Below, piece by piece: positions 1 through 64,000 of a stretch of DNA of 64,000 nucleotides (within the stretch, counting starts at the first letter, position 1; each line of letters opens with the position of its first letter). Origin of the DNA: an uncultured Bacilli bacterium. GTDB taxonomy: Bacteria; Bacillota_I; Bacilli_A; RF39; UBA660. The stretch covers positions 4,098-68,097 of the forward strand of contig CANRDL010000004.1 of assembly GCA_947629405.1 (NCBI GenBank), in the 5' to 3' direction. The notes beneath the pieces were generated by a model. The model was not told the DNA's origin. It ran no database searches and saw nothing but the letters and a program-made list of their open reading frames with translations. Position numbers and translations under genes: made by a program.

Positions 1-25
1 TATATTATGAAAGAGAGGATATAAT

Positions 26-235
26 ATGCTTGGAGATATTCTATATATATTACTTGGCCTTGTTGTAGGCTTAATACTTGGTTTTTTAATTGCCAGAACT
101 TTAATGAAAAAATATATGAAAAAAAATCCCCCAATTAATGAAAAAATGATTGAAACATTAATGAGTGGAATGGGTAGAAAACCTTCAAAAAAACAAGTTA
201 ATCAACTTATGAAACAAATGAATAGAATGCAATAA
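26..235 (+). CDS. UPF0154/YneF-like small membrane protein
   Basis: 69 aa. One N-terminal TM helix ([19 protein letters not shown]) followed by a K/M/Q-rich soluble tail, as in the YneF/UPF0154 family. GAGAGGA RBS lies 6 nt upstream of the ATG. Confidence 0.6.
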
Positions 236-341
236 TAAAAACTATAATACATAGTTTTTTTTATTTGCTAAAAATTTTGTCAAATTATTGTAAAAAATAG
301 TAGACAAATGATTATTTTATAATTATAATAAGCTTTAAATT

Positions 342-2672
342 ATGAAAGGAGGAATTAATTTGAACTATAAACTACCGGTTATTCTCCTTCATGGTCTTTT
401 AATTTTACCTTTTCAAGAAGTAAAGATTGAACTAAATAATGAAATTTCTAAGAAAACATTAAATTTGTCTTCTAAAAATTTTGATGACAATGTTTTAGTT
501 GTATGTCCTTTAGATGAAAAAGAAGAAGAACCAGAAATTTCTGATCTTCCTAAAATTGGCGTTATGGGTAAAATAAAAAGTAAAATTGAATTACCTAATG
601 GTCATTTAAAAATAAGAATTACAGGTTTAAAAAGAGTAGAAATTTTAAAATATCAAAATTATAGTAAAGATACTGATATTTTAGAATCAATATGTAAGCC
701 AATTGATTCTATTAAAATGGATTCTTTAGAAGAAACTGCTTATGTTCGAAAATTAAATGATCGTTTTAAAGAATTAATTAATAAATCCTCTAAATTATCT
801 AATAGTTTATTAAATCCCATAAAAAATGTAGATTCATTATCTAAATTAACTGATATGATTGCTTCATTTTTAAATTTAAATTTTGAAAAAAAATCTTCCT
901 TTATAAAGGAAATTGATCCTAAAAATAGAGCCGAAATGTTAATTAATGATATAAATTTTGAAATTAAATTAATTTCTCTTGATGAAAAATTAGATCAGAA
1001 TTTACAAGATGAGATGCTTCATCAACAAACAGAATATTTAATAAAAGAAAAAATTAATGTATTGAAAAAAGAACTTGGTGAAGAAGTTGGCAGTAATGAT
1101 AGTGCTACATATTATTATCAAAAATTAGATACTTTAAAATTAAATAAAAAAACTTATGATAAGATAAAATCAGAAATTAGAAAATTTGAACGAACTCCGG
1201 AAATTTCGCCAGAATCTTCTACAATTCGTTCGTATCTTGAACTTATTTTAAATATGCCTTGGAATAAAGTGACTAAAGATGAAGAAAATATTATTAAAAT
1301 AAAAAAGACTTTAGATTCATCACATTTTGCTTTAGATGATGTAAAGTCTAGAATAATGGAATATATTGCTGTTAAAAAAAGAAATAAATATATTAAAAGT
1401 CCAATAATATGTTTAGTTGGACCTCCAGGCGTTGGAAAAACAACTTTTGCTTCATCAATTGCCATTGCTTTAAAAAGAGAGTTTTATAAGATTAGTGTCG
1501 GAGGCTTAAATGATGTTTCCGAACTAATTGGTCATCGTCGTACATATTTAGGTGCTGCTCCTGGTAAAATTATTACGGCTATTGCTAAGGCTAATTCTTT
1601 AAATCCTGTTATTTTAATTGATGAAGTTGATAAAATTGTAAAAGATTATAAAGGAGATCCGGCTTCAGCTTTATTAGATATATTAGATTCGGAACAAAAT
1701 AAAATATTTACGGATAATTATTTAGAAGAGCCATTTGATTTATCACAAGTTTTCTTTATTTTAACGGCTAATAACATTGATGATATTCCTCCTATATTAA
1801 AAGATAGATTAGAAATTATTGAATTATCATCTTATACAGAATTTGATAAATTATTGATTGCTAAAAATTATTTAATACCTAAAATCTTTGAATCTCATGT
1901 TATTAAAAATGAAATTATATTTAGTGATAATATTATTTTAAAAATAATTGAGTTATACACAAGAGAAGGCGGTGTAAGAGAACTAGAAAGATGTCTAAAT
2001 AAAATTGTTCGAAAAATAATTAGTGAATCATTAATTTCCAAAACTAAAATTAATGTTAAAGTTAAAACTAGTGATTTGACAAAATATTTAGGTTTACCAA
2101 AATATGAAATAAGTAAAATTTTAAAAGATTCTAAAATTGGTAATGTAAATGCTTTAGCTTATTCAGCCTATGGCGGAATGAATGTTATTATTGAAAGTAA
2201 AATCTTAGATGGTGATGGTAAATTTATAATAACAGGTAATGTTAAAAAAATTATGGAGGAAAGTATTACTGTTGCCAAAAGTTATATTAAATCTAATGCT
2301 AATTTTTTTGATATTAAAGAAAATGTTTTTAAAAGTAAAGACATTCATATTCATTGTTTAACCGCATCATTAGAAAAAGAAGGGCCTTCGGCTGGATGTG
2401 CTATAACAACATCTTTACTTAGTACTTTAAAAAATCATGCAATTGATTCTTCCGTTGCTATGACTGGTGAAATTACTTTAAATGGTGATGTATTAAAAAT
2501 AGGTGGTTTAAAAGAAAAATTAATTGGGGCTTACAATCAAAATATTAGTACTATTTATATTCCTTATTCCAATAAAAATGAATTAGAAAATGTTCCCGAT
2601 AAAATAAAGAAAAATATAAAAATAATTCCTGTTAAAAATTATTCAGAAATATATAAAGAACTATTTTCATAA
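342..2672 (+). CDS. lon: ATP-dependent Lon protease
   Basis: 776 aa. Lon N-domain, Walker A GPPGVGKT, Walker B ILIDEVDK, S16 Ser motif GPSAG and Lys in GGLKEK. The ATG at 342 has no RBS. An in-frame TTG at 360 lies 7 nt after AGGAGG and may be the true start. Confidence 0.95.
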   Translation: MKGGINLNYKLPVILLHGLLILPFQEVKIELNNEISKKTLNLSSKNFDDNVLVVCPLDEKEEEPEISDLPKIGVMGKIKSKIELPNGHLKIRITGLKRVEILKYQNYSKDTDILESICKPIDSIKMDSLEETAYVRKLNDRFKELINKSSKLSNSLLNPIKNVDSLSKLTDMIASFLNLNFEKKSSFIKEIDPKNRAEMLINDINFEIKLISLDEKLDQNLQDEMLHQQTEYLIKEKINVLKKELGEEVGSNDSATYYYQKLDTLKLNKKTYDKIKSEIRKFERTPEISPESSTIRSYLELILNMPWNKVTKDEENIIKIKKTLDSSHFALDDVKSRIMEYIAVKKRNKYIKSPIICLVGPPGVGKTTFASSIAIALKREFYKISVGGLNDVSELIGHRRTYLGAAPGKIITAIAKANSLNPVILIDEVDKIVKDYKGDPASALLDILDSEQNKIFTDNYLEEPFDLSQVFFILTANNIDDIPPILKDRLEIIELSSYTEFDKLLIAKNYLIPKIFESHVIKNEIIFSDNIILKIIELYTREGGVRELERCLNKIVRKIISESLISKTKINVKVKTSDLTKYLGLPKYEISKILKDSKIGNVNALAYSAYGGMNVIIESKILDGDGKFIITGNVKKIMEESITVAKSYIKSNANFFDIKENVFKSKDIHIHCLTASLEKEGPSAGCAITTSLLSTLKNHAIDSSVAMTGEITLNGDVLKIGGLKEKLIGAYNQNISTIYIPYSNKNELENVPDKIKKNIKIIPVKNYSEIYKELFS

Positions 2673-2719
2673 ATTAATCAATCCAATCATAAATTATATC
2701 AGAAAGGATTGATTTTTTT

Positions 2720-3424
2720 ATGAATAAAACTATACCATTTACCAATGACATAATATTTAATACTAAAATTGCTAGTATTACAAGTATTTCTCTTGAACAT
2801 GAAGTTTCTATTAATGATCATGAATTAACTGGTAATTTCATTATTGCTGGTGATTATAAAACTCATGAAGTAAGTGTTAATAAAGAGACTTTTAATTATT
2901 CTTTACCATTTTCAGTTGATTTACCAGACGAAGTAATAAAAGATACCATAAATTTTGATATAACAGATTTTACTTATGATGTAATTGGTGATGATACATT
3001 AAGAGTTAATATTGAATTTGAAGTAGAAGCAAAATTAGAAGAAAAAGAAGAAGAGATTATTCCACTTCCTGAAGAAAAAGTTGAACCAATTATTTTAGAT
3101 GATAAAGAAGAAAGAAAAGAAGAAAACATTAATGAAGATAAACAAGAAGTAGAAGTTAATACTGAAGTTATTGATAATGAAGAACAAATAGAAGAAAAAA
3201 ATGAAAGGTTAGATGAAGAAATAAAAGAAAATATTATATCATCTATTAATAACGAAGAAGATACTTATACAACTTATTATGTTCATATTGTTCGTGAAAA
3301 TGAAACAATAGAGTCAATTTGTGAAAAATTAAAAACAACTAAAGACATAATTGAACAATATAACGATCTTACAACTTTATCAATTAATGATAAATTAATA
3401 ATTCCTAAAAATACTGATGAGTAA
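2720..3424 (+). CDS. spoVID: SpoVID-like spore coat morphogenetic protein (N-terminal SpoVID-type domain, E-rich linker, C-terminal LysM)
   Basis: 234 aa. N-terminus (SISLEHEVSINDHELTGNFIIAGDY) resembles the SpoVID N-domain. Acidic E/K-rich middle. C-terminal LysM (YYVHIVRENETIESICEKL...LSINDKLIIP). Followed by a ysxE-like gene, as in B. subtilis. Confidence 0.6.
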   Translation: MNKTIPFTNDIIFNTKIASITSISLEHEVSINDHELTGNFIIAGDYKTHEVSVNKETFNYSLPFSVDLPDEVIKDTINFDITDFTYDVIGDDTLRVNIEFEVEAKLEEKEEEIIPLPEEKVEPIILDDKEERKEENINEDKQEVEVNTEVIDNEEQIEEKNERLDEEIKENIISSINNEEDTYTTYYVHIVRENETIESICEKLKTTKDIIEQYNDLTTLSINDKLIIPKNTDE

Positions 3425-4316
3425 AACTTTAGAAATAATCAAAAAAGCTTATAAACCATATAGATATACTTATATAAATAATGCAACATTAATTGATACA
3501 TCACAAGGAAAATATGTTGTAAAAAATAAGGGTAAACAAAATATAAAAAAACTATATGAATATCTTCATTCAAGAAATTTTATTAATTTTGCTCCTTTAG
3601 TTGAAAATAATAGAGATGATTTAGAAATTTTTAAATACATTGAAGATATAAAGATATCTAATGATCAAAGAGCATTTGATTTAATTGATATAGTATCTTC
3701 TTTACATAATAAAACATCTTATTTTAAAGATGTTTCAAATGATACATATCAAAGTATTTATGATAATATCTTAAATAATATAAATTATTTGGATAATTAT
3801 TATGATAAATTATATGATGATATTTTTAATGAAGTTTTTATGGCACCCAGTCATTATTTAATAATTAGAAATTATACTTATTTAAAAAATGCTTTAAATT
3901 ATTCTAAAACCACTTTAGATGAATGGTGGGATATAGTAAGTAATGAAGATAAACAGCGAGTTAGTTTAATTCATAATAATTTAAAAACAGAACACTTACT
4001 GGAAAATGAAATGCCTTATTTAATTAGTTGGGAACAATCAAAAATTGATAGTCCGGTTTTAGATTTAATAAAATTTTATCAAAATGAATATTTTGATTTA
4101 AATTTTGAGGAATTATTAAAAAGATATTTACAAAAATATCCTCTTTCTAAAAATGAATTAAAATTATTTTTTACCGTTATTTCAATACCTCCTAAAATTG
4201 AATTTGAAAGTAGCGAAATTAAATCTTGTCAAAATGTAAGAGAAGGTCTTGATTATGTATTTAAAACAGAAAAATTAATAAGGCCATATAATTCGGAAGA
4301 GGAAAAAAAGCAATAA
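3417..4316 (+). CDS. ysxE: CotS/YsxE-family spore coat protein (aminoglycoside-phosphotransferase/kinase-like fold)
   Basis: 299 aa. Overlaps the spoVID-like stop by 8 nt. Has an H-x-N-type catalytic-loop-like segment (LIHNNLKTEHLL). Position downstream of spoVID matches the B. subtilis spoVID-ysxE pair. Confidence 0.5.
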   Translation: MSKTLEIIKKAYKPYRYTYINNATLIDTSQGKYVVKNKGKQNIKKLYEYLHSRNFINFAPLVENNRDDLEIFKYIEDIKISNDQRAFDLIDIVSSLHNKTSYFKDVSNDTYQSIYDNILNNINYLDNYYDKLYDDIFNEVFMAPSHYLIIRNYTYLKNALNYSKTTLDEWWDIVSNEDKQRVSLIHNNLKTEHLLENEMPYLISWEQSKIDSPVLDLIKFYQNEYFDLNFEELLKRYLQKYPLSKNELKLFFTVISIPPKIEFESSEIKSCQNVREGLDYVFKTEKLIRPYNSEEEKKQ

Positions 4317-4460
4317 AGCAACTTCAATAAGTAATATAAAAATATTAAATCTAAGGGGTAAAATTAAAGTTATTAAAACTTGATAAAATATTAAAATTAA
4401 AAGACCAATAATTGCAAATACACCAAATATTGATGGACCTCTACCTCTTTTTGGACACAT
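4275..4460 (-). CDS. Small very hydrophobic protein (2 predicted TM), function unknown
   Basis: 61 aa. Good SD on the minus strand (AGGTGAT then 3 nt then ATG). The 3' end overlaps the convergent ysxE-like gene by about 40 nt. No recognisable family. Confidence 0.35.
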   Translation of the reverse strand: MCPKRGRGPSIFGVFAIIGLLILIFYQVLITLILPLRFNIFILLIEVALLLFFLFRIIWPY

Positions 4461-4529
4461 AATATCACCTGTAATATTTTATGAAAATAAAATTTTATTG
4501 TTATACTTTATTTATAAATAATTTTATTA

Positions 4530-4554
4530 AAAAGTCCATTATGGACTTTTTTTT
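4530..4554 (+). terminator. Rho-independent terminator-like hairpin
   Basis: AAAAGTCCA-tta-TGGACTTTT followed by a T-run. Lies between the ysxE region and the prepilin operon. Confidence 0.55.
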
Positions 4555-4599
4555 CATACTTATAAATGCTATAATTTATTATAATAGGAGAAATAAAAA

Positions 4600-5808
4600 A
4601 TGAATAAAAAAGGATTTGTCGCTTCATCAATTTTATATTCTTTTTTGATAGTGTTTGTTGCTTTAATTATGACAATTATAGCAAATTATGCTTATAATCG
4701 CGTATTGATGAATAGAATATCTGATGATATAAAAAAAGAAGTGGAAACTACTAATGATAATGATATTTCCGGAGCTATTGCTCCCGAAATAGGGGCTAGA
4801 TTTACTCCAATTACCTATGTTGATAATCACTGGATTGTAGCAAATTCTAATAATAAAAATGCTACTTGGTATAATTATCGAGATAAGAAATGGGCTAATG
4901 CTGTTTTAACTAGTGAACTTGATAAAAATATAACTGAAGGTTCAGTAATTTCTGATGAAACAGTTGAAAACTATGGATATGTATGGATTCCTAGATTTAG
5001 ATATCAAATATTTTCTAGTGTAGATGGCAATTGTATTCCTCATAATGATGAAGGTCAAGAACTAACATCTATTCCGAATATAAATGTTATTTTTGAACCC
5101 GAAGAAGGGGCATCAGGGTCACAAGGAGAAGCAATTAATACATATCGAGTTCCAAGTGCCTTTACTTATTATAAAACAGATAATGGTGTAAAAAGTCCAG
5201 TTTTTACTAAGGGATTTTGGATTAAAAAATACCCAGAATATAAATCAGCTTCTGAATATAAATTATTTGATTTTTCAAGCGACCAAGAAATTATTTTCTA
5301 TGCTGGTATTCTATTGCAAAGAAGTAACCATATAATTAGGAACTCTCAATGGGGTGCTGTAGCTTATTTAGCATATAGTAAATATGGATTAGGAACTGAT
5401 ACTGCCGATTCAACTACAGGAAATGAAACTGGAGTATATTATATGAATCATTTTAATAATATAGAAAATCCTAATTATTCAAGAAAAACTGGTGAACTAA
5501 CTGTATATACAAAAACTAGTGATTCGAGTTTTTATGATAAAAGTATATTTCCCATTGATAAAATGCCATTAAATTGGAACCTTGGAGATAATAGTGGTGA
5601 TGCTATGTGTGAAACAAATATAAAATATATATCTTGGAATTTTACTGCTGAGGAAGATGCTACATCAACAATTGATAACTATTTTTTTATTAGAGGATAT
5701 AATTCTAGCAATGATTATAATAATGGTATATTTACTTTTCAAAATATAACACCAAATGATATTAGTGATTATTATGTAAGAGATGTTTATGAAAATATTT
5801 TAAATTAA
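4600..5808 (+). CDS. Large prepilin-like protein (N-terminal KKG|F hydrophobic pilin-type helix, no Glu5) with about 360-aa C-terminal domain
   Basis: 402 aa. N-terminus is MNKKGFVASSILYSFLIVFVALIMTII. AGGAG RBS. First gene of a three-gene pilin-like operon. An extended -10 (TGCTATAAT, 4567-4575) lies upstream. Confidence 0.6.
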   Translation: MNKKGFVASSILYSFLIVFVALIMTIIANYAYNRVLMNRISDDIKKEVETTNDNDISGAIAPEIGARFTPITYVDNHWIVANSNNKNATWYNYRDKKWANAVLTSELDKNITEGSVISDETVENYGYVWIPRFRYQIFSSVDGNCIPHNDEGQELTSIPNINVIFEPEEGASGSQGEAINTYRVPSAFTYYKTDNGVKSPVFTKGFWIKKYPEYKSASEYKLFDFSSDQEIIFYAGILLQRSNHIIRNSQWGAVAYLAYSKYGLGTDTADSTTGNETGVYYMNHFNNIENPNYSRKTGELTVYTKTSDSSFYDKSIFPIDKMPLNWNLGDNSGDAMCETNIKYISWNFTAEEDATSTIDNYFFIRGYNSSNDYNNGIFTFQNITPNDISDYYVRDVYENILN

Positions 5809-5818
5809 GGAGGTAATT

Positions 5819-7309
5819 ATGCAAAATAAAAGAGGCTTTGTTTTCGTGGAAACAATTGTCGTTATTTCTGTTGTATCAATTGCTTTAATTTCTTTATTTA
5901 CATTATTTTATAGTGTATATAATGAAGAACAAAAAAGGTTAAGTTTTGATAATGTAGAAGATTTATATGCTACTTATTTTGTAAAAAAATATTTAGAAGA
6001 AAATAACATAAATAGATGTTTTATTAATTATAATAGTGATGATTTATTTAAAGAAATTAATATGGATTTAAATAATACAGTCACATATACTATTGAGTTA
6101 AGACTTGATGGTCACTCTGGACCATTAACATTTGGGCCTAATAGTTTTTCAGATGGCTCAATTAAAACTGTTTCAATTGCTTATAATATGAATGCTCCAG
6201 TTTTAACATATACTGAGACAGGTAAAGATATTCAAATTTGTTCTTTAGGTACTTGTATTGATGGTAGTGATTCTGTAATGCTGCAATCTTCTTTTCAAAG
6301 GATAAAAAATGGAAACCATTATGATTATATTCAACCATTAACTTTTACCATAACTGTTTCTTCATCAGATAAATGTACTATTCTTCATGACAATGATAAA
6401 ACTAATGGTGAATCTTTTAATACAATGAAAGATAAATTTAATATAAAAAATTTATATCTTGTTACAGGAGATATAACTAATTTAAAATTAAATAAAGCAA
6501 AAAACTTATTAAGTGCTAATGTAATTGATTATATTAAAACCATGTCTAAAAATAGTTCTGGATATTATTTAGTTTCCGAATTTGAAAATAATAATGTAGC
6601 AAGTGTCAAACTAACAACAGATATTAGTAATACAACCGCATTCTCCATACTTTCTGCTAATGATAGTTTAATGAATGCTACTAATACTAATAATGACGGA
6701 ATAACATATGTTCATGGGAATAATCAAAATAATTATGTAAATTTTGCTAATAAATCTTGGCGAATATTAAGAATTAATGAAGATGGTAGTATAAGATTAA
6801 TTTTAGATAAAAAATTAAAACCAATAAAATATGATAAAATTGATGATGAATTAAATACTTTTTATAATAAGTTATCTTCATATAGTGACTATATAGTTTT
6901 ATCAAATTATTGTGAAGATAATTGTAATGATAATAAATGTAATAATATTACCACTAACAATTTTTCATTTGCATGTGATAATTTAGCTTATTATGGTCAA
7001 GCTTCATGGAATGAGATTATGTCTACTTCAAGTAGTTTAGGAAATATTAAAGGACAATCCAGATATCAAAGTTTTCTTTCAGACTTTAATGATAATTTTT
7101 GGATTGGAGCAAAATCAAATAAAGTACCATATTATGTTACACCAAGTTCTGATAACTCAGCTGGTATAAATTATTCTTATATTTATGGTCCCAATATTCC
7201 TATTAATAGTACAACTGCTTATATAAGACCGGTAATAAGTATTAAAGGTAGTGTGGTATTAACTGGTAATGGAAGTAGTAAAAATCCATATCAAATTAAA
7301 AAGGAATAA
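5819..7309 (+). CDS. Large type IV prepilin-type protein (class III signal G|FVFVE) with about 460-aa C-terminal domain
   Basis: 496 aa. MQNKRG|FVFVETIVVISVV is the canonical prepilin cleavage/methylation motif with Glu at +5. AAGGAGG RBS. Contains a Cys-rich segment (YCEDNCNDNKCNN...FACDN). Confidence 0.7.
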   Translation: MQNKRGFVFVETIVVISVVSIALISLFTLFYSVYNEEQKRLSFDNVEDLYATYFVKKYLEENNINRCFINYNSDDLFKEINMDLNNTVTYTIELRLDGHSGPLTFGPNSFSDGSIKTVSIAYNMNAPVLTYTETGKDIQICSLGTCIDGSDSVMLQSSFQRIKNGNHYDYIQPLTFTITVSSSDKCTILHDNDKTNGESFNTMKDKFNIKNLYLVTGDITNLKLNKAKNLLSANVIDYIKTMSKNSSGYYLVSEFENNNVASVKLTTDISNTTAFSILSANDSLMNATNTNNDGITYVHGNNQNNYVNFANKSWRILRINEDGSIRLILDKKLKPIKYDKIDDELNTFYNKLSSYSDYIVLSNYCEDNCNDNKCNNITTNNFSFACDNLAYYGQASWNEIMSTSSSLGNIKGQSRYQSFLSDFNDNFWIGAKSNKVPYYVTPSSDNSAGINYSYIYGPNIPINSTTAYIRPVISIKGSVVLTGNGSSKNPYQIKKE

Positions 7310-7323
7310 TTAGGAGGTTAATA

Positions 7324-7788
7324 ATGAAATTAGGGAAAAAAGGACTAACTCTTATTGAATTAATAGTAACTATAACATTAATATCATTACTTCTTTTATT
7401 CTTATTTAAAATATTAAATACTGTTAATGGAGAAGATAAGTTAGATGACAAAGATATAGAATTAATTTCCATAAAATCAAGTGTTACCAAAAACTTAGAA
7501 AAAATATTTATTGACAAAGAAATTGTATATCAGGAGGATGCCGAGAAATATTATACAGTTGATACAGTTGATAAAAATAAAATTACTATTTATTATGAAA
7601 CTACTGCTAGTGATAACAATAAAGAAACATATACTTTACCAAAGGGGTATTATTTTGGCTCAGTTACAAAATTTAGTGAGAATTATGTTTATTCTATTGA
7701 AATTCCAATTATACATGGTAAAGGAAGTAAAGAAGAAACATTAGATGATCGATATACCATTAAATTATATTATTATGGAAAAAGTTAA
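7324..7788 (+). CDS. Type IV prepilin-type / ComGC-like pseudopilin
   Basis: 154 aa. MKLGKKG|LTLIELIVTITLISLL is the canonical G|xTLIE prepilin motif. TAGGAGG RBS. Confidence 0.75.
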   Translation: MKLGKKGLTLIELIVTITLISLLLLFLFKILNTVNGEDKLDDKDIELISIKSSVTKNLEKIFIDKEIVYQEDAEKYYTVDTVDKNKITIYYETTASDNNKETYTLPKGYYFGSVTKFSENYVYSIEIPIIHGKGSKEETLDDRYTIKLYYYGKS

Positions 7789-8706
7789 AATGGCAAATAC
7801 TACATGTATAAATCGAGATAAGATAAAGTATTTTAAAGAAATATTTTCTTCATTTAAAATACTTTTTATTTGAAAAATTATACAAATACCTGAAAATGAT
7901 AAAAAAGTAATGGCTAAAATTTCTTTTAAATATAAGGAAATATTTAAAGTTTGTAAATTAAATAATCCATTGCTCATTTCTAGTAATCCACTTATTAATA
8001 CTTTAAAAAAATTATTTGTAGGAATTAGTTGAATAATAATATTAGACAATATAGAAAATATAATCATACTCGAAAATATTAATAACATTGTTTTAATAGC
8101 ATCAAAAATTATAGAAGTTAAAATTTCATTTAATTTTTTAGTTTTTTGATTAATATTTGTTAAAATATTTTTAAAATTTAATTTATTATTTTTATTACAT
8201 TTATTAAAATTACGAAAGATAAGTCCGATAAAAATATTAGATACATACAAGCTAAAAATAATTTTTAAGACAATATTTAAGTCTCTAAAAATAGGAAAGG
8301 TAGAATTAATAATAAATATGGGATTAGCAAAAAAAGAAAAACATAATATTTTTTCCGCATCTTTTTTAGTAATATAATTATCTTTAACAAGTTGAATTGT
8401 ATATTTAGCATTTGATGGACTTCCCGTTAAAAGAGACATAATAAATATATATGCTGTTTTTGGATTAATTTTAAATATATGATAAAATGGATAAGAAAAA
8501 AAATAAGAAAGTATTTCTACAAAGCCATAATTTATGAGTATAGATGATAATATAAACATAGGAAAAAGAGAGGGAAAAACTTGAGTAATAAATAATTTAG
8601 ATGTATTTATTATATTTTTTTTAATAAGAAAATTACTCTTAATAAGAAAAAATAATATAATTAATAATAGTAAAATAATAGTTAAATTTTTAATATTTTT
8701 TTTCAT
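7765..8706 (-). CDS. ylbJ: YlbJ-like sporulation integral membrane protein (nucleoside-recognition/Gate-type domain)
   Basis: 313 aa, polytopic. The FPSLFPMFILSSIL...LLTGSPSNAKYT segment resembles YlbJ. Divergent from a ylbL-like gene, as in the B. subtilis ylb region. Confidence 0.55.
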   Translation of the reverse strand: MKKNIKNLTIILLLLIILFFLIKSNFLIKKNIINTSKLFITQVFPSLFPMFILSSILINYGFVEILSYFFSYPFYHIFKINPKTAYIFIMSLLTGSPSNAKYTIQLVKDNYITKKDAEKILCFSFFANPIFIINSTFPIFRDLNIVLKIIFSLYVSNIFIGLIFRNFNKCNKNNKLNFKNILTNINQKTKKLNEILTSIIFDAIKTMLLIFSSMIIFSILSNIIIQLIPTNNFFKVLISGLLEMSNGLFNLQTLNISLYLKEILAITFLSFSGICIIFQIKSILNEENISLKYFILSRFIHVVFAILTFSIII

Positions 8707-8748
8707 ATTTTCTCCAATATTTGTTATAATTTAATAGGGTGGTAATGT

Positions 8749-9756
8749 ATGTTTAATAAAATATATGAAAAAATAAAGAAATTTATAAAAGCAAATAAAA
8801 TATTACTCATTATAATCTTAGTAATATTAATATTATTTTATATTAAACTTCCGTATGTTATATATGCACCGGGTGGTACAATAAATATAGCCAATCGAGT
8901 TACTGTTGATGGTAAAAAGGAAAAAACTAAAGGAAAATTACAACTTTCTTATGTGAGTATGTTCAATGGTTCACCGGCTTTTGTTTTATCGTCTTTTGTA
9001 GTTCCTAATTGGGATCTTGCTAAGAAAGCTGATATAACTTATGAAGATGAAACAATGGATGATATGATAAAAAGAGATAAATTATATTTAAAACAATCTC
9101 AAGATAATGCTACCATTGCCGCTTTTACTCAAGCAAAGAAAAAAATTGAAATTAAACAAGTTCATAACAAAATAGTTTATATTACTAAAAAAAGTGATAC
9201 AAACTTAAAAATTGGCGATGAAATTATTAAAGTTAATGGTAAAAAGATAAAATCATTAGATGAACTTAAACAAATGATTACAAATAGTAAAATAAATACA
9301 AAATTTAATTTTGTTATTAAAAGAAATAACCAAGAAAAAAATGCCTATGCTGTTGTTAAAAAAATTAATAAAGAAAAAGTACTTGGAATATCTTTTTTAA
9401 GCACTTATGATTACACTACGAGTCCTAAAATAAAAATTATGAGTAAAGATAGTGAATCTGGAGCATCTGGTGGATTAATGTTATCTTTAAGTATTTATAA
9501 TAAAATTACTAACAAAGATATAATCAAAGGTCGTAATATAGTTGGTACAGGTACTATTGATGTAGATGGAAAAGTTGGCGAAATAGACGGTGTTAAATAT
9601 AAAGTTATTGGAGCAGCTAGAAATAAAGCCGATATTTTCTTAGTTCCAGTGGCTAATTATAAAGAGGCTAAAAAAACAATTGATAAATATAATTATAAAA
9701 TAAAACTTGTAAAAGTTAGAACTTTAAAAGAAGCTATTAATTATTTAAATAAATAA
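8749..9756 (+). CDS. ylbL: YlbL/SepM-family PDZ plus Lon-like (S16) serine protease
   Basis: 335 aa. N-terminal TM, a PDZ-like segment (GDEIIKVNGKKIKSLDELKQ), and a Lon C-terminal-like Ser motif (GASGGLMLSLSIYN) with a downstream Lys (GVKYKVIGA). Extended -10 TGTTATAAT at 8722-8730. Confidence 0.7.
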   Translation: MFNKIYEKIKKFIKANKILLIIILVILILFYIKLPYVIYAPGGTINIANRVTVDGKKEKTKGKLQLSYVSMFNGSPAFVLSSFVVPNWDLAKKADITYEDETMDDMIKRDKLYLKQSQDNATIAAFTQAKKKIEIKQVHNKIVYITKKSDTNLKIGDEIIKVNGKKIKSLDELKQMITNSKINTKFNFVIKRNNQEKNAYAVVKKINKEKVLGISFLSTYDYTTSPKIKIMSKDSESGASGGLMLSLSIYNKITNKDIIKGRNIVGTGTIDVDGKVGEIDGVKYKVIGAARNKADIFLVPVANYKEAKKTIDKYNYKIKLVKVRTLKEAINYLNK

Positions 9757-9820
9757 TATGTTTCGACAAATTCTATCCTTCAATATTTATATAATTAAGT
9801 AAATATTGGAGGATTTTATT

Positions 9821-10804
9821 ATGGGAAAATTTAAAAGTAAGAAACGTAAAAAAAGATTTCTATTAAAATTTATTTTGATTATAAGTATATTTTATATTTC
9901 TTTTTTACTTAGTTTTAAATTTTTAAGTTCTACTTTTTTAAAGAAAAAAATCTATAATCAAAAATATGTTAATAAATTAGTTAATAATTCAACATCGGAT
10001 ATTATTAAAAAAAATAATAAGTCCGAAGATGTATTAACTATTCTAACTAATCCAGCCTTTTTACTTTCCAATAGTCTAAGCAATATAAGTGTAGTAAATG
10101 AAAATTATTTCTCAGATGATGATGATGAGGCTACTTATAAAAAATTAAAAAGTAAAAGTAGTTATGTGGAAGATACTAATAAAAGAGAAGTAAATAATCC
10201 GTTAATATATATTTATAATTCTCATCAGCTGGAAAATTATCAAGCGAATTATACAACTGCTTATAATATTACCCCCAATGTTTTAATGGCCTCATATTTA
10301 TTAAGAGAAAAATTATATGACTTAGGTATTGAAGCAATTGTGGAAGAAAATGATATTTCAGCGTATCTAAAACAAAATAATTTAAAATATAGCTATTCTT
10401 ATAAGGCTAGTAGATATTTTTTAGATCAAAAACTTTCTACTTATAAATCGTTAAAGTATATAATAGATTTGCATCGAGATTCACTAAAAAAAGATAAAAC
10501 AACTTTAACGGCCAATGATAAAAATTATGCTAAAACTTTATTGTTAATTGGATCTGATTTTTCACCTAACGATTATAATTTAAATTTAGCTGAAAGAGTT
10601 TGTAATTTACTTAATTCGCAAGTAAATGGTATATGTAAAGGCATTCTTAAAAAAGGAGGAAAAGGAAATAATGGAATATATAATCAAGATGCCTTTAACG
10701 GAGCAATGTTAATTGAAATTGGTGGAAGTGAAAATACTATAGACGAAGTAAGTAATACTGTTGATATTTTTGCTAAAGTTTTAAAAAATTTATTGGAGGA
10801 ATAA
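9821..10804 (+). CDS. spoIIP: Stage II sporulation protein P (SpoIIP amidase/endopeptidase)
   Basis: N-terminal TM. SpoIIP-type motifs IYIYNSHQLENY and IDLHRDS. TGGAGGA RBS 7 nt before the ATG at 9821; the track ORF begins at a TTG at 9806. spoIIP-yqxA-lepA synteny. Confidence 0.8.
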   Translation: MGKFKSKKRKKRFLLKFILIISIFYISFLLSFKFLSSTFLKKKIYNQKYVNKLVNNSTSDIIKKNNKSEDVLTILTNPAFLLSNSLSNISVVNENYFSDDDDEATYKKLKSKSSYVEDTNKREVNNPLIYIYNSHQLENYQANYTTAYNITPNVLMASYLLREKLYDLGIEAIVEENDISAYLKQNNLKYSYSYKASRYFLDQKLSTYKSLKYIIDLHRDSLKKDKTTLTANDKNYAKTLLLIGSDFSPNDYNLNLAERVCNLLNSQVNGICKGILKKGGKGNNGIYNQDAFNGAMLIEIGGSENTIDEVSNTVDIFAKVLKNLLEE

Positions 10805-10806
10805 CG

Positions 10807-11136
10807 ATGAAAACTAAAAAAGGTCATAAATTTTTCTTTTTTATCTTATTTGTTTTATTTATAATTTATGTTGGTCTTTATATTGCTAATATCAGTGGAT
10901 ATTATGAGGCTAAATTAAAAAGAAATACCTATTTAACAAATGAAGAAATTAAAAGATTTGAAGATGACATTAAACAGGGTAAAAATGTTAGTATTAATAA
11001 TTATATTTCTAAAAAAAATTATAATTATAACAATAAGATTTCCAAAGCAGGTCTCTTATTTTCTTCCGGGGTTGAAAAATTTATGAGTGATGGTATTATT
11101 GAAATTTTTGATGTTTTTAAAAAATTATTTACTTAA
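10807..11136 (+). CDS. Small membrane protein, YqxA-like by position
   Basis: 109 aa with one N-terminal TM. Occupies the yqxA slot between spoIIP and lepA. Sequence similarity was not verified. Confidence 0.45.
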   Translation: MKTKKGHKFFFFILFVLFIIYVGLYIANISGYYEAKLKRNTYLTNEEIKRFEDDIKQGKNVSINNYISKKNYNYNNKISKAGLLFSSGVEKFMSDGIIEIFDVFKKLFT

Positions 11137-11174
11137 AATAGCTATAAATGTTATTATAATTATAGGTGTTTATT

Positions 11175-12971
11175 ATGAAACAATTAAATATAAGAAATTT
11201 TTCTATAATTGCTCATATTGATCATGGTAAATCAACATTGGCAGATAGAATTTTAGAACAGACAAATGCAATAGATAAAAGACAGATGAAAGATCAACTA
11301 CTAGATAGTATGGATTTAGAAAGAGAACGAGGAATAACTATTAAATTAAATACAGTTAAATTAAATTATAAATATAAAGATGAAATTTATGAACTTAATT
11401 TAATAGATACTCCAGGACATGTAGATTTTTCATATGAAGTTTCTCGCAGTTTAGCAGCATGTGAAGGTGCAATATTATTAATTGATGCCTCTCAGGGAAT
11501 TGAAGCCCAAACTCTGGCCAATTTATATTTAGCGATGGAAAATAATTTGACAATTATTCCGGTAATAAATAAAATTGACTTACCTAATGCGGATGTCGAT
11601 AAAGTAGTTAAAGAGCTTTCGGATATTTTAGGATTTCAAGAAAATGAAATTATAAAAACTTCCGGAAAAACTGGGGAAGGTGTCAAAGATTTACTTGATG
11701 CTATTGTAGAAAGAATTTCTCCACCTAAAGGAGATAAAAATAATCCTTTAAAAGCTTTGATTTTTGATAGTTATTTTGATTCTTATCTAGGTGTAATTGC
11801 CTTAGTAAGAGTTTTTGATGGTACTATTAAAGTTAATGATAAAATAAAATTAATGCAAACTGGCAGTGAATTTGATGTTGTTAGTTTAGGTATTCATACT
11901 CCTAAAATGCAAGAATTAAAAGAACTTTCTGTAGGAGAAGTAGGATTTATTTCCGCTAGTATAAAAGATTTATCAAAAATTAAAGTAGGAGATACAATTA
12001 CAACTATTAAAAATCCTGCTCAAGAAGCATTACCAGGTTATCAAGAAATGAAACCAATGGTTTATTCAGGTATTTTCCCAATCGAGCCAAATAAATATGA
12101 AATATTAAAAGATGCTATGATGAAGTTAAAGTTAAATGATGCTTCATTATCAATTGAACCGGAAACCTCTGATGCATTAGGCTTTGGTTTTAGAGTAGGT
12201 TTTTTAGGCCTTTTGCACATGGAAATTATTACTACGAGAATTGAAAGAGAATTTGGCATTAATGTAATTGCTACATCACCTAGTGTAATCTATAAAATAA
12301 CTTTAACTAATAATGAAATAATATATATTGATTCTCCAAATAAAATGCCTGATAGGGTAAAAATTAAAAAAATTGAAGAACCTTATATTAAGACAAATAT
12401 TTTCGTTCCCAGTGAATATATTGGCGATATTATGAGTTTATGTCAAGATAAAAGGGGAAATTATAAAAATATTGAATATCTAGATTCTACTAGAGTAAAT
12501 ATTCATTATGAATTACCTTTATCAGAAATTGTTTATGATTTTTTTGATAAATTAAAAAGTTATACTAAGGGTTATGCTTCCTTTGATTATGATTTAATTG
12601 GTTATAAAGAAAGTAATTTAGTAAAGCTAGATATTTTAATAAATAATAATATTGTAGATGCTTTAGCTTTAATAGTTCATAAAGATTTTGCATATTCTAA
12701 AGGAAGAAGTATTGTTGAAAATTTAAAAAAGATAATTCCCCGTCAACTTTTTCAAGTCCCTATCCAAGCATGTATTGGCTCTAAAGTAATTGCAAGGGAA
12801 AATATTTCCGCCCTTCGTAAAAATGTTTTAGCTAAATGTTATGGTGGTGATATTACCAGAAAAAGAAAGCTATTAGAAAAACAAAAAGAAGGAAAAAAGA
12901 AAATGAAAATGATTGGTAATGTTGAAATACCTAATGAAGCATTCTTAGCTGTATTAAAAGATGAAAAATAA
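11175..12971 (+). CDS. lepA: Elongation factor 4 (LepA)
   Basis: G1 [10 protein letters not shown]3 DTPGH, NKID, and the conserved LepA C-terminal domain. The ATG at 11175 is preferred over the GTG at 11166. Confidence 0.97.
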
Positions 12972-12975
12972 ATTA

Positions 12976-13004
12976 TTGACATTAAATATTTGAAGTGGTA
13001 TTAT
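12976..13004 (+). promoter_or_regulatory. Sigma-A-type promoter (TTGACA-17-TATTAT with TG extension)
   Basis: TTGACA at 12976-12981, a 17-nt spacer ending in TGg, and TATTAT at 12999-13004. Upstream of the 13042 ORF. Confidence 0.5.
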
Positions 13005-13041
13005 TAAAAAGCGTTTTTAAAAAAAGAAAGGAAGAAACTTG

Positions 13042-13407
13042 ATGAATCATAACACAATTAATCCCCAAACTATTTTAAATTTAGACGAAAATTACACTTC
13101 ACATGAATTGATGACTAAATATCTTATAACTTTATCAAAATATTTACCTAAAGATAATATTAATAATGATGTTTATAATGAAAATATATTTTTAATTAAT
13201 CGATCTTTTATATTATTAGCACCAAATTTTGGTTTTAAAGAAATTGATAGTCAAAGATATAAAATTTTTATGAATTATTTAGGTAATTTTATTATAAAAT
13301 ATTATGAATATAGAGTTCATAAAAATGATAATTATTTTGAATCAACTATGAAACAATTTAGCTATATTTACAAAAAAGTTAAAATGAATAAAAATAATAC
13401 TAAATAA
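13042..13407 (+). CDS. Hypothetical protein
   Basis: 121 aa. AAAGGAAG RBS. No recognisable motif. Has its own promoter and terminator. Confidence 0.45.
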   Translation: MNHNTINPQTILNLDENYTSHELMTKYLITLSKYLPKDNINNDVYNENIFLINRSFILLAPNFGFKEIDSQRYKIFMNYLGNFIIKYYEYRVHKNDNYFESTMKQFSYIYKKVKMNKNNTK

Positions 13408-13428
13408 AAAAAATTTAGTATTATTTTT
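13393..13428 (+). terminator. Rho-independent terminator
   Basis: 13-bp stem AATAATACTAAAT / ATTTAGTATTATT with an A7 loop, then TTT. Overlaps the stop codon at 13405-13407. Confidence 0.6.
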
Positions 13429-13482
13429 AATTAGCATAGAATATTTATTTAATTTTTGCTATAATTTAATTAGGTGATAAAA

Positions 13483-13881
13483 ATGTCTTTTAAAAGAAGT
13501 GAACTTAGAGAAAAAATAATGATAATTTTATATCAAATAGATATAAGAAGAAAAGAAAAATTAGATATTAAAATAGATGAAATAATTAAAGATAATATTG
13601 ATATTGATAATGAATTTGTCAAAGAAATAGTCTATGGAGTAGAAACTCATCGGAATGAAATAGATAGTCTTGCTAATAAATATTTAAAAGATTGGACTAT
13701 AGATCGTATTGATTTAACTGGAGCAGAAATTTTAAGAATTGCTCTTTATGAAATAAAATATACGGAAACCCCTGATATTGTAGTTATTAATGAAGCAATT
13801 GAACTGGCTAAAAAATACAGTGATGAAGCAATTTTTAAAATAATTAACGGGGTATTAGATAAGGTGATTAACAATGAATGA
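13483..13881 (+). CDS. nusB: Transcription antitermination factor NusB
   Basis: About 132 aa. NusB-like (RELREKIMIILYQ...INEAIELAKKY). nusB-xseA-xseB synteny. Extended -10 TGCTATAAT upstream. Confidence 0.88.
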   Translation: MSFKRSELREKIMIILYQIDIRRKEKLDIKIDEIIKDNIDIDNEFVKEIVYGVETHRNEIDSLANKYLKDWTIDRIDLTGAEILRIALYEIKYTETPDIVVINEAIELAKKYSDEAIFKIINGVLDKVINNE

Positions 13882-15067
13882 TAATTATCAAACAATAACT
13901 GAATTTACCAGAAAATTAAAGCTTAAGTTTGATAATGATTTAGAATTAAAATATGTTTTTTTAAAAGGTGAAATTTCTAATTTTAAAGCTCATAGCCGCG
14001 GTCACTATTATTTTTCTTTAAAAGATGATAATGCTAAGATAAATGCTATAATGTTTTCATTTCAAACTAGAAATATAAATTTTTTACCAAAAGATGGTAT
14101 GAAAGTATTTGTTGAAGGAAAAATCAGCGTATATGAAGCTTCGGGAAGTTATCAAATATATGTAGAAAAAATGTATGAAGATGGCGTAGGCGATTTATAT
14201 AAAAAATATGAAGAACTTAAGAAAAAATTAGCCAATTTAGGAGTTTTTGATGATAAATATAAGAAGCCTATTCCTAAATATCCAACCAACATTGGTGTAA
14301 TTACAGCTCCAACTGGTGCAGCGATAAGAGATATTTTAAGTACAATTAAAAGAAGATATAATATTTGTAATACTTATTTATTTCCTGCCCTTGTTCAAGG
14401 TGATGGGGCAAAAGAAAGTATTGTAAAACAAATTAAAAATGCTGAAAAAAATAATCTTGATGTAATAATATTAGGTCGAGGTGGAGGTTCAATTGAAGAT
14501 TTGTGGGCCTTTAATGAAGAAATTGTCGCAAGAGCAATTTTTGATTGTAAAATTCCTATAATAAGTGCAGTTGGTCATGAAGTTGATTTTACAATTGCTG
14601 ATTTTGTTGCTGATTTAAGAGCACCAACTCCAACGGGAGCGGCAGAAATGGCTGTACCTAATATTAATGATGTAAGATTTCATATTGAAACATTAGAAAA
14701 TATGTTAAATAAAAATATTTATAATTTATTTAAAAGTAAACAAGAAAAATTAGATTATATATTAAACTCATATATTTTAAAAAATCCTTTAAGTTTATAT
14801 GAAATAAAAGAACAGAAATTATCTGTGACTTTGGAAAATTTACAATTAAATATTAAAAATGTTTTAAAAAATAAAACTCATAATTTTGAATTATTAAATA
14901 GTAAATTGCAAATTTTAAATCCACTAGCTATATTAAATAAAGGTTACAGCGTAGTCTTTAAAGATGGTGAAATAATTAAGGATACTAAAAAAATTAAAAT
15001 AGGTGATGAAATTAAAATAAGATTTTCTAAAGGTAATTTAAAAGCAGAAGTAAAGGAGAAGGAATAA
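13874..15067 (+). CDS. xseA: Exodeoxyribonuclease VII large subunit
   Basis: 397 aa. OB-fold N-terminus (GEISNFKAHSRGHYYFSLKD), core GRGGGSIEDLWAFNEE, and AVGHEVDFTI. Confidence 0.95.
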   Translation: MNDNYQTITEFTRKLKLKFDNDLELKYVFLKGEISNFKAHSRGHYYFSLKDDNAKINAIMFSFQTRNINFLPKDGMKVFVEGKISVYEASGSYQIYVEKMYEDGVGDLYKKYEELKKKLANLGVFDDKYKKPIPKYPTNIGVITAPTGAAIRDILSTIKRRYNICNTYLFPALVQGDGAKESIVKQIKNAEKNNLDVIILGRGGGSIEDLWAFNEEIVARAIFDCKIPIISAVGHEVDFTIADFVADLRAPTPTGAAEMAVPNINDVRFHIETLENMLNKNIYNLFKSKQEKLDYILNSYILKNPLSLYEIKEQKLSVTLENLQLNIKNVLKNKTHNFELLNSKLQILNPLAILNKGYSVVFKDGEIIKDTKKIKIGDEIKIRFSKGNLKAEVKEKE

Positions 15068-15303
15068 TGGAAGAAAAAAAGATTAATTTTGAAACAAATT
15101 TAGAAGAATTGGAAAAAATTGTTAAAGAACTGGAAAATGGCGATGTATCAATCGACGATGCTATTGAAAAGTACACTAAGGCAATGAAACTTGCTAAAAG
15201 TTGTAGTGACAAATTAAATGAAGCCAATGAATCAGTAAGTAAAATCTTAAAAGAAGATGGTACTTTTGAAGATTTTCAAGAAATGGAAGAAAATGATAGA
15301 TAA
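15067..15303 (+). CDS. xseB: Exodeoxyribonuclease VII small subunit
   Basis: 78 aa. FETNLEELEKIVKELENGDVSIDDAIEKYTKAMKL is typical of XseB. Its start overlaps the xseA stop (TAATG). Confidence 0.9.
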   Translation: MEEKKINFETNLEELEKIVKELENGDVSIDDAIEKYTKAMKLAKSCSDKLNEANESVSKILKEDGTFEDFQEMEENDR

Positions 15304-15328
15304 TATGAAAAATATTATCTTTTTATTT
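15298..15328 (+). terminator. Rho-independent terminator of the nusB-xseAB unit
   Basis: AGATAATAT-gaaaa-ATATTATCT followed by TTTTATTT. Overlaps the xseB stop. Confidence 0.65.
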
Positions 15329-15359
15329 ACATAAAAAATTTAAAACTTTCCACAAAAAC

Positions 15360-15388
15360 TTGACTGGGGGGGGGACCTATTATATAAT
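15360..15388 (+). promoter_or_regulatory. Consensus sigma-A promoter with a G9 homopolymer in the spacer
   Basis: TTGACT (15360-15365), a 17-nt spacer whose first nine bases are G (15366-15374), then TATAAT (15383-15388). Lies 27 nt upstream of the ATG at 15415. Confidence 0.7.
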
Positions 15389-15414
15389 GCAACTAAGAAG
15401 GGAAGTAATAAAAA

Positions 15415-16623
15415 ATGGGATTTATTAAATCCTTTGGTGGAGCATTAGGTGGAACTTTTGCAGACCAATGGAAAGATTTTTATGCACCAAAACCTGGTGT
15501 ACCAGCAACTGCTGGATTATTTCCAGCTGTACCACAGGGTACTAATGCTGGAAGAGGTGAGAACACAAAAAGTTCTGAAAATATAATTACAAATGGAAGT
15601 AAAATTGTTGTACCAGAAGGAACAGCATTAATTACAATTCAAAATGGTCAAATTACAGGTTTAATTGCCGAACCAGGCGGATTTGAATTTAGATCTGATG
15701 ACCAAAATTCACAATCTATGTTTGCTGGTGATGGAATGTTTTCATCTACTCTAAAAACATCTTGGGAAAGATTTAAATTTGGTGGACAACCAGGGACTCA
15801 ACAATTAGCATTTTATGTAAATTTAAAAGAGATTCCTAATAATAAATTTGGTACACAATCGGAAATTTATTGGGATGATGCTTACTTTGGAACTCAAGTA
15901 GGAGCAGTTACTAGAGGTACATATACTTTAAAAATTGTAGATCCACTATTATTTGTTAAAAATTTTGTACCGGCAACTTATTTGCAACCTAATTCACCAG
16001 TATTTGATTTTGCGGATATGGATAATGATGCAGGTAATCAATTATTTAACGAAGTAGTTGGTACTTTATCAGCAGCTTTTTCCAATTACACAAATGATCC
16101 TAGTAAAGGAAATCGTATTTCAAAAATTCAAGGAGATCAAATTGGTTTTGCTCAAGCAATGGCTCAAGCTGTCGAAGATGCTTATCACTGGAAAACAGAA
16201 CGTGGTTTAGAAATTGTAAAAACTGCAATTTTATCTATTGAATATGATGAAGATACTAAAGAATTAATGAAAGATGTTAAAAAGGCAGATGCATTATCAG
16301 GAGCAAGAGGTAATGCTTTTATGCAACAAGCTGCTGCAAGAGGTATGCAAGCTGCTGGAGAAAATGGTGGAGGAGCTAGTATGGCTTTCATGGGAATGGG
16401 CATGAATGCTGCTAATGGAATGATGGGAGCAACCCAACAACAACCAACTCAATCATCATATCAACCTGGATTTGGGCAAACGCAACAACCCGCTGCTCAA
16501 ACCCAAAATTCTAATGAACAAGACCCAATGACAATTTTAAGCGAAAAGAAAAAATTATTAGATGCTGGTCTAATCACTCAAGAAGATTATGATAAATTAA
16601 AAAATCAATTATTGGGAATTTAA
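15415..16623 (+). CDS. SPFH-related 'virion core protein'-type (COG4260/YdjI-like) protein with A/G/M/Q-rich linker and C-terminal SHOCT domain
   Basis: 402 aa. Core resembles the YdjI-type SPFH family (GSKIVVPEGTALITIQNGQI...FYVNLKEIPNNKFGT...GTYTLKIVDPLLF). C-terminal LSEKKKLLDAGLITQEDYDKLKNQLL is a SHOCT motif. GAAGGGAAG RBS. Confidence 0.65.
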   Translation: MGFIKSFGGALGGTFADQWKDFYAPKPGVPATAGLFPAVPQGTNAGRGENTKSSENIITNGSKIVVPEGTALITIQNGQITGLIAEPGGFEFRSDDQNSQSMFAGDGMFSSTLKTSWERFKFGGQPGTQQLAFYVNLKEIPNNKFGTQSEIYWDDAYFGTQVGAVTRGTYTLKIVDPLLFVKNFVPATYLQPNSPVFDFADMDNDAGNQLFNEVVGTLSAAFSNYTNDPSKGNRISKIQGDQIGFAQAMAQAVEDAYHWKTERGLEIVKTAILSIEYDEDTKELMKDVKKADALSGARGNAFMQQAAARGMQAAGENGGGASMAFMGMGMNAANGMMGATQQQPTQSSYQPGFGQTQQPAAQTQNSNEQDPMTILSEKKKLLDAGLITQEDYDKLKNQLLGI

Positions 16624-16626
16624 TTT

Positions 16627-18135
16627 ATGCAAAATAGTTATAGTGAAAATATAGTTCCTACAAATAACAATAATAACCAATCTAATGCCTCTACTATCAT
16701 TAAAACTGATTTAGGCGCTAAGGATGGTCAAAATAAATGTCCAAAATGTGGTTCTACGGATATATCTTTAAATGTTAATAATGGAAAATTAAGGTGCAAT
16801 TTTTGTAGACATGAATTTGAACCAGAAAAATTAGATAACATGCAACAAGATTTGAGTCAGTTACAAGGACAAGTGATGGGCTCTGGAGCTACTGATATTG
16901 TTGCTGATACTAAAGATATCGTGACTTTTAAATGTAGTAGTTGTGGGGCTGAAATAGTAATTGATACTGCTTCATCTACTCAAGCCAGATGTCATTGGTG
17001 TCGAAATATATTATCAGTAAATCAACAAATTTCAAATGGAAGTATACCTGATGTTGTATTACCATTTGGTATATCTAAAGATGAAGCTAAAATTGAAATT
17101 GAAAAATTTGTTGGTAAAAGAAAATTTTTTGCTCATCCTAAATTTAAACAAGAATTTACAACAGATAATATAATGGGTGTATATTTACCTTACATGATAA
17201 TTGATGCAAATGCTCATGTTAATCTCGTTGGAAATGGAGAACATTTAACAAGAACATATTATCGTGGCAGTGGAGAAAATAGAAGCACTTATTATGATGC
17301 TGATCTTTATCATGTAGAAAGAGAATTTGATTTAATAATCCAAGGTCTAACGGTTGAATCAAGTACAGAAAAATTAAATAATTCATCAGCAAATGCAACA
17401 AATAATGTTATTAATGCCATAATGCCATTTGATTTAGAAAATTGTGTTAAATTTAATGCAAATTATTTGAAAGGTTATACTTCAGAAAAGCGTGATATAA
17501 ATATTGACCAGTTAAGGCCTTTAGTAGATAAACAATCTAAAGATATAGCAAAATTTGCAGCTAACAATACTTTAAAACAATATGATCGTGGAGTTGCTTG
17601 GCATAATGAACAGCTTGATGTAAAAGGACAACAATGGAAAGCGGCATATTTACCAGTTTGGCTATATAGCTATTTACAAGTAAGTGGCGAAAAGAAAGTA
17701 TTACATTATGTTGCCGTAAATGCAAGAACTAAAGAAACAATGGGAAGTGTACCTATACATATTCCAAAATTATTAGGTATTTCCTTCTTAGTGGAAATTT
17801 TAGGGATTATAGCAATGTTATTTATAGATTTTGATTATAATTGGGCTTTTTTACTTGCAGGATTTATCTACTTCTTTGTAATGTTTACTCGTTATCGTAA
17901 TTCAAATGCCAGACATAAATATGAAACAGAGACAAAAACTAATTTAACTAATTTACGAAAAATTGATAATTTTATTAAAACGGAAACAGGATTAACAAAT
18001 TCGAGAATAAATGGAGCAAATAATACTTCGATAAGTGGTCAAGGATTAGGTAGTCAAATATTAAACTCATTTGTAGATCAAAATCCAGTTGCTAATTTAA
18101 TTAAAGATAGCACAAATCAGAAAGGAGAAAAATAA
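16627..18135 (+). CDS. YdjG-like TFIIB-type double zinc-ribbon protein with C-terminal TM hairpin
   Basis: 502 aa. Two ribbons (CPKCGS...CNFCRH and CSSCGA...CHWCRN), a globular domain of about 250 aa, two adjacent TM helices (ISFLVEILGIIAMLFIDFDYNWAFLLAGFIYFFVMF), and a polar tail. Confidence 0.6.
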   Translation: MQNSYSENIVPTNNNNNQSNASTIIKTDLGAKDGQNKCPKCGSTDISLNVNNGKLRCNFCRHEFEPEKLDNMQQDLSQLQGQVMGSGATDIVADTKDIVTFKCSSCGAEIVIDTASSTQARCHWCRNILSVNQQISNGSIPDVVLPFGISKDEAKIEIEKFVGKRKFFAHPKFKQEFTTDNIMGVYLPYMIIDANAHVNLVGNGEHLTRTYYRGSGENRSTYYDADLYHVEREFDLIIQGLTVESSTEKLNNSSANATNNVINAIMPFDLENCVKFNANYLKGYTSEKRDINIDQLRPLVDKQSKDIAKFAANNTLKQYDRGVAWHNEQLDVKGQQWKAAYLPVWLYSYLQVSGEKKVLHYVAVNARTKETMGSVPIHIPKLLGISFLVEILGIIAMLFIDFDYNWAFLLAGFIYFFVMFTRYRNSNARHKYETETKTNLTNLRKIDNFIKTETGLTNSRINGANNTSISGQGLGSQILNSFVDQNPVANLIKDSTNQKGEK

Positions 18136-19007
18136 TGAATTGTTCAAATTGTGGTACATATAACAATCCTCAATCAAAAGTTTGTATTAAATGTGGTAAT
18201 ATTTTAAATGCTGATAATCTAAATCAACCAACTGAATTAGATAAAAATATTAATTCACAACTAAATTATCAACAACTACCCCAAAATCAAATGCAACAAC
18301 CAATAAATCAGCAACCAATAAATAATGTACAAACAGTTCAATCTGCTAATGTCAGTACATCACCTTTAAATTATCTTAAATATTTAATTACTATATTACT
18401 CAAGCCATTTCAATGTTATAAGGAGGAAGAGAGTAAACTGAATAATGGAAAAAACTCTATTATACTAACATTGATTATTACGGTAATTATGACATTATTA
18501 AATTTGATTCAAACGATTATATCTACTGTAAGAGTAGTAAATTATAGTTGGACAGAAAAAAATACTTATACATGGCAATGGGACAATTTAAAAAACATAA
18601 ATTGGTTAGAAGTTATTGGTAAAAACTTTTTAATTTATATTTGTATTATTTTAGCTATTACTATTGTTTTCTATTTAGGAAGTTTAGTAGTAAAAAAACA
18701 ATTAAGTTTTATTAAATCATTATCTATATCAGCAACTTCTGTTATTCCAGCAGTATGGGGTACAATGATTTTATCACCAATATTTGGAATGATTTGGGAT
18801 AAATTAAGTTTTGTATTTATGATTATTGGTTTTATATATTCTTTAATAATATTATATGAATTTATAAATAGTGAATTAAATTTAGAAAGGGACAAAAAAA
18901 TATATTTTAATCTTATTTGCTTCGGGATACTTATTATTGCTGGATATTATGCTTATATGAAACTATTTATGAGCGGATTAGATAGTATTTTAGGATTACT
19001 TAAATAA
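18135..19007 (+). CDS. N-terminal zinc-ribbon, Q-rich linker, polytopic (Yip1-like?) membrane protein
   Basis: 290 aa. MNCSNCGT...CIKCGN ribbon, Q/N/P-rich linker, then about 5 TM helices. Its start overlaps the upstream stop (TAATG). AAAGGAGAA RBS. Confidence 0.6.
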   Translation: MNCSNCGTYNNPQSKVCIKCGNILNADNLNQPTELDKNINSQLNYQQLPQNQMQQPINQQPINNVQTVQSANVSTSPLNYLKYLITILLKPFQCYKEEESKLNNGKNSIILTLIITVIMTLLNLIQTIISTVRVVNYSWTEKNTYTWQWDNLKNINWLEVIGKNFLIYICIILAITIVFYLGSLVVKKQLSFIKSLSISATSVIPAVWGTMILSPIFGMIWDKLSFVFMIIGFIYSLIILYEFINSELNLERDKKIYFNLICFGILIIAGYYAYMKLFMSGLDSILGLLK

Positions 19008-19008
19008 T

Positions 19009-20511
19009 ATGAATAATAATTATAATAATTTAAATCAAAATAATATGAATTTGAACTATAATAATACAAATATTAATGATAATAATCAAAATATTATTTC
19101 TTCAAATAATGATTTTTCTAATGATAATAACAAATCAAAAAGAAAAAAATTACTTGTTGTTGGTATTTTATTAGTATTAGCAATAGTTTTATTTATAGGA
19201 AGTATATTTTTGAAAAGCAAAAATGCCAATATAAAAAAATCGGAAAATGTAAATCTTATATTTGATGAAGAAGCTTTAATAAAAGTAAAAAAAGATAATA
19301 AATATGGATATATAGATACAAATGGGAAATTTGTTTTAGATCCAATTTATAAAGAGGCTAAAGACTTTTATGGAAATTATACTATTGTAGAAACAAAAGA
19401 TGAAATATATCAGGTAATCGATAAAAAAGGCAAGGCTAAATTTCAAAGTAAATATGCTGCTGATATTGATTATAACTCTGAAAATAACATTTGGATACTT
19501 AATCATCAACTGTATGATAGTGCTTTAAATAAAATATCTCCCGACAATATTAATGTTCGTTATGGAAATTATGAATATTTAAAATGGGAAGATGTAAATG
19601 AGAAGTCTGCCGGAATAATTAATTCTTCTGGGAAGATTACTTATACTTATAAATATCAAAATGATGAAAATTATTTTGATATGACTCCATCAAAAATTAC
19701 TTCAATTTTAGATGAACAATATTGTATTGTAAATGTGGATAGTGGAAAATATGAAAAATATGGAATTGTAAATTGTGCTACTGGAAAATTGGTATATGAT
19801 TATTCAAAATATTATATATCAGATCGTGGTGATAATATATTTAAAATTACTAATGAAGATTCCCAGGACTCTGTATCTTTAATTTATATTAAAGATAATA
19901 AAATTGCATATCAAACTAATAGTGAAAGTGATACTTATGAGTATGATATTCTTACAAAATATATACAAATTTTTAATGAAGATAAAAATGATTATTTTTA
20001 TTTAGATATTCAAACAGGCAAAATTTTATCGGATGCTCCTAATGATGATATTAATGATGAGTGGGAAGTTTTAACTGGCATTACTAAAAAAGGTTGCGGT
20101 GAATCTTATGGTCTTGTAAAGGGAAAAAAGAAAATATTATCTTGTGAATGGGATAGTATTGATTATTTTGGAAATTTATTATATCAGTATTTAGCATCTA
20201 AGGGTAAAAAATATGTTATGACTACAAAAGATGATAAAAGCTTTATAATTAATTTAACAAATGGAGAAACGGTAGCAAAGTTTAATGCTAATAAGATTTA
20301 TAATAATGAAGAAAGTATATTTGTTTTTTATGAAGATTCTTCTATAAATAAAAAGGTTATTTATAATCTTATTACTGGAAAAACAATGGAAACTGATATT
20401 GATAATAATGTAAGACTTAACTCAAATTATATAACTATTTATGAAAACAATAAAATTAATTTCTATAATACAAATTTTAAATTAATATATTCAGCGGAGG
20501 ATGTAATATGA
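19009..20511 (+). CDS. Membrane-anchored WG-repeat (KWG-type beta-propeller-like) protein with Asn-rich N-terminus
   Basis: 500 aa. N-rich cytoplasmic head, one TM (LLVVGILLVLAIVLFIGSIFL), and repeated units of the type KYGYIDTNGKFVLDPIYKEAKDF, KYGIVNCATGKLVYDY and SYGLVKGKKKILSCEWDSIDYF. Confidence 0.6.
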   Translation: MNNNYNNLNQNNMNLNYNNTNINDNNQNIISSNNDFSNDNNKSKRKKLLVVGILLVLAIVLFIGSIFLKSKNANIKKSENVNLIFDEEALIKVKKDNKYGYIDTNGKFVLDPIYKEAKDFYGNYTIVETKDEIYQVIDKKGKAKFQSKYAADIDYNSENNIWILNHQLYDSALNKISPDNINVRYGNYEYLKWEDVNEKSAGIINSSGKITYTYKYQNDENYFDMTPSKITSILDEQYCIVNVDSGKYEKYGIVNCATGKLVYDYSKYYISDRGDNIFKITNEDSQDSVSLIYIKDNKIAYQTNSESDTYEYDILTKYIQIFNEDKNDYFYLDIQTGKILSDAPNDDINDEWEVLTGITKKGCGESYGLVKGKKKILSCEWDSIDYFGNLLYQYLASKGKKYVMTTKDDKSFIINLTNGETVAKFNANKIYNNEESIFVFYEDSSINKKVIYNLITGKTMETDIDNNVRLNSNYITIYENNKINFYNTNFKLIYSAEDVI

Positions 20512-21128
20512 ATTATATAAGAAATAAAAGAGTATTAGCTCTAACAGGAATAATAACTCTTATTTTAGGAACAATACTACCATATTTTACTTTTTCTCTT
20601 CTTGGTTATTCTCAATCAATATCTTTATGGAAATATTGGGAAGGAAAGTTAATTATAATTTTAACATTGGTAAATGCTTTATTTATATTTAAAGATTATA
20701 TTGAAAAATATCTACCACAATTATTTACAACAAATCTTGGAAAAAAAATAGCAAATTTATCAAATCCTAAAGTATCTTTAATACCAACAATATTAGTTGT
20801 AGGATTTGTTATTTACTTAAATATAAAATTTGATTTTAATACTGAATATTTAAAAAATGGTCTTGGTTTTTATTTACTATGGTTAGGCATTATATGTTTA
20901 GTGATACATGCTATTATATATAAAAAGCCATCTGAAGCATTAGATAATGTTAATCATGAATATAATAATCAAAATGTTAATGTACAACAAAATTTTCAAC
21001 AATCAGTACAATCACAAACGCAACAATTAACTCAAAATGAATTAGTAAACAAAAAATTATGTCCAAAATGTGGTAACCAAGTAGATGAAACAGCAACCCA
21101 ATGTTTTATGTGTGGAAATAAATTTTAA
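20508..21128 (+). CDS. Polytopic membrane protein with Q-rich linker and C-terminal zinc-ribbon
   Basis: 206 aa. Four or more TM helices, then NQNVNVQQNFQQSVQSQTQQLTQ, then CPKCGN...CFMCGN. Overlaps the upstream gene by 4 nt (ATGA). GGAGGA RBS. Confidence 0.6.
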   Translation: MNYIRNKRVLALTGIITLILGTILPYFTFSLLGYSQSISLWKYWEGKLIIILTLVNALFIFKDYIEKYLPQLFTTNLGKKIANLSNPKVSLIPTILVVGFVIYLNIKFDFNTEYLKNGLGFYLLWLGIICLVIHAIIYKKPSEALDNVNHEYNNQNVNVQQNFQQSVQSQTQQLTQNELVNKKLCPKCGNQVDETATQCFMCGNKF

Positions 21129-21170
21129 TATTAAATAGGAATATTCTTCCAATTATAGATTTTAAATTGA

Positions 21171-21202
21171 AAAAAGACAACCAATAATTGTCTTTTTTTT
21201 TG
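21171..21202 (+). terminator. Rho-independent terminator of the SPFH/zinc-ribbon operon
   Basis: AAAAAGACAA-ccaataa-TTGTCTTTTT followed by a T-run. Confidence 0.7.
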
Positions 21203-21237
21203 GCCTTTTTTTGCGCATAATAATAATGGTGGTCTGT

Positions 21238-22215
21238 ATGAATATAAAAAAATATATATGTTTATTATTGGTAATATTTTCCGCATTTTTTTCTTGTGGA
21301 TTTTCCAATTATGTTATCCCAGGTGGTGAAAATTTAGGTATTGAAATATCAACTGATGGTATTATGATTATTGGCTTTTATAAAGTTAATGGAAAGTTAA
21401 ATAAAGGAACTCCAGCTTTAAAAGTAGGAGATGTTATTACTAAAGTGGAAGATACAAATGTAGATAATATAGATAATTTAATAAAATTAATGGAAGAAAA
21501 AAAACAAAATGATACAGTAAATCTTACTATTAAAAGAAATAATAAATATAAAAAAATAAATTTAGAATTAAAAAAAGAAGATAATATATATAAAACAGGA
21601 TTATTTGTAAAAGATAGTATTACTGGTATAGGAACTCTTACCTATATTGATCCAAAAACTCATAAATTTGGGGCTTTAGGTCATGAAATTATTGAAAGTA
21701 ATTCTAATAAAAAAATTGAAGTTAAAACAGGCTTTATATTTAAAAGTTCGATTACTAGTATTGATCGTTCCTCAACCGGTGTGGCTGGAGGTAAAAAAGC
21801 AAAATTTTATTATGATTTTGAGTATGGAACAATAAATAAAAATACTAAATATGGAATTTATGGAACATACGAAAAAAATCTTCCTGAAAAGCAGGAAATG
21901 CAAGTAGCTAAAAATGATGAAGTAAAATTAGGAAATGCTAAAATTTACACAGTATTAAATGATGAAAAAGTTGAAGCATTTGATATTAATATTAATAAAA
22001 TAGATAAAAATCATGATATTAAAAATATTTACTTTAATATTACTTCAAAAGAATTATTAGTAAAAACTGGGGGAGTAGTTCAAGGTATGAGTGGTAGTCC
22101 AATCATTCAAGATGATAAGATTGTAGGAGCAGTTACCCATGTAATTGTCGATGATCCTAAAACTGGCTATGGAATATTTATTACCAGTATGTTAAAAGAA
22201 GGCGAGAAAAACTAA
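21238..22215 (+). CDS. spoIVB: SpoIVB peptidase (S55 sporulation signalling protease)
   Basis: Signal/TM, PDZ (LKVGDVITKVEDTNVDNIDNL), catalytic His (GALGHEI) and Ser (GMSGSPI). The ATG at 21238 has a GGTGG RBS; the track ORF starts at a TTG at 21211. Confidence 0.85.
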   Translation: MNIKKYICLLLVIFSAFFSCGFSNYVIPGGENLGIEISTDGIMIIGFYKVNGKLNKGTPALKVGDVITKVEDTNVDNIDNLIKLMEEKKQNDTVNLTIKRNNKYKKINLELKKEDNIYKTGLFVKDSITGIGTLTYIDPKTHKFGALGHEIIESNSNKKIEVKTGFIFKSSITSIDRSSTGVAGGKKAKFYYDFEYGTINKNTKYGIYGTYEKNLPEKQEMQVAKNDEVKLGNAKIYTVLNDEKVEAFDININKIDKNHDIKNIYFNITSKELLVKTGGVVQGMSGSPIIQDDKIVGAVTHVIVDDPKTGYGIFITSMLKEGEKN

Positions 22216-22273
22216 AAAGTAATGATAATTCATTACTTTTTTGATATACTTTAAGTAGCAAGAAGGGATAATT

Positions 22274-24034
22274 ATGTTCAAAGAAAAATTAAAATTAATT
22301 CCGCATTTACCAGGATCTTATCAAATGAAAAATAAAGAAGGAATTATTATTTATGTTGGTAAAGCCAAAGATTTACATAATAGAGTTAAAAGTTATTTTA
22401 CGGGTCGAGTTACAGGAAAAACTAAAGTTATGGTAAGTGAAATAGCTGATTTTGAATATATAATTACTAAAAGTGAATTAGAAGCATTTATTTTAGAAAT
22501 TAATTTAATAAAAAAATATGATCCTAAATATAATATATTACTTCGCGATGATAAAACTTATCCCTATATAGAACTTATAAAAAAACCATACCCTAAATTA
22601 AAAATTTCTCGATATAAAAAAATTAAAAATAAAAAAGATTCATATATTTTTGGTCCTTATCAAAATGCCTTTGCAGCCAGAAAAGTAGTCAAATTATTAA
22701 ATAGACTTTATCCTTTAAAAAAATGTAGTGGCAATCCTAAGAATTTATGTCTTTATTATCACATTGGTGAGTGTTTAGGATATTGTGAGAAAAAAATCGA
22801 TGAGGAAATTATCAATAAAATGCTTGAAGAAATTGCCGCTTTTTTAAAAGGTAATCAACAAGAAATAGAAGAAAAAATTATGAGTAAAATAAAGAAGTAT
22901 AGTGATGATTTAAATTATGAAGCAGCTAATGAATTATATGAAGAATTAAAATCTATAAAAATAATATTAGAAAATCAAAAATGTGAAATTAGAGATTTAA
23001 AAAATAGAGATATAATTAATTATTATTTTAATAATGGTTATTTAAGTATTCAAATTTTCTTTTTAAGAAATGGTAAAATTGTCGGATCTCATAATGATTT
23101 ATTACCGGTTATAAATGATGATATTGAAGATATTGAAAGTTATATTGTATCTTTTTATGATAAACATGAAATTCCCTCAGAAATCTTAGTTCCTGCCAAT
23201 TTTAATATTGATCTTTTAAAAAATATCCTTTCTACTAATATCTATCATCCTCAAAAAGGAGTAAAAAGAGATTTAATAAATATGGTTTATGATAATGCTA
23301 AGATAAATTATGAAAATAAAATAAAACTAATTTTAGCCAAAGATCAAAAAAATAATGATGCTTTGAATGAATTGAAAAAGATTTTAAATATGGATATTAT
23401 TGATACGATTGAAATATTTGATAATTCTACAATTTTTGGTAATTTTAATGTTTCGGGAATGGTAGTTTTTAAAAATGGTGTTCCTTATAAAAATGGTTAT
23501 CGCAAATTTAAACTTATGGAAGAATTTAAAAGTGATTATGATATGATGAAAGAAGTAATATATAGAAGATATTATCGACTTTTAATTGAACAAAAACCAC
23601 TTCCTAATTTAATTATTGTTGATGGGGGAATTATTCAAATTAATGCGGCTTGTGAAGTTTTAAAAAGTTTAAATTTAAATATTAAAGTTATTGGTCTAAA
23701 GAAAAATGATAAACATAAAACAAGTGAATTACTTGATAGTGATGGTCACATTATTAATATTGATCCGCATAGTAATTTATTTCATTTATTAACTTTTATG
23801 CAAGATGAAGTTCATAATTTCACCATTTCTTATCATAGACAAATTAGATCTAAAGGTTCAATTGCTAGTATTTTAGATGAAGTACCAGGAATAGGTAATG
23901 TAAGAAAAAAAGAATTAATTAAGAAATTTAAAAATATCAATAATTTAAAAAATGCGGAAATATCTGAAATAGCAAAAATAGTTCCTGAAAATATAGCTTT
24001 GAATTTAAAAAAATATTTGGAAAATCGAAAATAG
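22274..24034 (+). CDS. uvrC: Excinuclease ABC subunit C
   Basis: 586 aa. GIY-YIG N-terminus (PGSYQMKNKEGIIIYVGKAKDLHNRVKSYF), a UVR domain, and an endonuclease V-like plus (HhH)2 C-terminus. Confidence 0.95.
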   Translation: MFKEKLKLIPHLPGSYQMKNKEGIIIYVGKAKDLHNRVKSYFTGRVTGKTKVMVSEIADFEYIITKSELEAFILEINLIKKYDPKYNILLRDDKTYPYIELIKKPYPKLKISRYKKIKNKKDSYIFGPYQNAFAARKVVKLLNRLYPLKKCSGNPKNLCLYYHIGECLGYCEKKIDEEIINKMLEEIAAFLKGNQQEIEEKIMSKIKKYSDDLNYEAANELYEELKSIKIILENQKCEIRDLKNRDIINYYFNNGYLSIQIFFLRNGKIVGSHNDLLPVINDDIEDIESYIVSFYDKHEIPSEILVPANFNIDLLKNILSTNIYHPQKGVKRDLINMVYDNAKINYENKIKLILAKDQKNNDALNELKKILNMDIIDTIEIFDNSTIFGNFNVSGMVVFKNGVPYKNGYRKFKLMEEFKSDYDMMKEVIYRRYYRLLIEQKPLPNLIIVDGGIIQINAACEVLKSLNLNIKVIGLKKNDKHKTSELLDSDGHIINIDPHSNLFHLLTFMQDEVHNFTISYHRQIRSKGSIASILDEVPGIGNVRKKELIKKFKNINNLKNAEISEIAKIVPENIALNLKKYLENRK

Positions 24035-24058
24035 AAATTTTAAATTTCTTTTTTTTTA
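24033..24058 (+). terminator. Rho-independent terminator after uvrC
   Basis: AGAAATTT-t-AAATTTCT palindrome followed by T9. Confidence 0.55.
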
Positions 24059-24099
24059 TAAAAAATAATAGTATAATTATTTTAGGAATGTGGTAAATA

Positions 24100-25245
24100 A
24101 TGAATGTACAAATAAAAAAAGATGATAATATTTTATTATCGCCAATTACAAAAAATAAATTAGATGTCGATTATGTATATTTTCCTTATCAAAAAGATAT
24201 TAAATTAAAAGTTAAATTAGATGAATATATATTTTTGGAACAAAATATTTTTGATAATAAAGATATTCCCGTATATTCTTCAATAAGCGGAGTGGTAAAA
24301 GGCAGTAAAAAATTAATTGATGCTAATAATAAAATAATTAATACTATTGTTATTGAAAATGATTTTAAAGAAAAAAAATTAAATAAAAAAGGCATCAAAA
24401 GGAATATTAGTAATTATACCAAAGAAGAAGTATATGCTAAAATTAAAACTTGTCTTGATTATAAATTTGCTAAAAATTTAGAATGTTCTAATTTATTTAT
24501 ATCTTCTTTAGATATTGATCCTTATGAAGCAAATGAATTATTTATATTAAATGATTATGTTGATCAAATTTTGGAAACTGTCGATGCTTTATTAGATATT
24601 TATGAAATACAAAATGCTTATATTTTAGTTAAAAATAAGGAAAGTGAAACAATTACCAAAATACTTAATAAACTTGGTACATATCCTAAAATTCATCTTA
24701 AAATTATTGAAGATTTTTATCCTTTAGGAATTGAAAGGGTGTTAGAAAATTATTTAAAAATTAAAAATATATGTATCTTAAAAACTTCATTTATTTACAA
24801 TTTATATAAAGCTTTAAAAAAAGATAATAAAGTAACGGAAAAATATATAACAATTTCGGGTGATGCTATTAAAAATCCTATTATTGTCAATGTAAAAATA
24901 GGTACGAAAGCTATTGATATAATAAATGATTTAGTAAAATTTAAAAAAGATATAAAAGATTATGTTTATATTGCTAATGGTTTAATGGCTGGAAAAATTA
25001 TTGACATTAACAAATTAGTTGTAACAGATGATTTACGAAGTATAATAATTAATCAAATAGAAGAACGGGAATCATTAGAATGTATTAATTGTGGAATTTG
25101 TAAGCAAGTTTGTCCTATGAACTTAGATCCGAGAGAATATTTACATAAAAAAGTAGTGCCTAATTGTTTAAAATGTAATTTATGTTCTTATATATGTCCC
25201 GCTAAAATAAATCTAATAAAGGAAGATGATTATAGTGATAAATAA
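24100..25245 (+). CDS. RnfC-like protein (RnfC_N barrel plus two 4Fe-4S motifs; NADH/FMN glycine motif not evident)
   Basis: 381 aa. PVYSSISGVVKG (RnfC N-domain), CINCGICKQVCP and CLKCNLCSYICP ferredoxin motifs. I cannot find the GxGGAGFP-type motif of bona fide RnfC. Confidence 0.55.
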   Translation: MNVQIKKDDNILLSPITKNKLDVDYVYFPYQKDIKLKVKLDEYIFLEQNIFDNKDIPVYSSISGVVKGSKKLIDANNKIINTIVIENDFKEKKLNKKGIKRNISNYTKEEVYAKIKTCLDYKFAKNLECSNLFISSLDIDPYEANELFILNDYVDQILETVDALLDIYEIQNAYILVKNKESETITKILNKLGTYPKIHLKIIEDFYPLGIERVLENYLKIKNICILKTSFIYNLYKALKKDNKVTEKYITISGDAIKNPIIVNVKIGTKAIDIINDLVKFKKDIKDYVYIANGLMAGKIIDINKLVVTDDLRSIIINQIEERESLECINCGICKQVCPMNLDPREYLHKKVVPNCLKCNLCSYICPAKINLIKEDDYSDK

Positions 25246-26140
25246 AGCCCCATTTATTCATAGTAAAAATTCACTTAAAAAATATATATTTACAATTTTT
25301 ATTTCTTTATTATTTCCGATAGCATTTGGTTTTTATAAAAATGGAATAAAGTTAGTTTCGAAAGATTTAATTAGTAATATTGAAGTTATTAAACCTCTTT
25401 TATTTCCCATTTTAGGTTTTTTTACATGTTGTTTAAGTGAATTTTTATATACTAAAATAAAAAAGAAAAATTTTAAAATCTTTAATTCTCTTTTTTCAGT
25501 TTCGGGATTAATAATCGGCTGTCTTATGCCACCGCAAACTAATATTTTTTTATTTGTTATCTTACTTTTAATTCTTAGTTTTTTAGTTCAATTTATTCAT
25601 TTTAATATTAATAAATGTGCTTTAATGTCTTTAATATTAATATTGATTATAACTTACTTTTTCAAAGTTGATTTTTATAATTTATATGAATCTGCTAATA
25701 CCTTTGCACCTACAACTGGTAAATTATTTTTAGGCTTTGATAAAGGTGGAATTAATGCTACTTCTTGTTTATTTTTAATTTTTTCATATATATTTTTAAG
25801 TACGCAAAGTTTATATAAAAAAGACACTAGTTTTTATTTTATATTAACTATGTTTATTCTTTGTTCTATTTCTTTTTTCTTTAATCATAGTATATATAAA
25901 TCATATTTGCCAATTCTATCTTTTAATACATTATTTTCTGGTATTTATATTCTTACGGATATCAAATCTTGTCCTACTAATAAAATAGCTAAAGTAATAT
26001 ATGGTATTGTCGCTGCTTTATTATCATTCATTTTAATTAAATTAACAGGATTTTTTTCAAGTGTTATACTTGTTATTACTATTTTATCCATTTTCAATCT
26101 ATTTATAGATAAAATATTTAAAAAAAATAGTCATATTTAA
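25226..26140 (+). CDS. RnfD/NqrB-family-like polytopic membrane protein
   Basis: 304 aa, 8 or more TM. N-terminal APFIHSKNS resembles the RnfD sPH motif; GGINATSCLFLI resembles the GsiGEtS region. The GTG at 25235 is an alternative start. Confidence 0.5.
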   Translation: MIIVINKAPFIHSKNSLKKYIFTIFISLLFPIAFGFYKNGIKLVSKDLISNIEVIKPLLFPILGFFTCCLSEFLYTKIKKKNFKIFNSLFSVSGLIIGCLMPPQTNIFLFVILLLILSFLVQFIHFNINKCALMSLILILIITYFFKVDFYNLYESANTFAPTTGKLFLGFDKGGINATSCLFLIFSYIFLSTQSLYKKDTSFYFILTMFILCSISFFFNHSIYKSYLPILSFNTLFSGIYILTDIKSCPTNKIAKVIYGIVAALLSFILIKLTGFFSSVILVITILSIFNLFIDKIFKKNSHI

Positions 26141-26219
26141 AATAATATGCTTTTTTTTTGCCTAAAAAAAAGGAAATTAGCAATTTAGGAAGTATATATA
26201 TAATTAGAGGGTGTTTTTT

Positions 26220-27950
26220 ATGACAAATTCTACATCAATAATTAATGAAATTAGAGAACAGGCTGATATTGTAACTGTTATTTCATCATATCTTTCTCTA
26301 ACTAAAAAGGGAAAAAATTATTTTGCAATTTGTCCTTTTCATGATGATCACACTCCCTCAATGAGTATATCTTTTGAAAAACAGATTTATAAATGTTTTG
26401 TTTGTGGTGCTTCTGGAAATGTATTTACTTTTGTTAAAGACTATGAAAATGTTTCATTTAATGAAGCAGTACAAATTGTTGGAAAAATGGTTGGTATTAA
26501 TTATGATAATGTTCATAAAAATACTCCTGTAAAAAATAAAAAAGAATACGAAATTATGAACTTTGTTTGTAAATATTATCAAAATAATTTAAAAACAAGT
26601 TTAGGTAATAAAGCATTAAAATATTTAAAAGAAAGACATATAGATGAAAAAACAATTGATAAATTTAAAATAGGAATATCTTTACCTTCTAAAAACAATT
26701 TAACGATGATTCTAAATAAAAAAGGATTGGATATTTCCTATTTAGATAATTTAGGTTTATCTACTAAAAGTACTAGTTATGATTATTTTCAAAATAGGAT
26801 TATGTTTCCTTTATGTGATGAAGATGGACAAGTTATTGGTTTTTCAGCCCGTATTTATAATAATGAAGCAAATCAACCAAAATATTTAAATACTAAAGAG
26901 ACATCAATATTTAAAAAAGGAGAATTCTTATATAATTATAATGTTGCCAAAAAAGAAGTGAAAAAGTCTCGAAAATTAATTATAGTAGAAGGACAAATGG
27001 ATGTTATTAGACTTTGTGCAAATGATGTTAATTACTGCGTAGCTTTATCGGGAACAGCTCTTACTAATTATCAAGTTAATATGATAAAAAAATTAAGAGT
27101 TCCTGTCTATTTAATGCTAGATAATGATAATGCTGGAGAAGAGGCAACATTTAGAAATGGAGAAATTTTAGAAAAAGCCAATATAGATTTAAAAGTTGTT
27201 AGGTTAATTGATTATAAAGATCCCGATGAATTTATTATTAATAAAGGAATTGAGGAATTATTAAAATTTTTAAAAAAACCAATGAGTTATTTATCATTTA
27301 AAATTAATTATTTAAAAAAGAATAAAAACTTAAAAGAAACTAAAGACTTAGTAAAATATATAAATGATGTAATTGATTCTTTAAAAAATGAAAGTGATGA
27401 TTTAACTATTGAAGTAGTTTTAAAAAAATTAAGTAAACAATATGATTTAGATTATAATAATTTATTAAAAAAATTAAATAATAATAAAGAGAAAAGGGAA
27501 GAAAAAAAAGCTAAGGTTGAAATTACTAAAGAAGAGAAAAAAAATAAAGTTACTATTGCTAGTGAAGCAATTATATATTTAATGATGCAAGATCCAATAT
27601 ATATAAAGATTTATCAAAAAAAGCTTGGTTTTTTACCTTTAAAAAAACATCGTAATATTATAAATGATATTTTATATTTTTACGAGCTTAATGGTTTTGT
27701 TAATATGGCTGATTTTATATCTTTTTCTGAAGATAGACAAGTTAATATTGACAATATATTAGAAATCATTAATAATAATTCAGAAATTAAAGTGTCTACA
27801 AATGAGATGGAAAATTATATTAAAGTTATTAATGAGGCTCTAAAAAAAGAAAAAATAGAGAAGTTAAAAAGGGAATTAAAAGAAGAAAATAATGAAATGA
27901 GAAAAATAGAAATAGTTAAAGAAATAACTAGAATAAAGAAAGAAGTGTAA
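26220..27950 (+). CDS. dnaG: DNA primase
   Basis: Zinc ribbon [10 protein letters not shown]...CFVCG, Toprim EGQMDV and DNDNAGEEA. The ATG at 26220 follows a GAGGG RBS. dnaG-sigA synteny. Confidence 0.95.
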
Positions 27951-27952
27951 AA

Positions 27953-29056
27953 ATGAAAGAACTAAAAGAATTAAAAACATTAGAAGAAAGAAAAGAAGAA
28001 TTAATAAAACTTGGTAAAGAAAAAGGTTATATTACATTTGAACAACTAGCTGAAGCTCTAAAAGGTTTAGAATTAGATAATGATGATTTAGACGATCTAT
28101 ATAATTCCTTTGTAGAAGCCGGAATTGAAGTTATAACTGAGGAATCTTCAGAAGATGATTCTGAACATGGTGGCGAGAAAAAAGAAGAAACAATATTAGA
28201 TGAAGAAGAACTAACTAAGGATGTAAATATTGATGATCCGGTTAGGATGTATCTTAAAGAAATTGGTAGAATTTCTCTTTTATCAACAGAAGAAGAGTTA
28301 GAATTATCTAAAAAAGTTGCTGAAGGCGATGAATTAGCTAAGAATCAACTTGCGGAGTCAAATTTAAGATTAGTTGTATCGATAGCTAAAAGATATGTTG
28401 GTAGAGGATTATTATTTTTAGATTTAATCCAAGAAGGAAATATTGGCTTAATGAAAGCCGTTGAAAAATTTGATTATGATAAAGGATATAAATTTTCTAC
28501 TTATGCAACATGGTGGATAAGACAAGCAATAACAAGAGCATTGGCTGATCAAGCAAGAACAATCAGGGTTCCAGTTCACATGGTTGAAACAATTAATAAA
28601 ATGGCCCGTATTCAAAGACAATTAACTTTGGAATTAAACCGTGAACCAAGTGAAGAAGAAATTGCAAAAAAGATGGGAATAACTGTGGAAAAAGTTAGAG
28701 AAGTTATTAAAATTTCCCAAGAGCCAGTATCACTTGAAACACCAATTGGTGAAGAAGACGATTCCCATTTAGGTGATTTTGTTCCTGATGCAACTAATAT
28801 GGGACCAGAAGAATATGCTACTAATGAAATATTAAAAGAAGAAATTAAAGCTGTACTTGATACTTTACAAGAAAGAGAAAAAGAAGTTTTAGAGCTTAGA
28901 TTTGGACTTATTGATGGAACTAATCATACTTTAGAAGAAGTTGGAAAAAGATTTAATGTAACAAGAGAAAGAATTCGTCAAATAGAGGCTAAAGCATTAA
29001 GAAAATTGCGTCATCCATCTCGTGCTAAAAAATTAAAGGACTTTTTAAGTGATTAG
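27953..29056 (+). CDS. sigA: RNA polymerase primary sigma factor (SigA/RpoD)
   Basis: 367 aa. Regions 1.2-4.2 are conserved: [61 protein letters not shown]. Confidence 0.97.
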
Positions 29057-29717
29057 TAAGCGTTTAAAACAAGTAGCAGATTATATAAATAAAAAAGATA
29101 TAGTAGTAGATATTGGTTGTGATCACGCTTTATTAGATATTTATCTTGTTAAAGAAAAAAAATTAAAAAATATAATAGTTTCCGATATTTTACAATCTGC
29201 TTTAGATAATGCTATAAAAAATATAAAAAAATATAAATTAGAAGATAAAATAACACCTATTTTATCTAATGGACTTGAAAATATTAATATAAGTAAAATT
29301 GATACTATTATAATTAGTGGAATGGGCACAAAAAATATAATTAAAATTTTAAGAAATATAGGTAAAAGCAAAAATATTAAAAAAATTGTTATTCAATCTA
29401 ATAATGATTATTATTATTTGCGTACTTTCATGAAAAGAGAAGGATTTATAATAAAAGATGAAAGTGTCATAAAAGATAAAAATATAAATTATATTACTAT
29501 GCAATTTATAAGGGGTAAAAAAATGTATTTTTATTCAGATTACATGTATGGACCTGTACTTAAATTAGATAAAAATAATTTATGGTATTTTCAAGAAAAT
29601 TTAAAATCTTTAGAATTTATAAATAAAAATATTCCTTATACATCTATGCAAAAAAAATACGCTCTCAAAAAAATTAGAGTTCTTTCTAAAATAATTAAAA
29701 AACTAAATAATTTTTAA
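29049..29717 (+). CDS. trmK: tRNA (adenine22-N1)-methyltransferase TrmK
   Basis: 222 aa. LSKRL-type N-terminus ([12 protein letters not shown]), SAM motif DIGCDHALL, and IISGMG. Position downstream of sigA as in B. subtilis yqfN. Confidence 0.8.
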
Positions 29718-29780
29718 TTATTTTTTTTGACTTTACTATAAAAATATTATATATTGAAATTGAGGTAGGTTTTAAAATTT

Positions 29781-30383
29781 ATGGGTTTTTATAATGACAC
29801 AGAATATAATATGGGGTTTGAGACTAGTGGAGAAAAACAAATAAATTTAATTAGTGGATTATCTATAAGGGTACCTGAATATTTGAATTTTCATAATAAT
29901 ATTAGAAATAATGTTATTGAAATTTCTAAATATTTTGAACTAATTTATGTATTTCCATTTCCTGTGGAAGATTTATATGTACTACAAAATCGTGTCCTTT
30001 TTGGTACTAATCATTTAACCAAATCAGAAGTGATTCTTTTAAAAAAGTTAAAGAAATTGGAAAATGAAAATGAAAGATTTATGTTAACGGATGACAAATA
30101 TTATACTTGTCTAGATGAAATAAAAATAAATTTAATTAGTGGATTATCTATTATTATTCCTAAAAAAATATATTTATTTATTGATGATGAGAAAATTAAA
30201 ATAGACATGACTAAATATTTAAATTATATTATTGAATATCCTTTTCCTATTGAAGATTTATATAAGTTCCAAAATCGTGTTCTTTTTTGTTCTAAATATC
30301 TTACCCAATCAGAAATAACAATATTAAATAATTTTCAAAAATTAGAATTTGCAAAAAATTATCAAAAATCCAAGAAATTTTAA
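29781..30383 (+). CDS. Hypothetical protein built from two tandem copies of an approximately 95-aa module
   Basis: 200 aa. INLISGLSI...YPFP[VI]EDLY..QNRVLF....LT[KQ]SE[VI]..L occurs twice, 95 codons apart. Confidence 0.6.
   Translation: MGFYNDTEYNMGFETSGEKQINLISGLSIRVPEYLNFHNNIRNNVIEISKYFELIYVFPFPVEDLYVLQNRVLFGTNHLTKSEVILLKKLKKLENENERFMLTDDKYYTCLDEIKINLISGLSIIIPKKIYLFIDDEKIKIDMTKYLNYIIEYPFPIEDLYKFQNRVLFCSKYLTQSEITILNNFQKLEFAKNYQKSKKF
29841..30350 (+). repeat. Intragenic tandem duplication (2 x about 285 nt, diverged)
   Basis: ATAAATTTAATTAGTGGATTATCTA is identical at 29841-29865 and 30126-30150. A second conserved block (cc[at]tttcct.t.gaagatttatat...caaaatcgtgt) has the same 285-nt offset. 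Confidence 0.7.
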
Positions 30384-30415
30384 AATTATAAAATATGCCA
30401 AATTGGAGGCAGATA

Positions 30416-32758
30416 ATGAAAAAAATTATTGGTCTTACAAATGAAGAAGTTGAAATAAGAAAAAAAAGGAATCAAGTTAATTTTGATAATCAACCTAAAA
30501 CTAAAACTATTAAAGAAATTATTTTAACTAACATTTTTACATATTTTAATATTCTTAACTTTATTTTAGGAGCAGCAATATTAATTGTTGGAATTTTTAG
30601 TGGCAGAATTTTTTATTCTTTAAAAAATTGTTTATTTTTAGGTGTTATAACTTGTAATACAGTAATAGCTGTAATTCAAGAAATTATATCTAAAAAAACT
30701 GTTGATAAATTATCTTTAATATCTGCAACTACAACTACTGTTTTAAGAGACGATAAGCTTATTAATTTAAATATTAATGAAATTGTATTAGATGATATTA
30801 TTAAATTAAAATTAGGGGACCAAATTGTAGCAGATGCTAAAATTATATCAGGAGAAATAGAAGTTAATGAATCATTATTAACGGGCGAATCTGATGCTAT
30901 TATTAAAAAAACGGATAATGAAGTTTTATCAGGTAGCTTTGTGGTAAGTGGTGAGGCTTACGCGAAAGTTATTCATGTTGGTAATGATAATTATATTTCT
31001 AAAATTTCGGCTGCGGCCAAATATAACAAAAAAATTAATTCTGTTATTTTAGATTCGTTTAATAAAATATTAAAAGCGATATCTATAATAATTATTCCGA
31101 TAGCCATTCTTTTATTTATCACTCAATTAAAAGTAAATAATAATGAAATATCTACTTCAATATTTTCTACTGTTGCCGCTTTAATTGGGATGATTCCTGA
31201 AGGACTAATTTTACTAACTTCATCAGTTATGGCTGTCAGTGTTATAAAATTATCTAAATTTAAAGTTTTAGTTCAAGAGTTATATTGTATTGAAACACTT
31301 GCTAGGGTAGATTGTATTTGTTTAGATAAAACAGGAACTTTAACAGAAGGAAAAATGAAATTAAAAAAAGTAATTGTTAAAAAGACTGATGAAAAAAATA
31401 TAAGAGAGATTATCAATGCTATTACTGAAAATAGTAATGAAACTAATGAAACTTTTATGGCTATTAAAAGGGTATATAATGATGAATCTTCATTAAATGT
31501 AATTGAAAGTAAACCTTTTTCTTCTGAGAGAAAATATTCTGTTTATACATTAAATGATGGATATACATATTATTTAGGCGCTCCAGAATTTATATTGTCC
31601 AAAAATCATAAATTAGATGATGACATTATTAAATATCAAGAAGAATATCGAGTATTATTACTAGCAAGAAATAAAGAAAGAATTGGCAATAAAAATAATG
31701 TGGAAATTATAGGATTTATAGTAATTGAAGATATAATTAGAGAAAATGCTTTGCAAACATTGCAATTTTTTGCTAAAAATAAAGTTAATATTAAAATAAT
31801 TTCCGGGGACAATATTAATACTGTTATGGGTATTGCAAAACGCTTAGAAATTCCCAATTTAAAAGGTATTGATACCTCAAATATTATTGATAGTAATTAT
31901 GATAAATTAGTTGACGAATATAATGTTTTTGGTAGAGTTACCCCTAAAGTTAAAAAACAAATAATAATTTCTTTACAAAATAAAGGATATACAGTAGCGA
32001 TGACCGGTGATGGAGTAAATGATGTTTTAGCTTTAAAACAATCAGATTGTGCAATTGCAATGGCAAATGGTTCATCTGCTGCGCGAAATGTTTCTCAGCT
32101 TGTCCTTTTAAACTCTAATTTTAATTCTATTCCCAAAATAGTTGCTGAGGGAAGAAAAACAATAAATAATGTGGAAAGGTCATCTTCTTTGTTGCTTGTA
32201 AAAACTATTTATTCCATACTTTTAGCAATTTTCTGTATTAGTATTACAACTAAATATTTTTTTGTACCTATTCAGCTGACATTAATCACAACATTTACAA
32301 TAGGTATTCCGTCTTTTATCTTAGCTTTAGAGCCTAATAAAAAATTAGTTACAGGAGACTTTATCAAAAAAGTTGTTGGTAGGGCATTCCCAGCTGCCGT
32401 AACTATAGTTTTTAATATAATAATTATTACTATTTTTAAAAAATTCTTTTCTATGACAACTGATATAGCATCTTTATTATCTGTTTTACTTACGGCAACT
32501 ACGGGTTTTATTTATTTATATCGAATTTGTAAACCTTTTAATAGATTAAGAAAAGTTTTATATATTGTCTTACTTTTAGGTTTTTCTTATTGTGCTTTAT
32601 TTCAATATAAATTTTTTAGTCTAACTAAAGTTAATTTTTATGTTATATTTATATATTTTGTCTTATTTATAGTGTCAATGTTTGTATTTGATAATTTAAA
32701 TAAATTTACAGAATTTATTTTAAAAATATTAATAAAAAGAAATAAACAAAAAAGGTAA
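30416..32758 (+). CDS. Cation-translocating P-type ATPase (HAD-IC family, P2/Ca-Mg-like)
   Basis: TGES actuator motif, phosphorylation site CLDKTGTLTEG, hinge MTGDGVNDVLALKQSDCAIAM, and about 10 TM. The ATG at 30416 follows a TGGAGG RBS. Confidence 0.9.
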   Translation: MKKIIGLTNEEVEIRKKRNQVNFDNQPKTKTIKEIILTNIFTYFNILNFILGAAILIVGIFSGRIFYSLKNCLFLGVITCNTVIAVIQEIISKKTVDKLSLISATTTTVLRDDKLINLNINEIVLDDIIKLKLGDQIVADAKIISGEIEVNESLLTGESDAIIKKTDNEVLSGSFVVSGEAYAKVIHVGNDNYISKISAAAKYNKKINSVILDSFNKILKAISIIIIPIAILLFITQLKVNNNEISTSIFSTVAALIGMIPEGLILLTSSVMAVSVIKLSKFKVLVQELYCIETLARVDCICLDKTGTLTEGKMKLKKVIVKKTDEKNIREIINAITENSNETNETFMAIKRVYNDESSLNVIESKPFSSERKYSVYTLNDGYTYYLGAPEFILSKNHKLDDDIIKYQEEYRVLLLARNKERIGNKNNVEIIGFIVIEDIIRENALQTLQFFAKNKVNIKIISGDNINTVMGIAKRLEIPNLKGIDTSNIIDSNYDKLVDEYNVFGRVTPKVKKQIIISLQNKGYTVAMTGDGVNDVLALKQSDCAIAMANGSSAARNVSQLVLLNSNFNSIPKIVAEGRKTINNVERSSSLLLVKTIYSILLAIFCISITTKYFFVPIQLTLITTFTIGIPSFILALEPNKKLVTGDFIKKVVGRAFPAAVTIVFNIIIITIFKKFFSMTTDIASLLSVLLTATTGFIYLYRICKPFNRLRKVLYIVLLLGFSYCALFQYKFFSLTKVNFYVIFIYFVLFIVSMFVFDNLNKFTEFILKILIKRNKQKR

Positions 32759-32774
32759 TTGGTAAAACTATTCA

Positions 32775-32802
32775 TTGACTTTAAAAGATTTTCATTTATA
32801 AT
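32775..32802 (+). promoter_or_regulatory. Sigma-A-type promoter (TTGACT-16-TATAAT)
   Basis: TTGACT at 32775-32780 and TATAAT at 32797-32802. Lies 20 nt upstream of the AAGGAGAA RBS of the 32823 ORF. Confidence 0.55.
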
Positions 32803-32822
32803 ATTGAAAAAGGAGAAAATCT

Positions 32823-33728
32823 ATGAGTAGTTTAAATCTTACAATACCTACATTTAGTCAGATATTACATTCGGAAGGAAATTCTAACAAATGGAATACA
32901 AACTTAATGTATGAAATAGAATATGCTGTAGTGACTGATTTTGCGGCTCTACAAGGTACATTAGCAACAGATGTTTGTCCTAAAAATGATAAAGATTTAG
33001 GATATAGATTAGGTATTTATTGGCTAAAAGATCCATATACTTATTTGGATAAAAATAATAATGAAGCAAATTATGTTCGAGTTATAAATGCTGCTGGCTT
33101 CTTTCGTGAAAAAGTTTCAGAGCGTCATATTGGAATTCGTCCTATTTTACCATATTCTTCAATTAAAGATATTACTTTTAATGAAGAAGAAAGAAAATAT
33201 AAATTAACTAATAGTGAGTTTTCATTATTCCCTCAAAGAACTCCAGAACAAGGTTTGCAAGAAGAAATTATAGGAAGAATTAAACATAACGAACTTAAAA
33301 AAACATCACTAAGAGTACCAATTGATTTAAGAAATATTGATGAAAATAATTTACCATTTAAATTAGGATGGTTAGATTCATATATTTATCAAGATAAAAT
33401 ATATACTTTTTTTAAAGCTAAACCATGTGAAGATTATTTAGCAACCAATGGAGTGACTTATCATGTAGGAGATGAAGTAGTTGTAGAAATGTTACCAATA
33501 AGATTATTAAATTCTCCCAAAAATGATTTAACATTTTTTAAGGATATAATTATTGGCGAAATACAGTTTGATAGAGAAAATTATTTAGGTGATTTTTCAA
33601 CAACAAATTTATATACTTATATTAATAAATATTTAGTTCCTTTTATTAGACAGGGAATAGAATTTAATAAAACAGCAGAAACGGAAGTAATTAAACAAAA
33701 AACAAAAAGTAGACATACAAAAAAATGA
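32823..33728 (+). CDS. Hypothetical protein; N-terminal domain resembles a widespread Firmicute domain of unknown function (TDFA..QG ... YWL ... IRP motif set)
   Basis: 301 aa with no signal peptide. Motifs YAVVTDFAALQG, GIYWLKD and HIGIRPILPYS. Family assignment (possibly DUF6273) is from memory only. Confidence 0.45.
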   Translation: MSSLNLTIPTFSQILHSEGNSNKWNTNLMYEIEYAVVTDFAALQGTLATDVCPKNDKDLGYRLGIYWLKDPYTYLDKNNNEANYVRVINAAGFFREKVSERHIGIRPILPYSSIKDITFNEEERKYKLTNSEFSLFPQRTPEQGLQEEIIGRIKHNELKKTSLRVPIDLRNIDENNLPFKLGWLDSYIYQDKIYTFFKAKPCEDYLATNGVTYHVGDEVVVEMLPIRLLNSPKNDLTFFKDIIIGEIQFDRENYLGDFSTTNLYTYINKYLVPFIRQGIEFNKTAETEVIKQKTKSRHTKK

Positions 33729-33760
33729 TCTACTTTTTTAATTAAAGTAAATCATACATT

Positions 33761-34483
33761 TTATTTTGGTTCTTTTTCAATAAAATTTTTTAAATATTCA
33801 TCGTATGCTTTATAATCGATTAAATCATTTTTAGTTTTTTTATATTTTATTTTCATGGAATCTAAATAAAGATTTAATAACTTATCAGTTAAGTGAGGAT
33901 TTCTAATAAGTAGGGGACCAGTTAAGTAAGTAGCATAAAAATTTTTATAAACAAAACCTTCATAGTTATCATTAATAGAAGATCCGGTACCTTCTACAAC
34001 TTTAAATAAATGATTTTTATTTTTTGTAATTATACTTGTTCTATTTTGAAAACCAATTACATCATAATCGATAATTTTAGTTTTAAAATGTTGTTCACCA
34101 ACAATTTTAAAATCAATTACTTCTGTTTCATAATCAAATATATTTAATGCTTCAATAATATCATCTTTATCTTTAATAAATTTTCCAAATAATTCCATAG
34201 ATGATCCGGTTGCAATAAATAATTTATTGGCATTAATGGCTTTTTTAATATTATCTTTATATTTTTTTATATCGTCTAAAACAATTTTTTGATTTTCTAA
34301 CGAACCCATTCCCATATAAAATATATCATATTTATTAAAATCAATATCATCATTAACAGTTAAAAAATGCAATTCAGTTTTTAAGCCTTTATTTTCTAAA
34401 TGGCGAATTAAAGCTTGAGGATTTCCTGATTCTCCATAAAGATTCATTAAATCATAGTATAAGTGCGCTATTTTAATTATCAT
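33761..34483 (-). CDS. gatD: GatD-like (CobQ-type glutamine amidotransferase) partner of MurT, lacking the catalytic Cys and His
   Basis: 240 aa. Collinear with lipid II isoglutaminyl synthase GatD (NLYGESGN, DIFYMGMGS, GFQN, YLTGPLL). Overlaps the murT stop by 11 nt. The protein contains no cysteine at all. Confidence 0.7.
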   Translation of the reverse strand: MIIKIAHLYYDLMNLYGESGNPQALIRHLENKGLKTELHFLTVNDDIDFNKYDIFYMGMGSLENQKIVLDDIKKYKDNIKKAINANKLFIATGSSMELFGKFIKDKDDIIEALNIFDYETEVIDFKIVGEQHFKTKIIDYDVIGFQNRTSIITKNKNHLFKVVEGTGSSINDNYEGFVYKNFYATYLTGPLLIRNPHLTDKLLNLYLDSMKIKYKKTKNDLIDYKAYDEYLKNFIEKEPK

Positions 34484-35810
34484 TTTTGGCCTCCTTAATT
34501 AAAGATTTAATTTTATCACTCATGTCAAAACATACCATAGTATAAATATTACCTTTAGTTTTAGTTTTAATAATATCAATTAAGTTATCAATATCATCAA
34601 CCATAATTATTTTATTTTTATCAATATTAGCATATGAAAGACATGTGGCAACATCATATTTAAATCTGCCGATACAAAGTATTTTATCAATTGATTCATC
34701 ATTAAGTAATTTAAAACTTACATCGTATAACCAAGATAAATCATTATATTTGTATCTTCTGGAAACATTCTCAAAACCGACTACAATAGTTTTTAATTCT
34801 TTTTTTAAGCTTATATATTTTAATGATTGAAAATAAGATAGAGAATTTTCATTTTTACTTTCTAACATAGTTAAAGTTCTTTTTTCAATATTATATACTT
34901 CGCCGCGTTTAGGTTTAATAAAATCTTTATTTACAGCCTCATCGATTATTTTTGGAGAAATTTTTAATTCTTTGGCAAGGGCAACAGCTGCTAAAGTATA
35001 GTAAGCAGCATACATTATATCTTTATTTAAATAATATTTTTTTCGATTTATTTTAAATTCTTGTTTATTTAAATCTAAATCTGTAGCTTTATATTTAACT
35101 TTTCCTCTTGTAAAATCACAGTTTTTACATTTATATATACCAATGTGACCGTAATGATAATAAGTATATATTAATTTATTATGACATTTTGGACAATATG
35201 CATTGTCAATTCCTAAGTTAGATGGAATAGTATAATCATATATTGTTTTTTCTAGACCGTAAGTTACATAATTTTTAAATTTTAAGGTCATTTTCATAAC
35301 ATGAGGATCATCGGCATTTAAAATAAGTTTAGTTTTATCAGAAATAGCATCAGTTATTTCTTTAAATATAAAATCGGGATTACCGGAACGAGAAGGTTGA
35401 TCTCTTGTAATATTTGTAACAATTAAATGGGTTAATATTTTTTTATTGAAAGCTAATTTTAGATGTCTTTCATCTATTTCAACAAGTAGAATATCTTTTT
35501 TAAATTTACCAGTTAATGTACAGTTATTAATTACTAAAGTAGTAATTCCGTAAATTCCATTTGAGCCAAATTTATTATAAGCAACACTTTTTCCACTTTT
35601 TGTTAAAATGTGAGCAATTAAAGAAGTAGTCGAACCTTTTCCAGCAGAACCAGTAACGCCAATAACGATTTTGGGATATTTTATTTTATCTAAAATATGA
35701 TGATCTAAGTCATAGGCGATTTTTCCAGGAAATACCGTGGCATTCTTTCTAAAAAATTTTAAAACTATAATGGATAATTTACTTAATATAATTAATATTG
35801 TCTTTCGCAT
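34473..35810 (-). CDS. murT: MurT, Mur-ligase-family subunit of lipid II isoglutaminyl synthase
   Basis: P-loop GVTGSAGKGSTT, Cys4 ribbon CPKCHN...CKNCDF characteristic of MurT, and a DUF1727-like C-terminus. The ATG at 35810 has a GAGGTG RBS; the track ORF extends to 35945 without support. Confidence 0.85.
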   Translation of the reverse strand: MRKTILIILSKLSIIVLKFFRKNATVFPGKIAYDLDHHILDKIKYPKIVIGVTGSAGKGSTTSLIAHILTKSGKSVAYNKFGSNGIYGITTLVINNCTLTGKFKKDILLVEIDERHLKLAFNKKILTHLIVTNITRDQPSRSGNPDFIFKEITDAISDKTKLILNADDPHVMKMTLKFKNYVTYGLEKTIYDYTIPSNLGIDNAYCPKCHNKLIYTYYHYGHIGIYKCKNCDFTRGKVKYKATDLDLNKQEFKINRKKYYLNKDIMYAAYYTLAAVALAKELKISPKIIDEAVNKDFIKPKRGEVYNIEKRTLTMLESKNENSLSYFQSLKYISLKKELKTIVVGFENVSRRYKYNDLSWLYDVSFKLLNDESIDKILCIGRFKYDVATCLSYANIDKNKIIMVDDIDNLIDIIKTKTKGNIYTMVCFDMSDKIKSLIKEAKNDN

Positions 35811-35914
35811 ACTACACCTCATAGTAATTATAACACATATTTTTATATTGAAAAACATTAGATAATATGATAGAATCAAAATAATTTCCTTACTAAAGAA
35901 AATTGGTGATAAAT

Positions 35915-36262
35915 ATGAAAAATGAAATGGAAATAAGGCTTGCAAATTTACAAGCTTTGAAAGAAAATAATTTAGAAAAATATCAACATTGCCAACACTT
36001 GTTTGTTTTTAAAGATAATCATTATACTTGTATAAAGTGTGGTTTAAGTGATAAAATTTTTGGAATTTATAAAAGACAACTTACTAGTTATGAAAGAAAG
36101 ATTTTTTCAATTTTTATGGATAGTAATAAAGATAATACGGTTATTTTAAATGATAATGAAAGTATTGAAGATTTTGATGAAATATATTATCAAGTAACTA
36201 ATCATCGTAAAATAAATGATAGTGAAGCTACTGAGGAAGTATTAAAAATTCTTAGAAAATAA
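35915..36262 (+). CDS. Hypothetical small protein with a CxxC pair
   Basis: 115 aa. GGTGAT RBS. HCQH...CIKCG may form a zinc knuckle. Divergent from murT. Confidence 0.45.
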   Translation: MKNEMEIRLANLQALKENNLEKYQHCQHLFVFKDNHYTCIKCGLSDKIFGIYKRQLTSYERKIFSIFMDSNKDNTVILNDNESIEDFDEIYYQVTNHRKINDSEATEEVLKILRK

Positions 36263-36267
36263 AAATT

Positions 36268-36299
36268 AGATAAAACTAAATATTGGTTTTATCTTTTTC
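36268..36299 (+). terminator. Rho-independent terminator
   Basis: AGATAAAAC-taaatattg-GTTTTATCT followed by TTTT. Confidence 0.65.
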
Positions 36300-36340
36300 T
36301 TTATAAAAAAATATTATATAATTATATTAGGGTGGTAATA

Positions 36341-37735
36341 ATGAAAGATGTTGTAATTATTGGAGCAGGTCCAGCTGGTTTATTTGCAGCTTATGAACTT
36401 TGTAAAAATAAAAATTTAAAGATTACCTTACTTGATAAAGGAAAAAGAGCTAAAAATAGAGTTTGTCCTATGAAAATAAATGGTGGAAAATGTTTAAATT
36501 GCAACCCTTGTAATATTTTATCAGGCTTTGGGGGAGCTGGTACTTTTAGTGATGGTAAATTAAATTTTATTCCTAAACTTGGTAAAAGTGATTTATTTAA
36601 ATATATGGATAGTGATGAGGCTTTTAAAATAATTGATGAAACTGAAAAAATATTTAATGAATTTAATATGGATAGTGAAATATTTCCTAAAAATTTAGAT
36701 AAAGCATATCAAATTCAAAGGGATATTGCTAAAACTGGAGCAAGACTTCTCCTTATTAAACAAAAACATTTAGGTAGTGATAAATTACCTAATTATATTA
36801 ACAATTTTGAAAATTATTTAGAAAAAAAAGGTGTAGAATTACTTGATGATTGCAATGTTTTAGATATTAAAAGTGAAAGTTGTAAACTACACGAAATAAC
36901 TTATAATAAAAATAATAAAGAATATAAAATAAAAACTAAAAATGTTATTGTTGCTCCTGGTCGAACTGGGGCTAAATGGGTACAAGAACTGGCTGATAAA
37001 TACAATATTGAATATGTCTCTAAATCTATTGAAATAGGGGTAAGAGTAGAAGTTAGAAAAGAAATAATGGAAGATATATGTTCAACTATTTATGATCCTA
37101 CAATTTTTATTAAAACTAAAACATATAATGATGAAATAAGAACATTTTGTACTAATCCTGGTGGTTTTGTTGCTAAAGAAAATTATTATGGTTATATTTG
37201 TGTAAATGGTCATGCCTTAAAGGATATTAAATCAGCTAATTCTAATTTTGCTTTTATTTCCAAAGTAGGTTTAACCGAGCCAGTAACTAATACGAGAGAA
37301 TATGGTGAATCAATTGCGCATATTGCCAATGTTTTAGGAGATTCTAAACCAGTTATTCAAACATTAAGAGATTTAAGATTGGGAAGAAGATCAACTTGGG
37401 ATCACATTAATAAAGGCTTTATTTCTCCAACTTTAAAAGATTGTGTAGCAGGAGATCTTGCTTTAATTTTACCTCATCGAATAATTACTAATATTTTAGA
37501 AGGTTTAGAAGAATTAGACAAAATTATTCCGGGAGTTAATAATGATGAAACTCTATTATATGGTCCAGAAATAAAATTTTTTAGTAATGAAATAACTACT
37601 GATAACAAATTTAAATTGAATAATTATAATATTTATTTTGTCGGTGATGGTGCTGGAAAAGCCGGTAACATTGTAACTTCAGCAGCGACTGGTTTAATTG
37701 CAGCTAAAGATATTTTAAGTAAATTGACAAAATAA
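36341..37735 (+). CDS. FAD-dependent oxidoreductase (COG2509-type uncharacterised FAD-dependent dehydrogenase)
   Basis: Rossmann motif VVIIGAGPAGLFAA at the N-terminus, a Cys cluster (CPMKINGGKCLNCNPC), and C-terminal FVGDGAGKAG. Confidence 0.75.
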   Translation: MKDVVIIGAGPAGLFAAYELCKNKNLKITLLDKGKRAKNRVCPMKINGGKCLNCNPCNILSGFGGAGTFSDGKLNFIPKLGKSDLFKYMDSDEAFKIIDETEKIFNEFNMDSEIFPKNLDKAYQIQRDIAKTGARLLLIKQKHLGSDKLPNYINNFENYLEKKGVELLDDCNVLDIKSESCKLHEITYNKNNKEYKIKTKNVIVAPGRTGAKWVQELADKYNIEYVSKSIEIGVRVEVRKEIMEDICSTIYDPTIFIKTKTYNDEIRTFCTNPGGFVAKENYYGYICVNGHALKDIKSANSNFAFISKVGLTEPVTNTREYGESIAHIANVLGDSKPVIQTLRDLRLGRRSTWDHINKGFISPTLKDCVAGDLALILPHRIITNILEGLEELDKIIPGVNNDETLLYGPEIKFFSNEITTDNKFKLNNYNIYFVGDGAGKAGNIVTSAATGLIAAKDILSKLTK

Positions 37736-37785
37736 AAAAAATAAACTACAATTATTTTAGTATAAGAATAAAGGGGTTATATATT

Positions 37786-38541
37786 ATGGCCAAAGAAGGA
37801 AAAATTGTTTGTGTAACATCAGCTAAAGGAGGGGTAGGTAAAACTATATTTTCTATTAATTTAGCTGGAGTTTTAGAAACATTAAATAAAAAAGTATTAA
37901 TTTTAGATTTAGATTTAGCTGGGGGTGGAATAGCCCTTGCTTTGTCATGCGAATATAAAAAAGATTTATATAATATTTATGAAGATTTAAACAACAATAA
38001 ATTTAGTGACATAAAAAAATATATTACTAAGTATGATAACAAAATTGATTTTATTGCAGCTCCTAAAGATCCGCGTAATGCCAAAAAAATAGATGGTAGG
38101 TATCTAAAATTTATTTTTGATAATTTATCATACTTATATGATGCCATTATTGTTGATACTAATCACTTTTTAACTGATGCAACATTAGTTACTTTAGATC
38201 TTGCTGATAATATATTTTTTATGATGACAAATGATCCATTTGATGTTAAAAATATGAAATCTCTATTAAGTATTTTTAGAGAACTTGATAAAGATAATTA
38301 TAAAATTATTTTAAATGACGCTATTGATCATTGTAAAAATTATTTTTCATTTTATGATCTTCGAAGCATAATAAAAAGTAATATAGATTATACTTTATCT
38401 CCTGCATCATATGTTAAAAACATCGATACCTTAGTTTTAAATGGCAAAATTGTAACTTTAGATAAAGTTTATAAAGCATCTCGCGATTATGGTGTATATT
38501 TGAAAATAGCGACAAATATTTTTGAAAAAGAGGAGGAATAA
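37786..38541 (+). CDS. MinD/ParA-superfamily ATPase, TadZ/CpaE-like (no receiver domain)
   Basis: 251 aa. Deviant Walker A VTSAKGGVGKT and Walker B-like IIVDTN. First gene of the Tad-like cluster. Confidence 0.7.
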   Translation: MAKEGKIVCVTSAKGGVGKTIFSINLAGVLETLNKKVLILDLDLAGGGIALALSCEYKKDLYNIYEDLNNNKFSDIKKYITKYDNKIDFIAAPKDPRNAKKIDGRYLKFIFDNLSYLYDAIIVDTNHFLTDATLVTLDLADNIFFMMTNDPFDVKNMKSLLSIFRELDKDNYKIILNDAIDHCKNYFSFYDLRSIIKSNIDYTLSPASYVKNIDTLVLNGKIVTLDKVYKASRDYGVYLKIATNIFEKEEE

Positions 38542-38544
38542 AAA

Positions 38545-39765
38545 ATGAATAATACTTTAGCTGATGTATTTGAGGTAAAAAATAATAATGATTACAATAA
38601 TGTATCTGATTATGATGCTTTTAAAGATAAGAAATTATTAAATGAAATTCGCGTTAATATTTTAACAAATATTTCTGATATTAATGAGGATTCATTAACA
38701 CAAGATTTAATAAATGGAATTGTTGAAAAAGAGTTAAATAAACATGATTTATCTAATTTAGAAAGAAGCTACGTTTATAATTTAATTGATAATGAGGTAA
38801 ATGGTTGTGGACCGATTACTGAATTATTAAAAGATCCTATTATTTCCGAAATAATGGTTAATAGTCCAAGTGAAATTTATATTGAATCTAATGGGAAAAT
38901 ATTAAAAGATGACAGTGTGTCTTTTATAGATGATAATCATATAATTAGAACGGTTAATAAATTAATTGAAGATACTAATTTAATTTTAGACTTAGAACAT
39001 CCTTTAATTGATACCAGAATTAAAGATGGTTCACATATAAATGCTGTCATTCCCCCAATATCTGTAAAGGGACCAATATTTACAATTAAAAAAGTAAATA
39101 AAAATATTATGAATATAAATGATTTAATTAGATTAGGTACTTTAACTTCCAAAATGGCTAATTTTTTAGAAGAGGCCGTAAAATCTAAATTAAATATCAT
39201 AGTTTGTGGTAATTCAAATAGTGGTAAAAATACATTATTAAATATTTTATGTGGTTTTATTCCTGAAGATGAAAGAATTGTAACAATTGAAGATAATGCT
39301 TTTTTGAGTTTATCTCAAAAAAATGTTGTCGCTTTAGAAGAAAATAATATTAACAAAAAAAATTATAATTCTAATTTAATAACATTAGCTAAAAAATTAA
39401 AACCTAATAGGGTAATAATTGGTGGAATTAATAAAGAAAATACATTTGATATTTTACAATTAATGAATACTGGTTTTTGTACTATGACATCAATGCATGC
39501 TGGAAGTGTTAAAGATGTCTTATCAATAATTTCTACTAATGTTTTATTAAATGGTATAGATGTACCAAGTAGTGTTATAAAAGAGTATATGTGTTCAGGA
39601 ATTGATTTAATTGTCAATATCGATATTTTAAAAGATGGAAGTAGAAAAGTTACTTCAATAAGCAAAATTATAAAAACAAATGGTGTATTTCAAATTGCTG
39701 AAATTTTTGCATATAAGAAAAATAAAAATGATGAAAATGGCGAATTTGTAAGTTATAAATTATAA
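38545..39765 (+). CDS. CpaF/TadA-family secretion ATPase homologue with substituted catalytic motifs
   Basis: 406 aa, collinear with CpaF. Walker A is GNSNSGKN (Asn where T/S is expected). The Walker B region is PNRVIIGGINK versus canonical PDRIIVGEVRG. The His box is NTGF versus NTGH. The Asp-box is TIEDNAFL versus TIEDxAEL. Confidence 0.7.
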   Translation: MNNTLADVFEVKNNNDYNNVSDYDAFKDKKLLNEIRVNILTNISDINEDSLTQDLINGIVEKELNKHDLSNLERSYVYNLIDNEVNGCGPITELLKDPIISEIMVNSPSEIYIESNGKILKDDSVSFIDDNHIIRTVNKLIEDTNLILDLEHPLIDTRIKDGSHINAVIPPISVKGPIFTIKKVNKNIMNINDLIRLGTLTSKMANFLEEAVKSKLNIIVCGNSNSGKNTLLNILCGFIPEDERIVTIEDNAFLSLSQKNVVALEENNINKKNYNSNLITLAKKLKPNRVIIGGINKENTFDILQLMNTGFCTMTSMHAGSVKDVLSIISTNVLLNGIDVPSSVIKEYMCSGIDLIVNIDILKDGSRKVTSISKIIKTNGVFQIAEIFAYKKNKNDENGEFVSYKL

Positions 39766-39795
39766 AATAAGTTAATAAAAAGAAAGGAGAAATCT

Positions 39796-40791
39796 ATGAA
39801 TTTAAAAATATTAATAGTATTATTTATTGCTTTAATAATGATTATCTATTTATTAAAAAATTGGATAGATGTAAAAAAAATTAATAAATATGAAAATAGA
39901 TTTTCTCTTTTTTCTTATGGATTAAATCAGGATGAAAATTTAAAATATTATGAAAGACTTAAATATTATTTTATTAAACATTTAAAAATTATCTCTGTTG
40001 TTTTAGAAAAATTTAAATTTTTTAGAAAATATTCAAATAAATATAAGAAATTTGAAAATTCTAAAAGTGACATGAAAAAAATAGATTATGTTTCTTTAAA
40101 ATTTTTTATTACTTTGGTATTTTTATTTTTGGTAATTATATTTAATATTTTTAAAATACTACCTTATTCATTAATTTTAAGTTTATTTATTATAATATTT
40201 GGCTTTTATTTTTTAGATATTATTCTCTTACTTAAATATCATAAAATTAAAATAGATTTAGAAAGTGATTTATATAAAGCCATCCAAATTATAAATACTA
40301 ATTTAAAAACCAAGAGTATAACTACTTCAATTTTGGAAGTGACTAAAAAATTAGATGGCCCAATAAAAAATGAATTTAAAATAATATATAAGGAATTGAA
40401 AAGGGGCATTTCAGTTGATGAAGCTTTTAAAAAATTTTACAAGAAATATAAAATTAAAATGGTTAAAAACATTTATTTACTTATTATAATGACTGATGAT
40501 AATAATTCCAATTACCAAGAATTATTTTCGAATCTAGAACTTCGTTTAAAAGAACAAGAAAAATTTGTTGATAGTATGTCTCTTTCCAAAGTTACGACCT
40601 TAATCTTATTTTTATTTTTTTCTATATTACCAATTTTGATGATAATAATAATATTGAATATAAAGAAAACTTACTTTGATGCTTTTTTTAATACTTATGC
40701 CGGAATAATTAGTTTAATAGTATTGCTTGCAATATATATTGTATATATAAGAGAAATGATAAAATTGATTGGTGATGATGATTATGAGTAG
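39796..40791 (+). CDS. TadB-like type II secretion system F-domain membrane protein
   Basis: 331 aa. N-terminal TM, a central TM pair, a T2SSF-like helical domain (LYKAIQIINTNLKTKSITTSILEV...ELKRGISVDEAFKKF), and C-terminal TMs. Confidence 0.6.
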   Translation: MNLKILIVLFIALIMIIYLLKNWIDVKKINKYENRFSLFSYGLNQDENLKYYERLKYYFIKHLKIISVVLEKFKFFRKYSNKYKKFENSKSDMKKIDYVSLKFFITLVFLFLVIIFNIFKILPYSLILSLFIIIFGFYFLDIILLLKYHKIKIDLESDLYKAIQIINTNLKTKSITTSILEVTKKLDGPIKNEFKIIYKELKRGISVDEAFKKFYKKYKIKMVKNIYLLIIMTDDNNSNYQELFSNLELRLKEQEKFVDSMSLSKVTTLILFLFFSILPILMIIIILNIKKTYFDAFFNTYAGIISLIVLLAIYIVYIREMIKLIGDDDYE

Positions 40792-41236
40792 AAAAAAATT
40801 AACTAGTTTAGAATATCAAGGTTATTATTTTACTGAAGCGTTATTAGTGAATTTACAAACTAATAATTTAATTAATTCTCTTTATTATGTTTGTAATCAT
40901 ATTGATTGTAAATTATCTAAAGAAATTTATAAAGCTTTAAAAGGCCTTGAAAATGGTATGAATTTTAAAGAAAGTTTCACTAATTTAAAAAATAAATTTC
41001 AATCAAAATATATCATAAATTTAATTAATTTATTAATTAAAAATAAACAAAAAGAAAAAACATTATATAAAGAATTAAGCGAATTTTGCACTAAATATTC
41101 TAAAGATATAATAATAAATGAAAAGAATAAAAGTAATGATTTACCTCTAAAAATTGCTATATTTTCTATGTTATTTATTGTTCCAATAATAATTTTAATA
41201 ATAAGTTTACCTATAATTATTGAAAAGTTTTTTTAA
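40784..41236 (+). CDS. TadC-like T2SSF-domain membrane protein (short)
   Basis: About 150 aa. Helical domain (ALKGLENGMNFKESFTNL) and a C-terminal TM. Overlaps the upstream gene by 8 nt. Confidence 0.5.
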   Translation: MSRKKLTSLEYQGYYFTEALLVNLQTNNLINSLYYVCNHIDCKLSKEIYKALKGLENGMNFKESFTNLKNKFQSKYIINLINLLIKNKQKEKTLYKELSEFCTKYSKDIIINEKNKSNDLPLKIAIFSMLFIVPIIILIISLPIIIEKFF

Positions 41237-41271
41237 AATATGTTACAATAGTTATAGAAAGGTCTAATATT

Positions 41272-41826
41272 ATGAAGAAAAACAAAAACAAAAATAAAAA
41301 TAAATTAAATCAAAAAATATTTATTTTGATAATTATACTTATATTTGTAATTGTTGGGTCAATTACATTAACATATGGTTTTTATGCATCTAAATTTGAT
41401 ACTAAAATAAGTCCTGTTAATATTAGTTCAACCGTTAAAAATTTTTCATTAGATTATTCTGAAGGAACTCCAACAATAAATGAACCTGATATTTTACCGG
41501 GATGGTCTGCTAAAAAAACTGTTACTATTACTAATTCAAATAGTTCATCAGCAACTTACAGTTTAGTATTTAAAAAACTTTCAAATGGCTTTACAAATGG
41601 AGACTTAGTATATTCTGGAACTTGTAAATCTGGGGGAGCTACTGTTAAAACAATTTCTGAAACTGCTGTACCAGCAAGTGGTACTGATTTGAAAATTGCT
41701 GAAAGTATAGCTATAGATGGAAGTGCCACTCATACATGCGATATAACTTTTAAATTTAAAGAAACTAATAGTGATCAAAGTACTAATAAAGGTAAAACAT
41801 TTACTGCTACATTAGGAATTGCCTAA
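41272..41826 (+). CDS. Secreted/anchored beta-rich protein with TasA/camelysin-like (SipW-type) N-terminal signal motif; candidate fibre subunit
   Basis: 184 aa. KN-repeat N-terminus and an h-region ending GSITLTYGFYASKFDT (compare the TasA-class GGTFAYFSD). S/T/N-rich body with PGWSAKKTVTITNSN, like TasA's PGDK...ENNGS strand. Terminal gene of the Tad-like operon. Confidence 0.4.
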   Translation: MKKNKNKNKNKLNQKIFILIIILIFVIVGSITLTYGFYASKFDTKISPVNISSTVKNFSLDYSEGTPTINEPDILPGWSAKKTVTITNSNSSSATYSLVFKKLSNGFTNGDLVYSGTCKSGGATVKTISETAVPASGTDLKIAESIAIDGSATHTCDITFKFKETNSDQSTNKGKTFTATLGIA

Positions 41827-41832
41827 AAATAA

Positions 41833-41864
41833 AAAATACAAATTTAAATATTTGTATTTTTTTT
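41833..41864 (+). terminator. Rho-independent terminator of the Tad-like operon
   Basis: AAAATACAAAT-ttaaat-ATTTGTATTTT followed by a T-run. Confidence 0.65.
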
Positions 41865-41911
41865 GACATTTTTTTTTAACAAAAAGATATATATTTTATT
41901 TGGTGATGCCT

Positions 41912-42751
41912 ATGATTGTATATGTTGATTTAGTATTTTTCCTTAATTTTGCTTTTGATTTTTTATTAATGCTTTCAACAACTTTAATTTTAAAAAAAAA
42001 TATTAAATTAAGATATTTATTACTATCAGCATTAGTTGGATCAACATCACTAATATTTTTATTTATAAAATTAAATAGTTTAGAATTATTTTTAGTAAAG
42101 TTAATAATTAGTATCATTATGATACTTATATCTTTTTCGCTAAAAGAATTTTTTAATGCTTTTAAAACATTATATTTAGTTAGTATTATTTTAGGAGGAT
42201 TTTTATATTTTTTATCAATAACTTTCAGTTATAAAAACGAGGGATTAATCTTTTATTATGATAAATTTAGTATTAATTTTATAGTTTTATTAATAATTTC
42301 ACCCATTTGTTTATATATTTATATTAAGAATATAAAAAAATATAGAGAAGAATATAAAGATATTTATGAAGTTGATTTAATATTTAAAAATAATAAATCG
42401 CTAAAATTAACGGCTTTTTTAGATACAGGGAATAAGCTTGTCGATCCCTATTTCAATAAACCAATTGTCTTAGTTTATAAAGATGTCTTAAAAAAATTTA
42501 TTCCTAAAAATATAATATATGTTCCTTATAACAGTTTGAATAATTCTGGCATATTAAAATGTTTTGCTATTAAAAAATTAATTATAAAAGATGTTGGAGA
42601 ATTTAAAAATTTATTAATAGGAATAAGTGAAGATGATTTTTTAATAAATAATGTTTCAGTAATACTCAATCAAAAAATATGGAAGGAGAAGAAAAATGAT
42701 ATTAAAAAGAATAAAAAATTATTTATTTTTAAGAAAATTAAGGAAAAATAA
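41912..42751 (+). CDS. spoIIGA: Sigma-E processing peptidase SpoIIGA
   Basis: N-terminus MIVYVDLVFFLNFAFDFLLML matches the SpoIIGA start. Five TM. Aspartic protease motif FLDTGNKLVDP. Immediately followed by sigE. Confidence 0.9.
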   Translation: MIVYVDLVFFLNFAFDFLLMLSTTLILKKNIKLRYLLLSALVGSTSLIFLFIKLNSLELFLVKLIISIIMILISFSLKEFFNAFKTLYLVSIILGGFLYFLSITFSYKNEGLIFYYDKFSINFIVLLIISPICLYIYIKNIKKYREEYKDIYEVDLIFKNNKSLKLTAFLDTGNKLVDPYFNKPIVLVYKDVLKKFIPKNIIYVPYNSLNNSGILKCFAIKKLIIKDVGEFKNLLIGISEDDFLINNVSVILNQKIWKEKKNDIKKNKKLFIFKKIKEK

Positions 42752-43391
42752 AGTTTATTATGTAGGTAGTAGTAATATGTTACCACCACCTCTAAGTAAA
42801 GAGGAAGAATTAGAATATTTAAAAAAATCTTTTAATGGAGATAATAAAGCAAAAGACAAACTTATTGAACACAATTTGCGATTAGTTGTTTTTCTCGCTA
42901 AAAAATATGAAAATACTGGCTATGATATAGAAGATTTAGTAAGTATTGGTTCAATTGGTTTAATAAAGGGAATAAACACTTATAAAATAGATAAAAACAT
43001 TAAATTAGCCACTTATGCATCCCGTTGTATTTCTAATGAAATATTAATGTTTTTAAGAAAAAACAAAAACAAAAAATCAGAAATAAGTTTTGAGGATGCC
43101 CTAAATTATGATGCTGAGGGAAATGAATTGCATCTTGAAGATATTTTAGGAACTGATTGTGATATTGTTATTAAAGAATTTGAAGAGAAGATGAACAAAG
43201 ATGAATTAGAAAAAGAAATTAATTCTTTAAATAAAAGAGAAAAACAAATCATGATATTAAGATATGGTCTTAATAACACTAAAGAATATACACAGAAAGA
43301 AGTGGCTGAAATGCTCGGTATCAGTCAATCTTATATATCAAGAATTGAGAAAAAAGTTATTCGAAGATTAAAATGTACTATGAATAGTTAG
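42696..43391 (+). CDS. sigE: Sporulation sigma factor SigE (pro-sigma-E)
   Basis: 231 aa. Pro-sequence plus VYYVGSSNMLPPPLSKEEE (B. subtilis has VYYIGGSEALPPPLSKDEE). Regions 2 and 4 are present. GGAAGGAGAAG RBS. Confidence 0.92.
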   Translation: MILKRIKNYLFLRKLRKNKVYYVGSSNMLPPPLSKEEELEYLKKSFNGDNKAKDKLIEHNLRLVVFLAKKYENTGYDIEDLVSIGSIGLIKGINTYKIDKNIKLATYASRCISNEILMFLRKNKNKKSEISFEDALNYDAEGNELHLEDILGTDCDIVIKEFEEKMNKDELEKEINSLNKREKQIMILRYGLNNTKEYTQKEVAEMLGISQSYISRIEKKVIRRLKCTMNS

Positions 43392-43570
43392 TTTTAATCT
43401 TTTTTTATTATAGTAGTTACATCATTTTTCTATTTGATATAAATTTTTCTTTTTTATATCACTCCTAGTTTATAATATGTTTACTAATGTAAACTAAGTA
43501 GTTCAATTGTTTATTTACTTGTTAAAATAGCTAATTAATGGTACAATAACCTTGTATTTGAGGTGATTAT

Positions 43571-43819
43571 ATGGATAAAACAACACTTTTTGATGTTTCA
43601 ATAATTAAAAACGAATTAGTTGCTAAAACTTTAAATGAAGTTTTTGAAGCATTAAGTGAAAGAGGTTATAATCCTGTCAATCAATTAGTAGGATATCTAA
43701 TAAGTGGAGATCCTGGTTATATTTCTTCTTATAAAAATGCTCGTAATAAAATAATTGATTTAGATCGTACAGAGATTATCCAAATTTTATTAGAGTTTTA
43801 TTTAGAAAATAAGAAATGA
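43571..43819 (+). CDS. IreB/UPF0297 family protein (YrzL)
   Basis: 82 aa. GYNPVNQLVGYLISGDPGYISS is the family signature. yrzL-yrrK-yrzB synteny. Confidence 0.85.
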   Translation: MDKTTLFDVSIIKNELVAKTLNEVFEALSERGYNPVNQLVGYLISGDPGYISSYKNARNKIIDLDRTEIIQILLEFYLENKK

Positions 43820-44238
43820 GATATTTAGGTCTAGATTTAGGGACAAAAACAATGGGGGTAGCAATATCAGATAAATCTAATACTATTTCGACATCGTTAA
43901 AAACAATAAATTATCAAAATTATGATGAGTTAATTTTAGAAATAGAAAAGATTGTTAAAAAATATGATATTACTACTTTTGTTTTAGGTTATCCTAAAAA
44001 TATGAATAACACTGTTGGAATAAGAGCCGAAGAAACAAATAAATTTAAAAATAGATTAGAAAATTATTTTTCTTTGCCAGTTGTTTTAATGGATGAAAGA
44101 CTATCAACAGTTGAAGCAGAAAATGTTTTGATAAGTGCTGATTTATCTAGAAAAAAAAGAAAAAAAGTAATTGATAGTATGGCCGCTTCAATTATTTTAG
44201 ATACATATCTTAGGAGGATTAAAAATGGAAGAAAGTAA
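43816..44238 (+). CDS. ruvX: Putative pre-16S rRNA nuclease / Holliday junction resolvase-like RuvX (YqgF/YrrK)
   Basis: 140 aa. MRYLGLDLGTKTMGVAISD, plus DERLSTVEA and a C-terminal AASIILDTYL. Confidence 0.9.
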   Translation: MRYLGLDLGTKTMGVAISDKSNTISTSLKTINYQNYDELILEIEKIVKKYDITTFVLGYPKNMNNTVGIRAEETNKFKNRLENYFSLPVVLMDERLSTVEAENVLISADLSRKKRKKVIDSMAASIILDTYLRRIKNGRK

Positions 44239-44506
44239 AAATACCTTTGTTATTGAAAATGATCAAGGTGAAAAAATTGAGTGTAGTGTTTTATTTACAT
44301 TTGATTCTAAAGAGACAAATAAAAGTTATATAGTTTATACTGATAATACAAAAGACGAAGCAGGTAATATTAAAGTATATGCATCAATTTATGACCCATC
44401 AGGAAAAGATAAAGCTTTAACACCAATAAAAACTGAAGAAGAATGGAAAGTCGTTGAAGATTTATTAGCATCTCTTCAAGAGCAAACTAATGGGACGAAA
44501 GAATAA
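44225..44506 (+). CDS. DUF1292 protein (YrzB-like)
   Basis: 93 aa. ECSVLFTFDSKETNKSYIVYTDN...VYASIYDP is the DUF1292 pattern. Conserved position. Confidence 0.8.
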   Translation: MEESKNTFVIENDQGEKIECSVLFTFDSKETNKSYIVYTDNTKDEAGNIKVYASIYDPSGKDKALTPIKTEEEWKVVEDLLASLQEQTNGTKE

Positions 44507-45551
44507 AAGATTAAAAAGATGGGTAAAAATATTGATTACAATAATTTCTATTATTTTATGTTTAATAATAGTAGGAATAATAAGTTTTATTATATTATTA
44601 AAGCCAGTTACAAATAACAAAAAGGAAATTATATTTAAAATTAAAAATGGCTCAAGTAGAACCGACATAGTTAAAAATTTGAAAAAAAATAATTTAATTA
44701 GAAGTGAATATGCTACATTATTTTATTTATTTTTAAATAGAGATATGATATTAATGGATGGAACATATATATTATCGCCATCTATGTCTACACGCGATAT
44801 TATGTATAATTTATCTACGGGTAAAAATGAAGAAAATAAAGGAATTACTTTAACATTTGTGGAAGGGAAAAGATATACTACTTACATAAAATCAATTTGT
44901 GAAACTTTTTCTTTTAACTATAATGAAGTAATAAATAAATTAAATAATGAAAATTATTTAAATTCATTGATTGCTAAATATTCATTTTTAACTAACGATA
45001 TTCTTAATAGTGATATATATTATCCTTTAGAAGGCTATTTATATCCTGATACTTATACCTTCAAAAAAACTGCCACTATTGAGGAAATAGTAGAGAAAAT
45101 GTTAGATAATTTTTCTAAACATTTAAATGAATTAAATTATCAAAATTCTCAATATAATATTCATCAATTAGTGACTTTAGCATCAATTGTTGAACTAGAA
45201 GGTAATGACAGTAAATCAAGAAAAGATATTGCTGGTGTATTTTACAATAGATTAAATAATAATATGAATTTAGGTAGTGATATAACAACTTACTATGGTT
45301 CACAAAAAAAATTATCTGATACTTTAACTGCCGCAGAATTTAATGAAATAAATGCTTATAATACGAGAGCAATATCCAAAAAGGGTTTACCAGTTGGCCC
45401 AGTATGTAATGTATCTTCATCATCATTAGATGCTGTTTTAAATCCTAATAAAAGTGATTACTTATATTTTTATGCCGATAAAAATGGAAATATATATTAT
45501 GCTCATACTTATGAAGAACATCTTCAAATTATAAATTCTTTAAGGAAGTGA
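44490..45551 (+). CDS. mltG: Endolytic murein transglycosylase MltG (YceG/YrrL)
   Basis: 353 aa. N-terminal TM, a LysM-like segment (FKIKNGSSRTDIVKNLKKNNLI), catalytic region LASIVELEG, and YNTR...GLPVGPV. Confidence 0.9.
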   Translation: MGRKNKRLKRWVKILITIISIILCLIIVGIISFIILLKPVTNNKKEIIFKIKNGSSRTDIVKNLKKNNLIRSEYATLFYLFLNRDMILMDGTYILSPSMSTRDIMYNLSTGKNEENKGITLTFVEGKRYTTYIKSICETFSFNYNEVINKLNNENYLNSLIAKYSFLTNDILNSDIYYPLEGYLYPDTYTFKKTATIEEIVEKMLDNFSKHLNELNYQNSQYNIHQLVTLASIVELEGNDSKSRKDIAGVFYNRLNNNMNLGSDITTYYGSQKKLSDTLTAAEFNEINAYNTRAISKKGLPVGPVCNVSSSSLDAVLNPNKSDYLYFYADKNGNIYYAHTYEEHLQIINSLRK

Positions 45552-45556
45552 TAAAA

Positions 45557-46153
45557 ATGAAAGATATAATTTTAGAAATGGAAAGATATGCAATTGCTAA
45601 CAATGTTCCAATTATTGAAAAAGATTCAATAGCCTTTATTATGAGATATATTAAAATGAATAATGTAAAAAATATTTTAGAAATAGGCTCCGCAATTGGT
45701 TATTCGGCTATTTTAATGGCTTCAACTGATCCTGATATTAAAGTTACTACGATAGAAAAAGATGAAAGTCGTTATATGGAATGTTTAAAAAATGTCAAGA
45801 AATGCAATTTTGAAGAAAAAATTGAAGTTGTTTACCAAGATGCTTTAGATGTCAATTTATCTGATGTTTCTTATGATTTAATCTTTATTGATGCTGCTAA
45901 AGGTCAATATACGAAATTTTTTGAAAAATTTAAGTATTTTTTAAAACCAAATGGTAGTATAATTTCTGATAACATTAATTTTCATGGTTATGCAAACGGT
46001 GAAAAAGAAGCAACTACGAAAGGTTTAAAAGGAATTGTAACTAAATTAAAAAGTTATAGAGAATATTTGGAAAATAACGAAGAATTTACCACTAAATTTA
46101 TTGATATTGGAGATGGACTTGCGATAAGTTTCCGTGATAATAATGGAAAATAA
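45557..46153 (+). CDS. SAM-dependent O-methyltransferase, YrrM/TrmR-like (tRNA 5-hydroxyuridine methyltransferase)
   Basis: About 198 aa. SAM motif ILEIGSAIGYSA and FIDAAKGQY. Position before the two U32 genes as in B. subtilis yrrM. Confidence 0.8.
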   Translation: MKDIILEMERYAIANNVPIIEKDSIAFIMRYIKMNNVKNILEIGSAIGYSAILMASTDPDIKVTTIEKDESRYMECLKNVKKCNFEEKIEVVYQDALDVNLSDVSYDLIFIDAAKGQYTKFFEKFKYFLKPNGSIISDNINFHGYANGEKEATTKGLKGIVTKLKSYREYLENNEEFTTKFIDIGDGLAISFRDNNGK

Positions 46154-46964
46154 AATAAATAAATTTCTTATATTAATTAATGATTTAAAAGATATTAATA
46201 CTTATAAAAAAATGGGTATTAATAATTTTGCGGTCTATTTAAAAGACTTTTCTATTGGATATGAAAAAACATATACATTTAAGGACATAATCAATTTTGA
46301 TAATGTCTTTATTGTTATGAACAAAATTTTATCGACAAAAGAAATAGAAGAAGCTAAAAAGGTTTTAGGAAATATACCTTCTAATGTTGCTGGAATAATC
46401 ATATCAGATTTAGGACTTTATAATTTTTTGAAAAATAAAAAAGTAAATGTTATTTTAAATTTAAGACATTTAGGTACTAATAGTTCTTCTATTAATTATT
46501 TTTTAAAAATGGGTTTTAAAAGTTATATTCTGGCTAATGAAATTACTTATAAAGAGATTGAAAAAATATCAAGTAATTGCATTAAACCAATTATATTAGA
46601 AATTTTTTCCTATAATTTAGTAAGTTATTCCCGACGATATTTAATTACTAATTATAATAATTATTATAAAGAAAATTTAGCTAAAAATATAATTATAAAA
46701 GATAAAATTAGTAATGAATCTTTTAAAGTTATAGAAGAAAAAGAAAATGGAACAATATTTTTAAGTGATAAAATATATAATGGTTTAAAATTATTAGATA
46801 TTGATAATGTTTTATTTTATTTTATTAATACTAGTTTTATCGATACTAAATATATTATAAATATGCTAAAAGATTTAAAAGAAAATAAAATACCTAAGAT
46901 ACCTAATTCTAATGAAGGTTTTCTTTTTAAAGATACCATTTATAAGGTCAAAAGGGGTGAATAA
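46143..46964 (+). CDS. Peptidase U32-family paralogue (YrrN position) lacking the U32 Cys signature
   Basis: About 273 aa, TIM-barrel-like U32 layout. The segment aligned to the signature reads EIFSYNLVSYSRRYLITN. There is only one Cys in the whole protein. Confidence 0.6.
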   Translation: MENKINKFLILINDLKDINTYKKMGINNFAVYLKDFSIGYEKTYTFKDIINFDNVFIVMNKILSTKEIEEAKKVLGNIPSNVAGIIISDLGLYNFLKNKKVNVILNLRHLGTNSSSINYFLKMGFKSYILANEITYKEIEKISSNCIKPIILEIFSYNLVSYSRRYLITNYNNYYKENLAKNIIIKDKISNESFKVIEEKENGTIFLSDKIYNGLKLLDIDNVLFYFINTSFIDTKYIINMLKDLKENKIPKIPNSNEGFLFKDTIYKVKRGE

Positions 46965-46965
46965 T

Positions 46966-48147
46966 ATGGATTATGAGCTATTAATTCCCGTTGGCTCTTT
47001 AGAAAAATTAAAAATTGCCTTATTATATGGAGCAGATGCCGTATATATTGGTGGTAAAAATTATTCTCTTCGAGCAAATGCCAGTAATTTTACAAATGAA
47101 GAAATAAAAAAGGCAACTGATTATGTTCATTCTTTAAATAAAAAAATATATGTAACTGTCAATATTGTTTTTCACGAAGAAGATTTAAAAGGACTTAAAG
47201 ATTATTTAATATTTTTAAATGAAATAAAAATTGATGGAGTTATATTTAGCGATATTAGTGTTTTAAAAATTATAAAAGAAAATAATTTAAATTTAAATAT
47301 GTGTTTATCAACTCAAATGAGTGTAGCAAATAAAGAACATGCCTTATTTTGGAAAAATTTAGGAGTTAAAAGAGTAGTAGTAGCAAGAGAATGTAACAAA
47401 GATACAATTAAATCAATAATAGATACGGGAATTTCGGTAGAAGTATTTATTCATGGCGCTATGTGTATGGCATATTCTGGTCAATGTGTTTTATCTAATT
47501 ATTGTACTAATAGAGATTCCAATCGTGGGGGATGCGCTCAAGTATGTCGCTGGTTATTTGATGTAAATAAGCCTCATAAGTTTTCGATTATGCCAAAAGA
47601 CTTAAATATGGTTAGACATATTAAAGAATTGATGGATATGAGGGTTGAATCATTTAAAATTGAAGGAAGAATGCGCTCAATTTATTATATTGCCACTGTA
47701 ACTTTAATTTATAAAACAATTATGCAAAAAGTAGTTAACAATACTTTGAATGATGAATATATTAATTATGCCATTAATATTTTAAATAGATGTGCAAATA
47801 GAGAAAGTACTTCGCAATTTTTTGATAAATTACCCGGATTTAACGAGCAATATTATCAAGATAGAGATGAAGTATCCAATCAAGATTTCTTAGGATTAAT
47901 TAGATCTTACGATGATATTAATAAAATAATTACTTTAGAGCAGAGAAATTATTTTAAAGTAGGTGACATTGTTCAAATATTTGGTCCAAATACGGAAACT
48001 TTTGATTTACAAATAACCAAAATATATAATGAGGATGGAAATTTATTAAATGAAGCTAATCATCCACAAATGATAGTTAAAATACCATGTGATAAAAAAG
48101 TTGAACAATTTGATATGATCAGAATAAAAATATTTGACAAATTATAA
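46966..48147 (+). CDS. Peptidase U32-family protein (YrrO/TrhP-like, tRNA ho5U synthesis)
   Basis: 393 aa from MDYELLIPVG (AGGGGTGA RBS). Exact U32 signature EVFIHGAMCMAYSGQCVLS, plus further Cys (GGCAQVCRW). Confidence 0.85.
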   Translation: MDYELLIPVGSLEKLKIALLYGADAVYIGGKNYSLRANASNFTNEEIKKATDYVHSLNKKIYVTVNIVFHEEDLKGLKDYLIFLNEIKIDGVIFSDISVLKIIKENNLNLNMCLSTQMSVANKEHALFWKNLGVKRVVVARECNKDTIKSIIDTGISVEVFIHGAMCMAYSGQCVLSNYCTNRDSNRGGCAQVCRWLFDVNKPHKFSIMPKDLNMVRHIKELMDMRVESFKIEGRMRSIYYIATVTLIYKTIMQKVVNNTLNDEYINYAINILNRCANRESTSQFFDKLPGFNEQYYQDRDEVSNQDFLGLIRSYDDINKIITLEQRNYFKVGDIVQIFGPNTETFDLQITKIYNEDGNLLNEANHPQMIVKIPCDKKVEQFDMIRIKIFDKL

Positions 48148-48193
48148 TAAATGTAGTATTCTTTTATGGAAATTATTTAAAGGGTGATCAATT

Positions 48194-48664
48194 ATGAAAA
48201 CTAAAAAAGAATGTTTAATGACTGCTGATGGGTTTTTAGAACTAGAAAATGAATTAAATGATTTAAAATTAAATAAAAGACCAGAAATTATTCAGGCCTT
48301 AAAGGAAGCTAGAGCACAAGGAGATTTATCTGAAAATGCTGATTATGATGCGGCTAGAAATGCTCAAGCCGAATTAGAAGGTAAAATAAAAGAATTAGAA
48401 TATATGTTGGAAAATGCTAAAATTATAGATAATAATAATAAAGATGTAATAAATATTGGTTCAACTATAACAATTTGTTATATAGATGATAATGAAGAAG
48501 AAGAGTATAAAATTGTTGGTTCAATGGAATCAGATCCAATGAATAATAAAATATCTAATGAATCACCAATAGGTAAAGCGGTTATTGGTAAAAAAGTAAA
48601 TGATGTTGTTTCAGTTGAATCTCCAAACGGCGCATTTGAAATAAAAATTTTAAAAATTGCTTAA
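48194..48664 (+). CDS. greA: Transcription elongation factor GreA
   Basis: 156 aa. Coiled-coil N-domain with AREQGDLSENADYDAAR, and a C-terminal FKBP-like domain with SPIGKAVIGKKVND. Confidence 0.95.
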   Translation: MKTKKECLMTADGFLELENELNDLKLNKRPEIIQALKEARAQGDLSENADYDAARNAQAELEGKIKELEYMLENAKIIDNNNKDVINIGSTITICYIDDNEEEEYKIVGSMESDPMNNKISNESPIGKAVIGKKVNDVVSVESPNGAFEIKILKIA

Positions 48665-48688
48665 AATTTATAATTTAAGCAATTTTTT
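48655..48688 (+). terminator. Rho-independent terminator after greA
   Basis: AATTGCTTAAA-atttataa-TTTAAGCAATT followed by a T-run. Overlaps the stop codon. Confidence 0.65.
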
Positions 48689-48741
48689 ATTTTAAATTAT
48701 ATTCATTTGTGGTATACTGATATAGTAAAGGTGAATATATA

Positions 48742-49980
48742 ATGGCTAAGAAAAATATGAAAGTGGACTTGGAAAGGTACATGAGTCCCGAAGAAAAGAT
48801 TAAAAGATCTTTTATCTTTTCTTGTACAATTTTAGTAATTTTAACATTTTTAATTTTTATAACATACTCTTTTTTTATAAATAATACAGGTGAAAAAGAT
48901 GTAGGAAATGTGCAAGCGACAAATTCCAGTTCTGATGTGGTATTTTATGAAGCTGGAGATTCAGAATACATAATAAAAAATAATTCTAACACTAATGCAT
49001 ATTCTTATAATTTAAGTTATAAAGAAAGTGAAAGTTGTAGTAATGATATATATTATAAAATACCAAGTGATGGATACTCACATGCCAAAGGAATAATAAA
49101 ACCAGGTGAAGAAAAAAGAGTATATATAATAAACAAATCAAATTGTGATATAAATTCTCAAAATTTAAAAATAAATTCCGGATATGAATATAGTCCAGTT
49201 AAAGTAAGTACTGGGTATCAGGAAATAAAATATTTAAATACATCAAATTTAGAACATGAGACAGAATTAGAATATTTATGGGTTGATAATGGATGGTTAG
49301 AGCCTGAATTTAATAAATATACATTAGAATATAATTTATGCATTTATGAAGATATTATTGGTGATACAGCTGATTCAATTACCGAGATAAACTTTGAAGG
49401 AAGTTTACTTAATAATGGATATATTACAGGAGAAAAAGCAATATTAACAGATGATGATATAATAAAACATAAAATAAAAGTGTATGCCGAAGATGGTACT
49501 TATATCCAAACTTATACTATAAATATAATAAGAAAAGATACTTATCGAGGAAAAATTAAGATGTTTAAGTTGGAAGATCTATGTCATACTGATGAACACG
49601 GAAATCCTTTAGTAATATCAAAAGCATATAAGGAAAATGGCTTTGAAAATAATGATGAAATAAATTTTCATATAGATGACCTTAACAATTATATTTGTCA
49701 AGATAATCATTATTATACTTATATAAATTGGCAATTATCTTATAATTATTTAACTAGTAGTAAATCCATTGGAAATTATATTTTTCGACTACATCTTGCA
49801 AATAATAATGCTCCATTAATTATAACTGATGCATATGATGGTTATGTAAATATTAATTTTACTTCTAATAATGGGGATTTTTTACAACATTTTTCAGTTG
49901 CTTATATGGATGTAGTAGATTATAAACTTTCTGATGCTGAGGAACATATTGATTATACTTATGGCATAAATATTTCTTAA
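48742..49980 (+). CDS. Membrane-anchored extracellular protein with a cadherin-like beta-sandwich segment
   Basis: 412 aa. N-terminal TM (CTILVILTFLIFITYSFFI). The central LEYLWVDNGWLEPEFNKYTLEYNL...IKVYAEDGTYIQTYTINIIRKD fits the cadherin-like beta-sandwich pattern. Confidence 0.5.
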   Translation: MAKKNMKVDLERYMSPEEKIKRSFIFSCTILVILTFLIFITYSFFINNTGEKDVGNVQATNSSSDVVFYEAGDSEYIIKNNSNTNAYSYNLSYKESESCSNDIYYKIPSDGYSHAKGIIKPGEEKRVYIINKSNCDINSQNLKINSGYEYSPVKVSTGYQEIKYLNTSNLEHETELEYLWVDNGWLEPEFNKYTLEYNLCIYEDIIGDTADSITEINFEGSLLNNGYITGEKAILTDDDIIKHKIKVYAEDGTYIQTYTINIIRKDTYRGKIKMFKLEDLCHTDEHGNPLVISKAYKENGFENNDEINFHIDDLNNYICQDNHYYTYINWQLSYNYLTSSKSIGNYIFRLHLANNNAPLIITDAYDGYVNINFTSNNGDFLQHFSVAYMDVVDYKLSDAEEHIDYTYGINIS

Positions 49981-49987
49981 TATTATA

Positions 49988-51280
49988 TTAGTTTAATACT
50001 TTTTTAATATTATTGTAATTACCAAATACGACAAATATTATATTTACAATTTCTGAAATAACTAAACCATATAAACCAATATGAATAAGGGAACATATAG
50101 ATAAAGCTATCATTTTTATAACTATCCCATAAGTAGTAATTTTAAAAGCCGTAGAAGCTTTGTTCATTGCTTGTAATCCCGATGCTAATGGTCCTTCTAA
50201 GTAGAATAATAAAAAGAATGGGGAAAGTACTTTAAAATAATTTAAACCTTTCGTAGTGTCATATAAAATATGTAATATATCTTTTGCCAAAATAAATATT
50301 ATAATATTTATAACTAAACCTATTAAGAAAGAATAAATACATCCTTGTTTTATTCTTCTTTTTACCATATCTTTATTTTTTTGATAGTAATATTTGGAAA
50401 TTTCTGGAACTAATGCCGTGGATATTGCCGAAATAAAAAAAGAAGGAATAAGTAATAAAGAAAGAGAGTAAGCATTATAGCTTGCATATTCTGATAAGAT
50501 AAAATTTTTAGTATATCCAGAAAAAATTAATAAATTAGTAATTATTATTGGTTCAAAAAAATAACCAATATTACCAATTATTCTTGAAGAAATTGACGGT
50601 AGAGAAATTTTAAAAACATCTTTTATTGTTGCTATATCAGGTTTTAAATCTTTTTTAGTAATGGAAAAATTTTTAGGTAAGAAAATTATAAATATTATAA
50701 TTGAAGTTATTTCTGAGGCAATACTTAATAATATTAAACCCATAACGGCAATTACATTACTTATTTTGCTAAGGGGAGGTATTATAAGAATAATTAATAC
50801 TAATCTTACTATTTGTTCAATTATATTAGATAAAGTATGGGGAAACATTTTTTGCTTACCAAAAAAATATCCTCTAATTAAACTAGAAATAGAAATAAAA
50901 GGTAAAACAAAAGACATAGCTATGATTAATATTTTAGTATTAGGAGTATGTAATAAAGTATTTGAAATAAAAGGGGCAAGGACAATAATAACTATTATAA
51001 ATAAAATATTTAAAATAATTATAAAGGGAAATAAAGATGTAAATATTTTTATTCCTCTTTGGGATTCTTCTGAAACTATTTTAGAAACTGCTAAGGGAAG
51101 ACCTAAAGATGCCAGAGTAACAAAAAGAGAATAGGTAGGAAGAAGTAACATATATAGATTTAAAGATTCACTAGAAAGTAATCTTGTATAGACAATTTTA
51201 ATAGCAAATCCTAGAACTCTAGTTATTACACTACCAATAAGTAATATTAATGTTGATTGTATAAATAAATTTTTTTTCAT
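49988..51280 (-). CDS. MOP-superfamily flippase, SpoVB/MurJ-like polysaccharide biosynthesis protein
   Basis: 430 aa, about 12 TM. N-terminus IQSTLILLIGSVITRVLGFAIKIVYTRLL is typical of SpoVB/Wzx-type proteins. Confidence 0.65.
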   Translation of the reverse strand: MKKNLFIQSTLILLIGSVITRVLGFAIKIVYTRLLSSESLNLYMLLLPTYSLFVTLASLGLPLAVSKIVSEESQRGIKIFTSLFPFIIILNILFIIVIIVLAPFISNTLLHTPNTKILIIAMSFVLPFISISSLIRGYFFGKQKMFPHTLSNIIEQIVRLVLIILIIPPLSKISNVIAVMGLILLSIASEITSIIIFIIFLPKNFSITKKDLKPDIATIKDVFKISLPSISSRIIGNIGYFFEPIIITNLLIFSGYTKNFILSEYASYNAYSLSLLLIPSFFISAISTALVPEISKYYYQKNKDMVKRRIKQGCIYSFLIGLVINIIIFILAKDILHILYDTTKGLNYFKVLSPFFLLFYLEGPLASGLQAMNKASTAFKITTYGIVIKMIALSICSLIHIGLYGLVISEIVNIIFVVFGNYNNIKKVLN

Positions 51281-51347
51281 AGTATCCTCTTTAAAATATA
51301 TTCAAATTATTGTATAATATATTCAAATTAATTAAGGGATTGATACT

Positions 51348-52622
51348 ATGTTTGTAGATGAAATTAATATTAAAGTAATTGCTGGTGATGGTGGCGATGG
51401 CTGTACTTCATTTCGAAGAGAAAAATATGTTCCAATGGGTGGACCAGATGGTGGAGACGGTGGCAGAGGAAGTAACATTATTTTTAAAGTTGATCGTAAT
51501 TTAAAAACTTTAATCGATTTAAAATATCAAAAGATAATAAAAGGGAAAAAAGGGGAAAATGGAAAAGGTAGTAATAAAGTAGGAAAAAATGCTTCAGATA
51601 TAGTAATTAAGGTCCCTGCTGGAACTACAATTATTGATAATGATACTAATTTAGTTATTGTTGATTTAGTCGATGATAATCAAGAATATATTGTTGCTAA
51701 AGGTGGAAAAGGGGGATATGGAAACAAACATTTTGCAACTCATCAAGATACAGCACCTAGAATTTCAGAATATGGCGATAAAGGAGAAGTAAGATTTATT
51801 AAATGTGAACTTAAACTACTGGCTGATGTAGGTATAATTGGCCTTCCATCAGTTGGTAAATCAACATTACTTTCCTTAGTAAGTGCTGCCAAACCGAAAA
51901 TTGCTTCTTATCATTTTACTACTTTAGCACCTAACTTAGGTTTAGTTACTACTAAGAAGAGAAAAAGATTTATAATGGCTGATTTACCAGGATTAATTGA
52001 AGGAGCTTCATCTGGCGTTGGTTTAGGGGATAAGTTCTTGCGTCACACTGCCCGTTGTAAATTACTTGTTCATGTAATTGATATGGGAGCAAGTGATGGA
52101 AGAAATCCTATTGATGATTATAAGATAATTAACAACGAACTTTCTTTATATTCTAACAAACTAGCTTTAAAAAAGCAGATAGTAGTTGCTAATAAAAGTG
52201 ATTTGCCAGATTTTTCTAAAAATTTAGAAAAATTTAAAAAAGCATATCCTGATATGGAAATATTTAGTATTAGTTCATTATATAATAAGGGAGTAGATGA
52301 ATTAATAGAAAAGATTGCTGATACTTTAGATACCATAAAAAGTGAAAATATATATGATGAATCCCAAATGGAAGATGAAGTTATATTTAAATTTAAAGAA
52401 GAAGAACCATATACTATTGAAAATATTGATGGAATATGGACTATTAAAGGTAAAAAAATAGAGAGATTATTTTCAAAAACTAAATTTATGGAAGAAGAAT
52501 CCGCTAATCGTTTTGCTACTATTTTAAGAAAAATGGGCGTAGAAGAAAAACTTGAAGAAATGGGAGCAAAAAGGGGAGACGATGTCAAAATTTGTGATAA
52601 AATTTTTAGTTTTAAAGAATAA
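51348..52622 (+). CDS. obg: GTPase Obg/CgtA
   Basis: 424 aa. MFVDE, glycine-rich Obg fold (GGDGGDGGRGSNI), G1 GLPSVGKST, G3 DLPG, G4 NKSD, and an OCT C-domain. Confidence 0.97.
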   Translation: MFVDEINIKVIAGDGGDGCTSFRREKYVPMGGPDGGDGGRGSNIIFKVDRNLKTLIDLKYQKIIKGKKGENGKGSNKVGKNASDIVIKVPAGTTIIDNDTNLVIVDLVDDNQEYIVAKGGKGGYGNKHFATHQDTAPRISEYGDKGEVRFIKCELKLLADVGIIGLPSVGKSTLLSLVSAAKPKIASYHFTTLAPNLGLVTTKKRKRFIMADLPGLIEGASSGVGLGDKFLRHTARCKLLVHVIDMGASDGRNPIDDYKIINNELSLYSNKLALKKQIVVANKSDLPDFSKNLEKFKKAYPDMEIFSISSLYNKGVDELIEKIADTLDTIKSENIYDESQMEDEVIFKFKEEEPYTIENIDGIWTIKGKKIERLFSKTKFMEEESANRFATILRKMGVEEKLEEMGAKRGDDVKICDKIFSFKE

Positions 52623-52691
52623 TCATGATATCATTTGTCGAAAGCATTTACATAAATAATTAAAAATGATAATGTTTTATTGGTGATAAAA

Positions 52692-52916
52692 ATGGATATT
52701 TATTATAATAATAAAACATTGTTTGTAAATATAATAAATGATATAACTTTAGATAATATTGATATATTACAAAATCGAATTTTCTTAATTTTAGATAGGT
52801 ATGATATTAAAGATGTCAATATAAAAATTCATTGCCAAGATTATGATGAATATTTATTTGATTCTTTAATAGCTAATTATAACAAAAGATATAAAGGTAA
52901 TTTAAATATTGAATAA
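52692..52916 (+). CDS. Hypothetical small protein
   Basis: 74 aa. GGTGAT RBS. No recognisable motif. Confidence 0.4.
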   Translation: MDIYYNNKTLFVNIINDITLDNIDILQNRIFLILDRYDIKDVNIKIHCQDYDEYLFDSLIANYNKRYKGNLNIE

Positions 52917-52958
52917 ATTATGTTATACTTTAATAAAATAATATAAGGAGTGTTTAGT

Positions 52959-53453
52959 TTGAACAAAATAGTTATATATGCATCATTTTTTTTGTGGATA
53001 ATATATTTTTTAAGTTTATGTTTAAAAGCTTATAAAAATACTGATATTCATAATTTTAATAATTATTTTGAATGGTTTAAAATTAATTATAAAAAAAGTT
53101 TTCAAATTTCAGCTTTAATATTAATTTTAATGTATATTGTTTTTGCTAATTTTGGAAATAAAACGGTAGATAAATTACTTTTTTTGACGATTAATTTATA
53201 TTTATATGTTGATTTTATTTGCGAAAATAAAGATGTATTTAAAAATTTTAAATGGCGTAATTATTCTAAATATACATATATATTTCTTATTTTTGTCGCT
53301 ATTTTACCATTTGAATATTATTTTTTGTATAAAGGTTTAGCAATTACATATATTTGGTTATTTTTATATGTTTTATTTGCTTATTATATTATTGGAGCAA
53401 TTAAATATTTTTCATTAAAAATAGAGAAATATAATAAAAAGAGTGTTAAATAA
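52959..53453 (+). CDS. Hypothetical polytopic membrane protein
   Basis: About 164 aa, 4-5 TM. The TTG at 52959 lies 8 nt after AAGGAG. The GTG at 52950 overlaps the RBS and is unlikely to be the start. Confidence 0.5.
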   Translation: MNKIVIYASFFLWIIYFLSLCLKAYKNTDIHNFNNYFEWFKINYKKSFQISALILILMYIVFANFGNKTVDKLLFLTINLYLYVDFICENKDVFKNFKWRNYSKYTYIFLIFVAILPFEYYFLYKGLAITYIWLFLYVLFAYYIIGAIKYFSLKIEKYNKKSVK

Positions 53454-53637
53454 AGTATATTTTTAAATTAAATTAAAATATAATATATAAAAACACTTGT
53501 TATTATGTTTTTTTTTTGATAAAATTAAAGAGATTTTAAAAAATCAAATAAACACAAATATGGATTTTATTATCTAGTGCCATGTGGTGATAATATTTAG
53601 AAGTATTTGGGTGTAAAACGAAGGGAGAATGATTTAT

Positions 53638-54582
53638 ATGGCAGTAGTTTCAATGAATAATTTACTTGAAGCTGGAGTTCATTTTGGTCATCAAACAAAA
53701 AGATGGAATCCCAAAATGAAAAAATATATTTATACAACTAGAGATGACATTTATATTATCGATCTTGATAAGACCGAAAAATGCATTGAGGATGCATATG
53801 TAGTAATTAAAGAAATTGCTAATAATGGCGGAACTTTCTTATTTGTAGGTACTAAAAAACAAGCTCAAGAGGCTGCAAAAGAAGAAGCTATTAGAAGTAA
53901 AAGTTTCTATGTTACTGAAAGATGGTTAGGTGGAACTTTAACTAATTTTAGAACAATTAGAAGAAGAATTAAAAGACTTGAAGAAATCGAAAAAATGGAA
54001 AAAGACGGTTTATTTGAAGTACTTCCTAAGAAAGAAATTATAGGTCTTAAAAAAGAATATACAAAATTAAATAAACTTTTAGATGGCATTAGAGGAATGG
54101 ATAAATTACCTAATGCAATGATCATTGTTGATCCTAAAAAAGAATATAGTGCAATTAGAGAAGCACGTAAATTAAATATTCCTGTTTTTGGAATAGTAGA
54201 TACTAATTGTGATCCTGATGATGTTGACTATGTTATTCCTGGAAATGATGATGCAGTAAGAAGTGTAAAAGTAATTTTAGGAGTACTTAATAATGCTATT
54301 TGTGAAGCAAAAGGTTTAGAATTAGTAGATTATGTTAATGAAGAAGATAAGAAAAAAACAAAAGAAGAAAAAACAGAAGAAACTAAAGAAGTAAAAGAAA
54401 CAAAAGATACTAAAGAAGTAACTGAAAGTAAAAAAGAAATTGTAGAAGAACCAAAAAAAGAAGTTAAAAAAGATTTAAGTTCTAAAACTTTAGCTGAACT
54501 TAAGAAAATAGCTAAAGAAAAAGGTATAAAAGGATATTCTACAATGAAAAAATCTGAATTAGTAGAAATTTTAAATAAATAG
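53638..54582 (+). CDS. rpsB: 30S ribosomal protein S2 with K/E-rich extension and C-terminal Rho_N/HeH-like motif
   Basis: [27 protein letters not shown] starts the canonical S2 core. An extra tail of about 75 aa ends in [30 protein letters not shown]. Confidence 0.95.
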
Positions 54583-54592
54583 GAGGTATAAA

Positions 54593-55468
54593 ATGATTAG
54601 TGCAAGCTTAGTAAAAGAATTAAGAGAAAAATCTGGCGCCGGAATGATGGAATGTAAAAAAGCCTTAACTGAAGTTAATGGTGACATCGATAAGGCAATG
54701 GATTATTTACGCGAAAATGGATTAGCTAAAGTAGCAAAAAAAGCTAGTAGAATTGCTGCTGAAGGCCTTGCTAATGTTTTTATTGATAATAATAAAGCAG
54801 TAATATTAGAAGTTAATGCTGAAACTGATTTTGTAAGTAAAAATCAAGAATTTATAGATTTAATTGCTAATATTGGTAAGGCAATATTAAAAAGCGATGC
54901 TAAAAATTTTGAAGAAGCAAAAGAAGTTAAAGCTGATAATGGAACAGTTAATGATTTAATTGTAGAAGCAACAGCTAAAATTGGTGAAAAAATTTCTTTT
55001 AGAAGATGTGAAATTGTAACAAAAGAAGATAATGAAACTTTTGGAAGCTATTTACACATGGGTGGAAAGATTGCGGTTTTAGTTAAACTTGAAGGAGCCA
55101 ATGAAGAAGTTGCTAAAGATGTTGCAATGCAATCTGCAGCAATGAAACCTCAATATGTATTTACTACTGATGTTCCAGAAGATGTTTTAGAACATGAAAG
55201 AGAAGTTCAAAAGACTAATGCAATGAATGAAGGAAAACCTGAAGAAATTGCTGTTAAAATGGTTGAAGGAAGAATTAAGAAATTTTATAAAGAAGTTTGT
55301 TTAGAAAAACAAGAATTTATTAAAGATTCTTCTTTAGATATTGATACTTATATTAAAAACAATAATGGTAAACTACTTTCTATGATTCGTTATGAAGTTG
55401 GTGAAGGTATGGAAAAAAGAAATGATGACTTTGCCTCAGAAGTAATGAATCAAATAAATGGTAAATAA
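54593..55468 (+). CDS. tsf: Elongation factor Ts
   Basis: 291 aa. UBA-like N-terminus LVKELREKSGAGMMECKKAL and the dimerisation core. Confidence 0.97.
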   Translation: MISASLVKELREKSGAGMMECKKALTEVNGDIDKAMDYLRENGLAKVAKKASRIAAEGLANVFIDNNKAVILEVNAETDFVSKNQEFIDLIANIGKAILKSDAKNFEEAKEVKADNGTVNDLIVEATAKIGEKISFRRCEIVTKEDNETFGSYLHMGGKIAVLVKLEGANEEVAKDVAMQSAAMKPQYVFTTDVPEDVLEHEREVQKTNAMNEGKPEEIAVKMVEGRIKKFYKEVCLEKQEFIKDSSLDIDTYIKNNNGKLLSMIRYEVGEGMEKRNDDFASEVMNQINGK

Positions 55469-55470
55469 TA

Positions 55471-55581
55471 ATGAAAAGTAGTAAAGTAAATAATTTTGAA
55501 AAAAAACGTAAAATAAGAATTATTTTCGATGTCTTATTTATTGTTTTAGGAATTATTTTACTAATTATATTTTGGTTATAA
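55471..55581 (+). CDS. Possible 36-aa single-TM micro-protein (not in the supplied ORF track)
   Basis: ATG lies 2 nt after the tsf stop. MKSSKVNNFEKKRKIRIIFDVLFIVLGIILLIIFWL has a basic head and a TM. Followed directly by the terminator hairpin. No obvious RBS. Confidence 0.3.
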   Translation: MKSSKVNNFEKKRKIRIIFDVLFIVLGIILLIIFWL

Positions 55582-55583
55582 AG

Positions 55584-55622
55584 AAAAGATAAAATGAAAT
55601 TACATTTTATCTTTTATTTTTT
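55584..55622. terminator. Bidirectional terminator between tsf unit and convergent rnhC
   Basis: 13-bp stem AAAAGATAAAATG / CATTTTATCTTTT with a 6-nt loop. A T-run follows on the + strand and an A-rich flank sits on the other side. Overlaps the last codons of rnhC. Confidence 0.65.
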
Positions 55623-56532
55623 TGGTATTTTTAAAATTTAATTTTACATATTTAGATAAATAATTAATATCGTGTTTTTTTAATATATTTAGGGCAATAT
55701 CATCAACTTTTTCTCCAGCGCCTTTTGGAATTTCTATTCCTAATTCTTTACTCATTTTTGCTATTTCTTTTAAAAATATATAACGAGAAATTATTGAGCC
55801 ACAGGCAACTGATAAAACTTGATCTTCGGCTTTTGTCATAAATGTAATATTATTAACTTTATTTTTAGCATCTTTTATATATTCATAATATTTGGTTGGG
55901 TAGCAAAATTGATCTACTACTATTTTTTCATAATTTAATTCAGAATTTTGCGAAAGTTCAAATAAAACTTTATTATGTAAAATGGCCTTTATTTTATTCA
56001 TGTTAAAATCTTTTTGTTTATTATATTCTTCATTATTTAATATAAATGTTTTATATGGTATTCTTTTTATTAATTTTGGCGCAATTTCAATAATACTTTT
56101 ATCACTAATTTTTTTGGAATCTCCTACTTTTAAATCTTTTAAAAAATTAAAATCATTTTTATTTACATAACAAGCGGTAACAACTATTGGGCCAAAATAA
56201 TCTCCTGTTCCAACTTCATCAGAGCCAATTGAAGAAATATTAAGAAATTTATATTTCTTTTTTTCTTCTTTTTTCTTTTTATCTTCACTAGATGTTATAT
56301 CTATGTCTTTATTATTTACAAATTTTTCTTGATCTTTCCATAAGGCGGCATCAATATCAGCGGATATTCCTTGAAACATGACTTTTCCAGAATTATATAA
56401 TGTAACAGTAGTACCATCTGCACCCTTTGATTGAAAAACGGAGTAAGGTGGGGGATTTATTACACTGGTATCTTTATAAAAATCAATTAATTTTTCTTTT
56501 AAATTATCACTAATTTTAAAAACTATTGTCAT
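55600..56532 (-). CDS. rnhC: Ribonuclease HIII
   Basis: 310 aa. N-terminal DUF3378-type substrate-binding domain. Catalytic DEVGTGDYFGP and a downstream DSK motif. Confidence 0.9.
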   Translation of the reverse strand: MTIVFKISDNLKEKLIDFYKDTSVINPPPYSVFQSKGADGTTVTLYNSGKVMFQGISADIDAALWKDQEKFVNNKDIDITSSEDKKKKEEKKKYKFLNISSIGSDEVGTGDYFGPIVVTACYVNKNDFNFLKDLKVGDSKKISDKSIIEIAPKLIKRIPYKTFILNNEEYNKQKDFNMNKIKAILHNKVLFELSQNSELNYEKIVVDQFCYPTKYYEYIKDAKNKVNNITFMTKAEDQVLSVACGSIISRYIFLKEIAKMSKELGIEIPKGAGEKVDDIALNILKKHDINYLSKYVKLNFKNTKKIKDKM

Positions 56533-56613
56533 TTTTTACACCTCAGATTCATTTTAACATATTTTTTTTGTAAATTCATTAAATCTTGTATATAATATAT
56601 ATAGAGGTATAGT

Positions 56614-57312
56614 ATGTTTAGTTTAAATATTATTGATGTTTCAATTATTTTAATATTATTGTTAGGTATAGTAGTTGGTTTTAAAAGGGGTGCTATTAAA
56701 ACTGCTGTTGAACTTTTAAGTATAATAGTAGTATTATTTATATCTTATAAATTAAAAAATCCTCTTTCTATATTCATGTATAAACATTTGCCATTTTTTC
56801 CATTAGGAGGATTATCGGTACTTAATATTTTAATTTATGAAGCAATTGCCTTTTTAATATGCTTTTCTTTATTAATGATTATTGCCAAAATTCTAATTAG
56901 ATTAAGTGGTATCTTAGATAGAATACTAAAAGCAACAATTATTTTAAATTTACCTTCAAGATTAATTGGAGCAGTGCTTGGACTTCTTCAAAATTACATA
57001 ATTATATTTATGGCTTTATTTATTTTAACTCAAATAAGTGTAGGTAATGATTTGATTAATGAAAGTAAATATGCTGATATAATTTTAAAAAATACCCCGG
57101 TTTTAAATAAAATTAGTCAAAATAGCTATAATGCTTTAAAAGAAGTATCTACAATTAGTAAAGATTATCAAAAGAATGATATTAATAAAGCTAATTATGA
57201 AGCACTAAAAATAATGTTAGATAATAAAATAATAAGTAAAGAAAATGTTTTATATTTAGTAAATAAAAATAAACTTAAAATTGCAAATGTAAATAGTTTA
57301 ATAAATAATTAA
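56614..57312 (+). CDS. cvpA: CvpA-family membrane protein
   Basis: 232 aa. NIIDVSIILILLLGIVVGFKRG is the typical CvpA start. Four TM. Neighbourhood with rnhC as in B. subtilis (yshB). Confidence 0.75.
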   Translation: MFSLNIIDVSIILILLLGIVVGFKRGAIKTAVELLSIIVVLFISYKLKNPLSIFMYKHLPFFPLGGLSVLNILIYEAIAFLICFSLLMIIAKILIRLSGILDRILKATIILNLPSRLIGAVLGLLQNYIIIFMALFILTQISVGNDLINESKYADIILKNTPVLNKISQNSYNALKEVSTISKDYQKNDINKANYEALKIMLDNKIISKENVLYLVNKNKLKIANVNSLINN

Positions 57313-57322
57313 AGGAGATTTT

Positions 57323-57625
57323 ATGAAAATAATTTATTTAAAAGATGAAAATTTAGAAAATTTAATTAAAGGTAAAAATGCTATTATTGATTTTTATGCT
57401 GATTGGTGTGGACCATGTAAAATGATTGGTAGTGTTTTAGAAGAAATTCAAGATGAAATTCAAATTATTAAAGTTAATGTAGATGATCATCGAGAATTAG
57501 CGATAAAATATGGGGTTATGTCAATACCACATTTAAATTTTATTAAGAATGGTGATATTTACAAAACGGAAATAGGTTACAGAGATAAAGAAGAAATACT
57601 TAATATAATTGAAGAAATGAAATGA
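57323..57625 (+). CDS. trxA: Thioredoxin
   Basis: 100 aa with active site WCGPCK. Confidence 0.9.
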   Translation: MKIIYLKDENLENLIKGKNAIIDFYADWCGPCKMIGSVLEEIQDEIQIIKVNVDDHRELAIKYGVMSIPHLNFIKNGDIYKTEIGYRDKEEILNIIEEMK

Positions 57626-57655
57626 TTTTCATTTTTTTATTTTTAAAAAAAATAA

Positions 57656-57671
57656 TGTTGCAAATGCAACA
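57656..57671. promoter_or_regulatory. Perfect 7-2-7 palindrome TGTTGCA-AA-TGCAACA upstream of pflB (candidate operator)
   Basis: Read directly from the sequence. Overlaps a possible -35 (TTGCAA, 57658-57663), with TATAAT at 57679-57684. The 2-nt centre is too small for an RNA hairpin loop. Confidence 0.45.
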
Positions 57672-57726
57672 CATTAAATATAATTATTTATGTTAATATT
57701 ATTGTGCAATAGTAAGGTAGGTAGTT

Positions 57727-59958
57727 ATGAAAAAAGAATGGCAAAATTTTAAAGATGGAAAATGGACTAAAGAAATAAATGTAAGTGATTTTATTAAAAA
57801 TAATTATGTTTCTTATAATGGCAATGAAGATTTCTTAGCATCAAAAACTAAAAAAACAACAATGGTTTGGAATAAATGCGAGAAATTGTTAAAAGAAGAA
57901 TTAAAAAAACATGTTTTAGATATAGATGTTGATCATATGTCAGGTATTAATGCCTTTAAACCAGGCTATATTGATAAAGAAAATGAAACAATAGTAGGTT
58001 TGCAAACCGATAAGCCTTTAAAAAGGATAGTTAATCCATATGGAGGAATTAGAATGGTTTATCAAGAACTTCAAGCCTATGGATATGAATTAAATAAAGA
58101 TGTCGATAAATATTTTAACGAATTTAGAAAAACTCATAATCAAGGTGTTTTTGATGCTTATACAAAAGAAATAAGAACAGCAAGACATGTTGGGTTACTT
58201 ACTGGACTACCTGATGCTTATGGTAGAGGAAGAATAATTGGTGATTATCGAAGAATTGCCTTATATGGTATTGATTATTTACAAGCTGAAAAGAAAAAAG
58301 ATTTAGATAATATGGTAATACCTTCTATGAACGAAGATATCATTCGTTTAAGAGAAGAAATTTCTATGCAATATAAAGTTTTAGAAGAAATAAAAAAGAT
58401 GGCTTTAAGTTATGGGTATGATATTTCCAATCCAGCTAAAAATGCTAAAGAAGCTGTTCAATGGACATATTTTGGATATTTAGCATCCGTTAAAGAAAAT
58501 AATGGAGCTGCAATGAGTTTAGGAAGAGTCGATGCTTTTTTAGATATTTATATTTCTAGAGATTTAGAAAATGGTAAATTAACTGAAGAAGAGGCACAAG
58601 AACTAATTGATCAATTTGTTATAAAACTACGCCTTGTAAGACATTTAAGAACACCTGAATATGATGAATTATTTTCTGGCGATCCAACTTGGGTTACTTG
58701 TTCAATTGGGGGAATAACTAATGAAGGAAAAAGTATGGTTACTAAAACTTCTTATAGAATTTTACATACTCTTACTAATTTAGATCCAGCCCCTGAACCA
58801 AATATGACTGTATTATGGTCTCAAAAATTACCTGAAAATTTCAAAAAATATTGTGCTAAAATGAGCATTGCTACTGATGCTATTCAATATGAAAATGATG
58901 ATGTAATGCGTCCACATATGGGAGATGATTATGCCATTGCTTGTTGTGTATCATCTATGCGCATTGGTAAAGATATGCAATTTTTTGGGGCTCGTTGTAA
59001 TTTAGTAAAATCACTTTTATATTCTATAAACGGTGGAATTGATGAAATGAAAAGAGAATTAGTAATTCCTGGCTTTGATATAATGACTGATGAAGTATTA
59101 GATTATAACAAGGTAAAAAAATCATATTTTAAAATGCTTGAAAAAGTTGCGAAAATCTATAGTGATGCAATGAATATAATTCACTATATGCATGATAAAT
59201 ACGCTTATGAAGCCGGTCAAATGGCTTTACATGATACTGATGTTAATAGACTAATGGCTTATGGAGTTGCTGGTCTTTCAGTAGCGGCCGATTCTTTATC
59301 AGCAATTAAATATGCTAAAGTTAAACCAATTAGAGATAAAGATGGAATTACTGTTGATTTTGAAATTGAAGGAGATTTTCCTAAATATGGCAATGATGAT
59401 GATAGAGTAGATAATATAGCGAAAGAAATATTAGAAAAAATATATTCAGAATTATCTTCTCATAAGTGTTATAGAAATGCTACACCAACAATGTCAGTTT
59501 TAACTATTACATCAAATGTAGTTTATGGTTCAAAAACAGGTGCTACTCCTGATGGCAGAAAAGCTGGAGTTCCTTTTGCCCCTGGAGCTAATCCTATGCA
59601 TCAAAGAGATACAAACGGAGCAATTGCCTCTTTAAATTCGGTTGCTAAACTTGATTGGGCTAATTGTTGTCGAGATGGTATATCAAATACTTTTTCAATT
59701 ATTCCTTCTGCTTTAGGTCAAAAAGCTGATGAGAGAATTATTAATTTAGTTACTTTGATGGATGGTTATTTTGAAAAAGGAGCGCATCACTTAAATGTCA
59801 ATGTTTTAAATAGGGAAACTTTAATTGATGCAATGAATAATCCTGAAAAATATCCTCTTCTTACTATAAGAGTATCTGGTTATTCAGTCCGCTTTAATCG
59901 TCTTACTAAAAAACAACAAGAAGAAGTTATTGCTAGAACTTTTCATGAGAGTATGTAA
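57727..59958 (+). CDS. pflB: Pyruvate formate-lyase (formate C-acetyltransferase)
   Basis: 743 aa. Active-site CC (IACCVSSM) and glycyl-radical motif [11 protein letters not shown]. Confidence 0.97.
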
Positions 59959-59959
59959 A

Positions 59960-60679
59960 ATGCAAAAAGGGTCAGTTGCTTCAATCGAAACTTTTGGATT
60001 AGTAGATGGTCCAGGAATTCGTACAGTAATTTTTCTTAATAGTTGTAATTTAAGATGCAAATATTGTCATAATCCCGAAATGTGGAAAATGGGTAGTTTA
60101 AATTATACATCTTCGGAAATTGTAGAGAAAGTACTTAGAAACAAACCATATTTTAAAAATGGTGGAGGTGTTACTTTTTCTGGTGGAGAGCCTCTTTTGC
60201 AATATGATTTTTTACTAGAAACTTGTCAAAAATTAAAAAAAGAAAATATTAATATTGCTTTAGATACTGCCGGAATTGCAAAGTGTAATTATCAAAAACT
60301 TTTTGAATATATTGATTTAGTACTCCTTGATATTAAACACATCAATAAAGAAGATTATATTAATATTACCAGAAAAGATTTCTTTAATCAATTTATGCAA
60401 TTTATAAAAGAACTAAATAAAACTGATATAGAAGTTTGGATTAGACAAGTTATAATTCCCGATGTTAATGATAATTTAGATTATATTAAAAAATTAAGTG
60501 ATTTTATTAAAGATAATATAAAAAATGTTACAAGAATAGACTTTTTACCTTATCATAAACTAGGTGATGAAAAATATAAAAATTTAAAAATTGTTAATCC
60601 TTATAAAGATAAAGTTGAAATGAATAAAGAAAAATGTAATAAGTTATATAATGAATTTTTAAATTTTTATAAATTATAA
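59960..60679 (+). CDS. pflA: Pyruvate formate-lyase activating enzyme (radical SAM)
   Basis: ATG lies 1 nt after the pflB stop. CNLRCKYCHN radical-SAM cluster motif and GGGVTFSGGEP. Confidence 0.95.
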   Translation: MQKGSVASIETFGLVDGPGIRTVIFLNSCNLRCKYCHNPEMWKMGSLNYTSSEIVEKVLRNKPYFKNGGGVTFSGGEPLLQYDFLLETCQKLKKENINIALDTAGIAKCNYQKLFEYIDLVLLDIKHINKEDYINITRKDFFNQFMQFIKELNKTDIEVWIRQVIIPDVNDNLDYIKKLSDFIKDNIKNVTRIDFLPYHKLGDEKYKNLKIVNPYKDKVEMNKEKCNKLYNEFLNFYKL

Positions 60680-60702
60680 ATTGATTTTAAATACAATATA
60701 AT

Positions 60703-60733
60703 ATGAAAAAGAATAATCTTTTTCATTTTTTTT
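60703..60733 (+). terminator. Rho-independent terminator after pflA
   Basis: ATGAAAAAG-aataat-CTTTTTCAT followed by T7. Confidence 0.7.
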
Positions 60734-60790
60734 GTTGATTTTAAATTAATAATAATATAAAATATAGTATTTGAAAGAAAGGATATTTAT

Positions 60791-61345
60791 ATGTTAGACA
60801 AAGAAGAATTAAATGAAGAACAGATAGAAACATTAAGATATTATTTAAGAAACCGTTTAGATGGCTATAAAGGAAATAAAAAAATAAAAATTGATATTGA
60901 CCCCAAAATATTAGAAAAATTAATATTTACATATGAAAAATGTGAAATAACTGGTGAATTATATAAAACCTTTGAATTATATATTACATCAGTCAAAAAA
61001 TTAGATTTATCAGATATATCTTTTGATGATTTTAATGCATATGAATTTGATTTTAGTGGATTATATGGGGTAAAATTAAATCCCCAAAAAGTATTTAACA
61101 AGGATTTAAGATATGCCAAATTAAAAGGAGTAGAAATTACCGGTCCATTTGATGATTGTGAGATTTATCACACAAATTTTACGGGAAGTATTGGTGCCAC
61201 TATGAGTTATAATCAATATGTTAAATATGGAAGAAGCAGTAATTTAACTGATGTTGAAATTAAAGATCATAATCTTGGGGAATATTTTGAAAAAATAAAT
61301 GAAGCATTTAGATTTAAAAAAAGAAAAAAAGAAAAGAAGAAATGA
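60791..61345 (+). CDS. Hypothetical protein with pentapeptide-repeat-like central region and K-rich tail
   Basis: 184 aa. LDLSDISFDDFNAYEFDFSGLYGVKLNPQK...AKLKGVEITGPFDDCEIYHTNFTGS shows a loose 5-residue periodicity. Ends in KKRKKEKKK. Confidence 0.4.
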   Translation: MLDKEELNEEQIETLRYYLRNRLDGYKGNKKIKIDIDPKILEKLIFTYEKCEITGELYKTFELYITSVKKLDLSDISFDDFNAYEFDFSGLYGVKLNPQKVFNKDLRYAKLKGVEITGPFDDCEIYHTNFTGSIGATMSYNQYVKYGRSSNLTDVEIKDHNLGEYFEKINEAFRFKKRKKEKKK

Positions 61346-61412
61346 TACTTAAATAAAATACTTTACTTTTTTTAAAACTAAATTATAATATATAAAAGAA
61401 AGGAAAAATAAT

Positions 61413-61685
61413 ATGAAAGAATATCAAGAAAAAATTAATTTACTTAAAGATTTAACTTTTATTTTAGAACAAGAAAATATATTTTATGGGGAAGAAGGTA
61501 AATTTTCATTTACTAAACTTGAATTTGATGCAAATCGATTTTTAGATAGAGTCATATTAGCACGACAAATTATTGCCAATGAAATATTATATGATGAAGA
61601 ATTTAATAATGAATTAGAAAAAATTGGTAATAGACAAAAAACTAAAAAAAATCAAGCTCGTATTATAGAACCAGATGTTTTTTAA
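61413..61685 (+). CDS. Hypothetical small protein
   Basis: 90 aa. AAAGGAAAA RBS. Predicted helical, no motif recognised. Confidence 0.4.
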   Translation: MKEYQEKINLLKDLTFILEQENIFYGEEGKFSFTKLEFDANRFLDRVILARQIIANEILYDEEFNNELEKIGNRQKTKKNQARIIEPDVF

Positions 61686-61785
61686 ATTTTAAATGTGATG
61701 GCAATTGTTTAAAATAATTTAATTTACTTTTATTGACAATTTGTATATTATATGATACTATAAAAAGCAATTTTAGGGGGTTTAT

Positions 61786-62535
61786 ATGAAAAGGAGATTA
61801 AATTTATTTCGAATTGTTTTATTATGTTTTATATTTATTTCTTCTTCCGTAAATGCTGTTTATTTATATCAAAATCAATTGGATAAATACAAAACTAAAA
61901 CATTAGAAACTGCATATCAAATTGAAAATTCTAAAAATCAAGAAAAAATTGAAAAACAAGTTGATGTAACAGTATATCAAAACGCTGTTGATAGCCTGCG
62001 AAGTGAATTTAATAATACAGAAGTTATTGGTTCTTTAAAAATTAATGGAACTGGCATAGATACAACATTAGTTCAATCAACTGACAATTCATTTTATTTA
62101 GATCACTCAGTAAACAAAGAAGAGAATCGTTTAGGTTCAGTTTTTATGGATTATCGAAATAAAATAGATGATAAAGTTAAAATATTTTATGGACATAATT
62201 CTCGTACATTAAAACCAGTATTTCATGAGCTAGAAAATTTTTTAAATGAATCATTTGTAAATGAACATTCATACATTCAAATATTAGATGAAACTGGATT
62301 ATATAATTATAAAATATTTTCAGTAATGGTTATTCCTAATAATACAACTACTCATATGCAAATAGATTTCAGTAATAATAATGAATATGAAAATCATTTA
62401 AAATGGCTTAAGGATAGTTCAAAATTTGTATTAGATGTAGATGTATCACCTAAAGATGATATAGTTATTTTGCAAACATGTTACTATGAACCTGCTAATT
62501 CTTTTATCTTAGTTGTAGCTAAAAAAATAAAATAG
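61786..62535 (+). CDS. Class B sortase-like protein (conserved Arg not found)
   Basis: 249 aa. Signal/TM, sortase B-type N-terminal helix region, His motif FYGHNSR and Cys motif VILQTCYYE. No Arg anywhere after the Cys (C-terminus YYEPANSFILVVAKKIK). Confidence 0.7.
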   Translation: MKRRLNLFRIVLLCFIFISSSVNAVYLYQNQLDKYKTKTLETAYQIENSKNQEKIEKQVDVTVYQNAVDSLRSEFNNTEVIGSLKINGTGIDTTLVQSTDNSFYLDHSVNKEENRLGSVFMDYRNKIDDKVKIFYGHNSRTLKPVFHELENFLNESFVNEHSYIQILDETGLYNYKIFSVMVIPNNTTTHMQIDFSNNNEYENHLKWLKDSSKFVLDVDVSPKDDIVILQTCYYEPANSFILVVAKKIK

Positions 62536-62558
62536 TGATGCTATTTTATTTTTTTTTG
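62525..62558 (+). terminator. Rho-independent terminator after the sortase gene
   Basis: AAATAAAATAG-tgatg-CTATTTTATTT followed by a T-run. Confidence 0.65.
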
Positions 62559-62574
62559 TAAAATTTTTTAAAAA

Positions 62575-62602
62575 TTAGCACTCATATATTGACAAGTGCT
62601 AA
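62575..62602 (+). promoter_or_regulatory. CIRCE-like HrcA operator overlapping the -35
   Basis: TTAGCACTC-N10-AAGTGCTAA, against the consensus TTAGCACTC-N9-GAGTGCTAA. The spacer contains TTGACA (62589-62594). Confidence 0.75.
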
Positions 62603-62617
62603 GCATAATATTATAAT
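62589..62617 (+). promoter_or_regulatory. Sigma-A promoter of the hrcA-grpE operon (TTGACA-17-TATAAT)
   Basis: TTGACA at 62589-62594, a 17-nt spacer, and TATAAT at 62612-62617. Confidence 0.7.
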
Positions 62618-62621
62618 GTAA

Positions 62622-62648
62622 TTAGCACTAAGGAAATAATGGTGCCAA
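62622..62648 (+). promoter_or_regulatory. Second, degenerate CIRCE-like element in the hrcA leader
   Basis: TTAGCACTA-N9-TGGTGCCAA has the correct 9-nt spacing. The right arm matches 6/9 to consensus. Located just downstream of the -10. Confidence 0.5.
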
Positions 62649-62668
62649 TTTTAAGGAAGTGATGTATT

Positions 62669-63664
62669 TTGGATAAAAGGCAAAAAGATCTTTTAAAAGA
62701 AATAGTCGAAAGCTACATAAAGAATGTAAAACCGGTTGGTTCATCTTCATTATGTGAAAAATTTAATTGCTCTTCAGCAACAATTAGAAATGAAATGGCT
62801 GTTTTAGAAAAGATGGGATTGCTTGAAAAAACGCATTTATCATCTGGAAGAATTCCTTCGGAAAAAGGATATAGGTATTATGTAGAAAATTTAATGGTTC
62901 CTAAAGAATTGACTGGTGATGATGTCTTAAAATTACAAACAATATTTCAAAATAATTCTTTAGAAGTTAGTGATGCTATCAGTAAATGTGTAGAAATAAT
63001 TTCGGAAATTACTAATTATACATCTGTTGTTTTAGGTAAAAGTTCTAAGGATAACTTATTAAGACAGATTAATATTATAGAAGTTGATGACAATCATATA
63101 GTTGCATTAGTCTGTACAAGTAAGGGAATAGTAGAAAATAAGCAATTTAAAATTCCAAATAATATTTCTATTAAAGAAATTGTTAAGACATCTGAAATTA
63201 TTAATAAAATGCTTGTTGGAACACCAATTGATGAAGTAAATATGCGCTTAGAATATGAAATAAAACCAGAGATTGCAAAGATTATTAGTCAATATGAAAC
63301 TATTTATAATATCTTCTATGATACTTTTAATGATTTTACGAAAAATAATATCGTATTTAGTGGAAAGTCTAATATTTTAAAACAACCAGAATACAGTAGT
63401 AATATTGAAGAAGTTAAAAGAATTATAGATAAGCTTGATGATGAAAATTTAGTAACTAAAATTGAAGATAATCAAGAAAAAGGAATAAATATCTATATCG
63501 GAAATGAAACAGAATTTGATTCAAATGTTACAATTATTAAAACTCATTATCATGTAAATGGTGAAGAAGGAACTATTGCTGTTGTAGGACCCAAAAGAAT
63601 GGAGTATGACAAAGTAGTAGGGTTACTTGATTATATTACTAAACAAATTGAAGGAGATAAATAA
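62669..63664 (+). CDS. hrcA: Heat-inducible transcription repressor HrcA
   Basis: 331 aa, TTG start after an AAGGAAGTGA RBS. N-terminus DKRQKDLLKEIVESYIKNVKPVGSSSL is the HrcA wHTH signature. CIRCE upstream and grpE downstream. Confidence 0.93.
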   Translation: MDKRQKDLLKEIVESYIKNVKPVGSSSLCEKFNCSSATIRNEMAVLEKMGLLEKTHLSSGRIPSEKGYRYYVENLMVPKELTGDDVLKLQTIFQNNSLEVSDAISKCVEIISEITNYTSVVLGKSSKDNLLRQINIIEVDDNHIVALVCTSKGIVENKQFKIPNNISIKEIVKTSEIINKMLVGTPIDEVNMRLEYEIKPEIAKIISQYETIYNIFYDTFNDFTKNNIVFSGKSNILKQPEYSSNIEEVKRIIDKLDDENLVTKIEDNQEKGINIYIGNETEFDSNVTIIKTHYHVNGEEGTIAVVGPKRMEYDKVVGLLDYITKQIEGDK

Positions 63665-64000
63665 TGGAAGAAAAAACAAAAACAAAAGAAAAAAATATTC
63701 ATAACGAAAAAGCAACAAAGCCAAAAGAAAATAAAAAAAATAATAAAGAAATTGAAAATTTAAAAAATCAAATTAAAGAAAAAGATGATAAGATACTAAG
63801 GTTAAATGCTGAAATTCAAAATATTAAAAAACACGCCGAAGAAGAAAAAAGTTTAATCATAAAATATGATGGACAAAATTTAATTAAAACTATTCTTGAG
63901 ACAATAGATAATTTTGAACGAGCTATTGTTAAAGATGATGATAATTTAGATGATGAACTTTCAAAATTCTTAAGTGGTTTTAAAATGATTTATACTAATT
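63664..64000 (+). CDS. grpE: Nucleotide exchange factor GrpE (5' partial, runs off the window)
   Basis: ATG overlaps the hrcA stop (TAATG). K/E-rich N-terminus, coiled coil, and the TIDNFERAI motif. Truncated at the window end. Confidence 0.85.
   Translation, partial: MEEKTKTKEKNIHNEKATKPKENKKNNKEIENLKNQIKEKDDKILRLNAEIQNIKKHAEEEKSLIIKYDGQNLIKTILETIDNFERAIVKDDDNLDDELSKFLSGFKMIYTN

What the first reader, a model, noticed from the sequence alone, without database searches (positions are those of the whole stretch)
4600..7788. Orphan operon of three prepilin-type proteins, two of them very large
Three consecutive genes with strong RBSs begin with class III-type signal/pilin helices. These are KKG|FVASS (no Glu5), KRG|FVFVE (Glu5) and KKG|LTLIE (Glu5). 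The first two carry C-terminal domains of about 360 and 460 aa, much larger than ComGC or typical type IV pilins. The third is pilin-sized at 154 aa. No assembly ATPase, platform protein or prepilin peptidase is adjacent; the flanks are spoVID/ysxE and ylbJ. The only secretion ATPase and platform genes in the window are the degenerate Tad-like set 30 kb away, which itself lacks a class III pilin. The large C-terminal domains could be adhesive or enzymatic tip modules. They contain motifs such as GYVWIPRFRYQ, WRILRINEDGSIRLIL, a Cys-rich patch, and AYIRPVISIKG...NPYQIK.
Basis: partly seen in the sequence, partly recalled or inferred. Interest (0 to 1): 0.6.

Follow-up and report, generated by a model that had tools for sequence, protein, structure and literature searches.

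The report
Conserved pilin-like trio carrying lectin-fold modules
Three adjacent genes encode type IV pilin-like proteins, two of which are conserved "carrier" parts fused to fast-evolving lectin-fold binding modules; this is a new variant of the known "modular pilin" idea in an uncultured, spore-forming gut bacterium, encoded apart from any working assembly machinery.

Summary
Three co-directional genes sit at 4600-5808 (p1), 5819-7309 (p2) and 7324-7788 (p3). All have strong RBSs and open with MNKKG|FVASS, MQNKRG|FVFVE and MKLGKKG|LTLIE.

They form a recurrent gene module in uncultured gut Bacilli-like genomes, usually between ysxE and ylbJ. Orthologues at the same site can be small (p1 202 aa, p2 169-181 aa), so the large C-termini are grafted cargo.

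- **p1 cargo:** related to the FGE-type C-type-lectin fold.
- **p2 cargo:** related to DUF6273, which the literature also models as lectin-like.
- **Rates:** carrier parts are under strong purifying selection (omega 0.05-0.25); cargo evolves fast (omega 0.5-0.9, with indels).

In other genomes the same pilin types lie directly behind PilC-PilD-pilin (1 locus) or Flp-TadE-TadZABC (7 loci). The window has no prepilin peptidase and no Flp. Its only ATPase, Tad-like, has lost the Walker A, Walker B, catalytic Glu and His-box residues.

Best reading: a minor-pilin-like tip/adhesin set that depends on machinery encoded elsewhere. Processing and assembly are untested. I rate it a new variant of modular pilins, of moderate interest.

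The parts
4567..4575 (+). Extended -10 promoter-like element TGCTATAAT upstream of p1
   Evidence: Read directly. The same TGCTATAAT sits at the same distance from the ATG in the orthologous loci L003 and L001, although the surrounding sequence has diverged in L001. Function is inferred, not shown.
4600..5808 (+). p1: a pilin-like protein without Glu5. It has the leader MNKKG, a long N-terminal helix (residues 3-52), no separate pilin head, and a roughly 340-aa ectodomain of the FGE-type C-type-lectin-related family.
   Evidence: ORF. AF2 model: helix 3-52, pLDDT 72. The family has 2253 members at E<=1e-3. The family profile hits PDB 5VF4 (TaqVP, CLec fold) at E 8.4e-6, and 27 of 55 members weakly hit PF03781. 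The N-terminal helix type recurs next to p2- and p3-type genes in 32 of 80 metagenome loci, with cargo of 0-400 aa. omega is 0.05-0.25 for residues 1-170 and 0.82-0.86 for residues 171-402.
5819..7309 (+). p2: a modular pilin-like protein. It has the leader MQNKRG, a Glu5 helix, a small pilin-like module (about residues 1-80 and 196-270) interrupted by a variable insertion of about 115 aa (residues 81-195), and a C-terminal DUF6273-related module (about residues 290-496).
   Evidence: ORF. N-module family: invariant G6, F7, E11 and Y50, with 764 relatives in the exhaustive search. Orthologues have 0 C-terminal modules (L014 181 aa, L178 169 aa), 1 (window, P0002) or 2 (P0003). hhalign of the C-terminal module against a DUF6273-bearing canonical pilin gives 90.9% probability, E 1.2e-6. 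Region-wise omega is 0.11, 0.54, 0.20, 0.72 and 0.72.
7324..7788 (+). p3: a small canonical prepilin-type protein (leader MKLGKKG, LTLIELIV...)
   Evidence: Pfam N_methyl 24.3 bits (cutoff 21.2) and TIGR02532 23.6 bits (cutoff 16.3). p3-like genes accompany p2-like genes in 50 of 80 metagenome loci. omega is 0.12 against L003.
3417..4316 (+). ysxE-like gene, the conserved upstream neighbour
   Evidence: TIGR02904, E 3.6e-24. A ysxE homologue lies upstream of the pilin module in 22 of 80 loci that were retrieved only by the p2 N-terminal motif.
7765..8706 (-). ylbJ-like gene, the conserved convergent downstream neighbour; its 3' end overlaps the 3' end of p3 by 24 nt
   Evidence: TIGR02871, E 7.3e-46. 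A ylbJ homologue lies downstream on the opposite strand in 31 of 80 loci. The overlap is visible.
37786..41236 (+). Tad-like set: ParA/TadZ-like, TadA-like ATPase (38545-39765), and TadB- and TadC-like proteins. It is the only type-4-filament machinery in the window and appears degenerate.
   Evidence: Pfam AAA_31, T2SSE and two T2SSF hits; TIGR03819 TadA family, E 3.5e-50. It is 48% identical to the TadA of operons that carry p2/p3-like genes. Its motifs are degraded: Walker A GNSNSGKN against GGTGSGKT, Walker B/Glu NRVIIGGINK against DRIIVGEVRG, and His box TGF-CT against TGHEGS. No Flp or TadE genes lie upstream.
41272..41826 (+). 184-aa protein with a SipW/TasA-type signal (…LTYGFYASKFD), last gene of the Tad-like set. 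It is the positional counterpart of the SipW-signal proteins that precede p2/p3-like genes in related Tad operons.
   Evidence: Sequence. Homologues and positional equivalents occur in L105, L108, L111 and L137.

Best explanation
The three genes encode a conserved trio of type IV pilin-like proteins. I read them as the minor-pilin-like tip or priming set of a type 4 filament in an uncultured, spore-forming, very AT-rich gut Bacilli-like lineage.

**Proposed mechanism**
- Each protein inserts into the membrane through its N-terminal class III-type signal.
- A prepilin peptidase encoded elsewhere would cut after the Gly. This step is inferred.
- The three hydrophobic helices would then pack together at the top of a filament.
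- p1 lacks Glu5 and has no pilin head, so it would be the terminal cap. This is by analogy with GspK and ComGG.
- p1 and p2 act as carriers. Their conserved helix or pilin parts present fast-evolving ligand-binding cargo: an FGE-type C-type-lectin-related domain on p1, and a variable insertion plus a DUF6273-related lectin-like domain on p2.
- p3 is a plain connecting pilin.

**Likely function and machinery**
The likely function is adhesion to glycans or other surface ligands in the gut. The motor, platform, peptidase and major pilin are not in the operon. The Tad-like set 30 kb away is evolutionarily linked to this pilin type but looks catalytically dead, so assembly probably depends on an unlinked PilC/PilD-type system or another ATPase.

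**Shown:** gene structure, family conservation, modularity, rate mosaic, and the genomic associations.
**Inferred:** cleavage, incorporation into a filament, tip position, and ligand type.
For: **The trio is real and is a recurrent module**
- Three consecutive ORFs have strong RBSs and pilin-like N-termini.
- p3 passes the N_methyl models.
- p2 family: G6, F7 and E11 are invariant.
- p1 family: G and F are at least 90% conserved, and the first 30 residues are the best-conserved part.
- Among 80 metagenome loci, arrangements are p1-p2-p3, p2-p1-p3, p2-p3 or p1-p2. 32 loci have a p1-type partner and 50 have a p3-type partner.

**The large parts are grafted cargo**
- Syntenic orthologues can be small: L014 p2 is 181 aa; L178 p1 is 202 aa and p2 is 169 aa. 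P0003 has two C-terminal modules.
- p1-type helices carry other cargo elsewhere, for example CBM_4_9 in L168, and helix-only versions of 54 aa exist.

**Cargo identity**
- The p1 family profile hits the TaqVP CLec-fold structure 5VF4 at E 8.4e-6, and 27 of 55 members weakly hit FGE-sulfatase.
- The p2 module aligns to a DUF6273-bearing pilin with hhalign probability 90.9%.
- DUF6273 is modelled as C-type-lectin-like in PMC10743442.

**Link to type 4 filament machinery**
- L168: PilC-PilD-pilin-p1-p2-p3.
- L020: PilC-PilD followed by canonical pilins carrying the same two cargo types.
- Seven loci: Flp-TadE-TadZABC-(SipW-signal protein)-p2-p3, with TadA 48% identical to the window's copy.

**Selection**
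- Carrier omega is 0.05-0.25; cargo omega is 0.54-0.86 with indels; the neighbour ysxE is at 0.04.
Against: - No prepilin peptidase, PilB/ComGA-type ATPase, PilC, major pilin or Flp is present in the 64-kb window.
- The only T2SSE ATPase has lost its key catalytic residues.
- p1 and p2 themselves fail the curated pilin models.
- p1 has no Glu5, and its model has no pilin head.
- The p2 model is poor (pLDDT 52.7).
- Foldseek gave no significant match for either model. The lectin-fold assignments therefore rest on weak profile-level sequence evidence, and neither Pfam family is hit by the window proteins themselves.
- The same cargo modules also occur on SipW/TasA-type and ordinary signal anchors, so the cargo does not by itself imply a pilus.
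- Known tip complexes have four minor pilins; only three genes are present here.
Confidence: 0.58

Rival explanations
1. Relic pilin anchors. The three proteins are no longer cut or polymerised. They stay in the membrane as N-in/C-out bitopic proteins, using the ancestral pilin helix only as a signal anchor. Alone or as a membrane complex, they display their lectin-fold domains at the cell surface.
For: - No peptidase or intact motor is present in the window, and the Tad-like ATPase is degenerate.
- p1 lacks Glu5 and a pilin head.
- p1 and p2 fail the curated pilin models.
- The same cargo is found on non-pilin anchors in related genomes.
- Most trio loci are far from any machinery.
Against: - The N-terminal 30 residues, including the G-F junction, are the most conserved part of p1-type proteins: omega 0.05, and 50% identity against 19% in the adjacent linker. 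This is more constraint than a plain anchor needs.
- Glu5 is invariant in the p2 family.
- Helix-only p1-type genes of 54 aa exist, which make little sense as anchors for nothing.
- The trio is found in operons with PilC-PilD or with intact Tad machinery in other genomes.
Confidence: 0.22
2. Tad-system accessory pilins. The trio is the displaced pseudopilin set of the Tad-like system at 37.8-41.2 kb, functionally like TadE, TadF and TadG. p2 and p3 would be processed pseudopilins, and the large Glu5-less p1 would be a TadG-like anchored adhesin.
For: - In seven loci, p2-like and p3-like genes lie in the same operon directly after TadZ-TadA-TadB-TadC.
- The window TadA is 48% identical to those ATPases.
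- The window set lacks pilin genes of its own.
- The positional counterpart of the window's TasA-like gene precedes p2/p3 in those operons.
- p3 has a faint TadF hit, E 0.012.
Against: - The window TadA has lost the Walker A Thr, Walker B Asp, catalytic Glu and a His-box His, all of which are intact in the seven linked operons.
- Those operons already have their own Flp and TadE-type genes, with a different signal type (G|QALVEY/F).
- None of the seven has a p1-type gene.
- The one locus with the full p1-p2-p3 order follows PilC-PilD, not Tad.
- p1, p2 and p3 have no TadE or Tad_N Pfam hits at threshold.
Confidence: 0.2
3. Competence (Com) pilus minor pilins. The trio is a rearranged ComGD/E/F/G-type set used for DNA uptake.
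For: - Members of the p2 N-module family give weak NCBIfam hits to ComGE (22 of 34), ComGF (21 of 34) and ComGD (10 of 34).
- ComGG also lacks Glu5 (own knowledge).
- An Acholeplasma-like MAG has a pilin-CLec gene 3 kb from comEA-comEC.
Against: - All hits are far below the equivalog cutoffs: at most about 19 bits for the window's p2 (best E among family members 1.3e-5), against cutoffs of 49-80 bits. They cover only the N-terminal helix region.
- No comGA, comGB or comGC is adjacent here or in about 170 related loci.
- The linked platform proteins score best as GspF/PilC, with ComGB below its cutoff.
- Bulky, fast-evolving lectin-fold cargo is not a Com pilus feature (PMC12153270).
Confidence: 0.07
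4. Sporulation-linked surface structure. The trio is expressed during sporulation and builds or decorates a spore or mother-cell surface structure, which would explain its fixed position between spoVID/ysxE and ylbJ.
For: - The ysxE-[trio]-ylbJ synteny is conserved in many loci: ylbJ in 31 of 80, ysxE in 22 of 80, a spoVID-like gene in 18 of 80.
- The Tad-like set abuts spoIIGA-sigE.
Against: - A sigma-A-type extended -10 (TGCTATAAT) is conserved upstream of p1.
- The flanking blocks follow ancestral Bacilli gene order (own knowledge of the B. subtilis map), so the synteny can be simple vertical inheritance.
- No sporulation promoter or regulator evidence was obtained.
Confidence: 0.08

Closest known systems
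Modular type IV pilins (Streptococcus sanguinis PilB with a vWA module and PilC with a lectin module; Raynaud et al. 2021, PMC8179133; PMC9934059)
   Same: An N-terminal class III signal and a small pilin carrier are fused to a bulky ligand-binding module. They are minor pilins in a monoderm and are predicted to be tip-exposed. The cargo type varies between homologues.
   Different: - The cargo families here (FGE-type CLec-related and DUF6273-related) are not among the architectures named in that paper's main text; its dataset was not checked.
- p1 has no Glu5 and no pilin head.
- The genes are not in a pil operon.
- The same cargo is also found on TasA/SipW-type carriers.
Tip-located minor pilin complexes (GspH-I-J-K of the T2SS; ComGD-E-F-G of the Com pilus; PMC12153270)
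   Same: A small set of co-transcribed minor pilins, one of which lacks Glu5 and is the largest. By analogy with GspK and ComGG (own knowledge), that subunit caps the filament. Function is conferred at the tip.
   Different: There are three genes, not four. No sequence membership was established: only sub-threshold ComGE/F/D hits. The genes are unlinked from the ATPase, platform and major pilin.
Tad (type IVc) pilus loci with TadE/TadF pseudopilins and the large TadG
   Same: p2/p3-like genes are co-operonic with TadZ-A-B-C in seven related loci. The layout of two processed small subunits plus one large Glu5-less adhesin-like protein matches the TadE/F/G logic.
   Different: - The signal type is N_methyl-like (G|F-x-x-x-E), not Flp/TadE-like.
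- There are no TadE or Tad_N domain hits.
- The window's Tad set lacks Flp and TadE and has a degenerate ATPase.
C-type-lectin-fold variable proteins of diversity-generating retroelements (TaqVP 5VF4, Mtd, TvpA; DUF6273 phage receptor-binding proteins)
   Same: The p1 family profile matches TaqVP, and the p2 module is related to DUF6273. These are ligand-binding scaffolds that tolerate high variation, and the cargo here evolves fast.
   Different: The window has no template repeat and no reverse transcriptase. All repeats found are low-complexity chance matches. Variation here is ordinary divergence with indels, not targeted adenine mutagenesis.

Membership tests
Type IV pilin / class III signal peptide (PF07963, TIGR02532) | Short basic leader ending in Gly, followed by a hydrophobic helix of about 20 residues | tested here: met
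   MNKKG|, MQNKRG| and MKLGKKG|, each followed by hydrophobic stretches. Modelled helices span residues 3-52 (p1) and 5-43 (p2).
Type IV pilin / class III signal peptide (PF07963, TIGR02532) | Glu at position +5 of the mature protein | tested here: inconclusive
   Present in p2 (FVFVE) and p3 (LTLIE), and invariant in the p2 family. Absent in p1 (FVASS) and in the whole p1-type helix family. GspK and ComGG also lack it (own knowledge).
Type IV pilin / class III signal peptide (PF07963, TIGR02532) | Score above the curated model cutoffs | tested here: inconclusive
   p3 passes (24.3 against 21.2; 23.6 against 16.3). p2 fails (10.8 and 12.0). p1 has no hit.
Type IV pilin / class III signal peptide (PF07963, TIGR02532) | Cleavage and N-methylation by a prepilin peptidase encoded in the genome | not testable with these tools
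   No Peptidase_A24 gene is in the window, by motif scan or by phmmer/tblastn with a verified PilD. The rest of the genome is not available. Related lineages do encode one next to such pilins (L020, L168).
Modular pilins (sensu Raynaud et al. 2021) | A pilin module plus a separable extra module that is absent from some homologues | tested here: met
   p2 orthologues have 0, 1 or 2 C-terminal modules. p1-type helices have cargo ranging from none to CBM_4_9 or CLec-related. The mosaic of selection rates separates carrier from cargo.
Com pilus minor pilins ComGD/E/F/G (NCBIfam equivalogs) | Score above the equivalog cutoff and location in a comGA-G operon | tested here: not met
   The window's p2 scores at most 19.2 bits against cutoffs of 49-80, and other family members also stay sub-threshold (best E 1.3e-5). 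No comGA, comGB or comGC is adjacent in any locus examined.
Tad pseudopilins (TadE PF07811, Tad_N PF13400, TadF PF16964) | TadE/Tad_N N-terminal domain, and linkage to tadZABC | tested here: inconclusive
   There are no TadE or Tad_N hits. p3 hits TadF at E 0.012, 16 bits against a cutoff of 27.3. Linkage to tadZABC is seen for p2/p3-like genes in 7 of 80 loci, but in the window the set is 30 kb away.
FGE-sulfatase / FGE-type C-type-lectin fold (PF03781), for the p1 ectodomain | Pfam gathering score, or significant structural similarity to a CLec fold | tested here: inconclusive
   The window p1 has no Pfam hit. 27 of 55 family members have sub-threshold hits (best E 3.3e-4). The family profile hits 5VF4 at E 8.4e-6 over about 90 residues. 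Foldseek against PDB and BFVD found nothing at E<=1e-3; the model's pLDDT in that half is about 50-60.
DUF6273 (PF19789), for the p2 C-terminal module | Pfam gathering score | tested here: inconclusive
   The window p2 has no hit, and 2 of 24 family members do (best E 2e-5). hhalign to the DUF6273-bearing pilin of L020 gives 90.9% probability, E 1.2e-6.
Diversity-generating retroelement target | A template repeat matching the 3' end of the gene, plus a reverse transcriptase nearby | tested here: not met
   No repeat of p1 or p2 sequence occurs anywhere in the window. No RT domain was found among the scanned neighbours.

The most novel reading that the evidence does not exclude
This uncultured gut lineage may run a cargo-swapping display system. 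The same lectin-fold binding modules would be shuffled among three carrier types: helix-only Glu5-less pilin-like proteins (p1-type), small canonical pilin modules (p2-type), and SipW/TasA-signal proteins.

Under this reading, p1-p2-p3 is a previously undescribed three-subunit tip complex. It can be plugged into either a PilC/PilD-type or a Tad-type machine. The TasA-like proteins would be integral parts of the Tad-type operon, implying a hybrid or entirely new kind of filament.

In the window's organism the Tad ATPase has become a pseudo-enzyme, yet the trio has gained large cargo. That would imply a repurposed or motor-independent assembly route.
Probability: 0.2. Interest if true: 0.75.

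Novelty: new variant of a known kind. Interest (0 to 1): 0.5.

Why it matters
Modular pilins explain how simple type 4 filaments acquire new functions, but few have been characterised, and mostly in cultured pathogens.

This case offers several things:
- **A recurrent carrier set.** Three genes recur in many uncultured gut Bacilli/Mollicutes-like genomes. The carrier is strongly conserved while the lectin-fold cargo is swapped and evolves fast.
- **Candidate adhesins.** It points to host- or glycan-adhesion determinants in a poorly known, spore-forming part of the gut microbiota.
- **A Glu5-less, head-less pilin-like subunit.** This may be a minimal tip cap.
- **A natural experiment.** The pilin set is retained and elaborated while the linked Tad motor decays.
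- **Scaffold sharing.** Lectin-fold display modules, already known from DGR targets and phage receptor-binding proteins, appear on both pilin and TasA-type scaffolds.

Tried and rejected
- **Direct sequence searches of p1 and p2.** PDB found nothing at E<=0.1; PHROGs found nothing for p1/p2 and only insignificant p3 matches (best E 0.014).
- **Foldseek.** The p1 model against PDB and BFVD, and the p2 model against PDB, gave no match at E<=1e-3. The p2 model is too poor to use (pLDDT 52.7).
- **DGR hypothesis.** It was prompted by the CLec and DUF6273 links, but no template repeat was found.
- **Flp-type pilin ORF search in the window.** None found. No Flp or TadE genes lie upstream of the ParA-like gene.
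- **Prepilin peptidase and PilC search.** A motif scan, and phmmer/tblastn with verified L020 proteins, found none in the window or near the Tad-linked loci.
- **Relatedness of the p1 and p2 cargo modules to each other.** hhalign probability is 4%, so this was rejected.
- **Naming the organism or reaching the rest of the genome.** Two exact look-ups of window proteins were not on record. The GTDB scan returned only distant relatives, labelled uncultured Bacilli, Tenericutes or Mycoplasmatota.
- **Sigma-70 scan.** The region is so AT-rich that matches are at background level (54 found against 45.9 expected). Only the phylogenetically conserved TGCTATAAT was kept.
- **Terminators.** No terminator-like site was called. 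A weak AT-rich hairpin at 4530-4556 is not conserved in L001.

Full report
**Observation.** The window is very AT-rich (about 23% G+C). Each is preceded by a strong Shine-Dalgarno sequence: AGGAGA, AAGGAGG and AGGAGG. The N-termini are MNKKG|FVASSILYSFLIVF..., MQNKRG|FVFVETIVVISVV... and MKLGKKG|LTLIELIVTITLI.... A six-frame scan found ORF-initial pilin-like N-termini in the 64-kb window only at these three genes. Only p3 passes curated pilin models: Pfam N_methyl 24.3 against 21.2 bits, and TIGR02532 23.6 against 16.3. p2 is sub-threshold and p1 gives nothing. The flanks are ysxE-like and ylbJ-like, with a LysM protein and lon upstream, and a SepM/YlbL-like protease, spoIIP and lepA downstream.

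**The N-termini are conserved features, not chance.** The p1 family is large: 2253 proteins at E<=1e-3. In an alignment of 55 members, the Gly-Phe junction is at least 90% conserved. For distant Glu5-less members, the first 30 residues are 50% identical to the window protein. The next 30 residues are 19% identical and the ectodomain is 30% identical. An exhaustive HMMER search with p2 found 764 relatives in two groups: one matches only residues 1-90 and the other only residues 270-495. An alignment of 34 short N-module relatives has invariant G6, F7, E11 and Y50. Against the closest relative, L003, the carrier parts are under strong purifying selection. omega is 0.05 and 0.25 for p1 residues 1-60 and 61-170, 0.11 and 0.20 for p2 residues 1-80 and 196-290, and 0.12 for p3.

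**The trio is a recurrent module and the big domains are add-ons.** Close relatives keep the same three genes in the same place (L001, L003-L005, L096-L097). I scanned metagenomes using only the p2 N-terminal motif and obtained 80 loci.
- 32 loci have a p1-type partner and 50 have a p3-type partner.
- Arrangements are p1-p2-p3, p2-p1-p3, p2-p3 or p1-p2.
- A ylbJ homologue follows in 31 loci, a SepM-like gene in 30, ysxE precedes in 22, and a spoVID-like gene in 18.

The position between ysxE and ylbJ is therefore a stable core-genome feature of the lineage. In syntenic relatives the proteins are small: L014 p2 is 181 aa, and in L178 p1 is 202 aa and p2 is 169 aa. P0003 carries two copies of the p2 C-terminal module. 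The p1-type helix (MxKKGF[IV][AS][TS]S[IL][IL]YSFFL...) heads proteins of 49 to 456 aa, including helix-only versions of 54 aa and one with a CBM_4_9 carbohydrate-binding domain. The large parts of p1 and p2 are thus grafted cargo on conserved carriers. This is the definition of modular pilins given by Raynaud et al. (PMC8179133).

**What the cargo is.** The window p1 has no Pfam hit. However, 27 of 55 family members weakly hit FGE-sulfatase (best E 3.3e-4). The family profile matches PDB 5VF4 at E 8.4e-6. That structure is the Thermus aquaticus DGR variable protein TaqVP, an FGE-type C-type-lectin fold. The matched blocks (HPAF..., HMMKNxEWGAVAYL) are conserved in the window protein as SAFTYY... 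and HIIRNSQWGAVAYL.

The cargo regions evolve fast, with indels. omega is 0.82-0.86 for p1 residues 171-402, 0.54 for the p2 insertion at 81-195, and 0.72 for p2 residues 291-496. The neighbour ysxE is at 0.04. This is the pattern expected of exposed binding or antigenic surfaces.

**Link to type 4 filament machinery.** Nothing is adjacent in the window or in 80 genome loci around p1-family genes. Three contexts elsewhere are informative.
- **L020** (uncultured Bacilli MAG): a PilC-like platform (T2SSF, E 6.6e-49), then a prepilin peptidase (A24_N_bact 2.2e-33, Peptidase_A24 6e-15), then a canonical pilin with DUF6273 and a canonical pilin with the p1-type cargo.
- **L168:** PilC, PilD, a 152-aa pilin, then p1-type, p2-type and p3-type genes in the window's order, then a 1355-aa modular pilin.
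- **Seven loci** (L101, L105-L108, L126, L129): Flp-like pilin, TadE, Tad/TadE-like, ParA/TadZ, TadA, TadB, TadC, usually (5 of the 7) an intervening large gene — a SipW/TasA-signal protein carrying a p2-type module where examined (L105, L108) — then p2-like and p3-like genes.

The TadA of those operons is 48% identical to the window's TadA-like protein.

**The window's Tad-like set is degenerate.** It has no Flp or TadE genes. Its ATPase has GNSNSGKN in place of GGTGSGKT, NRVIIGGINK in place of DRIIVGEVRG, and TGF-CT in place of TGHEGS. All seven linked homologues keep the canonical motifs. The set ends with a 184-aa protein bearing a SipW/TasA-type signal, which is the positional counterpart of the SipW-signal proteins in the related operons. 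No prepilin peptidase is detectable in the window.

**Interpretation.** I read the trio as a minor-pilin-like tip/adhesin set of a type 4 filament. p1 would be a Glu5-less, head-less cap, by analogy with GspK and ComGG. p2 would be a modular pilin and p3 a plain connector. The two lectin-fold cargos would mediate binding. Assembly must depend on genes outside the operon, and probably not on the decayed Tad ATPase alone. Gene structure, conservation, modularity, the rate mosaic and the genomic associations are shown. Cleavage, polymerisation, tip position and ligand are inferred.

The main rival is that the proteins now act as uncleaved membrane-anchored adhesins. Smaller rivals are a dedicated Tad accessory role, a Com pilus role (all ComG hits are far below cutoff), or a sporulation-linked role suggested by synteny. 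The last is countered by a conserved sigma-A-type TGCTATAAT upstream of p1.

**Novelty.** Modular pilins and minor-pilin tip complexes are known. I found no description of the following features: this particular three-gene carrier family, its Glu5-less helix-only member, the lectin-fold cargo types, the sharing of cargo with TasA/SipW-type carriers, and the habitual separation from machinery. I rate it a new variant of a known kind, of moderate interest. It would become more interesting if the carrier set proves to be a new kind of tip complex, or if TasA-like proteins really are part of a Tad-type filament.

Noticed in passing
window 38545-39765 (+): The TadA-like ATPase keeps a full-length ORF, 48% identical to intact homologues. 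It has lost the Walker A Thr (GNSNSGKN), the Walker B Asp and catalytic Glu (NRVIIGGINK), and the first His of the His box (TGF-CT). It is probably a pseudo-enzyme. Identical copies occur in several samples (L011-L013).
   Followed up: yes
window 41272-41826 (+): The 184-aa protein after TadC has a SipW/TasA/camelysin-type signal (…GSITLTYGFYASKFD) and sits just upstream of spoIIGA-sigE. In related Tad operons the same position holds SipW-signal proteins carrying the p2-type lectin-like module. This suggests TasA-like proteins are a regular part of this Tad-type operon.
   Followed up: partly
window 4275-4460 (-): An unannotated 61-aa ORF with two predicted TM segments (MCPKRGRGPSIFGVFAIIGLL...) and an AGGTGA RBS is transcribed divergently from p1 and overlaps the ysxE 3' end by 42 nt. 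It is 98% identical in L003 and 85% identical in L001, where p1 and p2 are only about 50% identical, so it is probably a real small membrane-protein gene.
   Followed up: partly
L105 3456-4396 and 9820-10963 (also L101, L106-L108; L126 and L129 lack the intervening gene): One Tad-type operon encodes two different prepilin signal types: Flp/TadE-type (G|QALVEY/F) at its start and N_methyl-type (G|FVFVE, G|FTLME) at its end. No prepilin peptidase lies within 10 kb.
   Followed up: partly
window 16627-21128 (+): A four-gene block encodes a 502-aa protein, a Yip1-domain membrane protein, a 500-aa WG_beta_rep protein and a 206-aa protein with a weak HVO_0416 hit. It follows an SPFH/SHOCT gene. Its function is unknown.
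   Followed up: no
window 4530-4556 (+): An AT-rich hairpin, AAAAGTCCAttaTGGACTTTTTTTT, lies between the small minus-strand ORF and the p1 promoter. It was not called by the terminator scan (too few G-C pairs). It is conserved in L003 but not in L001.
   Followed up: partly
L015-L094 (genome loci): The p1-type and p2-type cargo modules are multi-copy in uncultured Bacilli, Tenericutes and Mycoplasmatota MAGs. They are attached to at least four N-terminal types: canonical pilin, Glu5-less helix, SipW/TasA plus Peptidase_M73-like, and ordinary signal anchors. They also occur in giant proteins; one 4905-aa protein matches the p2 query in 16 stretches.
   Followed up: partly
window 342-12971 compared with the B. 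subtilis map: Gene order joins two blocks that resemble ancestral Bacilli arrangements: lon-spoVID-ysxE and ylbJ-ylbL-like...spoIIP-yqxA-like-lepA. The pilin trio sits at the junction. In B. subtilis the prepilin peptidase gene comC lies a few genes after ysxE (own knowledge), and L105 has valS after p3.
   Followed up: no

What the first reader, a model, noticed from the sequence alone, without database searches (positions are those of the whole stretch)
15360..15388. G9 homopolymer fills the spacer of a consensus promoter: candidate slipped-strand phase switch
The sequence reads TTGACT (15360-15365), then 17 nt, then TATAAT (15383-15388). The first nine spacer bases are G (15366-15374). This is the longest G/C homopolymer I can find in the 64 kb. 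It looks out of place in such AT-rich DNA and is not needed for coding. The promoter sits just after the xseB terminator and 27 nt before the first gene of the SPFH/zinc-ribbon operon. Homopolymer tracts in -35/-10 spacers are an established phase- or rheostat-variation mechanism, known from Neisseria, Haemophilus and Mycoplasma surface genes. Gain or loss of one G would shift the spacer to 18 or 16 nt and change promoter strength. That would make the downstream five-gene operon a contingency locus.
Basis: partly seen in the sequence, partly recalled or inferred. Interest (0 to 1): 0.72.

Follow-up and report, generated by a model that had tools for sequence, protein, structure and literature searches.

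The report
Poly-G tract inside a promoter spacer
A run of nine Gs sits between the two recognition boxes of the promoter of a membrane-stress operon in an uncultured gut bacterium; the layout matches a known mutational on/off dial, but no change in G number was seen at this locus.

Summary
TTGACT (15360-15365), a 17-nt spacer and TATAAT (15383-15388) are present. The spacer starts with G9 (15366-15374), the only G/C run of 6 or more in this 24% GC window (about 0.01 expected).

The site lies between the xseB terminator and the ribosome-binding site of a five-gene SPFH/zinc-ribbon/Yip1/WG-repeat operon.

New context:
- The G9 promoter is a derived, strain-specific cassette of about 80-110 nt. 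It replaced an ordinary TGnTATAAT promoter plus a stem-loop leader that conspecific strains and 80 related species still carry.
- The operon itself is accessory: strains have it absent, as 2 genes or as 5 genes.
- G9 is identical in all four independent assemblies, which represent three haplotypes. No length variation was seen, but the test has low power.
- In about 1 Mb of relatives, long G tracts lie almost only just after a TTGACA box. They give spacers of 15-20 nt ahead of secreted or surface protein genes.
- In a more distant low-GC lineage, orthologous pilin-like promoters differ by G7 vs G10 and G8 vs G10.

Verdict: a real promoter with a slippage-prone spacer and a plausible expression dial (about 0.55). 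This is a new member of a known kind (porA, tp0126, vlp). Switching at this locus is unproven.

The parts
15067..15303 (+). xseB (exonuclease VII small subunit), the upstream gene
   Evidence: Pfam Exonuc_VII_S, E = 2.5e-19
15270..15293 (+). Left copy of a 24-nt imperfect direct repeat (AGATTTTCAAGAAATGGAAGAAAA). It marks the left edge of the accessory insert.
   Evidence: The empty-site contig L102 aligns to 13460-15293 and to 21157-22768, with a 24-nt overlap
15298..15328 (+). Intrinsic terminator after xseB (GATAATAT-GAAAA-ATATTATC followed by TTTTTATTT)
   Evidence: RNA fold -9.8 kcal/mol, z = -3.61. The stem is all A-T, so the G+C-based scan missed it.
15334..15414 (+). Strain-specific promoter cassette ('allele A'). 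It replaces the ancestral extended -10 promoter and stem-loop leader. The allele-specific stretch runs a little way into the coding sequence, to about 15440-15510.
   Evidence: Identical in the window, L001, L003 and L006. Absent from L004, L005 and L007, which have the same xseB. Also absent from L009 and L094, whose homology to the window starts at 15410.
15360..15365 (+). -35 box TTGACT (5/6 match)
15366..15374 (+). G9 homopolymer, the first 9 nt of the 17-nt spacer
   Evidence: It is the only G/C run of 6 or more in 64 kb.
15375..15382 (+). Remainder of the spacer (ACCTATTA). There is no TG extended -10 motif.
15383..15388 (+). -10 box TATAAT (6/6 match)
15395..15405 (+). Inferred transcription start (about 15394-15396) and purine-rich ribosome-binding site AAGAAGGGAAG. 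The leader would be only about 20 nt.
   Evidence: Inferred from the sequence. A possible hairpin between the ribosome-binding site and the early coding sequence folds at -9.0 kcal/mol, z = -2.3. The start site has not been mapped.
15415..16623 (+). Gene 1: SPFH/Band_7_1 protein with a C-terminal SHOCT motif (YdjI-like)
   Evidence: Pfam PF13421, 36.4 bits against a cutoff of 24. 7958 homologues.
16627..18135 (+). Gene 2: 502-aa zinc-ribbon protein
   Evidence: Weak zinc-ribbon hits below the Pfam cutoff. It always follows the SPFH gene in relatives.
18135..19007 (+). Gene 3: Yip1-domain membrane protein
   Evidence: Pfam PF04893, 35.5 bits against a cutoff of 28.6
19009..20511 (+). Gene 4: WG-repeat protein
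   Evidence: Pfam PF14903
20508..21128 (+). Gene 5: protein with a C-terminal zinc ribbon
   Evidence: Pfam Zn_Ribbon_1 and NCBIfam HVO_0416, both weak
21157..21201 (+). Right copy of the direct repeat (21157-21180), followed by a terminator (GACAA-CCAATAA-TTGTC plus T9). In the empty-site strain this is the xseB 3' end and its terminator.
27953..29056 (+). sigA/rpoD, the housekeeping sigma factor expected to read a TTGACA/TATAAT promoter
   Evidence: Pfam sigma-70 regions 1.1-4. NCBIfam RpoD equivalog, 571.7 bits.

Best explanation
The site is the sigma-A promoter of the five-gene SPFH operon in this strain. Its 17-nt spacer is half filled by a G9 tract.

The promoter arrived as a short cassette. 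The cassette replaced the ancestral extended -10 promoter and its 5' stem-loop leader.

At G9 the boxes are at the optimal 17-nt spacing, so the operon is predicted to be strongly expressed. Replication slippage in the tract would give G8 or G10, which means 16- or 18-nt spacers, and further steps beyond that. Each step misaligns the -35 and -10 boxes. There is no TG extended -10 motif to compensate. Expression in those descendants would therefore drop, heritably and reversibly.

Shown here:
- the sequence anatomy and its statistical oddity
- the derived, strain-specific nature of the cassette
- the specific placement of long G tracts just after -35 boxes in relatives
- length polymorphism of such tracts at orthologous promoters in a more distant low-GC lineage

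Inferred:
- use of these hexamers and the position of the transcription start
- that slippage occurs at a useful rate in this organism
- that expression follows tract length
- that this variability is selected rather than incidental
For: A sigA gene is present in the window.

No other promoter candidate was seen in the 111-nt gap, and a terminator lies upstream.

Unbiased census of about 1 Mb of relatives:
- G runs number 116 x G5, 9 x G6, none of G7, and then G8-G10 only.
- Apart from this allele there are four long tracts. Three of them (L045, L048, L056) lie 2-3 nt after TTGACA and ahead of a TAnAAT box.
- The chance of this is about 0.002 per tract.
- None of the 125 G5-G6 runs is placed this way.

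Those three promoters have spacers of 15, 20 and 20 nt. They precede genes for N-terminally anchored or sortase-anchored proteins. A second G10 copy precedes a paralogue in the same MAG.

The metagenome scan found a type-IV-pilin-like gene family (PF07963). Its promoter cassette is TTGACA-AGT-G(7-11)-TGTATGC-TAAAAT, so only G7 gives a 17-nt spacer.

Two orthologous pairs differ in tract length:
- L137 (G7) vs L119 (G10), with flanks 99.2% identical over 1.5 kb
- L129 (G8) vs L120 (G10), with flanks 98.6% and 96.8% identical

Two further same-flank cases are L125 (G9) vs L131 (G8), and one G7 copy among eight G8 copies.

Published precedent: T. pallidum tp0126 and N. meningitidis porA have poly-G between -35 and -10 with a 17-nt optimum. 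A T. pallidum population was about 81% G9 and 19% G8, so a consensus sequence can hide the variation (PMC7864442).
Against: The tract is G9 in every copy found: the window, L001, L003 and L006. These represent three distinguishable haplotypes from at least two studies. In the pilin-like family, by contrast, strains with 99% identical flanks differ by 3 Gs.

All four copies sit at the optimal length. A fixed promoter would look the same.

Other points against:
- Conspecific strains (L004, L005, L007) and 80 related species drive the operon from an ordinary promoter.
- One strain lacks the operon altogether.
- The cargo is a YdjI-like membrane-stress module, not a surface antigen or a restriction-modification gene.
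- There are no read-level data, no mapped transcription start and no expression data.
- The mismatch-repair status of the organism is unknown.
- The lineage with proven polymorphism is only distantly related (30-55% protein identity).
Confidence: 0.55

Rival explanations
1. This is a fixed strong promoter and the G tract is incidental. A recombination or promoter-capture event placed a consensus -35/-10 promoter in front of the operon. The G9 came along as filler or as a junction scar. Purifying selection or a low slippage rate holds it at the length that gives 17 nt. Its effect is constitutive high expression freed from the ancestral leader, not switching.
For: G9 is invariant in 4 assemblies representing 3 haplotypes, always at the optimal spacing. 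The cassette is derived and replaces a conserved stem-loop leader. That fits a change of regulation rather than a gain of a switch. In one JGI sample series the same G-tract promoter is G8 (17-nt spacer) in 8 of 9 contigs. The cargo is not typical of a contingency locus.
Against: A G9 tract is intrinsically slippage-prone, and any plus or minus 1 change alters a spacer that has no extended -10 back-up. Some heritable expression heterogeneity is therefore hard to avoid. Long G tracts in relatives are non-randomly placed just after -35 boxes, with off-optimal spacers of 15 and 20 nt. Orthologous tracts vary elsewhere. This is hard to explain if such tracts were neutral filler in 24-30% GC genomes that otherwise have no G7+ runs.
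Confidence: 0.33
2. The G tract, with the adjoining -35 box, is a protein-binding or structural element, such as an operator for a regulator or a rigid A-form segment. Its length would be functionally fixed, and it would act through binding rather than mutation.
For: In the pilin-like family the -35 box lies inside a perfect palindrome, CCACTTG-A-CAAGTGG, whose right arm runs into the G tract. L056 has CCACTTG...CAAGTGG around its -35 box. L045, L100 and L056 share exactly the same layout: N3, G10, N7.
Against: The window's promoter has no such palindrome and no significant fold (z = -0.71). Tract lengths of 7-11 within one promoter family, including orthologues, argue against a length-specific binding site. 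No regulator gene is linked to the locus.
Confidence: 0.07
3. The feature is a chance occurrence or a sequencing or assembly artefact, for example a two-colour-chemistry poly-G or a chimeric join of paralogous SPFH loci.
For: A 98.7% identical operon exists at a second locus in the same samples (L094, L009), so a chimeric join was conceivable. Contig L002 ends at 15319, next to the junction.
Against: The same 81 nt with G9 appears internally in three other assemblies made by two pipelines, ENA/SPAdes and Logan. L001 spans xseA through the promoter into gene 2. L097 spans gene 4, gene 5 and spoIVB. The chance expectation for a G9 is 0.013 per window.
Confidence: 0.02

Closest known systems
Neisseria meningitidis porA promoter (poly-G between -35 and -10)
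   Same: A G homopolymer fills the promoter spacer, so tract length sets the -35/-10 distance and hence transcription level. 17 nt is optimal (as summarised in PMC7864442).
   Different: porA is an outer-membrane porin of a Gram-negative pathogen, and its variation and expression effects have been demonstrated experimentally. Here the host is an uncultured sporulating low-GC gut bacterium, the cargo is a cytoplasmic-membrane SPFH operon, and no variation has been observed.
Treponema pallidum tp0126 and the tprE/G/J/L poly-G promoters
   Same: tp0126 has poly-G between -35 and -10 and is optimal when the spacing is 17 nt. Populations are dominated by one length (about 81% G9) with minority lengths, so consensus sequences look invariant (PMC7864442).
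   Different: The host is a spirochaete, the cargo is outer-membrane proteins, and variation was shown by fragment-length analysis and GFP reporters. Nothing comparable was possible here.
Mycoplasma hyorhinis vlp genes (poly-A in the promoter spacer)
   Same: A homopolymer in the -35/-10 spacer precedes each member of a surface-protein gene family in a low-GC lineage (my own knowledge; reviewed in PMC10502178, listed but not read). NCBI places a named relative of the window organism, Candidatus Faecisoma, in Mycoplasmatota incertae sedis. The pilin-like and secreted-protein families found here resemble the vlp arrangement more than the window locus does.
   Different: vlp uses poly-A rather than poly-G, in wall-less organisms, with lipoprotein cargo. 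The window locus is a single operon, not a gene family.
Bacillus subtilis pspA-ydjGHI (samGHI) operon
   Same: The cargo resembles it: a soluble SPFH protein (YdjI) encoded with membrane partner proteins and acting in envelope-stress handling (PMC8581546). Gene 1 carries the Band_7_1 SPFH domain.
   Different: The B. subtilis operon is sigma-W controlled and includes pspA. Here there is no pspA, the gene order differs, there are extra Yip1 and WG-repeat genes, and the promoter is of the sigma-A type. Homology to YdjI itself was not tested directly.

Membership tests
Repeat-mediated transcriptional phase variation, promoter-spacer type (porA / tp0126 / vlp class) | A homopolymer long enough to slip (about 7-8 or more for G/C) | tested here: met
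   G9 at 15366-15374
Repeat-mediated transcriptional phase variation, promoter-spacer type (porA / tp0126 / vlp class) | The tract lies between functional -35 and -10 boxes, so its length sets the spacing | tested here: met
   TTGACT, 17 nt (G9 plus 8), TATAAT, an 11/12 match at the right position between a terminator and a ribosome-binding site. Use of these boxes (the transcription start) is not testable with these tools.
Repeat-mediated transcriptional phase variation, promoter-spacer type (porA / tp0126 / vlp class) | Tract length is polymorphic within or between populations | tested here: inconclusive
   4 of 4 assemblies (3 haplotypes) have G9. Coverage is about 1.5-2.7x, only consensus is available, and there are no reads. 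Polymorphism was seen only at analogous promoters in other lineages.
Repeat-mediated transcriptional phase variation, promoter-spacer type (porA / tp0126 / vlp class) | Expression changes with tract length, reversibly and at high frequency | not testable with these tools
   This needs reporter fusions, RNA data and fluctuation assays.
Contingency locus (in the sense of Moxon) | The cargo acts at the host, phage or environment interface, where stochastic on/off switching pays (surface structures, restriction-modification, uptake). This is typical rather than strictly defining. | tested here: not met
   The cargo is SPFH/Band_7_1, zinc-ribbon, Yip1 and WG-repeat proteins. PADLOC assigns no defence system. 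A membrane-stress role is inferred from YdjI. Phage-related roles of Psp-type modules are not excluded.
Sigma-A (sigma-70 type) -35/-10 promoter | Near-consensus hexamers 16-18 nt apart, upstream of a gene, in an organism with a housekeeping sigma factor | tested here: met
   11/12 match with a 17-nt spacer. sigA is at 27953-29056. The same class of site precedes other genes in the window at 301, 12976, 32775, 37724 and 62589.
YdjI/SamI-type SPFH envelope-stress operon | A Band_7_1 SPFH protein encoded with membrane partners and with pspA | tested here: inconclusive
   The Band_7_1 domain is met (36.4 bits). Partner genes are present but are not demonstrably YdjG or YdjH. There is no pspA in the operon.

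The most novel reading that the evidence does not exclude
Poly-G spacer promoters may be a lineage-wide, portable regulatory module in uncultured low-GC gut Bacilli. Short cassettes of the form TTGAC(A/T), a G tract of 7-11 and a -10 box would be copied in front of genes by recombination. This would turn surface-protein families (pilin-like, sortase-anchored) into mutationally switched loci. In the window it would have turned an accessory membrane-stress operon into one by a promoter swap that also removed its native leader control. Some members would carry a second switch, a poly-A tract in codons 2-4. That would amount to a repeat-based phasome in commensal Firmicutes alongside the inverton-based one.
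Probability: 0.3. Interest if true: 0.7.

Novelty: new member of a known kind. Interest (0 to 1): 0.45.

Why it matters
Mutational switches based on simple repeats are textbook in a few pathogens: Neisseria, Haemophilus, Campylobacter, Treponema and Mycoplasma. My searches of the paper library turned up nothing on repeat-based switches in gut commensal Firmicutes. Their hits on phase variation in gut commensals concerned invertible promoters.

If the G tracts found here really slip, these small-genome gut Bacilli would run a repeat-based phasome. Consensus MAG sequences would hide it.

The window adds an unusual twist. A conserved stress operon appears to have swapped a regulated promoter and leader for a mutable constitutive one. 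This is a natural example of promoter capture changing the mode of control, and it can be tested directly with read pileups and reporter fusions.

If the tract turns out to be stable, the finding reduces to an odd but ordinary strong promoter.

Tried and rejected
- **Exact-protein look-up of the window's SPFH protein.** It is not on record.
- **JGI metagenome scan for the window's own promoter with any G length.** It gave 0 hits, so no extra copies could be obtained that way.
- **Look-up of L001's SPFH protein.** The third homologue search did not return that protein. The last look-up (P0006) found yet another genomic context with an ordinary promoter.
- **A paralogue inside the window.** ORFs 4600-7309 have similar sizes but show no similarity.
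- **Chimeric assembly of the window.** A near-identical operon lies at a dcd-linked locus, which suggested this. It was rejected because L001, L003 and L006 span the left junction and L097 spans the right one.
- **A SigB-type reading (GGGTAT as the -10 box).** No GTTTAA-like -35 box sits at the required distance, and the window's tract is followed by ACC.
- **pyrG-like reiterative transcription starting in the G tract.** There is no -10 box upstream of the tract.
- **An RNA element.** Rfam gave no hit in 13-23 kb at E <= 1, and the promoter region has no significant fold.
- **An anti-phage system.** PADLOC gave only one sub-threshold hit.
- **A scan of viral contigs for the architecture.** Only 8 hits appeared in 2.9 million contigs, and none is related to the window.
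- **The JGI G8 promoter group.** I first took it for a multi-copy promoter ahead of unrelated genes. On inspection it has about 100 nt of shared downstream sequence followed by divergence, and no tRNA genes. It may be a single locus sampled in a series of samples.

Full report
**1. The observation**

- TTGACT is at 15360-15365.
- The spacer is 17 nt. Its first nine bases are G (15366-15374) and the rest is ACCTATTA.
- TATAAT is at 15383-15388.
- The ATG of the next gene is at 15415.

The window is 24.1% GC. It contains eleven G5 runs, three C5 runs and this single G9, with nothing in between. The expected number of G9+ runs is 0.0015 under independent bases and 0.013 under a first-order Markov model.

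The hexamer pair scores 11/12 and is the best match in 13-22 kb. Such matches are not rare in this DNA: 13 sites in the window against 7.9 +/- 2.6 by chance. The promoter call therefore also rests on position. The site lies in a 111-nt gap between an A-T-rich hairpin plus U-tract that ends xseB (-9.8 kcal/mol, z = -3.6) and a purine-rich ribosome-binding site. Several of the other 11/12 sites on the + strand also sit directly upstream of ORFs. The window encodes a full-length housekeeping sigma factor.

**2. Genomic context**

The window is core chromosome of a sporulating, walled, low-GC Firmicute. Its genes include lon, spoIIP, lepA, nusB, xseA, xseB, spoIVB, uvrC, dnaG, sigA, murT/gatD, spoIIGA-sigE, obg, rpsB and tsf.

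The closest relatives are uncultured "Bacilli" MAGs from rabbit, mouse, chicken and human gut. One named relative, Candidatus Faecisoma, is filed by NCBI under Mycoplasmatota incertae sedis.

Downstream of the promoter are five tightly packed genes:
- an SPFH/Band_7_1 protein with a SHOCT tail
- a 502-aa zinc-ribbon protein
- a Yip1 membrane protein
- a WG-repeat protein
- a 206-aa zinc-ribbon protein

By analogy with B. subtilis YdjI, this is most likely a membrane-stress module (PMC8581546). This is an inference. There is no pspA here, and PADLOC does not recognise a defence system.

**3. The promoter is a recent, strain-specific cassette**

Seven metagenome contigs encode an xseB identical to the window's.
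- L001, L003 and L006 carry exactly the same intergenic sequence, with G9.
- L004, L005 and L007 diverge right after the xseB terminator (about 15334). They carry a longer, ordinary AT-rich region with a TGTTATAAT extended -10 promoter and a leader of about 65 nt.

The ordinary version is homologous to the intergenic region of the sister species L014, so it is the ancestral state.

Contigs L009 and L094 carry a 97-100% identical operon at a different locus, downstream of dcd, with a leader of about 330 nt. They match the window only from 15410 onward.

The G9 promoter therefore belongs to a cassette of about 80-110 nt, running from 15334 to somewhere between 15440 and 15510. It has no match elsewhere in the data I could reach.

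None of 80 homologous operons from other species has a G/C run of 7 or more upstream of the SPFH gene. Most have a TGnTAnAAT promoter followed by a stem-loop near the 5' end of the leader. The window's allele has lost that leader.

**4. The operon itself is accessory**

- Contig L102 (17x coverage) has xseB followed directly by spoIVB. It aligns to the window up to 15293 and again from 21157.
- The two junctions share a 24-nt imperfect direct repeat.
- L014 has a two-gene version and the window a five-gene version.
- Independent contigs confirm both junctions of the window's arrangement: L001, L003 and L006 on the left, L097 on the right. The window is therefore not a chimera.

**5. Does the tract vary at this locus?**

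No variation was seen. The tract is G9 in the window, L001, L003 and L006.
- L003 is identical to the window over its whole length.
- L001 has a 48-nt deletion in xseA and diverges to about 80-93% identity after about 15500.
- L006 comes from another study and differs in xseA (93-99% identity per 100 nt).

At least three haplotypes therefore share G9.

The test is weak. The contigs have 1.5-2.7x coverage, only consensus sequence is available, and G9 is the length selection would favour if expression is needed. Known poly-G switches can look invariant at consensus level. In a T. pallidum population the tract was about 81% G9 and 19% G8 (PMC7864442).

**6. Long G tracts in relatives are promoter-spacer elements**

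The roughly 1 Mb of loci fetched through SPFH, xseB or nusB homology is unbiased with respect to G tracts. In it the G runs number 116 x G5, 9 x G6 and none of G7, followed by a separate class of G8-G10.

Besides the window's allele there are four such tracts. Three of them follow a TTGACA box by 2-3 nt and precede a -10 box:
- L048: TTGACA-CC-G8-TATTA-TATAAT, spacer 15 nt
- L045: TTGACA-GAC-G10-TATATGG-TAGAAT, spacer 20 nt
- L056: TTGACA-AGT-G10-TGTATGC-TAGAAT, spacer 20 nt

TTGACW occurs at 4.2e-4 per nt. Adjacency within 0-4 nt is therefore expected for about 0.2% of tracts, and three of four has a probability of roughly 4e-8. None of the 125 G5-G6 runs is so placed.

The downstream genes encode N-terminally anchored proteins (L045, L048) and a 510-aa protein with a signal peptide and an NPKTG sorting signal (L056). 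The MAG that contains L045 has a second copy of the same G10 promoter ahead of a paralogue (L100).

**7. Such tracts do vary between strains elsewhere**

I scanned the metagenome collection for TTGACA-N3-G(6 or more)-TRTATGN-TANAAT and obtained 33 loci.

Fourteen sequences, counting L056, share the promoter cassette ...CCACTTGACAAGT-Gn-TGTATGCTAAAAT... In most of them it sits 28 nt upstream of genes beginning MKKKGFTLIELL, the prepilin N-terminal methylation motif (PF07963, 32.8 bits).

The tract lengths are G7 x2, G8 x1, G9 x3, G10 x6 and G11 x2. Only G7 gives a 17-nt spacer, so most copies would be off or low. That pattern is expected for a switched gene family.

Two pairs are clearly orthologous:
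- L137 (G7) vs L119 (G10), with 1.5 kb of upstream flank 99.2% identical
- L129 (G8) vs L120 (G10), with flanks 98.6% and 96.8% identical

Two further same-flank cases differ by one G: L125 (G9) vs L131 (G8), and one G7 copy among eight G8 copies.

These organisms are only distantly related to the window's (30-55% protein identity). L056, which shares 79% SPFH identity with the window, carries the same cassette type.

**8. Most likely mechanism, and rivals**

The most likely reading (about 0.55) is a sigma-A promoter whose strength depends on the length of a slippage-prone G tract.
- G9 gives the optimal 17-nt spacer.
- Each gain or loss of a G misaligns the boxes.
- There is no TG extended -10 motif to compensate.

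Cells with G8 or G10 would therefore express less of the SPFH operon, heritably and reversibly. The promoter swap also removed the ancestral leader, so the operon probably lost its native control.

Rivals:
- **A fixed strong promoter whose G tract is incidental (about 0.33).** It fits the invariance and the atypical cargo.
- **A protein-binding or structural role (about 0.07).** The palindrome CCACTTG-A-CAAGTGG around the -35 box of the pilin-like family suggests this, but the window has no such palindrome, and length variation argues against a length-specific site.
- **An artefact or chance (about 0.02).** This is excluded by the independent assemblies.

**9. Comparison with known systems, and novelty**

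The layout works like N. meningitidis porA and T. pallidum tp0126, which have poly-G between -35 and -10 with a 17-nt optimum (PMC7864442). It also resembles the Mycoplasma vlp poly-A spacers (my own knowledge).

Of the defining features of that class:
- Tract length is met.
- Tract position is met.
- Polymorphism at this locus is inconclusive.
- Length-dependent expression could not be tested.

I therefore rate it a new, candidate member of a known kind, in a lineage and ahead of a cargo where this had not been noted. My literature searches found no description for gut commensal Firmicutes.

Interest is moderate. The mechanism is textbook and unproven here. The clade-wide placement of G tracts, the promoter swap and the pilin-like family make a testable case for repeat-based phase variation in uncultured gut Bacilli.

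Noticed in passing
window 15270-15293 and 21157-21180; L102:1780-1960: The whole SPFH operon (about 15294-21156) is an accessory insert between xseB and spoIVB, flanked by 24-nt imperfect direct repeats. One strain (L102) has the empty site, the sister species L014 has a 2-gene version, and the window has 5 genes. The insert brings its own xseB C-terminus and terminator. No integrase is present.
   Followed up: partly
L094:640-5683; L009:1-3900: A 97-100% identical copy of the operon lies downstream of a dCTP deaminase gene, with a TGGTATAAT promoter and a leader of about 330 nt. It occurs in the same samples as the window's strain. Homology to the window begins 5 nt before the ATG (15410). 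This points to a recent exchange between two loci or two genomes.
   Followed up: partly
leaders of L010, L016, L032, L043, L063, L069, L073, L075, L087, L094, L148 and others, upstream of the SPFH start: SPFH-operon homologues in many species share an extended -10 promoter followed 5-8 nt later by a stem-loop near the 5' end. It is often GAATAGG...CCTATTC, with variants that keep the pairing (for example GTCATAGTA/TACTATGGC and ATAATGCA/TGCATTAT). This could be an mRNA stabiliser or a regulator site. Rfam was run only on the window, which lacks this leader. The element is missing from the window's allele.
   Followed up: partly
L116, L118-L120, L123, L124, L129, L130, L135, L137, L141, L143, L145 (metagenome contigs, including VOFC01001815.1 and ERZ1034882): A type-IV-pilin-like multigene family has a conserved promoter cassette whose -35 box sits in the palindrome CCACTTG-A-CAAGTGG, followed by G7-G11. 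Three copies on one 208-kb contig have G9, G7 and G7. Many contigs break within 100 nt of the cassette.
   Followed up: partly
L129 vs L120; L141: In the same pilin-like genes, a poly-A run in codons 2-4 is A7 in L129 and L141, which puts the prepilin frame out of register. It is A5 in the orthologue L120, which is in frame. A poly-T between the ribosome-binding site and the ATG varies from T7 to T10. This suggests a second, translational switch on top of the promoter tract.
   Followed up: partly
L045:11100-11950; L100:1440-1941 (both from MAG GCA_947626425.1): Two paralogous genes for N-terminally anchored proteins (92% identical over the 44% of the query that P0121 covers) each carry the same TTGACA-GAC-G10-TATATG promoter. 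Homologues of these proteins are rare and divergent (10 hits, mostly 32-47% identity).
   Followed up: partly
L121, L126, L128, L132, L133, L136, L139, L140 (JGI Ga0210xxx series); L125, L131, L138: A promoter TTGACA-CT-G8-TATATGC-TATAAT with about 60 nt of identical upstream and about 100 nt of identical downstream sequence recurs in a series of samples. After that the sequence diverges between contigs, and L128 shows a partial tandem repeat. No tRNA genes are present. It could be a leader next to a variable array or the end of a mobile element.
   Followed up: no
L110:214-300 (IMG/VR UViG 2617271329_000002): A viral or prophage contig of 30% GC has CCCCC-TTGACT-G10-ATTTGA-TAAAAT, the same TTGACT-plus-G-tract start as the window. 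The ORF that follows is interrupted by a stop codon.
   Followed up: no
window 37786-41826: A Tad / type IV pilus-like cluster (ParA/CpaE-like ATPase, T2SSE ATPase, T2SSF membrane protein) lies just upstream of spoIIGA-sigE. No prepilin motif was found anywhere in the window.
   Followed up: no
window 15395-15440: A predicted hairpin pairs the ribosome-binding-site purines (AAGGGA) with codons 6-8 of the SPFH gene (UCCUUU): -9.0 kcal/mol, z = -2.3. The pairing uses the TCC codon, which only the G9-promoter copies carry (window, L001); the other compared loci have GCA, GCT or TCA there.
   Followed up: no
L008 (ENA ERZ22666087 k127_1618365), protein P0001: A 623-aa protein from a 66% GC contig scores higher against the window's SPFH (893 bits) than 96%-identical proteins do. 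BLASTP identity is 61% to the related L001 SPFH; none was reported for the window's. It probably contains duplicated SPFH-like segments or reflects a scoring oddity.
   Followed up: no

What the first reader, a model, noticed from the sequence alone, without database searches (positions are those of the whole stretch)
15415..21128. Five-gene translationally coupled SPFH / zinc-ribbon / WG-repeat membrane operon with no described function
The operon is bounded by terminators at 15298-15328 and 21171-21202. Its gene junctions are a 3-nt gap, a TAATG overlap, a 1-nt gap and an ATGA overlap, so it is probably a single co-translated unit. The genes are as follows. (1) A COG4260/YdjI-type SPFH-related protein with a SHOCT tail. 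(2) A YdjG-like protein with two TFIIB-type zinc ribbons and a TM hairpin. (3) A zinc-ribbon, Q-linker, roughly 5-TM protein. (4) An N-rich, single-TM, WG-repeat protein. (5) A polytopic-TM, Q-linker, zinc-ribbon protein. Only the first two have characterised relatives, in the B. subtilis pspA-ydjG-ydjH-ydjI operon, where YdjI tethers PspA to the membrane. Here there is no pspA or ydjH, the order is inverted, and three further membrane proteins are attached. This looks like a distinct membrane-associated assembly. It could act in envelope-stress sensing or repair, or in phage or surface interaction. I cannot name it as a known system.
Basis: partly seen in the sequence, partly recalled or inferred. 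Interest (0 to 1): 0.8.

Follow-up and report, generated by a model that had tools for sequence, protein, structure and literature searches.

The report
SPFH scaffold operon with variable surface-protein cargo
The five genes are real and co-transcribed, but only the first two (a known type of membrane-scaffold pair related to Bacillus YdjI/YdjG) are constant across hundreds of uncultured gut bacteria, while genes 3-5 are one draw from a fast-changing set of zinc-ribbon-tagged membrane and surface proteins that tends to sit behind that pair.

Summary
Five same-strand ORFs lie at exactly the stated coordinates with the stated junctions. They are bounded by two AT-rich hairpin terminators and driven by a near-consensus promoter.

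g1 (Band_7_1 SPFH + SHOCT) and g2 (two zinc ribbons, conserved domain, TM hairpin) are clear homologues of the YdjI/YdjG (SamI/SamG) dyad. An Enterococcus SPFH-YdjG-like-TPM operon has the same gene order.

The g1-g2 pair is adjacent in 79 of 79 related species loci at 65-90% identity, better conserved than the neighbouring UvrC-like gene. Genes 3-5 are not a fixed part of it. The closest syntenic relative has g1-g2 and nothing else. Across 69 species loci the downstream region is a modular array in a conserved order, A(g3)-B(g4)-C(g5)-G-D(VWA)-E-F/H, and only six other species carry A-B-C. The g4-g5 pair also occurs without the core, inside a capsule locus.

Terminal-zinc-ribbon membrane proteins are about 10-fold enriched downstream of the core.

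Best reading: a YdjI/YdjG-type submembrane scaffold coupled to a variable repertoire of ZnR-tagged envelope and surface proteins. This is a new variant of a known kind. The mechanism is inferred, not shown.

The parts
15298..15328 (+). Hairpin plus U-tract terminator of the upstream xseA-xseB unit; 5' boundary of the operon
   Evidence: Sequence. RNA fold -8 kcal/mol, z -3.3 against shuffles. Upstream genes carry Exonuc_VII_L and Exonuc_VII_S Pfam labels.
15360..15388 (+). Sigma-70-type promoter TTGACT-17-TATAAT with a G9 run (15366-15374) filling the spacer
   Evidence: (11 of 12 matches). G/C runs of 7 or more are otherwise absent from 1.37 Mb of related 24%-GC DNA, except 4 further cases, 3 of which are also promoters of this operon.
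15415..16623 (+). g1: soluble SPFH protein (Band_7_1, aa 55-306), G/M/Q-rich linker, SHOCT tail (aa 379-400); YdjI/SamI-type
   Evidence: Pfam. No TM segment. 32% identity, E 1e-52, to the SPFH protein of the E. gallinarum SPFH-YdjG-like-TPM operon. 51-93% identical in 79 species loci.
16627..18135 (+). g2: YdjG/SamG-like membrane anchor with two zinc ribbons (aa 38-60 and 103-125), a conserved cytoplasmic domain (aa ~135-380), a TM hairpin (aa 382-422) and a conserved tail
   Evidence: 28% identity over aa 36-400, E 6e-41, to the E. gallinarum YdjG-like protein. 3793 family representatives at E<=1e-3. At least 568 species have a relative confirmed by tblastn (E<=1e-3); the best 80 listed are 65-89% identical.
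18135..19007 (+). g3 (array family A): N-terminal zinc ribbon (aa 3-20), Q-rich linker, 5-TM Yip1 domain (aa 88-269)
   Evidence: Pfam Yip1 35.5 bits, cut-off 28.6. TM count. Family present in 24 of 69 loci, nearly always directly after g2. 26 of 27 members have the N-terminal ribbon.
19009..20511 (+). g4 (family B): N-rich cytoplasmic N-terminus, one TM (aa 48-66), all-beta WG-repeat ectodomain (aa ~85-500)
   Evidence: Pfam WG_beta_rep. AF2 model mean pLDDT 85. Foldseek finds only generic beta-propellers, TM-score 0.15-0.29. About 49 full-length relatives at 30-60% identity, many with an N-terminal Zn_Ribbon_1.
20508..21128 (+). g5 (family C): 4 TM, Q-rich linker, C-terminal zinc ribbon (aa 185-202)
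   Evidence: Family C in 12 of 69 loci and its ribbon-less form C' in 8. C and C' are one family (hhalign probability 100%). Travels with g4 in a capsule locus without the core.
21169..21202 (+). Hairpin plus U-tract terminator; 3' boundary of the operon
   Evidence: Sequence. Fold -9.6 kcal/mol, z -2.8.

Best explanation
g1-g2 is a lineage-wide, slowly evolving YdjI/YdjG (SamI/SamG)-type module. A soluble SPFH oligomer (g1) is held at the inner face of the membrane by a tail-anchored protein with two zinc ribbons (g2).

In this clade of uncultured gut Bacilli the TPM/YdjH partner and PspA are usually absent from the locus. The slot behind g2 is instead filled by a modular, rapidly turning-over array of membrane proteins. 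These are small polytopic proteins (g3/Yip1-type, g5, family E) and single-pass proteins with large ectodomains (g4 WG beta-repeats; elsewhere VWA, Ig-like, LRR). Most carry a cytoplasmic zinc ribbon on a Q/N-rich linker.

The window's operon is the core plus the first three array slots, made as one transcript.

Proposed mechanism: the SPFH/g2 platform organises, stabilises or monitors these envelope and surface proteins from the cytoplasmic side, with the ribbon tags as the likely docking elements.

Shown: homology of the core, invariant g1-g2 linkage, conserved order and enrichment of the array, and predicted topologies.

Inferred: physical interaction between core and array, the docking role of the ribbons, and the physiological output (envelope maintenance or surface organisation).
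For: Core homology comes, with an operon in E. gallinarum that also has TPM, and from published descriptions of YdjG, YdjH and YdjI (PMC11237479, PMC8581546).

g1-g2 are adjacent in 79 of 79 loci at 51-93% (g1) and 65-89% (g2) identity, while the UvrC-like neighbour falls to 45-49%. A subset of g2 proteins carries a partial SPFH domain fused at the N-terminus.

In the array, 47 of 69 loci have at least one of the recurring families, in the conserved order A-B-C-G-D-E-F/H. In 42 of the 69 the first of these families after g2 is a small polytopic membrane protein.

Terminal-ZnR+TM ORFs number 96 of 511 downstream against 7 of 325 upstream of the core (odds ratio 10.5, p 7e-15, not corrected for phylogeny).

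The families share only the ribbon (hhalign), which points to a common tag on unrelated bodies.

Some relatives keep a TPM gene in the same slot (L069-L074). This ties the array position to the known third component.

The SamGHI preprint shows PspA-independent roles of the SPFH protein in restraining its membrane partners.
Against: Twenty-two of 69 loci have the core with none of these families, and about 10 are plainly bicistronic. The syntenic relative L036 lacks genes 3-5.

g4 relatives occur alone (L098) or with g5 in a capsule locus without the core (L094), so the coupling is facultative in both directions.

The window's own g4 has no zinc ribbon, and family C' has none either.

N-terminal zinc-ribbon membrane proteins are common in Firmicutes in general (my knowledge). 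The enrichment test uses related, non-independent loci.

The g2 structure model failed (pLDDT 50), so the NTF2-like assignment of its central domain rests on the literature.
Confidence: 0.5

Rival explanations
1. Insertion hot spot. g1-g2 is a self-sufficient housekeeping dyad. Genes 3-5 and the other array families are functionally unrelated surface and membrane genes that accumulate and turn over in a permissive site downstream. They are co-transcribed only by read-through.
For: The core occurs alone in many species, and the closest syntenic relative lacks genes 3-5. Array composition differs even among relatives with 84-89% g2 identity (L003-L007). g4 and g5 function elsewhere without the core. 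g3-g5 have background GC (19-25%) while g1-g2 are at 29-36%. Other surface proteins (Big_2, LRR, pilin-like VWA) sit in the same place in other lineages.
Against: The order of families is conserved across species, and the first slot is nearly always a small polytopic membrane protein. Start/stop overlaps in the window leave no room for separate regulation. The enrichment is specific to ribbon-tagged membrane proteins. A TPM gene, the known third partner, occupies the same slot in some relatives.
Confidence: 0.22
2. Classical Psp-type envelope-stress module. As in B. subtilis, the only role of g1-g2 is to recruit a PspA/IM30 protein encoded elsewhere in the genome to damaged membrane. Genes 3-5 act as stress sensors replacing YdjH.
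For: Homology of g1/g2 to YdjI/YdjG. In B. subtilis YdjG/YdjH recruit YdjI, which recruits PspA (PMC8581546). Related abbreviated band-7 operons are suggested to work with PspA encoded elsewhere (PMC11237479).
Against: No pspA was seen in the window or in any precomputed Pfam label of the neighbourhoods examined. The rest of the genome could not be searched. g1 has SHOCT instead of the C-terminal ribbon of YdjI. The SamGHI preprint finds PspA dispensable for the main phenotype. Large adhesin-like ectodomains (WG, VWA, LRR, Ig) are not typical stress sensors.
Confidence: 0.15
3. Anti-phage or phage-exclusion system. An SPFH/zinc-ribbon membrane complex with a hypervariable, horizontally exchanged cargo senses or blocks phage at the envelope.
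For: High turnover of the array. Possible mosaic exchange between strains. A weak PADLOC hit of the g2 ribbons to candidate PDC-S64 (E 2.8e-5). A poly-G promoter typical of contingency loci.
Against: No PADLOC hit for g1, g3, g4 or g5, and the g2 hit covers only the ribbons. PHROGs gives only short ribbon or SHOCT matches. There is no nuclease, NTPase, protease or other effector domain. The core is near-universal and slowly evolving in the clade, unlike defence genes. The flanks are housekeeping genes, not a defence island.
Confidence: 0.05

Closest known systems
B. subtilis pspA-ydjGHI (pspA-samGHI) operon: YdjI/SamI (SPFH), YdjG/SamG (double zinc ribbon membrane protein), YdjH/SamH (TPM)
   Same: A soluble Band_7_1 SPFH protein is encoded next to a protein with two N-terminal zinc ribbons, a conserved globular domain and a C-terminal membrane anchor. 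Homology is shown through the E. gallinarum SPFH-YdjG-like-TPM operon. The membrane partners are expected to recruit the SPFH protein.
   Different: There is no pspA and no TPM/ydjH in the operon or window. The order is SPFH first. g1 ends in SHOCT rather than a zinc ribbon. g2 has a second TM and a conserved ~80-aa tail. Three extra membrane proteins are translationally coupled. No sigma-W context is known.
Band_7_1 + SHOCT proteins (PF13421 + PF09851), the commonest SHOCT architecture
   Same: g1 has exactly this architecture (PMC3581485).
   Different: Nothing about g1 itself differs. The family is uncharacterised functionally, and the SHOCT score here is below Pfam's cut-off (23.8 against 27 bits).
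Other SPFH scaffold-client systems (HflK/C-FtsH, QmcA-YbbJ/NfeD, flotillin microdomains)
   Same: The working principle proposed here is the same: an SPFH oligomer organises or restrains specific membrane proteins encoded alongside it.
   Different: g1 has no TM anchor of its own. There is no protease or NfeD partner. The clients are proposed to be ribbon-tagged surface proteins. No structural or biochemical evidence exists for this system.
Yip1-domain membrane proteins (PF04893) and WG_beta_rep proteins (PF14903)
   Same: g3 and g4 pass the Pfam thresholds for these families.
   Different: Both families are functionally undefined in bacteria. g3 adds an N-terminal ribbon and Q-linker. The g4 subfamily is small (about 49 relatives) and mostly confined to this array.

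Membership tests
YdjI/SamI-type SPFH (Pfam Band_7_1, PF13421) | Band_7_1 domain above Pfam gathering score | tested here: met
   36.4 bits against a cut-off of 24.
YdjI/SamI-type SPFH (Pfam Band_7_1, PF13421) | No membrane anchor of its own (soluble SPFH) | tested here: met
   No hydrophobic 19-mer above threshold; maximum hydropathy 1.07.
YdjI/SamI-type SPFH (Pfam Band_7_1, PF13421) | C-terminal zinc ribbon after a low-complexity region | tested here: not met
   No CxxC anywhere in g1. The C-terminus matches SHOCT instead. The Enterococcus homologue has DZR there.
YdjI/SamI-type SPFH (Pfam Band_7_1, PF13421) | Encoded next to a YdjG-like gene | tested here: met
   3-nt gap to g2. Adjacent in 79 of 79 related loci.
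YdjI/SamI-type SPFH (Pfam Band_7_1, PF13421) | Recruits PspA to the membrane | not testable with these tools
The rest of the genome is unavailable.
YdjG/SamG-like | Two N-terminal zinc ribbons | tested here: met
   C38-C41/C57-C60 and C103-C106/C122-C125, invariant in 24 relatives. Zn_Ribbon_TF hit is sub-threshold.
YdjG/SamG-like | Conserved central domain homologous to that of YdjG-type proteins in SPFH-TPM operons | tested here: met
   BLASTP E 6e-41 over aa 36-400 with the E. gallinarum protein encoded between the SPFH and TPM genes.
YdjG/SamG-like | Central domain has an NTF2-like (YpeB-related) fold, as described by Ravi et al. 2024 | tested here: inconclusive
   AF2 model mean pLDDT 49.8. 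No PDB sequence relative.
YdjG/SamG-like | C-terminal TM anchor | tested here: met
   TM at aa 382-400 aligns with the Enterococcus C-terminal TM. g2 adds a second helix (aa 405-422) and a tail.
pspA-ydjGHI operon as a whole | pspA and a TPM-domain gene (ydjH) in the same operon | tested here: not met
   Neither is in the operon or the window. TPM is present in the same slot in relatives L069-L074.
Yip1 family (PF04893), for g3 | Yip1 domain above gathering score | tested here: met
   35.5 bits against 28.6, aa 88-269.
WG_beta_rep (PF14903), for g4 | WG repeat above gathering score, in an all-beta repeat domain | tested here: met
   37.3 bits against 25.6, one repeat recognised. The model is all-beta with pLDDT above 90 in the ectodomain.
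Known or candidate anti-phage defence systems (PADLOC-DB 2.0) | Protein profile matches to system components | tested here: not met
   Only the g2 ribbons match PDC-S64, at E 2.8e-5. g1, g3, g4 and g5 have no hit.
Phase-variable (contingency) promoter | Homopolymer tract within the -35/-10 spacer | tested here: met
   G9 at 15366-15374 between TTGACT and TATAAT. The same design occurs in L022, L032 and L059.
Phase-variable (contingency) promoter | Tract length varies between cells or strains | tested here: not met
   G9 in all 4 assemblies of this species that carry the tract, and G9 in 3 of the L022 species. These are consensus contigs at low coverage only; raw reads were not available.

The most novel reading that the evidence does not exclude
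The SPFH/YdjG dyad is a cytoplasmic docking hub for a tag-based surface-protein system. Short cytoplasmic tags (a zinc ribbon, or in some relatives a YDPxTGQP peptide) on Q/N-rich linkers would recruit a rapidly exchanged repertoire of single-pass ectodomain proteins into SPFH-organised membrane patches. That repertoire includes WG beta-repeats, VWA and, in other species, membrane-anchored EF-Tu domain fragments. In some species the whole operon would be switched by slippage of a poly-G tract in the promoter spacer. This would be a previously undescribed way for reduced-genome gut Bacilli to organise and vary their cell surface.
Probability: 0.15. Interest if true: 0.75.

Novelty: new variant of a known kind. 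Interest (0 to 1): 0.5.

Why it matters
SPFH proteins are universal but their clients are known in only a few cases, such as FtsH and NfeD. The YdjI/YdjG (SamI/SamG) branch has only been studied in B. subtilis, as part of the Psp response.

Here the same dyad is present in at least 568 species genomes of uncultured gut Bacilli and is among their slowly evolving genes. It has no PspA or TPM in cis. It is followed by a recurring but highly variable set of ribbon-tagged membrane and surface proteins.

If the coupling is physical, three things follow. It would give a candidate client set for this SPFH branch. It would give a function to the very common 'N-terminal zinc ribbon + TM' architecture of Firmicute membrane proteins. 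It would also give a handle on how these unculturable gut bacteria build and vary their surface.

If the coupling is not physical, the finding reduces to a conserved two-gene SPFH module next to a variable surface-gene site.

Tried and rejected
- AF2 of g2 with 24 close homologues gave pLDDT 49.8, so no fold search was run on it.
- PDB sequence and profile searches for g1 and g2 found only generic zinc ribbons.
- NCBIfam gave no usable family.
- PADLOC and PHROGs gave nothing beyond ribbon or SHOCT fragments.
- tblastn against phage records found only unannotated metagenomic or doubtful 'phage' records.
- Foldseek of the good g4 model against PDB and BFVD gave only generic beta-propellers with TM-score 0.3 or below. 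No specific relative was found.
- Rfam found nothing in the operon or its leader, nor in the g1 leaders of six relatives. One further Rfam call failed on a size limit.
- Poly-G phase variation: I compared all available assemblies of two species and saw no length differences.
- A metagenome scan for CTTGACT+G8 returned 120 mostly unrelated contigs, none with g1.
- Exact-protein look-ups for g1 and for the downstream 329-aa protein found nothing.
- My first family-HMM script timed out. The later HMMs for A/D, E and H were partly cross-contaminated through ribbons and low-complexity regions. I therefore separated families by length and checked them with Pfam and hhalign.
- Apparent recombination mosaics (L001, L085) were not used as evidence. 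Both breakpoints sit in the ultra-conserved 5' end of g1 on ~2x coverage contigs, so they may be assembly chimeras.
- Taxonomy look-ups of named relatives were uninformative.


Full report
**1. What is in the sequence**

Five + strand ORFs occupy 15415-21128 with the stated junctions: a 3-nt gap, a TAATG overlap, a 1-nt gap and an ATGA overlap.
- Shine-Dalgarno-like motifs precede g1, g3 and g5. Weaker ones precede g2 and g4.
- Upstream, the xseA-xseB pair (Pfam labels) ends in an all-A/T hairpin with a U tract at 15298-15328.
- A second hairpin/U-tract lies at 21169-21202.
- The consensus scanner missed both because it requires G-C pairs. Both fold better than shuffled controls (z -3.3 and -2.8).
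- A TTGACT-17-TATAAT promoter (11 of 12) sits at 15360-15388. Its spacer is largely a G9 run.
- The window is 24% G+C. g1-g2 are at 29-36% and g3-g5 at 19-25%.

**2. Domain content**

| Gene | Content |
|---|---|
| g1 | Band_7_1 SPFH above threshold; G/M/Q-rich linker; SHOCT-like tail; no TM; no cysteine motif |
| g2 | Two CxxC-CxxC ribbons; conserved ~250-aa region; TM hairpin (aa 382-422); ~80-aa tail |
| g3 | N-terminal ribbon; Q-rich linker; five-TM domain that passes the Pfam Yip1 threshold |
| g4 | N-rich N-terminus with a K-rich stretch before a single TM; WG_beta_rep |
| g5 | Four TM; Q-rich linker; C-terminal ribbon |

An AF2 model of g4 built on 47 homologues is confident (mean pLDDT 85). 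It shows an all-beta repeat ectodomain. Foldseek against PDB and BFVD finds only generic beta-propellers at low TM-score.

By the positive-inside rule, and because many g4 relatives carry an N-terminal zinc ribbon, the WG domain should be extracellular. This topology is inferred.

**3. The core is a YdjI/YdjG-type dyad**

An Enterococcus gallinarum replicon encodes, in this order, an SPFH protein (Band_7_1 plus C-terminal double ribbon), a 374-aa protein and a TPM-domain protein.
- g1 matches the SPFH protein at 32% identity (E 1e-52). g2 matches the middle protein from its first ribbon to its TM at 28% identity (E 6e-41).
- This is the component set of B. subtilis ydjG-ydjH-ydjI as described in the literature. 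YdjG has two ribbons, an NTF2-like domain and a TM. YdjH is a TPM protein. YdjI is band-7 plus a ribbon (PMC11237479).
- In B. subtilis the membrane proteins YdjG and YdjH recruit soluble YdjI, which recruits PspA (PMC8581546).
- A Comamonas plasmid also has an SPFH gene followed by a TFIIB-type ribbon gene. The SPFH-first order is therefore common.
- Band_7_1+SHOCT is the most frequent SHOCT architecture (PMC3581485).
- The g2 family is large: 3793 representatives of 50%-identity clusters at E<=1e-3.

**4. Conservation and linkage**

A scan of one genome per GTDB species found at least 568 species with a g2 relative confirmed by tblastn (E<=1e-3). The best 80 were fetched and are 65-89% identical. 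Nearly all are uncultured gut 'Bacilli/Tenericutes/Clostridia' MAGs.

In all 79 loci with room, g1 lies directly upstream of g2. g1 and g2 stay at about 70-75% identity where the UvrC-like neighbour has dropped to 45-49% (L026, L045).

Genes 3-5 behave differently.
- L036 has the same synteny (xseA-xseB-g1-g2, then the 334-aa ORF and the UvrC-like ORF) at 78-90% identity. It has no g3-g5.
- The closest relatives by g2 (84-89%) each have a different downstream content.

**5. The array**

Family HMMs, Pfam and hhalign show that the DNA after g2 draws on recurring families in a conserved order.

| Slot | Family |
|---|---|
| A | g3-type: ZnR + Yip1 |
| B | g4-type: TM + WG |
| C | g5-type: 4TM + ZnR. 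A ribbon-less form C' is found in one lineage |
| G | Small single-TM protein |
| D | ~930 aa: N-ZnR + TM + TSP3 + VWA |
| E | ~190 aa: 3TM + C-ZnR |
| F or H | F is TM + Tim44-like + ZnR. H is a TM-anchored EF-Tu fragment |

Counts over 69 species loci with at least 3 kb after g2:
- 22 have none of these families.
- 9 have E only, and 7 have C' only.
- Six other species have A-B-C followed by more genes.
- The window alone stops after A-B-C.

In other lineages the same position holds:
- a second ribbon protein plus a TPM protein (L069-L074);
- LemA-DUF2207;
- signal-peptide surface proteins with Big_2, VWA/pilin-Ig or LRR domains.

Terminal-ribbon membrane ORFs make up 96 of 511 ORFs within 10 kb downstream of the core, against 7 of 325 upstream (odds ratio 10.5). 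The loci are phylogenetically related, so the p-value is only indicative.

The families share nothing but the ribbon.

Conversely, g4 relatives are few (about 49) and fast-evolving (30-60% identity). Most are in such arrays. However, one sits alone (L098), and one sits with a g5 homologue inside a capsule-polysaccharide locus without any SPFH gene (L094).

Core and array are therefore associated but separable.

**6. How it most likely works**

Established knowledge: SPFH proteins oligomerise and organise or restrain specific membrane partners. In B. subtilis the YdjG/YdjH membrane proteins recruit YdjI, and YdjI (SamI) restrains SamG-SamH independently of PspA (PMC8581546; bioRxiv 10.64898/2026.02.06.704340).

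Shown here:
- The same dyad is invariant in this clade.
- The slot of the third component is filled by alternative small polytopic membrane proteins.
- These are followed by ribbon-tagged single-pass proteins with adhesin-like ectodomains.
- The window expresses core plus three of these from one promoter.

Inferred:
- g2 anchors a g1 assembly under the membrane.
- The array proteins are its partners or clients.
- The cytoplasmic ribbons on flexible Q/N-rich linkers are docking elements.
- The output is organisation, stabilisation or surveillance of envelope and surface proteins.

Some g2 proteins carry a fused partial SPFH domain, which is consistent with g1-g2 contact.

Confidence is about 0.9 that the core is a YdjI/YdjG homologue, about 0.6 that the array is functionally coupled to it, and about 0.25 for ribbon docking specifically.

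**7. Rivals**

The main rival is that the site behind g1-g2 is simply a permissive place where surface genes accumulate. Support for it:
- core-only loci;
- rapid turnover of the array;
- independent occurrence of g4/g5;
- background GC of g3-g5.

Against it:
- the conserved order of families;
- translational coupling in the window;
- the specificity of the enrichment;
- the TPM gene in the same slot in some relatives.

A purely Psp-type role with pspA elsewhere cannot be excluded, because the rest of the genome is not available.

A defence role has almost no support.

**8. Comparison and novelty**

The core is a member of a known kind. It differs from YdjI in the SHOCT tail, and from YdjG in the TM hairpin plus tail.

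The coupling to a modular array of ribbon-tagged membrane and surface proteins is not described in the papers found. Nor is the absence of PspA and TPM in cis in most of a large clade.

I rate this a new variant of a known kind, with interest 0.5. The anatomy and distribution are solid and somewhat unexpected. The function of genes 3-5 and their link to the core remain inference from gene neighbourhood.

**9. Side observations**

Poly-G promoters:
- In 1.37 Mb of related DNA, G/C runs of 7 or more occur five distinct times. All lie in promoter-like context.
- Four drive this operon: the window, L022, L032 and L059.
- The spacers are 17, 16, 14 and 20 nt. This is the design of slippage-controlled promoters.
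- The run length was identical in all assemblies compared.

Other observations:
- Strains with an identical xseB carry a different promoter region without the tract.
- Most other species have a 5' leader bracketed by GAATAG...CTATTC, with no Rfam match.
- Family H consists of membrane-anchored EF-Tu fragments, either G domain + D3 or D2 + D3. They often carry an N-terminal YDPxTGQP motif.

Noticed in passing
window 15360-15388 (G9 at 15366-15374); also L022 ~8585-8615, L032 ~6090-6120, L059 ~30-75, L066 ~13369: Poly-G (9-10) tract inside the -35/-10 spacer. In 1.37 Mb of ~24%-GC related DNA, only five distinct G/C runs of 7 or more exist. Four of them are promoters of the g1 operon, in four species, with spacers of 17, 16, 14 and 20 nt. 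This is the design of a slippage-controlled promoter. Run length was constant (G9) in every assembly compared.
   Followed up: partly
L088, L089, L091 against window 15329-15414: Contigs with an identical XseB protein and ~97.5% identical flanking DNA carry a completely different, 37-nt longer promoter/leader region without the G tract. It resembles that of L036. The promoter region is therefore polymorphic within the species.
   Followed up: partly
L085 and L001 against window 14893-19900: Mosaic identity. L085 is 99-100% identical through xseA/xseB and the promoter, then 79-93% through g1-g2. L001 has an unrelated upstream region (dcd genes) but ~100% identical g1-g4. This is either recombination or transfer of the operon between co-resident strains, or assembly chimeras joined at the ultra-conserved 5' end of g1 (contigs at ~2x coverage).
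   Followed up: partly
upstream of g1 in about 40 of 73 related loci (e.g. L029 431-489, L026 8646-8705, L069 8714-8749); absent from the window: A conserved 5' leader starts near GAATAG(G) just after a TATAAT box and ends in ACTATTC 20-75 nt before the start codon. The two ends are reverse complements, with co-varying extensions (L029 GAATAGGAGT...ACTCCATTC) and a loop of 10-90 nt. There was no Rfam match in the six loci scanned.
   Followed up: partly
L012 10104-11456 and 11477-12556; L016 12461-13696; L018 7977-8735; L019 10489-11400; L006 17514-18440; L033 6510-8597; L054, L062, L040, L028, L078: Membrane-anchored EF-Tu fragments at the end of (or just before) the array. The layout is a Q/N-rich N-terminus, one TM, an N-rich linker, then either EF-Tu G domain + domain 3 or domain 2 + domain 3 (Pfam E 1e-14 to 1e-47). 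The predicted N-in topology would put the EF-Tu domains outside the cell.
   Followed up: partly
N-termini of family H and some family B proteins (L012, L016, L019, L006, L054, L057, L062): A short conserved N-terminal motif, (Y/F)DPxTGQP(I/L), occupies the position where sister proteins carry a zinc ribbon. It occurs in only 10 of 2042 ORFs in the loci. It is possibly an alternative cytoplasmic tag.
   Followed up: partly
P0016, P0044, P0107, P0111 (605-616 aa); L027 1951-3766: A subset of g2 homologues carries a ~115-aa N-terminal extension that Pfam labels Band_7_1, a partial SPFH domain. This is a fusion of the two core families.
   Followed up: partly
L094 9001-11274: A g4 homologue (ZnR + WG) and a g5 homologue (family C, E 1.5e-81) sit as a pair inside a capsule/exopolysaccharide locus (glycosyltransferases, flippase, LytR-CpsA-Psr, Wzz, CpsB) with no SPFH or g2 gene nearby. 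g4-g5 is thus a separable sub-module linked to envelope polymers.
   Followed up: partly
window 15400-18100 against 18100-21100: g1-g2 are at 29-36% G+C, while g3-g5 and the flanks are at 19-26%. This fits strong amino-acid constraint on the core. It could also mean a different history for the accessory genes.
   Followed up: no
L059 395-1927: In one species a 510-aa signal-peptide protein with a C-terminal TM anchor (no Pfam hit) is inserted between the poly-G promoter and g1. It ends 18 nt before g1, so surface-protein genes can also join the operon on the 5' side.
   Followed up: no
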